Below, piece after piece: positions 1 through 64,000 of a DNA stretch of 64,000 bases. Made by a program: the position numbers and the translations under genes. Numbering within the stretch: position 1 is the first letter of the stretch; every line of letters begins with the position of its first letter. Origin of the DNA: Eledone cirrhosa (taxonomy: Eukaryota); the NCBI GenBank assembly GCA_964016885.1, contig OZ024757.1, forward strand, positions 5,766,001 to 5,830,000, read 5' to 3'. The notes under the pieces were generated by a model that saw only the letters and a program-made list of their open reading frames with translations, did no database searches and was not told where the DNA came from.

Positions 1-429
1 CACTAACTATTTCTGCAGCCTCCATTGTTTGTCTCTACTTCTACAACTGGTTATATATATGTATATATATGTGTGTGTGTATATGTGTTATGTGTATGAA
101 TGTAATTCCAAACACCTTCACAATTTCAAAATTTTCAGATAAATTTACCAAATCTAAAATGAAATATAGGAAAAAGAAATATTGATTAGTTTTGTGAAAA
201 TATTAGTTTTTCAAATAAATGGATTAATAAGAAAACATCATTTTCTCTAAATATATTAAATCCAGCTGTTTATTTGGCAAATATGATCAACAATGAGAAT
301 AATCACTAAAAATAAATGTTAACAAAGAAAAATATGATATTACATGTATTGTATGAAGAAAGTCCTAGTGAGAAAATGTAGTTACACAGAATATAAGTAT
401 TGCCAATGAATATATATAAGAAGTATTGC

Positions 430-1350
430 CAACTTGGAGCACCCCCTGGTGCTCAAGTGGTCACACATGCCATTCAAACAAAGAAGGTGGCTTGGAAATA
501 AGTCCTTCTTGCACTTGCAGGACAAGCAGTCATGAAAAGTCACAGCAGAGACGACAGTCAGGTGTCTAAAATTAAGACATGGGAAATATTTGGGGTTAAG
601 CTGGAATCCAACTTCAGATCAACAAATATTTATGGGCTCATGCACAGCCAAGTTGGAAGAGGTATCAAGACTGGTGAGTGTAAGATCAGTCGGCTGATTT
701 TGCAGACGTCATCGTACTACTTAACTCAAGAGAAGGTGATCTCTGACATGCATTTGACAGATTTGATGCCAAGTGCTGCACGGCAGGAATGAAAATCAGT
801 GATGCAAAGACTGAGACACTCATCCTCTCAAGGAAGCCTGTTTAGTGCACTCCACAAGTGAATGGAGTTACACCGAATGCTTCAGCATTCGGTCATTAGA
901 AGAAAGGAGGTATGTGTGAAAGCTGAACTCGATATTTTCAATTTGTTTAGGTGCCAACCCTTAACTATCGTCATGAATCTTGTTTAATGATCGAAAGAAT
1001 ATGATTGCATATACTATTGGCTGAAATGGGGTTCCTTTGAAGGGTCTTTGGAGCAATGTTACTCAATAGAATGAGTAACTCGGAGATCAGAGAGTCACTC
1101 CAGGTAGAGCCGCTACTTCTCCGAATTGAGAGATCTCAACTCTGATACTACAGACATGAGGTTAGAATGTCTCAGGAAAGAATTGTTGAAAAGATTTTAT
1201 GAGCAAAGCCAACCATCAGGAGTACCTGGGGTAGACCCTGAGCAAGATGGTTGGATAACATCCATGAGCTTGGCTGGTTTCACTTGGGCATTCAGCTGGA
1301 TCAGTTGGAGACAGTTGCTTCTGACAGGACCCATTGGAAGGAGTACTTGA
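430..1350 (+). mobile_element. Degenerate RTE-clade LINE fragment (family A; RT C-terminal region, internally deleted)
   Basis: Broken frames read CKISRLI..ADVIVL..AGMKIS..KTETLILSRKPV and later HES..LRIERSQL..GHEVRMSQE. Same family as the minus-strand copy at 1600-2785. Many stops and frameshifts. Confidence 0.75.
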
Positions 1351-1599
1351 GAAATATTCCCCCACTGCCCTCCTCCCAGGAATATATCAGCAAAGAAGAA
1401 TATATATATTATAAACCCCATTTGTAAGCCAAGGCAGCTAATCAACACAAGTTTAGGTGGTGTGGCTTTGAAATTCTCATGAGTATAAAATATATTTATG
1501 AAGTTTTAGTATTTTAATCTTTAAAATGTTTTAAGTGTCTTTTAGAATATAGTTTTTGTTACACAACTCCATTACGTAATGCTTTTTTACCATTTCATC

Positions 1600-2785
1600 T
1601 GTTTTCTTCTTTGCCAACTTATTCCTGATAGGGTCAGGGTATAGAGTCCTCAAACTCTCCTTCCAGTGGGTCCTGTCAGAAGCAACCATCTCCAACTGAT
1701 CCAGCTGCATGCCCAAGCACGTCTTGTTCGGGATCTACCCCTGGGTCTTTTGCTGGTTGTTTTACCCGTAACATCTGTCCAGCGATTCTTTCCTGAGACA
1801 TTCTAACCTCATGCCCAGAGTATTGGCGCTGTCATCTCTCAATTCAGAGAAGTAGTTGCTCTACCTGCAATGACTGATCTCTAAGCTATGCACTTTATCG
1901 AGTAACGTTATTCAAAAGACCCTTCGGAAGTATCCCATTCTAGCCCCATGCCTATAGTATCGGAGCTGTGATCTCTCAATTCAGAGAAGTAGCAGCTCTA
2001 CTCGGAGTGACTTTCTGATCTCTGAGCTACACACTCTATCGAGTAACAATACTACAAAGACCCTTCGCAGGAACCTCATTCACGATTATATTTTTTGGGT
2101 CATTATCCAAGATTCATGACCCTAGGTAAGGGTTGGCATGAATGTCGAATTGAAACAGTGAGTTTGGCTTTTACTCCTTCCTACCTTCTGATTAATGAAG
2201 CTGGCATATTACTGTACCAGTCTTTGTAATTCTTACACTTAATTTAGCCTCTTGCCTACCATCACTCGTGAACATGGCCCCAAGATACTTGAACTTCTCT
2301 ACCTGCTTCAGTGGAACTCCATTCACATGTAGAGTACACTGCACTGGCTTCCATGAGAGGACAAGTGTCTCAGTTTTCACAGTACTGATTTTCATTCCAG
2401 CCATGCAGCACTCGGCAACAAACCTATCAAGTGCAAGTCAAATATCATCTTCTGTCGAGTTAAATAATACCATGTCATCATCAAATTCCAGCCAAGTGAT
2501 TTTACAGCCGCCAGACATGATACCACTTCCAACCCAGCTGCGTATATCAATCCTGTTCATGTAAATAACAAACAGGAGAGTTGACAGTATACACCCTTGG
2601 TGGAGTCCAACTCCCATATTGAATGGTTTCTATTTAACACCATTTATCCCAACATAGATACTCAGGCATTGATATAGAGACATCAGGGCAGCAAGAAGTT
2701 GACTATCAATCACATACTCCTGTACAGCCTACCACAGCAGGTGGCCAAGGAACGTAGTCATATGCCTTCTCAAGGTCAACAAAAT
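1600..2785 (-). mobile_element. Degenerate RTE-clade LINE RT fragment (family A), tail-to-tail with 430-1350
   Basis: Minus-strand RT motifs VDLEKAYD, VGLHQGCILSTLLFVIYMNRID and MAGMKISTVKTETLVLSWKPVQCTLHVNGVPLKQVEKFKYLGAMFTSDG (ORF 2192..2404). Contains an internal duplication of about 140 bp. Confidence 0.85.
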
Positions 2786-2848
2786 ATATGAGTATATACA
2801 GTATATATAATATTGTATGGACCTAATAAAATAGTACATTTAACTTAC

Positions 2849-2910
2849 GTATTTTATAATCACTTTCGTCGATTTCATTGGTTTTGTATTAGAAACTGGT
2901 AATTGGGAAT
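2849..2910 (-). CDS. Possible isolated internal exon of a host gene (62 bp)
   Basis: Minus strand has acceptor ttatttcag| and donor |gtaagtt. Only one frame is open (xSQLPVSNTKPMKSTKVIIKY). No partner exon was found. Confidence 0.3.
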
Positions 2911-3141
2911 CTGAAATAATGGAATATTATTGATAAAAACATTTTTATTTTTACATAAATGTAAGTAAAGTCTCAAAAATAAGTTTTAAATAACAAAAAA
3001 AGAAATTATGAATATAAAACTGATATTATCATCATCATCATCACCATCATACATGTGTATTTCTGTGCTGGATAGGTTGGATGGATTGTTACAGACCAAC
3101 CCAATATTTAATAAAAGCTACTGTCTTCTTACAGACCGAAT

Positions 3142-3195
<54 letters not shown>

Positions 3196-3227
3196 ATGTT
3201 ATTATTTACTATCTCACACTTTTTAAT

Positions 3228-3350
3228 AATTGTTTCTACTTTAGGAACAAGGCCAGCAATTACCCCAGTGCATTACTGGTACTTTATTTTATCGACCACG
3301 TAAGGATGAAAGGCAAAGCTAACCCCGATGGGATTTGAACTCAGACCATA
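3228..3350 (-). mobile_element. tRNA-derived SINE, 5'-truncated (Nin-domain-like core)
   Basis: Reverse complement carries the B box gagttcaaatcc and the core tgcctttcatcctt..gtcgataaaataaagtaccag, matching the full copy at 51329-51518. Confidence 0.85.
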
Positions 3351-3489
3351 AAGGAACAGTCAGCAAGGTTAAAATTAACAATAAATATTAACTGAAGAAT
3401 TTAGTATAACAGTAAGTGTTCATCAAAGCTCCGTCCATAGCCCCCTCCTGTTTGTTATTCCCCTTCAAGCTATAACAGAGGGGTTTAAG

Positions 3490-4292
3490 ACTGGCTGCCC
3501 ATGGGAACTTCTATATGCAAATTATCTAACTCTCATAGCTGAATCTATGGCTGAACTAGAGAACAAATTCCAAACATGGAAGCATGGCCTAGAATCAAAA
3601 GACCTTAAAGATAACTTATCTAAGACTAAAGTTCTGGTACGTAGAAAGGAAAATAGGGCACAGGTGCCCACAGGGAAATGACCATGCTCAGTGTGTAGGA
3701 AAGGAGTAGGTAGAAATTCCATTCTATGCCCCAAATGCAAACTATAGGTACATAAAGATATAGTGGGATCACAGGCAAGCTATCTAAGAATGTAGATGGT
3801 TCTATAGAGACATGGGCATTGTGTGCAGAGGACATGCCCAGATTGGAAAGGAACGAAGCATGCATGCTCCATTGGAAGTGTAATAGTAATATACATGAAC
3901 AGTAAAACATAAACTAAGTGAGAAATTAGGATTAGAGGAATCAGATGCTGTTTACTTGAGAGAAGACTACGTTGGTATGGTGATGTGATGCACATGAAAG
4001 ATGACAGCTGTATAACAAAGTGCAGGGCGATCAAAATTGATAGAAGTTACGGAGTAGGTAGACCCAGAAAAACCTGGGTCGACATGATCTGACCTTGCAT
4101 ATTTAGACCTCTCTAAGACAATGTCACTGGATCGAGATTTTGGCACCACACAGTAATACAGAAGACCCACCTTCCCGATGTCCTATATGAGCAAGACACG
4201 GTCACCTGATCAATCTTGCCTCAAGTGGGACAATTACCATCTAACCCATGCTAGCATGGAAGATCTACGTTAAATGTTGATGATGATGATGA
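3490..4292 (+). mobile_element. RTE LINE 3' fragment (family B) with (GAT)n tail
   Basis: Collinear with 17080-18370 (FKTGCPWELLYA; GKxPCSVCRKGVGRNSILCPKCK), with an internal deletion. Ends cgttaaatgttgatgatgatgat next to a TA-rich run. Confidence 0.9.
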
Positions 4293-5064
4293 TATATGTG
4301 TGTATAGGATATATATATATATGTATGTAGAAAATATATATGTGTGTCTATATATATGTATAGGATATATATAGTGTATATATAAAATGTATGTATGGTT
4401 TATGTGTAAAAAAAATATATATATGGTGTGTGTATACGATATATATATATATATGTATGTAGAAAATAGATATGTGTATATGTGGTGTGTATATATATGT
4501 ATGTGTATGAAATATATGTATATGTATGTATAGGAGTTTATATATATATATATGTATGCATATAAAATATATGTATGTGTGTATGTGATATATATATATA
4601 TATATGTGTATGTACAAGATATGTATAATATATATGTATGTTTAGTGTGTATGTGTGTATATATATATACACCCAAGTTAACCAGGAATCTATAAAATTC
4701 TTCCCACCGAAGTTAACAAAGAACCAACTCATATTATTATAATATTATAAAATTAAATCAAATATTTTTTAACACTACATGTGAAGTCATTCTTTTCCTT
4801 TTCTTCAAATAAACCTAACAGTACCAAGGATCTCACACATGTTCCAATATATATATCTATATATATATATATATATATATACAGTCCACACTGTAATGTG
4901 GTCGTGTAGGTAAGACGGTAAAAAGTTCCCAGTTCCACACTGTAAATGTGGTTAGTCTTAGGAAGGGCATCCAGCCGTAGAAAACCTGCCAGATAGTCCT
5001 ATATGAGCGAGACATGGCCACCCGACCAACCTTCCCTCAAGATATAATGGACGCTATATCACAT

Positions 5065-5295
5065 TGCTTATATTTCCGTCACTAAATTTCACCATGATGC
5101 AGTTTATATATAATATCATCTTTTTTAAATGTATCATGGACTACTTTACTGATTACAGAAGAAAGTGTAACACACTCTCTTCAATTTCTGTGGATAATGT
5201 CAATTACAATTTTATTTGAGATATCATATCTACATGTATGTATATTTGTGTATAATATCAACATACACACTACACATGCCAGCAGAAAACCAACA
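5065..5295. repeat. Diverged copy of the dispersed ~430-bp repeat also at 10970-11405 and 63160-63905
   Basis: Direct similarity to 63345-63780 (tgcagtttatatataatatc...atcatatctacatg...cacactacacatgc.agc.gaaaacca). Confidence 0.8.
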
Positions 5296-5429
5296 CAACA
5301 GCAACAACAACAAAAAACAAGACAAAGATTACCAGGTAACTTACTTTTTAGTCTATTTTACATTGTTTAGTCTTATATTACTTTCCACATTTTACGTATA
5401 TGTGTGTGTATTTGTATATATATATATAT

Positions 5430-5710
5430 ATGTATTGAGTGCCTTATATGCTGTGGTTATCCCGATTTCACTCGGGATCTCACACACACACATATATATA
5501 TGTATGTTTGTCTCATCTCACACACACACATATATATATGTATGTTTATCCCAGGTTCAATCTGGGGTAACCACAGTAAGTACGGTACTCAATACATAGC
5601 AGAGTATGAATATTTAATATAGAAATGGCTTCTAATCAGGAAGCTTCCTGATGATTTCTCCCGAATGAATCAAGTCTAGTCCTGTAGAAGCCATGTCTAT
5701 ATTAAATATA
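5430..5710. mobile_element. Hammerhead-family (PLE pLTR/retrozyme-like) insert, rearranged, with degenerate ribozyme
   Basis: ctgatga at 5648-5654, gaat instead of GAAA at 5667, gtc at 5679-5681. The 3' tail is inverted at 5550-5633 and is homologous to 33755-33840, including the bulged hairpin tactc-tgc-tat-gta-tt-gagta. Confidence 0.6.
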
Positions 5711-5719
5711 AATATATAT

Positions 5720-6235
5720 ATCATCATCATCATCATTTTACGTCCACTTTTCCCTGCTTGCAAGGGTGGGAAGGGTCCTATTCAGCACAGCATCTCTCCA
5801 TTTGTCACAGTCCTTCGTCATCTCCTCGCTGAGTTTCAGCGATCTGAGGTCTGCTCTCACCACCTCTACTCGTGTTTTTTGTGGTCTTCCTTCTATTGGG
5901 ATCTCCTGGCACTTCTTTACCCAGCGGTCATCTTCCATGAGCATCACATGTCCATAACATCTCAGTCTCCTCTCCTGCACTCCACAACTTATCCCTCTTA
6001 TACCCAGTTTCTCTCTCATGCTTGGTCGTTCACGCACATTGACATTGCACATCCAACAGAGCATATATCATCATCATCATTTCATTTTCCATCTACATTT
6101 CTCTACTTGCAAGGGTGGGACGGGAACTGATTCTGGCTTGATTTCTACAGCTGGATGCCCTTCCTAACACCAACCTCATTTACAGTGAGTGCTGGGTGCT
6201 TTTTTTTTGCCGTGGCACCTCCACGACGACTTTGC
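5720..6235 (-). mobile_element. Two adjacent RTE LINE 3' ends (family B)
   Basis: ORF 5738..6064 (MLCWMCNVNVRERPSMREKLGIRGISCGVQERRLRCYGHV) matches the 17735..18073 protein. (ATC)n tails at about 5720 and 6068. Confidence 0.85.
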
Positions 6236-6259
6236 AGTGGAATGATAGGGACCCTAGTC

Positions 6260-6342
6260 CCTATCATCTCATTTCTACAGCTGAGTAAACTGGAGCAATG
6301 TGAAATAAAGTGCCTTGCTCAAGGAAACAACACATCACCCGG
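6260..6342 (-). mobile_element. Fragment of a second SINE family
   Basis: Reverse complement gttgtttccttgagcaaggcactttatttcacattgctccagtttactcagctg. A related + strand copy lies at 62350-62420. Confidence 0.55.
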
Positions 6343-9300
6343 TCTAGCTGTCTCGTGTTGTCATCTAGTTGTCTGGTGTGGTCATCTAGCAGTATGGTGT
6401 GGTCATCTAGCTGTCTGATGTGGTCATCTATGTCTGATGTGGTCATCTAGCCGTCTGATGTGGTCATCTAGCTGTCTGATGTCGTCATCTAGCTGTCTGG
6501 TGTGGTCATCTAGCTGTCTGATGTGGTCATCTAGCTGTGTGGTGTGGTCATCTAGCTGTCTGATGTGGTCATCTAGCTGTCTGATGTCATCTAGCTGTCT
6601 CATGTCATCATCTAGCTGTCTCGTGTGGTCATCTATGTCTGATGTGGTCATCTAGCTGTCTGGTGTGGTCATCTAGCTGTCTGATGTGGTCATCTAGCTG
6701 TCTGGTGTGGTCATCTAGCTGTGTGGTGTGGTCATCTAGCTGTCTGATATGGTCATCTAGCTGTCTGATGTCATCTAGCTGTCTCATGTCATCTAGCTGT
6801 CACGTGTGGTCATCTATGTCTGATGTGGTCATCTAGCTGTCTGGTGTGTTCATCTATGTCTGATGTGGTCATATATGTCTGATGTGGTCATCTAGCTGTC
6901 TGGTGTGGTCATCTAGCTGTCTGATGTGGTCATCTAGCTGTATGGTGTTGTCATCTAGCTGTCTGATGTGGTCATCTAGCTGTATGGTGTGGTCATCTAG
7001 CTGTCTGGTGTGGTCATCTAGCTGTCTGGTGTGGTCATCTAGCTGTCTGGTGTGGTCGTCTAGCTGTATGGTGTGGTCGTCTAGCTGTCTGGTGTGGTCA
7101 TCTAGCTGTCAGATGTGGTCATCTATGTCTGATGTGGTCATCTAGCTGTATGGTGTGGTCGTCTAGCTGTCTGGTGTGGTCATCTAGCTGTCTGATGTGG
7201 TCATCTAGCTGTCTGGTGTGGTCATCTAGCTGTCTGTTGTGGTCATCTAGCTGTCTGATGTCATCTAGCTGTCTCATGTCATCTAGCTGTCTCGTGTGGT
7301 CATCTATGTCTGATGTGGTCATCTAGCTGTATGGTGTGGTCATCTAGCTGTCTGATGTGGTCATCTATGTCTGATGTGGTCATCTAGCCGTCTGATGTGG
7401 TCATCTAGCTGTCTGATGTCGTCATCTAGCTGTCTGGTGTGGTCATCTAGCTGTCTGATGTGGTCATCTAGCTGTGTGGTGTGGTCATCTAGCTGTCTGA
7501 TGTGGTCATCTAGCTGTCTGATGTCATCTAGCTGTCTCATGTCGTCATCTAGCTGTCTCGTGTGGTCATCTATGTCTGATGTGGTCATCTAGCTGTCTGG
7601 TGTGGTCATCTAGCTGTCTGATGTGGTCATCTAGCTGTGTGGTGTGGTCATCTAGCTGTCTGATGTGGTCATCTAGCTGTCTGATGTCATCTAGCTGTCT
7701 CATGTCATCTAGCTGTCTCGTGTGGTCATCTATGTCTGATGTGGTCATCTAGCTGTCTGGTGTGGTCATCTATGTCTGATGTGGTCATATATGTCTGATG
7801 TGGTCATCTAGCTGTCTGATGTGGTCATCTAGTTGTATGGTGTGGTCATCTAGCTGTCTGATGTGGTCATCTAGCTGTATGGTGTGGTCATCTAGCTGTC
7901 TGGTGTGGTCATCTAGCTGTCTGGTGTGGTCATCTAGCTGTATGGTGTGATCATCTAGCTGTCTGGTGTGGTCATCTATGTCTGATGTGGTCATCTAGCT
8001 GTCTGGTGTGGTCGTCTAGCTGTATGGTGTGGTCGTCTAGCTGTCTGGTGTGGTCATCTAGCTGTCTGATGTGGTCATCTATGTCTGATGTGGTCATCTA
8101 GCTGTATGGTGTGGTCGTCTAGCTGTCTGGTGTGGTCATCTAGCTGTATGGTGTGGTCGTCTAGCTGTCTGGTGTGGTCACCTAGCTGTCTGATGTGGTC
8201 ATCTAGCTGTCTGGTGTGGCCATCTAGATGTCTGTTGTGGTCATCTAGCTGTATGGTGTGGTCGTCTAGCTGTCTGGTGTGGTCATCTAGCTGTCTGGTG
8301 TGGTCATCTAGCTGTCTGGTGTGGTCATCTAGCTGTCTGATGTGGTCATCTAGCTGTCTGTTGTGGTCATCTAGCTGTATGGTGTGGTCGTCTAGCTGTC
8401 TGGTGTGGTCATCTAGCTGTCTGGTGTGGTCATCTAGCTGTCTGGTGTGATCATCTAGCTGTCTGGTGTGGTCATCTAGCTGTATGGTGTGGTCATCTGG
8501 CTGTCTGGTGTGGTCATCTAGCTGTCTGGTGTGGTCATCTAGCTGTCTGGTGTGGTCATCTATCTGTCTGGTGTGGTCATCTAGCTGTCTGGTGTGGTCA
8601 TCTAGCTGTCTGGTGTGGTCATCTAGCTGTCTGGTGTGGTCATCTAGCTGTCTGGTGTGGTCATCTAGCTGTCTGATGTGGTCAACTAGCTGTCTGATGT
8701 GGTCATCTAACTGTCTGATGTGGTCATCTAGCTGTCTGGTGTGGTCATCTAGCTGTCTGATGTGGTCATCTAGCTGTCTGTTGTGGTCATCTATGTCTGA
8801 TGTGGTCATCTAGCTGTCTGGTGTGGTCATCTAGCTGTCTGGTGTGATCATCTAGCTGTCTGGTGTGGTCATCTAGCTGTCAGATGTGGTCATCTAGCTG
8901 TCTGGTGTGGTCATCTAGCTGTCAGATGTGGTCATCTAGCTGTCTGGTGTGGTCATGTAGCTGTCTGGTGTGATCATCTAGCTGTATGGTGTGGTCGTCT
9001 AGCTGTCTGGTGTGATCATCTAGCTGTCTGGTGTGGTCATCTAGCTGTCTGGTGTGGTCATCTAGCTGTCAGATGTGGTCATCTAGCTGTCTGGTGTGGT
9101 CATCTAGCTGTCAGATGTGGTCATCTAGCTGTCTGGTGTGGTCATCTAGCTGTATGGTGTGGTCGTCTAGCTGTCTGATGTGGTCATCTAGCTGTCTGAT
9201 GTGGTCATCTAGCTGTCTGGTGTGGTCGTCTAGCTGTCTGGTGTGGTCGTCTAGCTGTCTGGTGTGATCATCTAGCTGTCTGGTGTGGTCATCTAGCTGT

Positions 9301-9940
9301 CTGGTGTGGTCATCTAGCTGTATGGTGTGATCATCTAGCTGTATGGTGTGATCATCTAGCTGTCTGGTGTGGTCGTCTAGCTGTCTGGTGTGGTCATCTA
9401 GCTGTATGGTGTGATCATCTAGCTGTATGGTGTGGTCGTCTAGCTGTCTGGTGTGGTCATCTAGCTGTCTGGTGTGATCATCTAGCTGTCTGGTGTGATC
9501 ATCTAGCTGTCTGGTGTGGTCATCTAGCTGTCAGATGTGGTCATCTAGCTGTCTGGTGTGGTCATCTAGCTGTCTGTTGTGGTCATCTAGCTGTATGGTG
9601 TGATCATCTAGCTGTCTGGTGTGGTCGTCTAGCTGTCTGGTGTGGTCATCTAGCTGTCAGATGTGGTCATCTAGCTGTCTGGTGTGATCATCTAGCTGTC
9701 TGGTGTGATCATCTAGCTGTCTGGTGTGGTCCTCTAGCTGTCTGGTGTGGTCATCTAGCTGTCTGGTGTGATCATCTAGCTGTCTGGTGTGGTCATCTAT
9801 GTCTGGTGTAGTCATCTAGCTGTCTGATGTGGTCATCTAACTGTCTGATGTGGTCATCTAGCTGTATGGTGTGGTCATCTAGCTGTCTGTTGTGGTCATC
9901 TAGCTGTCTGGTGTGGTCATCTAGCTGTCTGATGTGGTCA
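6343..9940. repeat. 21-bp satellite (TCTAGCTGTCTGGTGTGGTCA)n, about 170 copies
   Basis: Directly visible tandem array. The left half contains deletion variants and a higher-order repeat (6424-6651 recurs at 7361-7588). Confidence 0.97.
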
Positions 9941-10169
9941 TTGTTGTTATATAATGGTTATACAACCATTATATATATATAACAGTGAATATGAATAAAC
10001 AAAGTTAATTTTAGCCTGTTAACTTACACTTGTTTTCTATATATACTAGACCACCAGTGACCTGTTGGGTCACGTTCACTTAAATATAATTTTTAAATAA
10101 TTAAAATGTACACAGACATGTATATAATGTAACATGAAATTGGATAGCCCATATATACATATATATATC

Positions 10170-10579
10170 TATATATAATTGTTGTTGGATGCTTAAAGCA
10201 TCCGTATGCGGTAGGCCGTATGAGCACTCAATGCCCTCGTAGAGCAGAGTATGATATCACAGAAAAAGAGAATCAGTGTTGCGATGAAAGGAATTTATTG
10301 GACATATTACACATGTTTCTCGGGCGACCAGCTCGAGGCACGATCGATATGGTGATCAAACCTGACTCTGAAATCACTCGGTCGTCGGATACTTCTCGAT
10401 TCTACGAAGAAGATTTTATAGGAAAATCTGCTTCGTAGAATCGAAGTATCCGACGACCGAGTGATTTCAGAGTCAGGTTTGATCACCATATCGATCGTGC
10501 CTCGAGCTGGTCGCCCGAGAAGCATATGTAATATGTCCAATAAATTCCTTTCATCGCAACACAGATTCTCTTTTTTCTG

Positions 10580-10585
<6 letters not shown>
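10170..10585. mobile_element. Fold-back hammerhead-family insert: ~165-bp-arm palindrome (10254-10585) plus minus-strand 3' tail
   Basis: Near-perfect inverted repeat centred near 10419. Each arm carries a hammerhead 3' half (GAAA-CATATG-TA consensus, 10519-10530 and 10308-10319). Bulged hairpin on the minus strand at 10225-10251. Flanked by (TA)n. Confidence 0.75.
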
Positions 10586-10636
<51 letters not shown>

Positions 10637-10969
10637 TAGAAACTCTTCCTATGCAGCAAGAGACAGTAATGTTGTAATTCAATTCTTTGAAGTCTCTGGT
10701 TATAATTTCATTCAACAACACCACCAGCTCTCTCTCTTCCATCCTCTGTCTCCTCTCCCTCTGTCTCTCGATCAATCTACTCTTTCACAACCACTCTCTC
10801 TTTCTATCTTTCCCACTCTCTATTTATGAAGGTACCCTGAAAAACCCCGTATCTCGGGAACCTGTGCTCCAATTTATGTGAAACTTGTTTTATTACATTT
10901 GTATTCCCATTTCAGGGCCAACTTCCTTTCAAACTATTTTCCCATTATGTGCCCTTTTGGCTGTATTAC

Positions 10970-11405
10970 ATTACACTAGCAGAAAAATCACCCTTCGGGT
11001 GGTTTTCTGCTAGCATGTGTAGTGTGTATATTGATATTATATGCAGGTATATATATACATGTAGATATGATACATCAAATAAAATCGTAATTGACAATAT
11101 ATAATGCATAGAAATTGAACGAAGACTGCGTTACACTGTCTTATGTAATAAGTAACGTAATCCATGATACATTAAAAAAGACGATATTATATATAAACTG
11201 CATTAGGAGAAAATTAGTGACAGAAAATTAATAGTTTATTTTAGCGATGGCCAACCGGAAGTGTTGACATTTGAAAATTTTAAAAAAGTGAAATTTAAAT
11301 AAACAAAATATATTTAATGAACAGCCACGAAATTTAGTAGATAAATTATGTAATATTCATTATTTATTCAAGGTAACCCAACTTATTATACAAACGGGAT
11401 AAAAT
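10970..11405. repeat. Dispersed repeat with a palindromic CTAG-...-CACCCTTCGGGTG-...-CTAG end (possibly Helitron-derived)
   Basis: Reverse complement of 63160-63780. Terminal palindrome ctagcagaaaaatcaccc-ttc-gggtggttttctgctag at about 10976-11013. Confidence 0.7.
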
Positions 11406-11849
11406 AAAAAAAATTGTATGCAATCCCGCAGACCTTCCTTATAGTTTAGATTACAGGCAATAACAGAGTTTTAGTAGTAGATAGATAGATAGATATCTTT
11501 ATCTGCCACAGGGGCGCACACAAATGGGACATTACAAGACGTGACGGCGGGGATTTTACATAAAAATCATATAACTTTAACATTAATAAATAACAATAAA
11601 CTATATATAATAAAATAACAATTGAAATCCCCAATAAGGGGGGAACGTTACTACAGGGTTGTTTTACACCCCATGGATAGAACAACCCTCAACACCAGGA
11701 ACACGTTTTGTAGGTGTTCCCGTCTTCCCTCTGTTTATCTTCCTCAACCTACAGGTTTATATCACTCAGGACATTTTCGCCACATTCACTCATCTTTCAG
11801 CGAATTTACTGAGGTGAGATAGATAGACAGATAGATATATAGATAGATG

Positions 11850-12030
11850 TATTGTTTCTACTTTTGGCACAAAGCCAGCAATTACCCTAGTGCATTGCTG
11901 GTGCTTTATTCTATCGATTCCGTAAGGATGAAAGGCAAAATTAACCTTGGCGGGATTTAAACTCAAACCATAAAGGGTTGTAACTCTATGCCTCACAGCA
12001 TGGCGTCCGACTCTCTACCAATACTGCCCT
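11850..12030 (-). mobile_element. tRNA-derived SINE, near full length
   Basis: Reverse complement has the A-box region ggcagtattggtagagagtcggacgccatgc, B box gagtttaaatcccgcc and the conserved core. Confidence 0.85.
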
Positions 12031-12234
12031 TTTCTATCTACAGGAAGTGTTCCATCCCCAAGCCTTAATAGATTCAGGGTGAACAGCTCTGATGGTTCAT
12101 CTCTACCAAGGTTTGCCCTCATCTTTGTAGAGAGTTCAGCGTTGATTATTTTCAAACAGGCTCAGATTTCATCACTTATTTCCTTTTGGAATGACTGGGA
12201 GGGTTTGTCTAGAATGTCCTCCACTTCCTCTTCC

Positions 12235-12376
12235 CACTACTGCTGTACTACCACTACCACTACTACTACTACTACCACTACCACTACCACTACTACTACT
12301 ACTACCACTACCACTACCTCTGCTACTACTACTACCACTACCACTACTACCACCACGGCTGCTACCACCATTACTA

Positions 12377-12410
<34 letters not shown>

Positions 12411-14560
12411 CACTACTGCCACCATTACTACTACTACCACTACCACTACTACCACCATGGCTGCTACCACCATTACTACTACCACTACTACTACCACTAC
12501 CACTACTACCACCACTGCTGCTACCACCATTACTAATACTACTGCTACCACCATTACTACTACTACCACTACCACTACTACCACCATGGCTGCTACCACC
12601 ATTACTACTACCACTACTACTACTACTACTACTACCACTACCACTACTACCACCACTGCTGCTACCACCATTACTAATACTACTGCTACCACCATAACTA
12701 CTACTACCACTACTATCACTACCACCATTACTAATACTACTACTGCTACCACTACTGCTGCTACCACCATTACTAATACTACTACTGCTACCACCATTAC
12801 TACTAATACTACTACTACTACCACTACTGCTACTACCACCATTACTACTACTACTACTAGTGCTACCACCATTACTACTACTACTACTAGTGCTACCACC
12901 ATCATTACTACTACTACTACCACCATCATTACTACTACTACTACTATTACCACCACCACTACTACTACCACTACCACTACTACTACCACCACCACCACCA
13001 CCACCATTACTACCACTACTGCTATTACCACTACCACCGCCACTACTACTACTACTACTGCTGCTACGACTACTACATCTACCACTACTACCACCACTAC
13101 TACTACTAACACCACTACCACCATCACCACCACCATCGCTACCACTATCACCACTACAACTACTACTAACACCCCTACTACTACTAACACCACCACTACT
13201 ACTACTACTAACACCACCACTACTAACACCACTACCACCATCGCTACCACTATCACCACTACAACTACTACCAACACCACTACTACCACTATCACCACTA
13301 CCACCACTACTACTACTAACACCACTACCACTATCACCACCACTACCAGCTAAACTACCCCCACCACCATTACTACTACTAACACCACTACCACTATCAC
13401 CACCACTACCAGCTAAACTACCCCCACCACCACTACTACTACCACTTCTACCAATATTATTACTACTACAAATACTACTACCACCACCACCACCTAAACT
13501 ATCACCACCACTACCACACCCACCACACACAACCATTACCACTGCCACCACCACTATCAACTGCCACCACCTTCTACCCTTATCACCACCACCACCACCA
13601 CCACACCCACCACACACAACCATTATCACCACCACCACCACCACCACACCCACTACCATCACCACTATCAACTGCCACCACCTTCTACCCTTATCACCAC
13701 CACCACCACCACCACACCCACCACACACAACCATTATCACCACCACCACCACCACCACCACACCCACTGCCACCACCACTATCAACTGCCACCACCTTCT
13801 ACCCTTATCACCACCACCACCACCACCACACCCACCACACACAACCATTATCACCACCACCACCACCACCACCACACCCACTACCATCACCACTATCAAC
13901 TGCCACCACCTTCTACCCTTATCACCACCACCACCACCACCACCACCACAACCATCACCACTATCACCATCACCCCACATCACCACCACTGCAACCACCT
14001 TCTACCATTATCACCACCACCACCACCACCACTGCCACCAACACTACCATTATCACCATCATCACCACCACCACCTCCACTACCATCACCACCACCACCA
14101 CTACCATCACCACTATCACCACCATGGCCACCACCACCTTCTACCATTATCACCACCACAACCACTGCCACCACCACTACCATTATCACCACCACCACCA
14201 CCACCACTATCACCACCACCACCACTATCACCACCACTGGCACCACCACTATCACCACCACCACCACCACTACTACCACCACTGCCACCACCACTACCAT
14301 TATCACCACCACCACCACCGCTATCACCACCACTGCCACCACCACTATCACCACTATCACCACCACCACCACTGCCACCACCACCACCACCACCACTGCC
14401 ACCACCACTATCACCACTATCACCACCACTGCCACCACCACCACCACCACTGCCACCACCACTACCATTATCACCACCACCACCACCGCTATCACCACCA
14501 CTACCACCACCACTATCACCACTACTGCCACCACCACTACCATTATCACCACCACCACCA
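12235..14560. repeat. Compound (ACT/ACC)n trinucleotide tract with ~120-bp higher-order units at 13500-13940
   Basis: Long low-complexity run open in several frames on both strands (poly-T, P, V, H, G/S). Confidence 0.95.
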
Positions 14561-15553
14561 CAATTCTGTGTTTGGGTGTGTACTTCCCCACCATCTGTTT
14601 ATGGGGGAGAATATACTGACCAATTACCACAAAGTGAGAAATAAATAATGACATAATCAAAATCTTGTAAATTCCATATTATGTGAGATAATTATGTGAG
14701 AAAAAGCCTTTACCATGAAAATATAATAGTAATGTAAATGCTAAAGGGTTAATGCTATCGTTAATATTAATTATCATTAGAAAATAAAATTACAGATCAA
14801 AGTTTATAAATTTAAAACTTCAAAAATCTAAATATTTAAACATTTCAAATTTCAAAAATTAAAAGTCAGAAACCCAGAAACTGTTGGACATCTCTAACAG
14901 TTGACGGAAATTTAACTATGAACCAACTTTCGACCAGATTAATGAGAGAACCAAAAGCAACGATAACCTCTTATTTTCCTGCAACACCTTTTATTTCACA
15001 CTAAACCCTAGAAAGAAGATCTCCTACTATGTCCCATTCTAGCTCACCTAACTATGGACAGCCAGAGAAGTCTATTTGTACCCTGCTGTGACTAGACTGA
15101 CCAAAACATCCAAAGCACTGAATATAACTGGACTCTTTATAATTTCTTTCCATTCGGACATTTTTCACATATTTTTTCCCCTTATTTTCTTTCACCTGTC
15201 ATTTTCATTAAGATGCCAATTTTTTTTCTAGTATGGAGTCATAACAAATTAATAGACTATTCCCTGCATTACTACCAACATTTAATATCCAATTTTGAAC
15301 CCAATTCCTATTTACCAATATACACAACAACCAGTTAGATATTATTCTTACTATATTCGACTAATATCTAAATTTCTAGATTTCTAATTTTTTATTTTTT
15401 AAATTAAAAATGTTTGATCTGTAATTTCACTTCCTAATGATAATTAATATTACCCATAGCTTTAAATTATATTCTCCCTTTGCGGTTATTGGTCGGTATA
15501 TTATCCCGCCATAAATGGGAGGTGGGGACACACACACCCAAACACAGAATTCT
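14561..15553. mobile_element. Fold-back/MITE-like element with long diverged terminal inverted repeats
   Basis: aattctgtgtttgggtgtgt..ccccacc..tttatgg.gg at 14561-14650 is the reverse complement of 15455-15553. aattacagatcaaa (14788) pairs with tttgatctgtaattt (15413). A piggyBac-MITE right end (gctaaaggg|ttaa, 14675-14752) lies inside the left arm. Confidence 0.65.
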
Positions 15554-15898
15554 GCCGAACACCGAAGCTAGCAGTAAACAACAAATCTGTGGCTGAATTG
15601 AAATCTCTGTGACTGTATCATATTGCCAGCTAAGATGGTGGAGGACTGGTGTGAATCACCTATGGTAGTAGTAATCTGGGTGGTGGTTAAGTGATCAACT
15701 TCCTGCAACTCTGTATCTACGCTGAGCTGTCGGGAAGTTCTGAAGTTCACAAGGGAGCTGACAACCCCAGCAAAAACAATAATTTTTTTTAGACCACTCC
15801 CTTGCACCCAGGACAGCCTCTGAAACGTAACATTTTACTCAATTTTGCTTAGTTTGGAACTGGTAAAATCTTTATATATATATATATATATATATATA

Positions 15899-16577
<679 letters not shown>

Positions 16578-16579
<2 letters not shown>

Positions 16580-18073
16580 TTGGTGCAGTAGCATCATTGT
16601 CAACTGCTACAAAGGTAAAGGCGATGCACTAGATAGAGGAAACTATAGAGGTATAAAGTTGATGGACCAGGTCATGAAAGTAACAGAAAGAGTTATAGCA
16701 CAGCTGATTAGGGACCGGGTGAATATAGACGAGATGCAATTTGGGTTTGTTCCAGGGAAAGGCACCACTGATGCGCTCTTCCTTGTGAGGCAATTACAGG
16801 AAAAGTACCTAGCTAAAAGTAAGCCACTCTACTTGGCATTTGTCGACCTTGAGAAAGCCTTTGACAGAGTTCCACGTGCAGTAATCTGGTGGGCTCTTAG
16901 AAAACTAGGAGTAGATGAATGGCTTGTGAAAGCGGTACAAGCCATGTATAGGGGAGCAGTCAGCAAAGTTAGGATTGGCAATGAGTATAGCGAGGAATTT
17001 AGCGTACAGGTTGGGGTCCACCAGGGCTCTGTTCTTAGCCCTCTCCTGTTCATCATAGTCCTGCAGGCAATAACGGAGGAGTTTAAGACCGGATGCCCAT
17101 GGGAACTCCTGTATGCTGATGACCTCGCACTCATAGCTGAATCTATGGTAGAACTAGAGAATAAATTCCAAACCTGGAAGCAGGGACTAGAGAGAAAGGG
17201 CCTCAAAGTCAACATGACAAAGACTAAGGTCCTTATAAGTAGACGAGAAAACAGAACCCAGATCCCCTCAGGGAAATGGCCTTGCTCAGTATGTAGGAAA
17301 GGTGTAGGTAGGAACTCCATTCTTTGCCCCAAATGCAAACAATGGGTACACAAGAGATGTAGCGGGATCTCAGGAAGCTTAATTAAGAATGTAGGATTCA
17401 CATGCAGCAGCTGTGCTGAAACAGCAAGCAAACAGCCACAGGAAACAAGTACCACCAATCTCTGGGAGGGCCCTGTAGAAACAGTAGACAGCTTCTGCTA
17501 CCTAGGTGACCGAATTAGCAACGGAGGTGGGTGCTCAGAAAGTACAATAACTAGGGTAAGAACGGGATGGAAGAAGTTTAGGGAACTACTACCACTGCTA
17601 GCTGCAAAAGGCTTCTCCCTCAGAATGAAAGGCAGACTGTATGATGCGTGTATCCGAACAGCGATGTTGCATGGTAGTGAGACCTGGGCGCTGAAGGTGG
17701 AAGATTACGTAGATTAGAGAGAAACGAAGCCTGCATGCTCCGATGGATGTGTAACAGTAATATACGTGAACGACAAAGCATAAATGAATTGAGAGAGAGA
17801 CTGAGCATAAGAGGAATCAAATGCTGCGTGCAGGAGAGGCGGTTACGCTGGTATGGACATGTGATGCGTATGAAGGATGACAGCTGCATAAAAAGGTGCA
17901 GAGCACTAGAAGTTGATGGAAACCGCGGAGTGGGGAGACCCAAGATGACTTGGGATGAGGTGATAAAAGCCGACCTTACCCAACTACACCTCTCAAAGTC
18001 AATGACACACGACCGTGACTTCTGGCGTCACGCAGTAATACAGGGTACCCGACCTCCCATGGGTACATGCTGA
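16578..18073 (+). pseudogene. LINE reverse transcriptase ORF (5'-truncated, one frameshift near 17705) with a PHD-like C4HC3 finger
   Basis: Motifs YKGKGDALDRGNYRGIKL, QFGFVPGKGTTDA, FVDLEKAFD, GVHQGSVLSP, LLYADD, FCYLG, LHGSETW. ORF 16659..17717 continues in 17735..18073 after a 1-bp loss. Confidence 0.93.
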
Positions 18074-18370
18074 AGCATATAAACAATATGCCCCCCCCCC
18101 CCCACCGCAAGGTGGCCGTGGAGGTGCCACGGCAAAAAAGCACCCAGCCCACACTGTAAAGTGGACGTGTAGGCGCCACGAAAAAGCACCCAGCACTCAC
18201 TGTAAATGAGGTTGGTGTTAGGAAGGGCATCCAGCTGTAGAAATCAAGCCAGATCAGTTCCTGTATGAGCAAGGCATGGTCAGCCGACCAGACACTGCCC
18301 ACAACAGGACAACCCGTCTAACCCATGCTAGCGTGGAAGAACGGACGTAAAACGGTGATGATGATGTGAT
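16578..18370 (+). mobile_element. RTE-clade LINE (family B), 5'-truncated and relatively young, between (TA)n runs
   Basis: Complete RT domain, 3' UTR with internal repeats, and tail ggacgtaaaacggtgatgatgatgtgatgatgat. Endonuclease domain is missing. Confidence 0.95.
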
Positions 18371-18403
18371 GATGATATATATATATATATTTATATATAT
18401 ATT

Positions 18404-18605
<202 letters not shown>

Positions 18606-18654
18606 TATATATATATATTTATATATATATATTTATATATATATATTTATATAA

Positions 18655-18710
<56 letters not shown>

Positions 18711-18868
18711 ATATATATTTATATATAAATATATATAAATATATATATATATAAATATATATATATATAAATATAAATATTTATATATATATATATATAT
18801 ATTTATATATAAATATATATAAATATATATATATATAAATATAAATATATATATATATAAATATATAT

Positions 18869-18943
<75 letters not shown>

Positions 18944-18952
18944 AATATATAT

Positions 18953-19150
18953 GAACCAGTAAGACCCCAACGGCTGAGCTCAAGCCGTTTCGACGGCTAA
19001 TTCTGGACTCTGAGTCCAGAATTAGCCGTCGAAACGGCTTGAGCTCAGCCATCGGGGTCTTACTGGTTCCTATTACCCACTCTACTACCCCAAGTATTGA
19101 GTACTTTGGTGCGTTATGGTCCACCTGGTTCCTTACCACATTTCCTTCGT
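18953..19150 (+). mobile_element. Fold-back hammerhead-family insert (58-bp arms, centre 19011) in (TA)n
   Basis: Palindrome 18953-19069. The consensus of the two arms gives GAAA-CGGCT-TGAGCTC-AGCCG-TC (stem III plus GUC). Bulged hairpin cactc-tac-..-gta-tt-gagta at 19078-19103. Confidence 0.75.
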
Positions 19151-19167
19151 TATATAAATATATATAA

Positions 19168-19198
<31 letters not shown>

Positions 19199-19199
19199 A

Positions 19200-19234
<35 letters not shown>

Positions 19235-19506
19235 AATATATATATAAATATATATATAAATATATATATAAATATATATATATAAATATATATAAATATA
19301 TATATAAATATATATATAAATATATATAAATATATATATATATAAATATATATATAAATATATATATATATAAATATATATAAATATATATATATATAAA
19401 TATTTATATATATATATTTATATATATATAAATATTTATATATATATATTTATATATATATTTATATATATATATATAAATATTTATATATATATATTTA
19501 TATATA

Positions 19507-19555
<49 letters not shown>

Positions 19556-19687
19556 ATTTATATATATATATTATATATATATATTTATATATATATATTT
19601 ATATATATATATTTATATATATATATTTATATATATATATTTATATATTTATATATATAAATATATATATATAAATATATATATATA

Positions 19688-19719
<32 letters not shown>

Positions 19720-19752
19720 AAATATATATATATATATATAAATATATATATA

Positions 19753-19863
<111 letters not shown>

Positions 19864-20209
19864 TATATATATATAAATATTTATATAGATATATATTTAT
19901 ATATATATAAATATATATATATAAATATTTATATAGATATATATTTATATATATATAAATATATATATATAAATATTTATATAGATATATATTTATATAT
20001 TTATATTTATATATATTTATATATATTTATATATTTATATATATTTATATATATTTATATATATATTTATATATATTTATATATATATTTATATATATTT
20101 ATATATATATATTTATATATATATTTATATATATATTTATATATATTTATATATATATATATTTATATATATATTTATATATATATTTATATATATTTAT
20201 ATATATATA

Positions 20210-20268
<59 letters not shown>

Positions 20269-20293
20269 ATTTATATTTATATATATATATATT

Positions 20294-20324
<31 letters not shown>

Positions 20325-20411
20325 ATTTATATATATATATATATATATTTATATATAAATATATATAAATATATATATATATAAATATATATATATATAA
20401 ATATAAATATT

Positions 20412-20445
<34 letters not shown>

Positions 20446-20502
20446 AATATATATAAATATATATATATATAAATATAAATATATATATATATAAATATAT
20501 AT

Positions 20503-20579
<77 letters not shown>

Positions 20580-20588
20580 AATATATAT

Positions 20589-20790
20589 GAACCAGTAAGA
20601 CCCCGATGGCTGAGCTCAAGCCGTTTCGACGGCTAATTCTGGACTCTGAGTCCAGAATTAGCCGTCGAAACGGCTTGAGCTCAGCCATCGGGGTCTTACT
20701 GGTTCCTATTACCCACTCTACTACCCCAAGTATTGAGTACTTTGGTGCGTTATGGTCCACCTGGTTCCTTACCACATTTCCTTCGTTATA
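20589..20790 (+). mobile_element. Second copy of 18953-19150 (tandem duplication, offset 1636 bp)
   Basis: Identical except that the left arm is a perfect complement of the right arm. The surrounding TA-run patterns are duplicated as well. Confidence 0.8.
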
Positions 20791-20803
20791 TAAATATATA
20801 TAA

Positions 20804-20834
<31 letters not shown>

Positions 20835-21142
20835 AATATATATATAAATATATATATAAATATATATATAAATATATATATAAATATATATATAAATATA
20901 TATATAAATATATATATATAAATATATATAAATATATATATAAATATATATATAAATATATATAAATATATATATATATAAATATATATATAAATATATA
21001 TATATATAAATATATATAAATATATATATATATAAATATTTATATATATATATTTATATATATATAAATATTTATATATATATATTTATATATATATTTA
21101 TATATATATATATAAATATTTATATATATATATTTATATATA

Positions 21143-21190
<48 letters not shown>

Positions 21191-21306
21191 TATATATATA
21201 TATTTATATATATATATTTATATATATATATTTATATATATATATTTATATATATATATTTATATATTTATATATATAAATATATATATATAAATATATA
21301 TATATA

Positions 21307-21338
<32 letters not shown>

Positions 21339-21359
21339 AAATATATATATATATATATA

Positions 21360-21480
<121 letters not shown>

Positions 21481-21740
21481 TATATATATATAAATATTTA
21501 ATATATTTAGAAACACACAGATACATGCGGACACACACATATATACATGAATGCATCCGCACCCAACTGTGAGTTAAGGGTGCCAACTTCACCGATGTTG
21601 CTCAATGAATGACTGGGACAGACCAATTCAGTTTGAACCAGACTGAACCAGTATCAGAGTTAAAAATACATTATGAAGAGAGAAGAAACATTTAGATATA
21701 ATTAGTAATAAAATGTATCATACCTAAACTGTTCCTAAAT

Positions 21741-21828
21741 TCCTCGACTACGTAGTTTCGTGGCATAAACAAAAACAATATATCAAAGATATAGAGTCCT
21801 TGCGAGGTCTGCCGACTTATCAAGAGGA
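21741..21828 (-). ncRNA. Type I hammerhead ribozyme, U3/A8 core variant
   Basis: Minus strand reads tcctc-TTGATAA-gtcggca...tgccac-GAAA-ctacgtag-TC-gagga. Stem I is 5 bp, loop III is palindromic, the cleavage triplet is GUC. The element tail runs to about 21560 (ggcacccttaa). Confidence 0.8.
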
Positions 21829-22178
21829 TACCTCATTTTATATAGATATATATTTATATATATATAAATATATATATATAAATATTTATATAGATATATA
21901 TTTATATATATATAAATATATATATATAAATATTTATATAGATATATATTTATATATTTATATTTATATATATTTATATATATTTATATATTTATATATA
22001 TTTATATATATTTATATATATATTTATATATATTTATATATATATTTATATATATTTATATATATATATTTATATATATATTTATATATATATTTATATA
22101 TATATTTATATATATTTATATATATATATATTTATATATATATTTATATATATATTTATATATATTTATATATATATA

Positions 22179-22241
<63 letters not shown>

Positions 22242-22266
22242 ATTTATATTTATATATATATATATT

Positions 22267-22321
<55 letters not shown>

Positions 22322-22438
22322 ATATTTATATATATATATTTATATATATTTATATATATATATATTTATATATATATGTATATATATAATTATATTTATA
22401 TATATATATATTTATATATATATGTATATATATAATTA

Positions 22439-22519
<81 letters not shown>

Positions 22520-22582
22520 CTATATTTATATATATATATAACTATATTTATATATATATATATTTATATATATATATAACTA

Positions 22583-22620
<38 letters not shown>

Positions 22621-22878
22621 TAATTATATATATATATATATATATAAATATAGTTATATATATATATCATCATCATCATAAAATGATGATGATGATGATG
22701 ATGATATATATATCACTATATTTATATATATATATATAATTATATTTATATATATATATATATATATATATAATTATATTTATATATCTATATTTATATA
22801 TATATATATAAATATATATTTATATATATATATTTATTTATATATATATATTTATATATATCAATATATATATATATT

Positions 22879-22910
<32 letters not shown>

Positions 22911-23030
22911 AATATATATATTTATATATATATAAATATATTTATATATGTATATATATATATTTATATATATATAAATATATATATATATAAATATATA
23001 TATATTTATATATATATTTATATATATATT

Positions 23031-23061
<31 letters not shown>

Positions 23062-23077
23062 GTATATATATAGAGAG

Positions 23078-23123
<46 letters not shown>

Positions 23124-23170
23124 CTCTCTATATATGTATATATATAGAGAGATTTATATATATATGTAAG

Positions 23171-23208
<38 letters not shown>

Positions 23209-23217
23209 TACATATAT

Positions 23218-23410
23218 TAGATTAGAGCAAAAATCCCGGGCACTCTATCTCAAAATTATTTTTGAAAAGCATTAGAAATGCGCAACCGGTGAAAGCTTAA
23301 AACTAAAACTGAATACTAATTAATACTTATTACTAATTTATACTTATTCCTAATTAAACTATTTTTCACTGGGAAAAATTTGTTACCATTTTCTTTTCCT
23401 TTTTACTAAT
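23218..23410 (+). mobile_element. Single-arm copy of the 55801-56190 hammerhead-like family (inactive core)
   Basis: cactctatctcaaaattatt-TTGAAAA-gcatt..aatgc-GCAA-ccgg-tg matches 56010-56185. Lies between TA runs. Confidence 0.7.
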
Positions 23411-23509
23411 ATATTTATATATATATATACAAATATATATATCATCATCATCATCATCATCATTTTACGTTCGCTCTTTCCTGCTTGCAAATTTACATAT
23501 ATATATATA

Positions 23510-24038
<529 letters not shown>

Positions 24039-24489
24039 CATCATTCATCCTCATTTCTGTTTAATGTCAATTTTTCCACGCTTGTATGGGTTAGATGGGT
24101 TGTCTACGGTGGGAGGCAAGTCTGGCCAGGGTTGGCCATGTGTTGGACCTTCCGCCAGCAAGGACTGTAAATTTGACTGAGTATTTTATAGCTGGATGTC
24201 CTTTCTAACATGAACCAGATTTAGAGTGTGGAATTGGAGGGCACCGCTATGAGACGCGACATATTTTCGGAGCCTGACCCATCACACAGTGGGAACCATA
24301 GTTTTGGAGTCCGGTATTGGATGGCACCAATACGAGGAGCCTAACCCACCCCACCACTATGAGGAGGGGCAGCCAGTTGGCCATGCAAAACCCACATGTT
24401 ACCACAGTTTTGGGGCCCATCCCTCTCCAGGCAGATTTCTTCCAGAGAAAGATAGAAAGTGAGAGAAAGGAAATGAGATGTAGAGGAAG

Positions 24490-24580
24490 AATCAACCCCA
24501 GTATTTGACTGGTACTTTTTTGTCGACCTTGAAAGGATGAAAGACAAAATTGACCCCAGCAGGATTTGAAACCAGAGACC
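24490..24580 (-). mobile_element. SINE core fragment (diverged)
   Basis: ctggtactttt..gtcgacc..aaaggatgaaagacaaa..ggatttgaaacc. Confidence 0.6.
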
Positions 24581-24639
24581 AGAATGAATACCATAAAGCA
24601 TACACATATATAAAAATGTATATATACATATATATAACC

Positions 24640-24895
24640 AACATTAAATTAAGGGTGCCATAACATCTCTAAAATATGCTCAAAGATTCTAATGGATAGA
24701 TCCAAGCATTTATAAGCATTCAATTAAAAATCGATTGACATATATATATATAAAATAAACATATCAAACAATCACAGGGGATAACTTGTAAAGAGTGTAA
24801 GCACACATAGGTAGGTAGGGAACTAATTAAAATTTAACGAGAACTTCAAATATAGATACCTTTCAATAATGATTAATCTCCTATATACATATATA
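24640..24895 (-). mobile_element. 3' tail of a hammerhead-superfamily element (family shared with 57110-57385)
   Basis: Collinear with 57110-57360. Minus-strand bulged hairpin tgctt-ggat-..-atct-tt-gagca and terminus ggcacccttaa, as at 21575. Confidence 0.55.
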
Positions 24896-25109
24896 TCTAC
24901 AATTATATAAAATAATATTTTCCTTGCTACCGAGAAATCAATATGACAAATTTTGAAGTGAATAAAATTGACATCTTACCTGAAGGACAACAATTTCTTC
25001 TTTGACAGATTTCTTTAGACTTTTAATAATCAGGTGCCTGTAATTTAATGAAACGATCTTTATATGACCCTTACATATATATTTCAGAAGAGGATGTAAA
25101 TAATATTTT

Positions 25110-25462
<353 letters not shown>

Positions 25463-25508
25463 ATATACATATATTTATATACACCGTAGACAATAGAAAC
25501 TTCTAGAT

Positions 25509-25585
<77 letters not shown>

Positions 25586-25598
25586 GTGCGTGTGTATG

Positions 25599-25631
<33 letters not shown>

Positions 25632-25662
25632 ATATACATACACACGCACATATATATATGTA

Positions 25663-25694
<32 letters not shown>

Positions 25695-25907
25695 ATGTAT
25701 ATATATATATATGTGTGTGTGTGTATGTGTGCATGTGTGTGGGCGTGTGTCTGTGTGTATATTTTATCAGTATCAGTAACTAGACATTAGCCATGCTGGA
25801 GCAATACTTCACTTAGTCTATCATATCGACCCAAGTTCCTATTGTTTTAAAATCTGGTAAATATTTTCTCAGTCATATATTTGTTGAACTATTGATATAT
25901 ATATATA

Positions 25908-25982
<75 letters not shown>

Positions 25983-26610
25983 TATTTGTTGTTTTCGTAA
26001 TTGTTTTGGCATTAATATATGCTGGTTGGATGTCCTTCCTAACACCAGCTCCACCATTTTACAGCATGGACTAAGTGGTTTTATTGTGCCACCAGCACTA
26101 GAGAGGTTATCTTACTGGACTCAGAGGCCCTATCCACCCCACCATTTTAAAGCATGGACTGGGTGGTTTTATTGTGCTACCATCACTTGAGAGGTTGTCT
26201 TACTCAACTCAGAGCTCTTCTTCACTCCATAGTTTAGCATGGATGTTACTACCATTACCTCCATGTTACAGCATGGACTGGGTGCTTTTATTCATGCCAC
26301 CAACAGTAGGGAAGTCATCTTACTAGATTTAGGGGACTTCTCTAATTTATTCGGAGTGGTAGCTCTCCTAGGCGGGTTGCCTACACTACATCTTGTGGAG
26401 CCTTCATCCGACCCGTGACTGCCCTGAGTGGAACTGGGTTCAAGATGCTATAAACACGAGGAAGTTGCTAGCATACAGTGTCAGGCATTTATAGTGGAGG
26501 TGGTAGAGGTGGGGTGGGCAGGTGGTTTAGGAAATGGCGATTTCCTAACACAGGTTTATTGTACAAATACATACACATAAATATAGACATCCTATATAAG
26601 AAATTACGTA

Positions 26611-26642
<32 letters not shown>

Positions 26643-26873
26643 GACACACATTCAACACGCATATAAACATCTATATATGATCATACACATCAATATATGT
26701 GAACATCGAAAGAAATCAGGAAATTGAAAATCAACATTTATCTGTGCTCTATATCCATCTACACTAATGACCCTTTTTTTAAGTCTCATCTCAGCATCTC
26801 TTAACACAGCTTATGGCACAAATACGCATAAATATTGCCATCCTATCGCAATTTCCTAACACAGCTTTATATA

Positions 26874-26905
<32 letters not shown>

Positions 26906-27040
26906 ATTTATACTTATATATACACTATATATAATTATAAACAGGAAAGGTCAGTAATTCATTACTACCTTATTACCAGTAAGAAAAATAGCTCGATGTA
27001 AATACATCAGATGTTTTACAGAGCTGGAATATAAATTACA

Positions 27041-27197
27041 GAGTGAAGATGATGTGGTCAGTATCAGTGGATGCGACAAAGATTATAAAGGAATAATATG
27101 TATTATTCTTTTATAATCTTTTATAATCTCTATAATTGTATTATTCTTTTATAATCTTTGTTGCATCCACTGATACTGACCACATCATCTTCACTCT
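27041..27197. repeat. Inverted repeat, ~55-bp arms
   Basis: gagtgaagatgatgtggtcagtatcagtggatgc pairs with gcatccactgatactgaccacatcatcttcactc. Lies about 100 bp upstream of the hammerhead at 27294. Confidence 0.9.
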
Positions 27198-27293
27198 TTA
27201 AATATGACACTGTTAATGACAACACTAACATCTACGTATCTTTACAATTGTTCTGTGGAATAGGAGGTTAATTATATTTCTAAACTTTGCTAG

Positions 27294-27340
27294 TGCTCCG
27301 ATGATTCCAAACGAAAGTTTGGAAGAAACGATTGTCAGCA
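27294..27340 (+). ncRNA. Minimal type I hammerhead ribozyme (U4C substitution)
   Basis: tgct-CCGATGA-ttccaaac-gaaa-gtttggaa-GAAA-cgattg-TC-agca. Perfect 8-bp stem II with a GNRA loop, near-palindromic loop III, GUC triplet. Confidence 0.8.
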
Positions 27341-27380
27341 ATACAATGTTTTGAACATAGTTTTGATTATTCTGTAATTG

Positions 27381-27437
<57 letters not shown>

Positions 27438-27677
27438 TAGATAGATAAATATACACGGGTGTGTATGATTCTGTATAGAAGATTATATTAATAAAAGGAA
27501 TTCCAACTTTGTCTGATTTACTCGTTTTATTTACAATCCTTTAAAATTTATAATGGTATTAGAATGAAATAGTATGGTAGAATATTAAATGTTAAGTGTT
27601 AATTGAACAATTACTTTCATGCGTTCGCAGTCTTCAGGTTCAAATTCTGTGGTGACAGTCAAGTTTGCAATTTTCAA

Positions 27678-27719
<42 letters not shown>

Positions 27720-27721
<2 letters not shown>

Positions 27722-28250
27722 TACAAGGGTAAAGGTCATACACTAGACAGGAGAAACCACAGGGGGATACAAATAATGGACCAAGTTACAGAAAGGGTTT
27801 TCACAAAAGGAAGTGCACCACAGATGCCCTGGTTTTAGTAAGACAACTACAAGAGAGGTTCTTAGCTAAGAATAAGCCTCTATATCTAGCTTTTGATGAT
27901 CTAGAAAAGGCCTTTGACAGAGTACTCTGATTGGTCATCTGGTGGTATTTAACCCTTTAGCATTCAAACCGGCCATATCCGGCCAGAAATGTCTCACCTC
28001 TTTCTGTTCAAATCAGCTGTAACTGGCCACTCATACTGATGTTAAGGTATTATTCTCAAGATAAATAACATCAAAATCTCATAGATTCGATATTATGTGA
28101 GATAATTATGTAAGATAAAGTGTTTACTACCAAAATACAATAGTATATATAGAGTAATGTGAAGGCTAAAGGGTTAAGGAAACTAGGTGTAGAAGTGTGG
28201 GAGCTTTTAAGAGTAGTGCAAGCAATGTACAGAGGAGCTGTCAGTAAAGC
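27720..28250 (+). mobile_element. Degenerate RTE RT fragment (family B) interrupted by a MITE
   Basis: CYKGKG..LVRQLQERFLAKNKPLYLAFDDLEKAFDRV..KLGV..VQAMYRGAVSK. Confidence 0.85.
27953..28173. mobile_element. piggyBac-type MITE (221 bp)
   Basis: TTAA duplication at 27949-52 and 28174-77. TIR ccctttagc(a/c)ttca. Removing it restores the LINE sequence. Confidence 0.9.
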
Positions 28251-29679
28251 TTAAACATGACTAATATTAGCACAGTGTATGCAACTATTGGAAATCTTAT
28301 TGGTCATGCTTTTAATATTTTGGTTGGTTTCTTTTGGCTGGATGCCCTTCCTATTACCAAACTCTTTACAGTGTGGTCAGGGTGCATTATTCATGCAATA
28401 ATCACTAGAGAGATCCTCTTCACCCTGTATGAGTGTTTATTTGGATTGTCTACTCTCCTAGATGGGTTGCCTTCACTACGGCTTACAGGGACCACATCTG
28501 CCCGGACAGTCATTAAACGGGTCACAGATCAGTGAATTTACATTCGTGGTGTAGGAGGATACGTGAGTGTGTGTGAGTAAGCAAATGGCATAAATGTAAG
28601 GTTATATCTGCCAAACAGAAAGGTAAAGGACAGGGGTAGGTGGAAGAGATGTGGTGACAGCTTCTGAGACAGGTAGATAGCTATTGTGATAAATAGCAGA
28701 CAGGTTAGCAATAAATAGATGAAATGTTAAAAAAACTGAGAAATATTGATGGTCTTATCTTTAAGATTTAAATCCTCCATTACCGCAGGAAGATTGGATA
28801 TTTCTATGATTGGGAGAAGGAAAAAGAAACACAGCACACTGCAGGCTGTGTACTGGTTTAATGGGGATGGAGAGACAGCATAAAGCAAGGGTCGAAAGTT
28901 GGATGTCACTTTTTAAAAAAAGCATCATAATGACACAGGTCTATACATAATTGAAAACATATACACAGATATATACATATATGTCATACACTATATATAT
29001 ATATACACATGTATGTATATAAAATGAATAAAAGAACCAGGGATTAATTACAATGTTTAATAGATCTGTGAATGTTTCTTTCAAATACAGAAGAACTTAG
29101 GGCCACACAACTAGCAACACCAGCCCCAGCAGCAGCTAAACCCCACCAATAACAACCAAGACAGAACCAACCCAAGGGGAACATGAGGATATCTCCCCCA
29201 CTCCATCCACAAGCAAATACATATTTAAACCCCCCACAGAAATACACAAATACAAACATTTGAGAGTTACCCAGGGACCTCGTCTTCTCACAGTGAAGAC
29301 AAGGGACAATCCAAAAGAGCACAAAACACAAATGTGCAAACAAAAGAAAAAAAACTCAAACATCACATACTAGGGACTCCCCATTTTCCAAACCTGACCC
29401 TGTCATTACCATTACCAATGGGCTTTACCTGTTTTTGTGGAGAAGTTTTGCTGACTCTTGTCACTGGCCTGAATTGTTAAAGGTAGTCCACAGTTCACCT
29501 CCTGTGTCACACACACTTGGCTTACAAACTTGCCCTGTGGCCTCCCAGATGATATCATATAGGTTGGGGTAGTAGGCTGCAATGAGCTGTTGGCATGAGT
29601 GGTATATCTACCAATACCAACTCACCACCTGCTGGTCAGGCTCTTAGCTAAGTATATTGGGATTTAAGGTGGCCATTTC

Positions 29680-30485
29680 TTACATTTTGTTTCCAAGTTG
29701 TGCCTCCATGTCTGAAATTTATTCTCTAATTCTGTCATAGATTTGGCTAAGAGGGTCAGGTCATTGGCGTATAGAAGTTCCCAAGGGCAACCAGTCTTAA
29801 ATTCCTCTGTTATAGCCTGTAGGACAATAATGAAGAGGATACGGTAAAGGACGGAACACTGTTGAACCCCTACCTGTCAGCTGCATTCCTCCCTGTATTC
29901 ATTGTTGATTTTAACTTTGCTGGTGGCCACTTTGGAAATGGCCTGTACTGCTCTCACAAGCCACTCATCCATGCCTTGTTTTTTGAGGGCCCACCATATT
30001 ATGGGTTGAGGAACTCTGTCAGAAGCTTTCTCCAGGTCAACGAAAGCTAGGTTGAGTGACTTGCTTTTTGCCAACTACTTCTCCTGCATTTGCTTCGCAA
30101 GGAAGAGGGCATCGGTGGTGCTCCTTCCCGGCATAAATCCAAACTGCATTTCATCTAGTTATATACGATCTCTAATCAGTTGTGTGATGACCCTTTCTGT
30201 AACTTTCATGACCTGGTCAGTCAGCTTTATGCCTCTGTAGTTACGTCTCTCTAGGGCATGTCTTTTAACCTTGTAACAGTTGATGATGATGATGCTATTT
30301 CAATCACTGGGAATTATACCATTCTCTATTACTTTGTTCATAAAGAGGGTGGTTAGGTTGGGCCCTACTGCCCAAGATGCTTTCAACATCTCAGCTACGA
30401 CTCCCGATGCTTTATGCGTCTTCATCTCCTTAATTGTCTTACTTACGAGGTTGCTGATTATGTGTATAGTTGGTCCTTCTGTTGG
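29680..30485 (-). mobile_element. Degenerate RTE RT fragment (family B)
   Basis: Minus strand reads VVAEMLKAS..IIPSD; QFGFMPGRSTTDALFL; LAFVDLEKASDRVP; EEFKTGCPWELLYAND. Confidence 0.9.
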
Positions 30486-30569
30486 CTGTGCTTGGGGCAT
30501 CATCATCATCGTTTAACGTCCATTTTCATGGCTAGCATCAGTAAATAAAATATCTATATATATTTATAA

Positions 30570-30682
30570 ATAATTGTTTCTACTTTTGGCACAATGCCAG
30601 CAATTATCCCAGTGTATTACTGGTACTTTATTTTATCGACCCTGTAAGGCAAAGTTAACCTCGGAGGGATTTGAACTCAGAC
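30570..30682 (-). mobile_element. tRNA-SINE 3' fragment
   Basis: aattgtttctacttttggcac...tactggtactttattttatcgacc...ggatttgaactcag. Confidence 0.8.
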
Positions 30683-31231
30683 TGCATATATTTATATATA
30701 ATGAACTTGTGTAGATGTATGTCTGTGGGAGTGTAGATGTGTATGTGTGTGCACTTGTATTTATATGTGTGTGAGTGTTTTTGTTGTCCATGTTTGTCTG
30801 CGTTTTTATTGATATGACTCAGTGAAAGGAAATTTCTAAACATTTCAATGAATACAATCTAAACATTTTGCCTAATATATACAAATATGTAGTCATGTGT
30901 ATGTATATACATATATATATATATTTATTATATATATACATACATACATATGTGTATGTATATATATATATATATATACACACGTTTCAGATAGAAATAT
31001 ATGTAGGTGTGTATAATACAGGAGAAAAAAACAAGTTTCTTTGTAATATACGTATGACCTCATATCTTTTCAAATTACTGTAACTTATGCAAAATTACAA
31101 ACATAATATGGATTTCAACGAAATTTGTGCAATGAAAGAATTAATAAAATTCAGTTTATCAGAGCGTGATGAAATTATATTTGGAACATGTAAACAAGAT
31201 CAGGAAAATGTCTCAAATATAATATATATGC

Positions 31232-31296
<65 letters not shown>

Positions 31297-31316
31297 TATA
31301 TATATGTATATACGTG

Positions 31317-31350
<34 letters not shown>

Positions 31351-31454
31351 TATATATATGTATATACGTGTATATATATATATATATATATACACACGGA
31401 TATATATATGTATATATGTGTATATATATATATATATGTGTATATATATATATG

Positions 31455-31496
<42 letters not shown>

Positions 31497-31499
31497 CGT

Positions 31500-31539
<40 letters not shown>

Positions 31540-31540
31540 G

Positions 31541-31649
<109 letters not shown>

Positions 31650-31650
31650 G

Positions 31651-31694
<44 letters not shown>

Positions 31695-31695
31695 C

Positions 31696-31765
<70 letters not shown>

Positions 31766-31848
31766 GTGTATATATATATATATATACGTGTATATATATA
31801 TACGGGTATATATTTATATATATACGTGTGTATATATATATACGTGTT

Positions 31849-31902
<54 letters not shown>

Positions 31903-31937
31903 TATACATATATATACATATATATTTATATATATAC

Positions 31938-31968
<31 letters not shown>

Positions 31969-31999
31969 CATATATATACATATATATTTATATATATAC

Positions 32000-32031
<32 letters not shown>

Positions 32032-32042
32032 TTATATACATA

Positions 32043-32097
<55 letters not shown>

Positions 32098-32113
32098 TCA
32101 TATATATATATTC

Positions 32114-32147
<34 letters not shown>

Positions 32148-32170
32148 TCATATATATATATATATTCATA

Positions 32171-32209
<39 letters not shown>

Positions 32210-32212
32210 GAA

Positions 32213-32247
<35 letters not shown>

Positions 32248-32270
32248 TCATATATATATATATATTCATA

Positions 32271-32302
<32 letters not shown>

Positions 32303-32306
32303 CATA

Positions 32307-32354
<48 letters not shown>

Positions 32355-32392
32355 TATATATATACGTGTATATGTATATATATATATGCATG

Positions 32393-32463
<71 letters not shown>

Positions 32464-32479
32464 GTATATATATATATTA

Positions 32480-33076
32480 TGTCAGGTCACCAGTTGGTGC
32501 TACTGGTAACATGTATCCCAGTACAACCTGTCCCATGGTCGGGTCATTGGCGACTAAACTGGCAACCCCACCAAGGTTTCTTGGTGAGGAGGGTGACTTT
32601 GGACATCCTGCAGGACTAAAAACAAAACCTGTCAAAGGGCAAATAGCTATTAAAAGTCAATGGCCATCCAAAATCACTGGGAGAGATGACCCCTTAGCCC
32701 TTGTCAAGGCAGAATTCTAGGAGAAGGAAAACTCTGATATAACACCTGTAACCCTGATGGTATCCAATGATGTTGACTTGTTCTTCTTTTTGGTAAATAT
32801 CATCTTGGTTAAGAGAGTGGGACTGGCTCTGTGCAGTGCCTTTGCTCACTATAAAAGCTTCACGGCACAGGCATTGCTTTTATCTGGAGATCTCTCTGCA
32901 CTTGTCGTCACATGGTACCATGGGCCCAGCACTATGTGTCAATAATTGTCACAAGTGTAGTGTTTGTACCAGAGTTTTCAAGTCGCTGGCTGGACTAAAA
33001 AGTCACATTCGGTAGGGGTTCTCCTACATGGATATAAAGTAGTGGCCGTACTCGAAAACGAGTTGGCAGCCACCAT
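32480..33076. repeat. ~600-bp unclassified repeat (further copies at 39903-40498 and, partial, 44555-45021)
   Basis: Near-identical copies bounded by TA/TG runs. No recognisable ORF. May be a LINE 5' UTR. Confidence 0.75.
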
Positions 33077-33586
33077 GTATGTGTATATTTGTGTATATTA
33101 CATATATATATATATGTGTGTGGGTTTTAGCCTCTGTGTATGTGTGTGTGTATATTACATATATATATATATATATATGGGTTTTAGCCTGTGTATTGTG
33201 TATGTTACATATATATGTGTGTGTGTGTGTGTGTGTTTCAGTCTGTGTGTATTGTGTATATTACATATATATGTGTGTATGTTTCAGCCTCTCTCTGTAT
33301 TGTGTGTGTGTGTGTGTCTGTATGTGTGTGTGTGTGTGTGTGTGTGTATATAGTAACCACACATACAATGTACATATGTGTTTATCGTAATGTGTAAACT
33401 AGCTTGCGTGTACTTAAATAAACCCTCAGTTACATACACACATCAGTCGTTTGTATATGTATGTGTATATACACATATATATATATATATATATGTGTGT
33501 ATGTAAACATTTATACTTTTAATACATGAACATTTTACGCACTATTTATACATACCGATACAAAACTTTTAACACACACATACACA

Positions 33587-33634
<48 letters not shown>

Positions 33635-33645
33635 TATATATATAC

Positions 33646-33668
<23 letters not shown>

Positions 33669-33676
<8 letters not shown>

Positions 33677-33846
33677 ATTTTATAGAAGGAGCTTCTACAG
33701 GACTAGTACTGTTTCATTCAGATTTCATCTGAATGAAACAGTACTAGTCCTGTAGAAGCTCCTTCTATAAAATAAAAAAATTTTACTCTGCCATGTATTG
33801 AGTACCTTACTTACTGTGGTTATCCCCGACTCAACCCGGGACCTAC
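33669..33846 (+). mobile_element. Fold-back hammerhead-family insert (perfect ~55-bp arms, centre about 33725)
   Basis: Palindrome 33669-33781 whose apex is a stem II-like attcagat-ttc-atctgaat followed by GAAA-cagtactag-TC. Bulged hairpin at 33784-33804. Absent from the duplicate unit near 41000. Confidence 0.8.
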
Positions 33847-33884
<38 letters not shown>

Positions 33885-33898
33885 TATATATATATATA

Positions 33899-33946
<48 letters not shown>

Positions 33947-33966
33947 TATATATATATATATATATA

Positions 33967-34393
<427 letters not shown>

Positions 34394-34394
34394 T

Positions 34395-34483
<89 letters not shown>

Positions 34484-34497
34484 TATATATATATATA

Positions 34498-34566
<69 letters not shown>

Positions 34567-34931
34567 AGAATCTCCCTCTCATTTATATACCCTGACATAC
34601 TATTTGTATACTACTACCACCACTACTACTACTACTACTACATGACCTGGGGGCTACATAACTTTACACACACAACTGTCTGATACATATACAGTATAAT
34701 GGTGTATATATATATATTATATATATATATATTATATATATATATATTATATATATATATATATATTGGTTTATGTATATATATATACTTACATAAATAT
34801 TTATAGAGAAAATGACAGAAAATAGTAACCCTTAAAATACTACAATCTAGTGATAGTAGTAGTAATAGCAGTAGTAGTGGTAGTGGTGGTGGTAGTAGTA
34901 GTAGAAGTAGTAGTGTTGGTTGTAGTGGTGA

Positions 34932-35000
<69 letters not shown>

Positions 35001-35090
35001 AAATAGTAGTGTTGATGGTGGCAATAGTAGTAGTAGTAGTAGTAGTAGTAGTAGGTGTAGTAAAAGTAGTGTTGGTAGTAGTAGTGGTGA

Positions 35091-35126
<36 letters not shown>

Positions 35127-35184
35127 AAGTAGTATTGTTGGTTGTAATAGTAGTAGTGTTGGTAGTAGTAGTATCAATAATAGT

Positions 35185-37065
35185 AGTAGCAGTAGCAGTA
35201 ACCCCTTAACATGTTGTTGCCATAGTAATAGTAATACTATAGTAGTTGTAGTAGTAGCAGTAGCAGTAACCCCTTAACATGTTGTTGCCATAGTAATAGT
35301 AATACTATAGTAGTTGTAGTAGTAGCAGTAGCAGTAACCCCTTAACACGTTGTTGCCATAGTAATAGTAATACTATAGTAGTAGTAGTAGTAGTAGCAGT
35401 AACCCCTTAACACGTTGTTGCCATAGTAATAGTAATACTATAGTAGTTGTAGTAGTAGCAGTAGCAGTAACCCCTTAACACGTTGTTGCCATAGTAATAG
35501 TAATACTATAGTAGTTGTAGTAGTAGCAGTAGCAGTAACCCCTTAACACGTTGTTGCCATAGTAATAGTAATACTATAGTAGTTGTAGTAGTAGCAGTAG
35601 CAGTAACCCGTTAACACGTTGTTGCCATAGTAATAGTAATACTATAGTAGTTGTAGTAGTAGCAGTAGCAGTAACCCCTTAACACGTTGTTGCCATAGTA
35701 ATAGTAATACTATAGTAGTTGTAGTAGTAGCAGTAGCAGTAACCCCTTAACACGTTGTTGCCATAGTAATAGTAATACTATAGTAGTTGTAGTAGTAGCA
35801 GTAGCAGTAACCCCTTAACACGTTGTTGCCATAGCAATAGTAATACTATAGTAGTTGTAGTAGTAGCAGTAGCAGTAACCCCTTAACACGTTGTTGCCAT
35901 AGTAATAGTAATACTATAGTAGTTGTAGTAGTAGCAGTAGCAGTAACCCCTTAACACGTTGTTGCCATAGTAATAGTAATACTATAGTAGTTGTAGTAGT
36001 AGCAGTAGCAGTAACCCCTTAACACGTTGTTGCCATAGTAATAGTAATACTATAGTAGTTGTAGTAGTAGCAGTAGCAGTAACCCCTTAACACGTTGTTG
36101 CCATAGTAATAGTAATACTATAGTAGTTGTAGTAGTAGCAGTAGCAGTAACCCCTTAACACGTTGTTGCCATAGTAATAGTAATACTATAGTAGTTGTAG
36201 TAGTAGCAGTAGCAGTAACCCCTTAACACGTTGTTGCCATAGTAATAGTAATACTATAGTAGTTGTAGTAGTAGCAGTAACCCCTTAACACGTTGTTGCC
36301 ATAGTAATAGTAATACTATAGTAGTTGTAGTAGTAGCAGTAGCAGTAACCCCTTAACACGTTGTTGCCATAGTAATAGTAATACTATAGTAGTTGTAGTA
36401 GTAGCAGTAGCAGTAACCCCTTAACACGTTGTTGCCATAGTAATAGTAATACTATAGTAGTAGTAGCAGTAGCAGTAACAGTAACCCTTAACACGTTGTT
36501 GCCATAGCAATAGTAATACTATAGTAGTTGTAGTAGTAGCAGTAGCAGTAACCCCTTAACACGTTGTTGCCATAGTAATAGTAATACTATAGTAGTTGTA
36601 GTAGTAGCAGTAGCAGTAACCCCTTAACACGTTGTTGCCATAGTAATAGTAATACTATAGTAGTTGTAGCAGTAGCAGTAACCCCTTAACACGTTGTTGC
36701 CATAGTAATAGTAATACTATAGTAGTTGTAGTAGTAGCAGTAGCAGTAACCCCTTAACACGTTGTTGCCATAGTAATAGTAATACTATAGTAGTTGTAGT
36801 AGTAGCAGTAGCAGTAACCCCTTAACACGTTGTTGCCATAGTAATAGTAATACTATAGTAGTTGTAGTAGTAGCAGTAGCAGTAACCCGTTAACACGTTG
36901 TTGCCATAGTAATAGTAATACTATAGTAGTTGTAGTAGTAGCAGTAGCAGTAACCCCTTAACACGTTGTTGCCATAGTAATAGTAATACTATAGTAGTAG
37001 TAGTAGTAGCAGTAACCCCTTAACACGTTGTTGCCATAGTAATAGTAATACTATAGTAGTTGTAG
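35185..37065. repeat. 68-bp satellite, about 27 copies
   Basis: Unit cccttaacacgttgttgccatagtaatagtaatactatagtagttgtagtagtagcagtagcagtaac, embedded in (GTA)n. Confidence 0.97.
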
Positions 37066-37209
37066 TAGTAGTTGTAGTAGTAAGAGAACAAAAGGTTTGT
37101 TGTACAAACTTTTGTTCCATTTTTCTGTTGTTGTTGTTGTTGTTGTTTACAGTGACGGGGGGGAGGAGCTAAAAACAACAACATTATCTCTGTTGTTAGT
37201 AATATAATT

Positions 37210-37391
37210 GTTTCTACTTTAGGCACAAGGCCAGCAATTTTCCAGTGCATTACTGGTACTTTATTTTATCGACCCCGTAAGGATGAAAGGCAAAGTCAAC
37301 CTCGGCGGGATTTGAACTCAGATCGTAAAGGGACGTAACTATGCTGGAAAGCATGGCGTCCGACCCTCTACCGATACTGCCAATCCACCGC
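37210..37391 (-). mobile_element. Full-length tRNA-derived SINE with a 15-bp TSD (duplicate at about 42521-42702)
   Basis: A box tggcagtatcgg, B box gagttcaaatcc, conserved core. TSD gttagtaatataatt at 37195-37209 and 37392-37406. Confidence 0.92.
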
Positions 37392-37491
37392 GTTAGTAAT
37401 ATAATTATAATTATTTCTACCAGGCAGAAGGCCAAATATAGTTTACGATGTGGAGACGATAGGGGGAAGGGGGGGGGGGGACTCAGTCTAG

Positions 37492-37525
<34 letters not shown>

Positions 37526-39135
37526 GCTATTACTAACTACTATTACAACTATAATTACTACTACTATTACTACAACTACTATTACAACTATAATTACTAC
37601 AACAACTACTACTACTACTACTATTACAACTATAATTACTACTACTATTACTACAACTGCTATTACAACTATAATTACTACAACAACTACTACTACTACT
37701 GCTATTACTAACTACTATTACAACTATAATTACGACAACTACTACTACCACCACCAATATTGACGCTACGATGAAAGTCCAAATTAAACCGACCCCAATA
37801 GTAGACTGGTAGTTCATTTAATCCCACCGCTAGAAGTTTAAAAGTTGATCTGGGGACGTAAAGAGATTTTGCACGAATACCACAAGACACTTTCTGTTCG
37901 AAACTCTACCGATTCTGCCAACCCATTCTATTTTCTAACATAAGCATAAGGCAGGCCGCACATTTTAGAGGGACGGGTCGGGGTATACTGTGGTTTTTAA
38001 ACAAGATTCCCTCAGTATTTAACTGGTATCTGCTTTTTAAAGTTTGTATTTGACCAGAAGAGCTATTTCGATAAGGATAATAATTATACTACTACTACTA
38101 CTACTTCTACTACTACTACTAATGGTTTCTGATTTAGAGACAAGGCCAACAATTTTGATTAAATCAACCCAGTGCGTTACTGGTACTTTAGTTTATCGAC
38201 CCAGTAAAGATGAAAGGCAAAGTTTTGAACCCAAAACGTAAAGAACCGTTGATGATTTTCTACTTAAGACACAAGACCAGTAATTTGGGGAGAGGTGAAA
38301 GTCGATTAAATCGACACCAGTGCTTTATAAAAGTACTACTACTACTAATACTAGTTAATAGTTGTAAAAGTTTGTTTGTTTTTAACTTAGAGGCACAAGA
38401 CCACAAGTTCTTAAAGTTAGGATGGTCTGTTTTAGTTGGTTTTAAGTACCCCCTGACCAAGGCCACACTGTGGTGACATGAAGGGTGGGGTTGGCATATG
38501 AAACGTCTATTTATTAGTACCTGATTGGTACTTTTCTTTCCTTTATAGATCGACCCGGCGGGATCTGAACTAAGAACGTTGTGTCCATGACTAAATAAAG
38601 ACAAGTATATTGTCTGACGGGCGCTCTACCAGTTATGCCCCAATATTTCTGATATATATCTTTATCACAAGGACGTTGAATATGGACATCATACAAAAGA
38701 AAAATATAAAAAATTAAAAATAAATAACAAAATGTGAGGGAGCGAGAGTGGGGGGTGGGTGGTATATAGAAATCTTGTAGGGGAGGGGGGCACTAAAAAT
38801 AATCGATTCGAAGGATCAATTGATTAGATCAATCCTGGAAGTATGAAAGACAAAAGTTGATTTCACCGGTATTTGAACTGAAAAACGTAACGAGACAAAC
38901 AGAACAAACACTACAAGTTATTTTGTCCGACGCTCTAACGATTCTAATGATATATAATGACACAGACACAACACTTTGTAAGGGTCAATTTAATATATAT
39001 ATATAATTAAGTTTGTATGTACATATGTGTATATATATATATATATATGTAAATATAATTGAGTTTATATGTACATATGTGTATATATATATATACATAT
39101 GGGTATATATATATACATATAAATATACACATGGG

Positions 39136-39184
<49 letters not shown>

Positions 39185-39187
39185 GTA

Positions 39188-39249
<62 letters not shown>

Positions 39250-39250
39250 A

Positions 39251-39299
<49 letters not shown>

Positions 39300-39354
39300 A
39301 TTATATGTATATATAATTATATGTATATATATATATATATATATGTATATATAA

Positions 39355-39411
<57 letters not shown>

Positions 39412-39428
39412 ATTATATGTATATATAA

Positions 39429-39475
<47 letters not shown>

Positions 39476-39514
39476 ATTATATGTATATATATATATATAT
39501 ATATGTATATATAA

Positions 39515-39559
<45 letters not shown>

Positions 39560-39567
39560 ATTATATG

Positions 39568-39599
<32 letters not shown>

Positions 39600-39658
39600 A
39601 TTATATGTATATATATATATATATATACATATATATACATATATATTTATATATATAC

Positions 39659-39717
<59 letters not shown>

Positions 39718-39727
39718 TATATACGTG

Positions 39728-39762
<35 letters not shown>

Positions 39763-39824
39763 GCATGTATATATATATGTATGTATATGTATGTATATAT
39801 ATATATATGTATATATATGTATGT

Positions 39825-39865
<41 letters not shown>

Positions 39866-40622
39866 TATATGTATGTATATATATACGTATATATATATAT
39901 TATGTCAGGTCACCAGTTGGTGCTACTGGTAACATGTATCCCAGTACAACCTGTCTCATGGTCGGGTCGTTGGCGACTAAACTGGCAACCCCACCAAGGA
40001 TTCTTGGTGAGGAGGGTGACTTTGGACATCCTGCAGGACTAAAAACAAAACCTGTCAAAGGGCAAATAGCTCTTAAAAGTCAATGGCCATCCAAAATCAC
40101 CGGGAGAGATGACCCCTTAGCCCTTGTCAAGGCAGAATTCTAGGAGAAGGAAAACTCTGATATAACACCTGCAACCCTGATGGTATCCAATGATGTTGAC
40201 TTGTTCTTCTTTTTGGTAAATATCATCTTGGTTAAGAGAGTGGGACTGGCTTTGTGCAGTGCCTTTGCTCACTATAAAAGCTTCACGGCACAGGCATTGC
40301 TTTTATCTGGAGATCTCTCTGCACTTGTCGTCACATGGTACCATGGGCCCAGCACTATGTGTCAATAATTGTCACAAGTGTAGTGTTTGTACCAGAGTTT
40401 TCAAGTCGCTGGCTGGACTAAAAAGTCACATTCGGTAGGGGTTCTCCTACATGGATATAAAGTAGTGGCCGTACTCGAAAACGAGTTGGCAGCCACCATG
40501 TATGTGTATATTTGTGTATATTACATATATATATATATGTGTGTGGGTTTTAGCCTCTGTGTATGTGTGTGTGTATTGTGTATATTACATATATATGTGT
40601 GTATGTTTCAGCCTCTCTCTGT

Positions 40623-40675
<53 letters not shown>

Positions 40676-40999
40676 ATATAGTTACCATACATACAATGTA
40701 CACATCTGTTTATCGTAATGTGTAAACTAGCTTGCGTGTACTTAAATAAACCCTCAGTTACATACACACATCAGTCGTTTGTATATGTATGTGTATATAC
40801 ACATGTATATATATATATATATGTGTGTATGTAAACATTTATACTTTTAATACATGAACATTTTACGCACTATTTATACATACCGATACAAAACTTTTAA
40901 CACACACATACACACTATATATATATATACACTATATATATATATATATATATATATACACTATATATATATATACACTATATATATATATATATACAC

Positions 41000-41035
<36 letters not shown>

Positions 41036-41449
41036 GAATCTCTCTCTCATTTATATACCCTGACATACTATTTGTATACTACTACCACCACTACTACTAC
41101 TACTACTACTACATGACCTGGGGGCTACATAACTTTACACACACAACTGTCTGATACATATACAGTATAATGGTGTATATATATATATTATATATATATA
41201 TATTATATATATATATATATATTGGTTTATGTATATATATATACTTACATAAATATTTATAGAGAAAATGACAGAAAATAGTAACCCTTAAAATACTACA
41301 ATCTAGTGATAGTAGTAGTAATAGCAGTAGTAGTAGTAGTGGTGGTTGTAGTAGTAGAAATAGTAGTGTTGATGGTGGTAATAGTAGTAGTAGTAGTAGT
41401 AGTAGGTGTAGTAAAGTAGTGTTGGTAGTAGTAGTATCAATAATAGTAG

Positions 41450-42385
41450 TAGCAGTAGCAGTAACCTCTTAACATGTTGTTGCCATAGTAATAGTAATAC
41501 TATAGTAGTTGTAGTAGTAGCAGTAGCAGTAACCCCTTAACACGTTGTTGCCATAGTAATAGTAATACTATAGTAGTTGTAGTAGTAGCAGTAGCAGTAA
41601 CCCCTTAACACGTTGTTGCCATAGTAATAGTAATACTATAGTAGTTGTAGTAGTAGCAGTAGCAGTAACCCCTTAACACGTTGTTGCCATAGCAATAGTA
41701 ATACTATAGTAGTTGTAGTAGTAGCAGTAGCAGTAACCCCTTAACACGTTGTTGCCATAGTAATAGTAATACTATAGTAGTTGTAGTAGTAGCAGTAGCA
41801 GTAACCCCTTAACACGTTGTTGCCATAGTAATAGTAATACTATAGTAGTTGTAGTAGTAGCAGTAGCAGTAACCCCTTAACACGTTGTTGCCATAGCAAT
41901 AGTAATACTATAGTAGTTGTAGTAGTAGCAGTAGCAGTAACCCCTTAACACGTTGTTGCCATAGTAATAGTAATACTATAGTAGTTGTAGTAGTAGCAGT
42001 AGCAGTAACCCCTTAACACGTTGTTGCCATAGTAATAGTAATACTATAGTAGTTGTAGTAGTAGCAGTAGCAGTAACCCCTTAACACGTTGTTGCCATAG
42101 CAATAGTAATACTATAGTAGTTGTAGTAGTAGCAGTAGCAGTAACCCCTTAACACGTTGTTGCCATAGTAATAGTAATACTATAGTAGTTGTAGTAGTAG
42201 CAGTAACCCCTTAACACGTTGTTGCCATAGCAATAGTAATACTATAGTAGTTGTAGTAGTAGCAGTAGCAGTAACCCCTTAACACGTTGTTGCCATAGTA
42301 ATAGTAATACTATAGTAGTAGTAGCAGTAGCAGTAACCCCTTAACACGTTGTTGCCATAGTAATAGTAATACTATAGTAGTTGTA
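41450..42385. repeat. 68-bp satellite, about 14 copies (duplicate unit)
   Basis: Same unit as 35185-37065. Confidence 0.97.
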
Positions 42386-42796
42386 GTAGTAAGAGAACAA
42401 AAGGTTTGTTGTACAAACTTTTGTTCCATTTTTCTGTTGTTGTTGTTGTTGTTGTTGTTTACAGTGACGGGGGGGGGGGCTAAAAACAACAACATTATCT
42501 CTGTTGTTAGTAATATAATTGTTTCTACTTTAGGCACAAGGCCAGCAATTTTACAGTGCATTACTGGTACTTTATTTTATCGACCCCGTAAGGATGAAAG
42601 GCAAAGTCAACCTCGGCGGGATTTGAACTCAGATCGTAAAGGGACGTAACTATGCTGGAAAGCATGGCGTCCGACCCTCTACCGATACTGCCAATCCACC
42701 GCGTTAGTAATATAATTATAATTATTTCTACCAGGCAGAAGGCCAAATATAGTTTACGATGTGGAGACGATAGGGGGAAAGGGGGGGGGACTCAGT

Positions 42797-42843
<47 letters not shown>

Positions 42844-44405
42844 GCTATTACTAACTACTATTACAACTATAATTACTACTACTATTACTACAACTACTAT
42901 TACAACTATAATTACTACAACAACTACTACTACTACTGCTATTACTAACTACTATTACAACTATAATTACGACAACTACTACTACCACCACCAATATTGA
43001 CCCTACAATGAAAGACCAAATTAAACCGACCCCAATAGTAGACTGGTAGTTCATTTAATCCCACCGCTAGAAGTTTAAAAGTTGATCTGGGCACGTAAAG
43101 AGATTTTGCACGAATACCACAAGACACTTTCTGTTCGAAACTCTACCGATTCTGCCAACCCATTCTATTTTCTAACATAAGCATAAGGCAGGCCGCACAT
43201 TTTAGAGGGACGGGTCGTGGTATACTGTGGTTTTTAAACAAGATTCCCTCAGTATTTAACTGGTATCTGCTTTTTAAAGTTTGTATTTGACCAGAAGAGC
43301 TATTTCGATAAGGATAATAATTATACTACTACTACTACTACTACTTCTACTACTACTACTAATGGTTTCTGATTTAGAGACAAGGCCAACAATTTTGATT
43401 AAATCAACCCAGTGCGTTACTGGTACTTTAGTTTATCGACCCAGTAAAGATGAAAGGCAAAGTTTTGAACCCAAAACGTAAAGAACCGTTGATGATTTTC
43501 TACTTAAGACACAAGACCAGTAATTTGGGGAGAGGTGAAAGTCGATTAAATCGACACCAGTGCTTTATAAAAGTACTACTACTACTAATACTAGTTAATA
43601 GTTGTAAAAGTTTGTTTGTTTTTAACTTAGAGGCACAAGACCACAAGTTCTTAAAGTTAGGATGGTCTGTTTTAGTTGGTTTTAAGTACCCCCTGACCAA
43701 GGCCACACTGTGGTGACATGAAGGGTGGGGTTGGCATATGAAACGTCTATTTATTAGTACCTGATTGGTACTTTTCTTTCCTTTATAGATCGACCCGGCG
43801 GGATCTGAACTAAGAACGTTGTGTCCATGACTAAATAAAGACAAGTATATTGTCTGACGGGCGCTCTACCAGTTATGCCCCAATATTTCTGATATATATC
43901 TTTATCACAAGGACGTTGAATATGGACATCATACAAAAGAAAAATATAAAAAATTAAAAATAAATAACAAAATGTGAGGGAGCGAGAGTGTGTGTGTGTG
44001 TGTGTGTGGGGGGGGGTTATATAGAAATCTTGTAGGGGAGGGGGGCACTAAAAATAATCGATTCGAAGGATCAATTGATTAGATCAATCCTGGAAGTATG
44101 AAAGACAAAAGTTGATTTCACCGGTATTTGAACTGAAAAACGTAACGAGACAAACAGAACAAACACTACAAGTTATTTTGTCCGACGCTCTAACGATTCT
44201 AATGATATATAATGACACAGACACAGCACTTTGTAAGGGTCGATTTAATATATATATATATAATTAAGTTTGTATGTACATATGTGTATATATATATATG
44301 TATACATATATATATATAATGTAAATATAATTGAGTTTATATGTACATATGTGTATATATATATATACATATGGGTATATATATATACAATTATATGTAT
44401 ATATA

Positions 44406-44448
<43 letters not shown>

Positions 44449-44465
44449 GTATATATATATATGTA

Positions 44466-44528
<63 letters not shown>

Positions 44529-45299
44529 ATATATATGTATATATATATATAAAAGCAAAACCTGTCAAAGGGCAAAGGAGCTCTTAAGAGTCAATGGCCA
44601 TCCAAAATCACTGGGAGAGATGACCCCTTAGCCTTTGTCAAGGCAGAATTCTAGGAGAAGGAAAACTCTGATATAACACCTGCAACCCTGATGGTATCCA
44701 ATGATGTTGACTTGTTCTTCTTTTTGGTAAATATCATCTTGGTTAAGAGAGTGGGACTGGCTTTGTGCAGTGCCTTTGCTCACTATAAAAGCTTCACGGC
44801 ACAGGCATTGCTTTATATCTGGAGATCTCTCTGCACTTGCCGTCACATGGTACCATGGGCCCAGCACTATGTGTCAATAATTGTCACAAGTGTAGTGTTT
44901 GTACCAGAGTTTTCAAGTCGCTGGCTGGACTAAAAAGTCACATTCGTTCAGCGCATCGGTAGGGGTTCTCCTACATGGATATAAAGTAGTGGCCGTACTC
45001 GAAAACGAGTTGGCAGCCACCATATATATATATAAGTATATCGAACTAGACAAATTGAGTTTGTATGTACGATTCTTTGCTTAAACTTTAATCTGTACAT
45101 ATAATATATATATATATACATAGGTGTGTGTATATATGTATATATACGTGTGTTTATGTATGTATATATTTTAGACGGAAAACCTCAGTACAACTTGACT
45201 GGTAGTTATTTTATCGTAATAAAGTCGCCCCTGAGTAGAGATATTCAAACGACAGTAACAATAACCGTAAAGAATAGTATTATTGATGATAGTAAAAAT

Positions 45300-45600
45300 A
45301 ATTGTTTCTACCTTTGGCACAAGGCCAGCAATTACCCAGTACATTACTGGTACTTTATTTTATCGACCCCGCAAGGATGAAAGGCAAAGTCAACCTCGGC
45401 GGGATTTGAACTCAGATCGTAAAGGGACGTAACTATGCTGGAAAGCATGGCGTCCGACCCTCTACCGATACTGCCAATCCACCGCCTGATAGTAAAACTA
45501 ATTGTTTCTACGTTAGGCACAAGGCCAGCAATTATCCAGTGTATTACTGGTACTTTATTTTATCGACCCCGTAAGGATGAAAGGAAAAGTCAACCTCGGC
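45300..45600 (-). mobile_element. Full SINE (45300-45486) plus tandem 5'-truncated SINE (45500-45600)
   Basis: Both are bounded by repeats of tgatagtaaaa(a/c)taat (three copies of the target site). Confidence 0.9.
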
Positions 45601-46437
45601 CTGATAGTAAAAATAATAATGATAATAGTTTGTCACGTCATGTTAGATGGAATGGGAAGATTGGGTGAAAAGTGTAAACAAAACTCCGATCTGTTTTGGG
45701 GCGAGTTAAGGACGGAACTAAAGAGAAAAGGTGAGACAGAGGGAATTACGATAGAGATATAGAGAGGGGGATGGGAGGAGGGATAGATAGTGGAAGGGGG
45801 AGTGGGAGATAGAGAGGTAGACGGTGAGTGAGTAAAGAGATGAAAAAGGCGAGGGAGAGACGGAGAGACAGGGAGGTTGATTGTGAGTAAGTAAGAGATG
45901 GAGAAGGCGAGGGAGAGATAGATATATATAGAGAGAGGGGAAGCGAGAATGAGAGATAGAGAGAAAAACAGAGTAGACGGTGAGAAAGGGATGAAGAAGG
46001 CGAGGGTTGTATAGAGAGGGGGAGTGGGAATGAGAGAAAGACAGTGAGTAAGAGATGGAGAGGGGGAGAGGTAAAGTGTAAGAGTTAAAGACGGAGAGAG
46101 AGATAATGTTATATATATACAGACAGACAGACAGAAATAAAAGTAAAGGAGAGGGTGTAATAGAAAGACAGTGAGACTGTGGGAGTAAGAGAGAGAGAGG
46201 GGGGGAGAGAGTGAGAGAGAGAGAGAGAGGGGGAGAGACGTGAATGTCAGCTGACAGTCGGGACAAGCGAGAGTTTTGTTTGGTTACTGTTGTAGTAGTT
46301 GTTGTTATTGTTGTTATTGTTGCTGTTGACGTTGTTGTTGTTGTTATGTCGTCGATGTTGTGGTTGTTATTGTTGCTGTAGGAAACAACGGTTAGTGTGT
46401 GGTTACGTCATACCGACCACATGTACTGACAGTGGAC

Positions 46438-47320
46438 AACACTCACACACGTACCCATACACACTCACACACGTACACACTCTCACACACGTACACACGT
46501 ACCCATACACACTCACACACGTACCCATACACACTCACACACGTACCCATACACACTCACACACGTACCCATACACACTCACAAACGTACCCATACACAC
46601 TCACACGTACCCATACACACTCACACACGTACACACTCTCACACACGTACCCATACACACTCACACACGTACACACTCTCACACACGTACACACTCTCAC
46701 ACACGTACCCATACACATTCACACACGTACCCATACACACTCACACGTACCCATACACACTCACACACGTACACACTCTCACACACGTACCCATACACAT
46801 TCACACACGTACCCATACACACTCACACGTACCCATACACACTCACACACGTACCCATACACACTCTCACACATGTACCCATACACACTCAAACACGTAC
46901 CCATACACACACACACACACACGTACCCATACACACACACACACACGTACCCATACACACTCACACACGTACACATACACACACTCACGTACACACTCTC
47001 ACACACGTACCCATACACACTCACACACGTACACACTCTCACACACGTAACCATACACACTCACACACGTACCCATACCCACTCACATACGTACACACTC
47101 TCACACACGTACCCATACACACTCACACACGTACCCATACACACTCACACACACACGTACCCATACACACACACACACGTACCCATACACACTCACACAC
47201 GTACACATACACACACTCACGTACACACTCTCACACACGTACCCATACACACTCACACACGTACACACTCTCACACACGTAACCATACATACTCACACAC
47301 GTATCCATACCCACTCACAC
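46438..47320. repeat. ~22-bp minisatellite (ACACACGTACCCATACACACTC)n
   Basis: Directly visible degenerate tandem array. A GA-rich tract precedes it at 45720-46240. Confidence 0.9.
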
Positions 47321-47667
47321 ACTTAGCACACACACATATTTCATTGTACCAACTCTATATTACATACACATACATACACTGTCTCTCACTCTCATACATA
47401 CTTTCTTCTATACACACACACACATACACACAAATAAATACAAATATATATATATATATACACACACATACATACACTGTCTCTCACTCTCATACATACT
47501 TTCTTCTATACACACACACATATATATACAAATACACACAAATAAATACAAATATATATATATACATACATACACACACATACACTGTCTCACATACTTA
47601 CTTGTATATATACATATGTATAAATAAATGTATAACACACACTGTCTCTCATATATACTTTCTCGTG

Positions 47668-47717
<50 letters not shown>

Positions 47718-48165
47718 ACTGTAACTACGCTAAATTTCACACACAACAAATACACACACAATAAATAAATGTATAACACACACTGTCTCTCATATATACT
47801 TTCTCGTGTATATACATACATATATATATATACACACAACAGTGTAACTACGCTAAATTTCACACACAACAAATACACTTTTACACACACATACGCATTG
47901 TCCCAAACACTTCCTTACACACACACATACATACACAGACCCACTTATATATAAATATGTGTGTATGTGTGTGTGAGAGACAATCATTGTATCCATGCTA
48001 CTTCTCACACAAACAAATACATTGACACACACACACTTACACATAATAGTGTCCACGATATATCTTACACATAAGCACACAGAAAAACAATCTTACACAA
48101 AGAAAGAAAGAAAGAACACTGTCTCTCTTTCTCGATGTTTACCCCCCCCCCCCCACATATAAACT

Positions 48166-48211
<46 letters not shown>

Positions 48212-48217
<6 letters not shown>

Positions 48218-48651
48218 AACAAAAGATGGTTAAAAGAGTTCCATGTATTTTATTATGTGCATTTCAAAAACAAATATCATCATGCAATAATATTTGTGTT
48301 TTCATCAGATAAAACAGGAGGACATGATATGAAGGTTAAAAAACACTTGCGGATAGTGCAGTTTTAAATCAACATGATATGTTGATTTAAAACATGATAT
48401 GCTGAATTAAAACTGAACTATCCACAAGTGTTTTTTAACCTTCATATCATGTCCTCCTGTTTTATCTGATGAAAACACAAATATTATTGCATGGTGATAT
48501 TTGTTTTTGAAATGCGCATAATAATATACATGGAACTCTTTTAACCATCTTTTGTTCTTATATATTATGTATACTCCAGTCCTACAAACTGTAGAGTGCT
48601 TCTTATCCGATATCTGCATTGCTTTATTGTACTACAATAAAACTCACCTCC

Positions 48652-48655
<4 letters not shown>
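48212..48655. mobile_element. Fold-back insert with a complete hammerhead in each arm plus a 3' tail
   Basis: Inverted repeat 48212-48563 with ~160-bp arms. Tail has the bulged hairpin tactc-cagt-cctacaa-actg-ta-gagtg near 48572-48598. (TA)n on both sides. Confidence 0.85.
48460..48526 (+). ncRNA. Type I hammerhead ribozyme (canonical core); mirror copy on the minus strand at 48248-48314
   Basis: ttttat-CTGATGA-aaacacaaatatta-ttgcatgg-tgatatttgttttt-GAAA-tgcgca-TA-ataa. Long stem II, palindromic loop III (TGCGCA), AUA triplet. Confidence 0.85.
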
Positions 48656-48685
<30 letters not shown>

Positions 48686-48812
48686 AAAGTTTTATTTAAA
48701 TTGTTGGGATACAACAAGCAAATATGTTTATAACTGATATAAAGCACTAGACAAATATTTGGAGTAGATATACGATATTAATAAATGGAAACTATATTTA
48801 TAAAACCATATT

Positions 48813-48878
48813 TATTTCATTATATATATTTCAAGGATACCAAGTTAAATTTTGGTATGCCTTCATCAGACAAAATAC
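48813..48878 (-). ncRNA. Type I hammerhead ribozyme (canonical core) within insert 48682-48915
   Basis: Minus strand reads tattttgt-CTGATGA-aggcataccaa-aatttaac-ttggtatcctt-GAAA-tatata-TA-atgaaata. Downstream are a bulged hairpin, the ttgttg/caacaa terminal hairpin and (TA)n. Confidence 0.85.
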
Positions 48879-49402
48879 AATATATAACAGCTTTATAAAT
48901 AGACATTGACGTACCCCTTTTAAAAAATTGCCCGTTGCTTTTGGAGGCCATCAGGATAGTTTACTTTAGTAAGTCATAGTGTTAAGAGTAAGTAAAAAGA
49001 TGGAGAGAGAGAGAGAGAAACGTGGAGAAAAGAAAGGGAGAGATAGATAAAGAAAAAGAAGAAAGCAAAAAATAAAAGAGAACAGAGGAAAAATAACGGG
49101 GAAATATCAAACCATCAGACAGAGAAAGAACTCAAGAGAGAGATATATAGAGATAGAGAGAGGGGGGAGAGAACGAAAACCTTAAGTTATGTCATATTAA
49201 GTTGAGTTAACAATTGAGATGAAAAGCATAAATAAAATTAGAAATATTAATATTCATGAATGGAATATAGATATATAATATGAGAAATTACACATTGTTT
49301 AATTATGATTAGATATTTAGTTTAGAATTGAGATTAATATATTAAAAATTGGAATTTAAACATTATAAAATATATATATTGCTAGAGAGATTATCTATCG
49401 CA

Positions 49403-51310
49403 TCTATATATATAAAACAGAGGATGTGTGTTTGTCTGTGTGTGTGTAGATGCTACATTATTCGAGGTTGGCGTCTACACCGCTCGCCCGATCTCGCTAA
49501 AATTTGCATACGTCACTCCTCATGACCCTTTACATTGCTTAGGCTTCTTTGTTTTTTGATAGGTCCCCCCAGGGGCCCGCAATCCACCTTTTTGTCTATC
49601 GTGGGTGAAACCGGGAGATGAGGTTGCATTTTATACACGCGTGAAAAATTTTTCCTTTTGAGTTTTTTGACCCGGTTTTTTGCTAATATGGGTAGAAAAG
49701 AGTCTAAATTATTTTGACGTGCTCGAATCATTTCGAAATTTGGTCGAGAGTGAAGCTCGAGGTCGAATCTTCTCTTCGTATATAGAGAGACAGGAATAAC
49801 AGGTCTTATAGTAACATTACCTTCCCCTTACCCCTTCTTTAGAGAGAGAGAGAAGTTTTGGGTATCACAGAAATATTACATTCCTCTCTCCACTTTGGTC
49901 AGTGAGCGAACCACTGTTGCTATAGTAACATTACCTTCCCCCTCCCCCTTCTTTATTGAGCGAGGAATATAGAGAGAGACGTTGTTGGTGTTACAGTAAC
50001 ATTACCTTCCCCTCTCCACTTACTTTGGTCTTTGAGACCGAGGGAACCACTGTTGCTATAGTTACAGCTTCACGTGACACAAACCAGTTCCTGCCAGTTC
50101 TGACTACCTGGCACCAGTTGAGTCAGTTTTTGCTTTCTTTCGGTCGAGAAGTGGACAAATTTTCGCCTTGAATAAAAAAAAAAAATGTCCTGTACGGCTG
50201 GAGGTGGCAGCTTTTATTCTGTTTTGGCAAGACTGCTATCAAAATATTCTGCAGACTCTTATCGTTGATTTGAGTGGCCTGCAAAGCTTTGGTTTTCAAA
50301 CGCTACACTTGCTACTTGGTTAGGCTACTGTGTAGACGTGTGCTTCACTCTCACTGCATTACATTTTGTGACCTCGCTTTCGGACTTTGCCATTCCCAGT
50401 ACGTTTTTTGTTTAAAATTTCTTGCTTAAAATTGTAACAATTTGTCACTTTTTTTTACCTTCCCCAAAATACTGCTTATCACCTTCGCTGTTTTGCCTTT
50501 GCTCTAAACTTGCTTCCCCTTTACTGTTTACTGTACTATAGCAACCATGCCACTGAAAAGAAAGAGTACCCTTAGCCGTAGGAAAACATCGTCTGTTGTT
50601 TCAAAAAAAGGCGATTGAATGAGCAGTCTACGGATGCCAGACTGCATTTTTGGCCACAAACCCCTGTTACATCGCTTTCAAACTTAAGTACCCCTAGCAG
50701 AGCCCAACCCAGCGCCTCTCTATCTACGGTTACCGCTTCGAATCGTGCCATTCGTAATTGTCGGAATGCAGTTGCAACAGCCGCCTCTAGGGCAGCAGAG
50801 AGTGACAGCCAAAGAGCTCTTCGTAGGGCTAGGAATGCTGCAACTACTGCTGCTGCAAGGGCCTCCGAAACTAAACAGCAAACAGCCACCAGAGGGTCAA
50901 AGAACGCTGCTTCAACCGCCGCCTCCCGTGCCGAAGAAACCGACCAGGAGACAGCCATCCTCAGGTCCAAGGGCTCCGCCTCCACCGCAGCTGCCAGAGC
51001 ATCCCAGACCGAGATACAGACAGCCATCCTCAGGTCCAAGGGCTCCGCCTCCAAGGCAGCTGCCAGAGCATCCCAGACCGAGATACAGACAGCCATCCGA
51101 AGGTCCCAGAACGCTGTATCCACCGCCGCCTCCCGTGCCGCAGAACATCAAACAGCCCGCCGTGCTCGGTTGGTCACAATTCTATTATCATTACAACTTT
51201 GACATATTTTATGTAAAGTGAATATGAGAAAAAAAAATTCTTCATATTTATTGTTTCCTAATCTGAATAAAAACAGCAGTAACCCGGGCAACGCCGGGTC
51301 ATTCAGCTAG
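49403..51310 (+). mobile_element. Non-autonomous Helitron (~1.9 kb)
   Basis: Starts A|TCTATATATATAAAA at 49403 and ends cccgggcaacgccggg hairpin + tcattcagCTAG|T at 51310. No TSD. Internal repeats at 49808-50065. Confidence 0.88.
50547..51202 (+). pseudogene. Helitron-borne ORF with 23-aa STPR-like repeats (probable RepHel N-terminus); one frameshift in an A7 run
   Basis: ATG at 50547 gives MPLKRKSTLSRRKTSSVVSKK. One extra A joins this to ORF 50615..51202, which has five 23-aa repeats (ESDSQRALRRARNAATTAAARAS, ETKQQTATRGSKNAASTAASRAE, ...). Confidence 0.7.
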
Positions 51311-51328
51311 TATATTATATATATATAG

Positions 51329-51518
51329 GGCGGTGGATTGGCAGTATCGGTAGAGAGTCGGACACCATGCTTTGAAGCATAGAGTTACGTCCCTTTATGC
51401 TCTGAGTTCAAATCCCGCCGAGGTTAACTTTGCCTTTCATCCTTACGGGGTCGATAAAATAAAGTACCAGTAATGTACTGGGTATTTGCTGGCCTTGTGC
51501 CTAAAATAGAAACAATTA
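51329..51518 (+). mobile_element. Full-length tRNA-derived SINE
   Basis: ggcggtggattggcagtatcgg (A box), gagttcaaatcc (B box), ttgcctttcatccttacggggtcgataaaataaagtaccag core, agaaacaatt end. Confidence 0.92.
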
Positions 51519-51529
51519 TATATATATAC

Positions 51530-55800
<4,271 letters not shown>

Positions 55801-55801
<1 letters not shown>

Positions 55802-56225
55802 TATTGGTAAACGGAATAGAAAATGCTGACAAATTATTCACAGTTGAAAAATGGTTTAATTAGGAATAAAAGAGTATTAGTGATTGTATGGGTTAGTATT
55901 CAGTTGTGGTTTTAAGTTTTTAAGTTTTTACCGGTTGCGCATTCCTAAATGCTTTTCAAAAATAATTTTGAGATAGAGTGTCCGTGTTGTTTGCTCTGAT
56001 CAACACGGACACTCTATCTCAAAATTATTTTTGAAAAGCATTTAGAAATGCGCAACCGGTAAAAACTTAAAAACTTAAAACCACAACTGAATACTAACCC
56101 ATACAATCACTAATACTCTTTTATTCCTAATTAAACCATTTTTCAACTGAGAACAATTTGTCAGCATTTTCTATTCCGTTTACCAATATATAATAACTTG
56201 TGTGTTACACCTCTATTCTTTTAAC
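55801..56225. mobile_element. Fold-back insert (~185-bp arms, centre about 55993) with a hammerhead-like U3/A8 motif in each arm
   Basis: Palindrome 55801-56189. Motif ttt-TTGAAAA-gcattt/aaatgc-GCAA-ccgg-TA-aaa, where GCAA replaces GAAA. Confidence 0.7.
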
Positions 56226-56244
56226 TATATATATATATAATATA

Positions 56245-56508
56245 TAAGATCAAAAGATGGTTAAAAGAGTTCCATGTATTTTATTATGTACATTTCAAAA
56301 ACAAACATCATCATGCAATAATATTTGTGTTTTCATAAGATAAAATAGGAAGACATGATATGAAGGTTAAAAAACACTTGTGGATAGTGCAGTTTTAAAT
56401 CAACATATCTTATATATTATGTATACTCCAGTCCTACAAACTGTAGAGTGCTTCTTATCCGATATCTGCATTGCTTTATTGTACTACAATAAAACTCACC
56501 TCCTACAT
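56245..56508. mobile_element. Another copy of the 48212 family: inverted hammerhead arm joined directly to the 3' tail
   Basis: 56250-56405 matches 48218-48375 (core mutated to cttatga). 56408-56508 matches 48557-48655. Confidence 0.85.
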
Positions 56509-56529
56509 ATATATATATATATATATATA

Positions 56530-56872
56530 TTAGAAAGTGAGGTTTTTTTTACAAAATGAAAAATAACCGAGGTGTCCTACACGAGTGAAAGTATAAAGAA
56601 AAAAAGATGAAATCGAAAATGCAACTGGAGTCTTATTTAAAAAAATATATATATATTTATTTGGTTCCTTTACCGGTTTCGCAGTTCTTCTGCTTTTCAA
56701 AAGTAGAGTTGAGATGGAGGGTCTGTGGTTTTTCTCTTGTGAGGAAAACCACAGACCCTCCATCTCAACTCTAATTTTGAAAAGCGGGAAGAACTGCGAA
56801 ACCGGTAAAGGAACCAAATAAATATATATATTTTTTTAAAAATAAGACTCCAGTTGCATTTTTGATTTCATC

Positions 56873-56880
<8 letters not shown>
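56530..56880. mobile_element. Fold-back insert (~140-bp arms) with a minimal U3/A8 hammerhead in each arm
   Basis: Palindrome about 56592-56880. Minus strand 56668-56703 reads ctt-TTGAAAA-gcag-aagaa-ctgc-GAAA-ccgg-TA-aag. Plus-strand copy at 56775-56810. Confidence 0.8.
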
Positions 56881-56912
<32 letters not shown>

Positions 56913-56915
<3 letters not shown>

Positions 56916-57026
56916 CATCATCATCATCCTTTTACGTCCGTTATTCCCTGTTTGCAGGGGTAGGACAGGAACTGATTCTGGCTTGATTTCTACAGCTGGA
57001 TGCCCTTCCTAACACCAACCTCATAC
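56913..57026 (-). mobile_element. ~110-bp RTE 3'-tail unit (also at 52187-52302 on - and 53319-53435 on +)
   Basis: (atc)n-ttttacgtc...ggaactgattctggcttgatttctacagctggatgcccttcctaacaccaacctc. Confidence 0.8.
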
Positions 57027-57109
57027 ATATATATATATGTATATATATATATTATATGTATATTTGTATATATACATATGTTATATGTATATATATATGT
57101 ATATATATC

Positions 57110-57570
57110 CAAAATTAAAATTAAGGGTTGTCATGTCTGAGAGACATGCGCCATATCCACCGTAGAATAAGCTCAAAGATTAGATCCGAGCATTACATAT
57201 CAACTAGAAATAGATTGACATATATATATATATAATAAATACATGAAACAATCACAGGGTATAATTTGTAAAGAATGTAGGCACACATAGCTAGGTAGGT
57301 AACTAATTAAAGTTTAACTAGAACTTCAAATATAGATACCATTTAAAATGATTAATCTCCTTTGTATATATTTCTTTAAGTAAGAAATATATTTCACCTA
57401 TTAATCCGTAAATCACAGCAGTTAAATACTTGGATGTTCACCAAAGGAGAAGAAGATAACCATCTGCGTTTACACAGCAAATGCAAAACTGCGAATGATT
57501 TGGACCACGTGTTGCCACGGGGATGACGTGGTTCAACGAGTGTATTTTTAAAAACGGAATGAGGGGTACA
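57110..57570 (-). mobile_element. Hammerhead-superfamily tail element (family shared with 24640-24895)
   Basis: Minus-strand bulged hairpin gctc-ggat-cta-atct-tt-gagc at about 57170-57191. Possible decayed ribozyme ctcct-ttggtga...gaaatatata..aggag. Confidence 0.55.
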
Positions 57571-57608
57571 CACACACACATATATATATATGTGTATATA
57601 TACATACA

Positions 57609-57647
<39 letters not shown>

Positions 57648-57652
<5 letters not shown>

Positions 57653-57900
57653 ATATATTAATAAATGGAAACTATATTTATAAAACCATATATATTTTAT
57701 TATACATATTTCAAGGGCCACATTCTTTAGGATCTCTTCTTCTCTAAAAGACATTGTGGCCCTTGAAATATGTATAATAAAATAAATATAGTTTCCATTT
57801 ATTAATATATTGTGTAGTTACACCACTAAGTGTTGAGTGCTTTATATCAGTTATAAAAATGTTTAAGCTTGTTGAATCCCAACAAATTAAATATAACCTC

Positions 57901-57903
<3 letters not shown>
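57648..57903 (+). mobile_element. Fold-back version of the 48813/52521 family, folded at stem II
   Basis: Palindrome 57648-57815 with arms beginning gtggccctt-GAAA-tatgta-TA-ataaaata. The CTGATGA half is replaced by the inverted 3' half. Tail ttgagtgctttatatcag...ttgttgaatcccaacaa. Confidence 0.8.
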
Positions 57904-57955
<52 letters not shown>

Positions 57956-58123
57956 TAAAATAACAGATTAAAGTTTAAGCAAAGAATCGCTGCTTTCACC
58001 CTTAGTGGGATCTTCTGAAAAAATTTTAATAAATATTTGCTCTACGGTTCTTATATATTTAATATATATTTATCCTTATCGAGCTCTCTTTGGATTTTAG
58101 TCTTCAAATTTATTATTATTACT

Positions 58124-58378
58124 ATCATCATCATCGTTTAACGTCCATATTCCACGGTTGCATGGGTTTGGACGGGAGTTTTCCCACTTGAGGCAAGAGT
58201 GGTTGTCTTGCTCGCATAGGACTGTCTGGCGGGTTTTCTACGGCTGGATGCCCTTCCTAACACCAACCACATTTACAGTGTGGAACTGGGAGGTTTTTAC
58301 CGTGTTACCTACACGGCCACATTACAGCGTGGACTGTGTATTTTTTTTTGGCGTGACACCTACACGACCTCATTTGTA
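58124..58378 (-). mobile_element. RTE LINE 3' UTR fragment
   Basis: (atc)n-gtttaacgtcc...cggctggatgcccttcctaacaccaacc. Confidence 0.8.
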
Positions 58379-58439
58379 CTATATATATATATATATATAT
58401 AGTAATAATAATAAATTTGAAGACTAAAATATATATATA

Positions 58440-59284
58440 CTAGCAGTAAAGCCCGGCGTTGCTCGGGGTCGCTCAGTAGCTGTGTTAAAGTTACAATGTT
58501 AAGTTTCTTTCTTGGCTTAAAAACTGTAGTGTCTACTGTGCAGACTTGCATGTGGTGTTTTTGATTAATATTCCCTCAACCAACAATATGCCTTATGAAG
58601 TTAAGAAAACATAACGATAACCCGAATGTTATAACAAAAGAGGATGTTGGGGATAGAAACTGCACTGGTTATTTATTAACAAAGATCGAAAATGTAAACA
58701 CTGCAACGCAGAGAAAAACATTAGCGTAACCAAATTATCAGTTATGTCTGTCTGCACGCCTATATCACCTCTCTGCACGACTGTCTGTCTGCACGCCTAT
58801 ATCACCTCTCTGCACGACTGTCTGTCTGCACGACTGTCTGTCTGCACGCCTAACGGCGAAATATTTGCTTGTTTTACGTAGTCTTTAAATAGACTTGTTT
58901 TCAAGTAAAAATATTGTTTTAAAATGCTTTTAAATGGAAATGAAGCAAAACGGAAGCTTAGTGTTCGAACTGATGAATTTTGCAGGTAAATATTTTGCTG
59001 GCTCGACAACTGTTCGTAAAGCCAGCGTAATTTTTTACGTAAGACGCTCAATGTAAACAGAACAAAGGGAAATAACTGATCACTTACGCTCAAAAATCGA
59101 TACATTATATTCGATTTCGTCAGATAGGGCGGGTCAATTTGAAATATTTTTTTTCCGATGTCTTCGCTAGGGCTCAATGTACAAGTATAGCAATTTCGGT
59201 GCAATTCCGTGAGAGATTCTAAGAGGAGATGTGTGCCAAAAATCGATAGACAGACAGACAACCACAGTTTTATATATATATAGA
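58440..59284 (-). mobile_element. Non-autonomous Helitron (845 bp)
   Basis: Minus strand starts A|TCTATATATATATAAAAC..gtctgtctgtct at 59284 and ends ccgagcaacgccgggc hairpin + tttactgCTAG|T at 58440. Internal tandem repeat at 58746-58850. Confidence 0.88.
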
Positions 59285-59940
59285 TATGATAATAATAATA
59301 ATTGTTATAAAATAAAAAGAACGATTTGTTGTCTTAAGTGGTCCCCAACATTTTCTGCTTCAAATTAACCCCTATTATATACAAATTGCAACGTATACCT
59401 TCCTGCCAGATGGTTGAACGTCCGAAAGTATATAATTTCCTTATGCATATTAACGGCTGAGTAGCCCAATTTGTATATCGGCAGGAAGATATACGTTGCT
59501 GACGATAGCTAACAAGCTTGAAACTAGTACAGCGTTCCTTTGTCAGTGTTGAACAAACGAGCAACGATGGTTGCTGGACACTACGGCTTAATTCGGGATG
59601 TTTGTTTACAAACACACTGAGCGTTGTAATGAATGTTTGGTGAATCCATACGTACATATATATATGTGTGCATGTATGTATATATACATACTACTGTACG
59701 TCTGTATACATATATGTATGTACGTATACATACTTATATTTAAGTTACAGCCGTACTAAGAGTGGGAAATGAAATTTCGTTTCATTTTTTTCGTTTATAT
59801 GTATATATGTGAAGTAATTCCGTCGGAAAAGTCCAGGAAAAAAGAGTGCTCTATGTAGGTAACAGAGCTTAATAGTTATGTAATAAATAACATAAGGCAA
59901 TTATTTCATTTACCAGTGGTTTCTTAAAAGCAAACAAATT

Positions 59941-61115
59941 TTAGAGAGTGAGGTACCACAGACATCACAGTGATATGATTCCTCTCCTGTATATGTTAGT
60001 GTGTAGTGAAGCAACAAAATTTAGAGAGTGAGGTACCACAGATATCACAGTGATATGGTTCCTCTCCTGTATATGTTAGTGTGTAGTGAAGCCACAACAT
60101 TTAGAGAGTGAGGTACCACAGACATCATAGTGATATGGTTCCTCTCCTGTATATGTTAGTGTGTAGTGAAGTCACAACATTTAGAGAGTGAGGTACCACA
60201 GACATCACAGTGATATACTTCCTTTCCTGTATATGTTAGTGTGTAGTGAAGCCACAACATTTAGAGAGTGAGGTACCACAGACATCACAGTGATATGGTT
60301 CCTCTCCTGTATATGTTAGTGTGTAGTAAAGTCACAACATTTAGAGAGTGAGGTACCACAGACATCACAGTGATATAGTTCCTCTCCTGTATATGTTAGT
60401 GTGTAGTAAAGTCACAACATTTAGAGAGTGAGGTACCACAGTGATATGGTTCCTCTCCTGTATATGTTAGTGTGTAGTGAAGCCACAACATTTAGAGAGT
60501 GAGGTACCACAGACATCACAGTGATATGGTTCCTCTCCTGTATATGTTAGTGTGTAGTGAAGCCACAACATTTAGAGAGTGAAGTACCACAGACACCACA
60601 GTGATATAGTTCCTCTCCTGTATATGTTAGTGTGTAGTAAAGTCACAACATTTAGAGAGTGAGGTACCACAGTGATATGGTTCCTCTCCTGTATATGTTA
60701 GTGTGTAGTGAAGCCACAACATTTAGAGAGTGAGGTACCACAGACACCACAGTGATATAGTTCCTCTCCTGTATATGTTAGTGTGTAGTGAAGCCACAAC
60801 ATTTAGAGAGTGAGGTACCACAGACATCACAGTAATATGGTTCCTCTCCTGTATATGTTAGTGTGTAGTGAAGTCACAACATTTAGAGAGTGAGGTACCA
60901 CAGACATCACAGTGATATGGTTCCTCTCCTGTATATGTTAGTGCGTAGTAAAGTCACAGAATTTAGAGAAGCATTTACCACAGACATCATAGTGATATAG
61001 TTCCTCTCCTGTATATGTTAGTGTATAGTGAATCCACAACATTTAGAGAAAGATTTACAAAATATATCAAAGTGATATGGCTTCCCAGCTGTATGTATAT
61101 GTTTGTGTGTAGTTA
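59941..61115. repeat. 80-bp satellite, about 15 copies (two 71-bp variants)
   Basis: Unit ttagagagtgaggtaccacagacatcacagtgatatggttcctctcctgtatatgttagtgtgtagtgaagccacaacat. Decays at the right end. Confidence 0.97.
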
Positions 61116-61157
61116 ATGTAACATTCAAAGAGAATGGTTTCTCTCACATGTCACAAT

Positions 61158-61991
61158 GAGCTAATACCGCTGCTGGACACAAAAGGTTTCTCTAAAAATG
61201 AAAGGCAGGCTGTATGATGCGTGTATACGAACAGCAATGTTACATGGCAGTGAGACATGGGCATTGTGTGCAGAGGACCTGCACAGATTGGAAAGGAACG
61301 AAGCATGCATGCTCTGTTGGACGTGTAATTGTAATATACATGAACGGCAAAACATAAACAAACTAAGTGAGAATTAGGAATAAGAGGGATCAGATGCTGT
61401 TTACTTGAGAGAAGATTACATTGGTATGGTCATGTGATGCGCATGAAAGATGACATCTTAAAAAAAAAGTGCAGGGATATCAAAATTGATGGAAGTTATG
61501 GAGTAGGTAGACCCAGAAAAACCTGGGATGATATAAAATCCAACCTTGCACACTTACACCTCTCTTAGACAATGTCACTGGATTGAGATCTATGGCACCA
61601 CACAGTAACAGAGAAGACCTGCCTTCCCTACGTGCAAAGTTAACCTACAGTCAGTAGGCCCCTCCTAACCAAATATACACCCCAACCCACACACCCTACT
61701 GCATCCTCCCACTCACACCAACACCACCCTGTCTCTGTAAAGCTATGTTGGTACCACAACATCCAGTCCAAACTAAAGAGGTAGTGTAGGTGTCATCACG
61801 AAAAGACTCCCAGTCCACACTGGAAATGTGGTTGGTGTTAGGAAGGGCATCCAGCCTTAGAAAACCTGCCAGATACAGTCCTATACGAGCGAGACACGGT
61901 CACCTGATCAATCCTGCCTCAAGTGGGACAATTCCCGTCTAACCCATGCTAGCGTGGAAGATAGACGTTAAATGATAATGATGATGATGAT
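61158..61991 (+). mobile_element. RTE LINE 3' fragment (family B) with (GAT)n tail
   Basis: MKGRLYDACIRTAMLHGSETWAL..LERNEACML. Similar to 3810-4290 and 17590-18370. Confidence 0.9.
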
Positions 61992-62765
61992 ATATAGTGT
62001 ATATAATAGTTGTAATGTCACTGGTGCTGATCTATATCAGCCTTTCCCTTGGACAACATGACATATAGTCTATATATATTGGACAATATTATATATAGTG
62101 TATATGTGGTGTATATAGTAGTTGTGACAATATTCTATATACATATGTACACACACACTGACAAACATGTATATACATATAGAAGGGTCGGATGAGAAGT
62201 TCATAGACTGACCAAGTTACTCTCATGGAATGAGACAATGTATACACAAATATATACTATATATATGTATACAAACACATATATATTGTATAGTGAAGTC
62301 ATACAACATATGGTAATATCATGTTTTCAATTGTCAGTTAGGGAGGTACATTGTGTTCTTAAGCAAGACACATCATTCCACATGTCTCTAATCTCCACAG
62401 CTGAAAAAGACAAGTATCAGCTTTAGTTGGAGGTTTAGCATGGGTTGTATCATTCTCTGCCTCCAACATTTTCCCTGCAGCCACAAACCCAGGCTTTACT
62501 ACCTGCAATAGAGAGAAGAGGGAGATAGTTATATACTGGGGCCTGACAAACCACTTCCTATTTGTCCCCACACTGCTGATTTCTTCCTCAAAATTAGAAA
62601 GACAGCAGCCCCCTTGAGGAAGTAGTCTCATGAGGTGGGGTGGATGTTGTAGTGGGTGTCTCTGGCTATTCTCTGTGGTAACACCTTTGCCATTTTGTCT
62701 GTAGGGTGGGGCTGAATCACAGCTCAGACTGAAATATAAAGTCTGTCCCTCTCCCGTTATTTTCG

Positions 62766-62950
62766 TTGGATTGGCAGTGTCGGTAGAGCGTCGGACGCCA
62801 AGCTTTGTAGCATAGAGTTACCTCCCTTTATGATCTGAGTTCAAATCCCGCCGAGGTTAACTTTGCCTTTGATCCTTACGAGGTCGATAAAATAAAGTAC
62901 CAGTAATACACTGCGATAATTACTCGCCTTGTGCCAAAAGTAGAAACAAT
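62766..62950 (+). mobile_element. tRNA-derived SINE with TSD ttattttcgttg
   Basis: A and B boxes plus core. Direct repeat at about 62757 and 62950. Confidence 0.9.
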
Positions 62951-63159
62951 TATTTTCGTTGTTTGATTCGTTTTTTCTTTTTTTTTCCATTACGTAAATA
63001 TTTTATTACCTTTAATAATGTGTTTTGGTTTAATATGAACAGTTATATAACATTAATAACGTTATTTATTCAAATCTGAATAAAGTACTAGCATATCTAT
63101 TGAACGTATGAATCTAAACTATAATAAAAGAAGGAGCGCGGGACTGCGTACAGTTTCTA

Positions 63160-63905
63160 ATTGTTTATCCCATTAATAAAATAAGTTAGATTACTTTGAA
63201 TAAATAATGAATGACTATTACATAATTTATCTACTAAATTTCGGGGCTGTTGATTAAATATATTTTGTTTGTTTAAAAATTCACTTCTTTAAAATTTCTG
63301 AAATGCCAACACTTCCGGTTGGTCATCACTTCAATAAACTATTAATTTTCTGTCACTAATTTTCTCCTAATGCAGTTTATATATAATATCGTCTTTTTTA
63401 ATGTATCATGGATTACGTTACTGATTACATAAGACAGTGTAACACAGTCTTCGTTCAATTTCTGTGTATTATATATTGTCAAGGCGGTGGATTGGCAGTC
63501 TTGGTAGAGCGTCGGACGCCATGCTTTGACGCATAGAGTTACGGCCCTTGTCATTCTGAGTTCAAATCCCGCCGAGGTTAACTTTGCCTTTCATCCTTAC
63601 GGGGTCGATAAAATAAAGTACCAGTAATACACTGGATAAATTACTGGCCTTGTGCCTAACGTTGAAACAATTATATATTGTAAATTACGATTTTATTTGA
63701 TGTATCATATCTACATGTATATATATATACTTGCGTATAATATCAATATACACACTACACATGCTAGCTGAAAACCACCCGAAGGTAGCATGTGTAGTGT
63801 GTATATTGATATTACACGCAGGTATATATACATGTATCATATATACCTGCGTATAATATCAATATACACACTACACACGCTACCTTCGGGTGGTTTTCTG
63901 GTAGT
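63160..63905. repeat. Dispersed repeat (paralogue of 10970-11405) with a fold-back-duplicated end
   Basis: 63774-63904 is a palindrome (aaaaccacccgaaggtagc...gctaccttcgggtggtttt), and 63720-63775 also pairs with 63786-63835. Confidence 0.8.
63483..63670 (+). mobile_element. tRNA-derived SINE nested in the 63160-63905 repeat
   Basis: TSD ttatatattgt(c/a)aa. The empty site is visible in the paralogue at 11085-11105. Confidence 0.92.
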
Positions 63906-64000
63906 TCATATAACGGAAGTTGTTTCTGAATGTATTAAATTGTGTGGGGGACTTTTAAGTCATGACACCGGTGTCAACTAGACGGTGAAATATTACCATT

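Follow-up and report, generated by a model that had tools for sequence, protein, structure and literature searches.

Penelope-like elements (PLEs) carry an inverted truncated copy and a 30-40-bp tail at one end and insert into (TA)n targets (PMC8557442), and the same traits have been listed for curators (PMC8969392); these and the following sources are cited from excerpts. In Adineta vaga, Penelope elements have inverted pLTRs, one of which optionally bears a 31-bp tail, and palindromes of 18 and 38 bp are present at pLTR 5' ends, from which self-priming on an antisense template was inferred in 2013 (PMC3846280). The tail on a single arm has been ascribed to resolution of a self-primed hairpin by the endonuclease (PMC8557442). 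The hammerheads of PLEs have a long stem II, a tiny palindromic stem III, and a U3-A8 variant, and they form pairs on opposite strands 100-700 bp apart (PMC4209133). Penelope elements and hammerheads have been noted in the giant squid (PMC6962438), and short non-coding hammerhead repeats have been tied to PLE pLTRs in a retrozyme preprint (bioRxiv 10.64898/2026.07.22.740005). The Penelope protein of Anolis cuts and extends both DNA strands, prefers AT-rich DNA, is predicted to form a dimer, and uses an uncleaved RNA containing two internal start sites that bound the tail (PMC11167929). The excerpts of the latter report leave later integration steps open and do not address inverted insertions, and formation of inverted ends in PLEs is still called open in the excerpts of PMC8557442 and PMC11167929. 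Head-to-head layout, one-sided tail, junction palindromes, and self-priming are therefore known features of PLEs. In the literature covered (titles, beginnings of abstracts, and portions of texts, excluding subscription papers and supplements), we found neither a mapping of PLE junctions onto the ribozyme nor a twin-priming proposal for PLEs.

The DNA analyzed here, referred to as the window, is an AT-rich stretch of 64,000 nucleotides, of which 26,395 bases were masked as tandem repeats. The palindrome located at positions 57649-57903, designated A3, is bordered by (TA)n microsatellites on either side (57580-57648 on the left and, as (AT)n, 57904-57951 on the right). Its inverted arm (57649-57722), in which the element is read on the minus strand, has its outer end 49 nt after the G of GAAA, a position designated site X, and its inner end 6-10 nt before GAAA. 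The direct arm (57755-57814, plus strand) contains, in this order, the end of the 3' strand of stem II, GAAA at 57765-57768, a 2-bp stem III, and the 3' strand of stem I, so that A3 carries the 3' half of the hammerhead only; hammerhead numbering predicts a cut after 57776. An 89-nt tail (57815-57903, plus strand), whose outer end defines site Y, is confined to the right arm and missing from the left. Sixty-seven of the 68 aligned bases of the two arms are identical, the right arm lacking 14 nt present in the left, and the inverted arm is likewise identical at 67/68 positions to the corresponding arm of a sister copy (52561-52628). The longest perfect arm is 30 nt, versus at most 14 nt in 30/30 resampled windows, and the fold z-score of -10.3 was matched by 0/200 shuffles. 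A3 is thus a genuine but imperfect DNA palindrome. A preliminary description of this DNA had called it perfect, which is contradicted by the 14-nt deletion of the right arm and by 32 unmatched nucleotides at the centre (57723-57754). It had also proposed that the CTGATGA half was replaced by an inverted copy of everything located 3' of stem II. The loss of CTGATGA was borne out, but not the "everything", since the left arm ends at site X and the tail was left uncopied.

The centre of A3 is unpaired except for a weak gapped extension, and it does not resemble native stem II loops. No source for it was found in the window, where the longest matches are 11, 10, and 8 nt, lengths reached by 491, 176, and 540 of 1000 shuffles, respectively. 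Because shuffles reach such lengths often, an 8-nt likeness of the centre to the region upstream of family A was discarded as chance-level (540/1000). A Penelope-type element likely gave rise to A3 by copying its ribozyme-like end, from each side of a cut, into a TA repeat.

The family to which A3 belongs is present in three states, in agreement with the preliminary description. A1 (48683-48916, minus strand) is a linear copy that has a tail and whose type I hammerhead-like motif (core at 48869) is complete; (TA)n is present on the tail side only. In A2 (52361-52628, plus strand), an inverted tail arm beginning at the Y end is joined without overlap to an arm that contains the whole type I hammerhead-like motif (core at 52529) and ends at X. 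A3, the palindrome without the CTGATGA half, is the third state.

Self-comparison of the window and arm alignment identified ten head-to-head events from seven hammerhead-like families in (TA)n. Eight are palindromes (A3, B1, B2, C, D, E, F, and H1), and two are non-overlapping inversions (A2 and H2), which were kept among the ten but not among the palindromes. Also excluded from the latter were C2, a duplicate of C1, and the palindromes at 27036, 25121, 63719-63904, and 51717, in which no hammerhead-like motif was recognised. All ten events combine one short arm ending at X with one tailed arm ending at Y; tails are 39-96 nt in the eight palindromes, which exceeds the published 30-40 bp. TA-rich flanks were found on both sides of 11 of the 12 listed loci, those of B2 being weaker, the exception being A1. 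Site X, located 39-134 nt after GAAA across families, is shared by independent copies within each of families A, B, and H; the X and Y sites of C, D, E, and F were each defined after the fact from single events. Inner arm ends are symmetric in 7/8 palindromes, and loops are 1-11 nt in six.

B1 (33671-33847, plus strand) is a perfect palindrome (55/55, 3-nt loop) with an apex 10 nt before GAAA and a 68-nt tail. It is missing from a paralogous site (40916-41035), which contains only a 120-nt microsatellite and none of the 14-mers of B1. The nearest long block compared around this site differs at 7 of 597 bases, and a difference at 47/91 positions in the flank is an offset resulting from one CA unit. 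Absence of B1 from this site implies that palindrome and tail were inserted as a unit, and recently, unless they were precisely lost. The window contains a tandem segmental duplication (32478-38992 and 39906-44247, 95-99% alike, with a third partial copy at 44552-45026), and B1 is present in the first copy only. B2 (5549-5709, plus strand) is a head-to-head insert that kept its core (5648), with a junction at stem I, 25 nt before GAAA, and a 61-nt tail on the left arm. An additional family B tail fragment (5432-5480) lies tail to tail with B2 across a microsatellite.

C1 (18953-19152, plus strand) has an apex 20 nt before GAAA and an 82-nt tail. Its duplicate C2 (20589-20788) differs at 2 of 200 bases, and the flanks of 50 and 70 nt are identical, indicating a single event. 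The preliminary description had listed these two inserts, together with B1, as palindromes with a stem II-like apex; the arms match at 59/62 positions in C1 and 61/62 in C2, with a 1-nt loop in both. In D (10178-10581, plus strand; arms 157/162), the 3' half is hammerhead-like, the 5' core is non-canonical, the left arm carries an 81-nt tail, and the apex lies 99 nt before the GAAA equivalent, as anticipated from an earlier estimate of about 100 nt. E (55805-56225, plus strand; arms 189/192) has its apex 57 nt before GAAA, a 39-nt tail, and a U3-A8-type motif in each arm. Family F is a diverged relative of E (72%), represented by a palindrome (56531-56876, plus strand; arms 134/144) with an apex 59 nt before GAAA and a 71-nt tail on the left arm. 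H1 (48216-48654, plus strand; arms 167/174) has its apex 122 nt before GAAA, a 96-nt tail, and a complete motif in each arm (48308 on the minus strand and 48466 on the plus strand). Its centre contains a relic of a 14-nt local snap-back, after which the sequence switches to a second copy that has 2 differences in about 21 sites. In H2 (56247-56506, minus strand), an X arm is joined without overlap to the tail, the X and Y ends being those of H1. The tails of H1 and H2 are identical (0/96 differences), and the arms differ at 6-11 of 156 positions (4-7%). This contrast, assessed after the fact (P = 0.046 for 7/156 and 0.008 for 11/156), fits either mixed templates or fast-mutating arms.

A hammerhead descriptor applied at three stringencies returned 4, 5, and 7 matches in the window, compared with null means of 0.1, 0.15, and 1.0 in 40 resamplings. 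All matches except one at 59499 lie within the elements described above; the scan, whose stem I rule was stricter, overlooked the motif of A2. The exception belongs to a solo compact hammerhead-like motif (59490-59545) with a palindromic stem III, next to which no inverted arm was seen. In Rfam, the best 150 of 323 matches for the window included no hammerhead family, and neither did the 16 and 4 matches for two small stretches. The motifs of A1, A2, E, and H1 are designated here as hammerhead-like, and self-cleavage, probably as a dimer, is putative. They share a long stem II, a short stem I, a palindromic stem III, and U3-A8 with the minimal type I hammerheads of metazoan PLE pLTRs, and the pairs on opposite strands described for these hammerheads are found here at 48308/48466 and 55959/56031 (PMC4209133). 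The excerpts of that study contain no mapping of inversion junctions, which were mapped here for the window.

Further comparisons support the Penelope-type origin that the preliminary description had assigned to the inserts. Of the features of an end fragment of an endonuclease-positive (EN+) PLE, a hammerhead motif, an inverted 5'-truncated copy, a one-sided tail, and a (TA)n target were found. With Pen2a, Pen2, and Pen3a of Adineta vaga, the inserts share head-to-head arms, a tail on one arm, a palindrome at the junction, and AT-rich targets, although tails are 39-96 nt here and about 31 nt in A. vaga (PMC3846280). Unlike the A. vaga elements, the inserts have no ORF between the arms, so that the whole insert spans only 160-440 nt and the junction is in or near the ribozyme. 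With Poseidon PAc of Anolis carolinensis (PMC11167929), they share two fixed ends downstream of the hammerhead, a tail between these ends, and an AT-rich target, and they extend upstream of the cut site, as would follow from use of an uncleaved RNA. In PAc, stem II marks the start of an ORF; the equivalent frame closes within 15 codons in A1 and A2. The Neptune and Naiad clades share (TA)n targeting, the inverted 5'-truncated copy, and a tail at one end, but Naiads are devoid of canonical hammerheads, unlike the elements of the window, and clade assignment needs a protein (PMC8557442). No ORF, and so none combining reverse transcriptase and GIY-YIG, was found in the inserts, and the window yielded no gene for a Penelope protein. 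Absence of an ORF would be expected for truncated copies, and the inserts appear Penelope-like by structure, their link to a PLE protein being presumptive. A 32-nt family motif had 0 loci in metagenome contigs and 0 in viral contigs.

Two decayed copies of another sequence (57110-57371 and 24657-24892, 75% alike) contain a CxxC followed by an HTxxG that by eye resembles a GIY-YIG endonuclease. The candidate remnants (57237-57341 and 24760-24860) were rejected, with no Pfam family in 6/6 frames and no homology result. Animal non-LTR retrozymes likewise consist of short repeats that are non-coding, bear type I hammerheads, and are linked to PLE pLTRs, but they are head-to-tail tandems with at least two ribozymes (bioRxiv 10.64898/2026.07.22.740005), whereas the elements of the window are solo or head-to-head. 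Assignment to retrozymes was discarded, as self-comparison of the window revealed no direct tandem of any family.

Public sequencing reads were searched with the A3 stretch. Of eight runs listed, five contained part of the stretch, the best share being 0.60 of 20 sampled words; shares were small in runs X1 (0.25) and X5 (0.20). Four runs were then aligned at 85% likeness to the sister copy A2, and the following data refer to that copy and not to the A3 locus. Matching data consisted of 6,862 and 13 contigs in two cases and of 31,411/12.47 million and 33,575/12.79 million reads in the others, family A thus representing about 0.25% of the reads in two runs. In run X2, 97 contigs ran into (TA)n at site X and 31 at site Y, and 5162 reads in run X6 and 5932 in run X7 ran into (TA)n near X. 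Twelve of the best 15 of 74 read joints connected X to the tail as in the linear copy, the dominant form in reads; one connected the tail to stem II, and two were strand changes with a single start (52587/52598 and 52624/52626). No strand change at stem II was present among these best 15 of 74 joints. Contig joints from the tail (best 12 of 36) landed at 52456, 52512, 52563, 52587, 52599, and 52605, only one of the six being in stem II: the joint at 52563, found in run X2 at a depth of 675, falls in the stem II loop, and it is the only one for which the strand was given. In one contig of run X1, the junction with an inverted arm lies about 40 nt upstream of the core. Loose ends before 52562-52567 (best 23 of 457) match native stem II, for which RAD enzymes probably select. 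Counts of RAD reads were rejected as a gauge of stem II intactness, since read ends at CATG and AATT point to enzyme sites and CATG occurs in a stem II variant, so that intact copies are selected.

The tails of otherwise unalignable families A to D are connected by the motif TTGAGTRC. All eight occurrences in the window are in these tails (5435, 5585, 10224, 19097, 20733, 33798, 52422, and, in A3, 57833), compared with a mean of 2.3 and a maximum of 7 in 200 nulls; variants are present at 48592, 56444, and 48744. The region may form a 5-bp hairpin with a UUGAG loop, in which 80% of 45 cells are paired, a value reached by 12/500 shuffles, and a single pair changes on both sides. As a weak lead, the motif is a candidate protein-binding signal.

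L1 retrotransposons generate inverted segments by twin priming, in which the other DNA end primes a second time. Of the two L1 priming sites, one is poly(A) and the other is internal, variable in position, and located through base pairing. In the inserts of the window, both sites look fixed, and overlap of the copies into palindromes is common. A reading to which we give about an even chance is that a Penelope-type reverse transcriptase/endonuclease used the two sides of one cut to prime cDNA synthesis and connected the copies via a short local hairpin. The arms, the one-sided tail, the (TA)n flanks, the recurring X and Y sites, and the scattered apexes are observed; the steps that follow are conjectural. 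An enzyme encoded elsewhere would cut both strands in (TA)n. One DNA end would then prime at the internal RNA site Y, at the end of the tail, and the other at X, and extension of both cDNAs toward the 5' end of the uncleaved RNA would end prematurely, in some cases within stem II. Since the two cDNAs have the same polarity, they could pair solely via an inverted repeat, and a snap-back of a few bases or cDNA-cDNA pairing would seal the junction at whichever hairpin is available. The linear copy (48683) would then reflect priming from one side, the inverted-tail copies (52361 and 56247) cDNAs that do not overlap, and the palindromes cDNAs that do.

Several observations favour two-site priming: the X/tail asymmetry and TA-rich flanks of 10/10 events, the recurrence of X, the contig and read ends at X and Y in the public data aligned to A2, the 2/10 non-overlapping events, the 14 nt unique to the left arm of A3, the snap-back and template switch of H1, the scatter of the tail joints (1/6 in stem II, best 12 of 36), and the absence of B1 from the paralogous site. 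By analogy, the Anolis protein, which cuts two strands and uses two start sites (PMC11167929), would also be in line with it. Against it stand the symmetric inner ends (7/8) and the 1-11-nt loops in six palindromes, for which pure fold-back is the simplest explanation, as well as the lack of a Penelope protein gene in the window and of an Rfam hammerhead match among the best 150 of 323. The combination of a short and a tailed arm is also expected from endonuclease resolution of a self-primed hairpin (PMC8557442), and the 14-nt deletion, the inner repeat of H1, and the non-overlapping copies could result from later damage to unstable palindromes.

A more specific version is tentatively advanced, with a clearly smaller chance of being correct: integration may be ordered, a protein dimer priming one DNA end at X and the other at Y, never one site twice, with a few-base snap-back bridging the cDNAs, the tail hairpin with its UUGAG loop acting as recognition signal, and stem II being a stall hot spot in some families. 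If true, the ordered X/Y rule would yield linear, inverted-tail, and palindromic copies alike, and it would tie the two start sites observed in vitro to the unexplained head-to-head layout. The inserts are a good test bed for inverted-end formation: they are short and abundant and place start sites, ribozyme, and junction in one read, so that rival models are separable from a single genome.

The best-surviving alternative, somewhat doubtful in our opinion, is that a single cDNA self-primed on any small 3' hairpin, the endonuclease resolving the product and leaving one arm without a tail, and that non-overlapping copies are later deletions. It has already been proposed (PMC3846280, with the tail explained by endonuclease resolution in PMC8557442), and it accounts for the symmetric inner ends and short loops, for the identity of the B1 arms (55/55), and for the snap-back relics at H1 and B2. 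However, the ends of the Anolis tail were later shown to be start sites of reverse transcription (PMC11167929), and A2 and the contig joints (best 12 of 36) have no overlap. The junction of H2 continues the natural sequence and not that of H1, indicating that H2 is not a simple deletion of H1. Fold-back as the sole cause, as in the preliminary description, leaves the non-overlapping inversions at 52361 and 56247 unexplained.

The preliminary description had placed the event specifically at stem II of the hammerhead, where the minus-strand cDNA would snap back. This is improbable. Relative to the G of GAAA, the apex is at -10 in B1, -20 in C, and -26 in A3, which have lost the core (the value for A3 was computed with an inner end at 57724, the exact end at 57722 shifting the apex by 1 nt), and at -25 in B2, which kept the core, -57 in E, -59 in F, -99 in D, and -122 in H1. 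The apex is thus inside the stem II interval in 3/8 palindromes and elsewhere in 5/8; the binomial P value ranged from 0.021, under the most favourable of nine assumed nulls, to 0.363, with a middle value of 0.105. These three apexes were those picked initially, and the palindromes at 5549, 48216, 55805, and 56531, which had not been weighed, retained a core of the CTGATGA type, with folds located 25-122 nt upstream of GAAA. Any apex located a few bases before GAAA is stem II-like by construction. Native loops were compared for A3 and B1, C having no intact sister, and the native loop or register was retained at the apex in neither. In A3, identity to A2 stops 6 nt before GAAA (22/49 ungapped), and the centre is unlike the native loops of A1, A2, and the read consensus. 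In B1, the apex is a 3-bp GAT/ATC hairpin overlapping positions G8-A9 of the core of its sister, and the direct arm retains G8-A9 and the next bases, which places the apex off the stem II register, although this is not certain because the sister, B2, is diverged. E and F fold at one homologous place 57-59 nt upstream of GAAA, three arm ends of family H lie within a few bases, and H1 and H2 share an apex about 120 nt upstream. The read joints bear on both sides, with one deep X2 contig joint in the stem II loop and no strand change there among the best 15 of 74. Some role for hairpin pairing at the junction, as had been suggested, is supported, but specificity for stem II was not upheld: stem II appears to be one possible junction and a minority outcome in this window.

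A still less probable view is that host repair, through hairpin nicking, resection, and filler synthesis, created or remodelled the palindromes or their centres once the element had inserted, in which case the apex would carry little information on transposition. The lack of a source for the A3 centre in the window is in keeping with such reshaping, as is the divergence of the H arms (6-11/156) relative to the tails (0/96), since palindromic arms could mutate fast. The fixed X and Y ends and the one-sided tail are left unexplained, and B1, although young, has a clean 3-nt loop.

A fold-back artefact of reads or assembly could be suspected from the perfect arms of B1, the nearly identical arms of C2 (61/62), and the lack of direct recovery of A3 from reads (best share 0.60), but it is very unlikely given that, as previously argued from diverged arms, substitutions and indels separate the two arms in each of A3, B2, C1, D, E, F, and H1, that each short arm stops at a microsatellite boundary, at a site recurrent in three families, and that an inverted arm is present in a contig of run X1. 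Non-autonomous DNA transposons (MITEs) also have long inverted repeats within TA-rich targets, but this origin is largely refuted, and hence equally remote, in view of the unequal arms, the linear or differently inverted sisters with varying inner junctions (three layouts in family A), the enrichment in hammerhead-like motifs, and the dominance of the linear X-to-tail form in reads.

For annotation, such palindromes are confusable with MITEs and score as false microRNA hairpins (33683-33769). Other repeats were observed in the window. A TA-flanked sequence (26934-27380) contains an internal palindrome (27036-27201) and a tail-like motif (27290), with no recognised hammerhead. A 440-nt element is present in four copies that are 95-99% alike (51676-52116, 53494-53925, 54764-55206, and 55310-55743), one of them inverted and each with a small internal palindrome. 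Another family (5073-5290, 10992-11452, and 63111-63904) is split by a SINE-like repeat and has a double-inverted end (63719-63904). Inverted-repeat pairs with long spacers (14562-15551 and 25121-25455) are possibly remains of DNA transposons. LINE remains were identified by an RVT_1 match (E = 1.6e-32, 16578-17714) within a LINE-type reverse transcriptase frame of 379 aa (16578-18073), in which a PHD finger follows the reverse transcriptase; decayed relatives of this frame are located at 3353-4176, 29685-30291, and 61158-61628.
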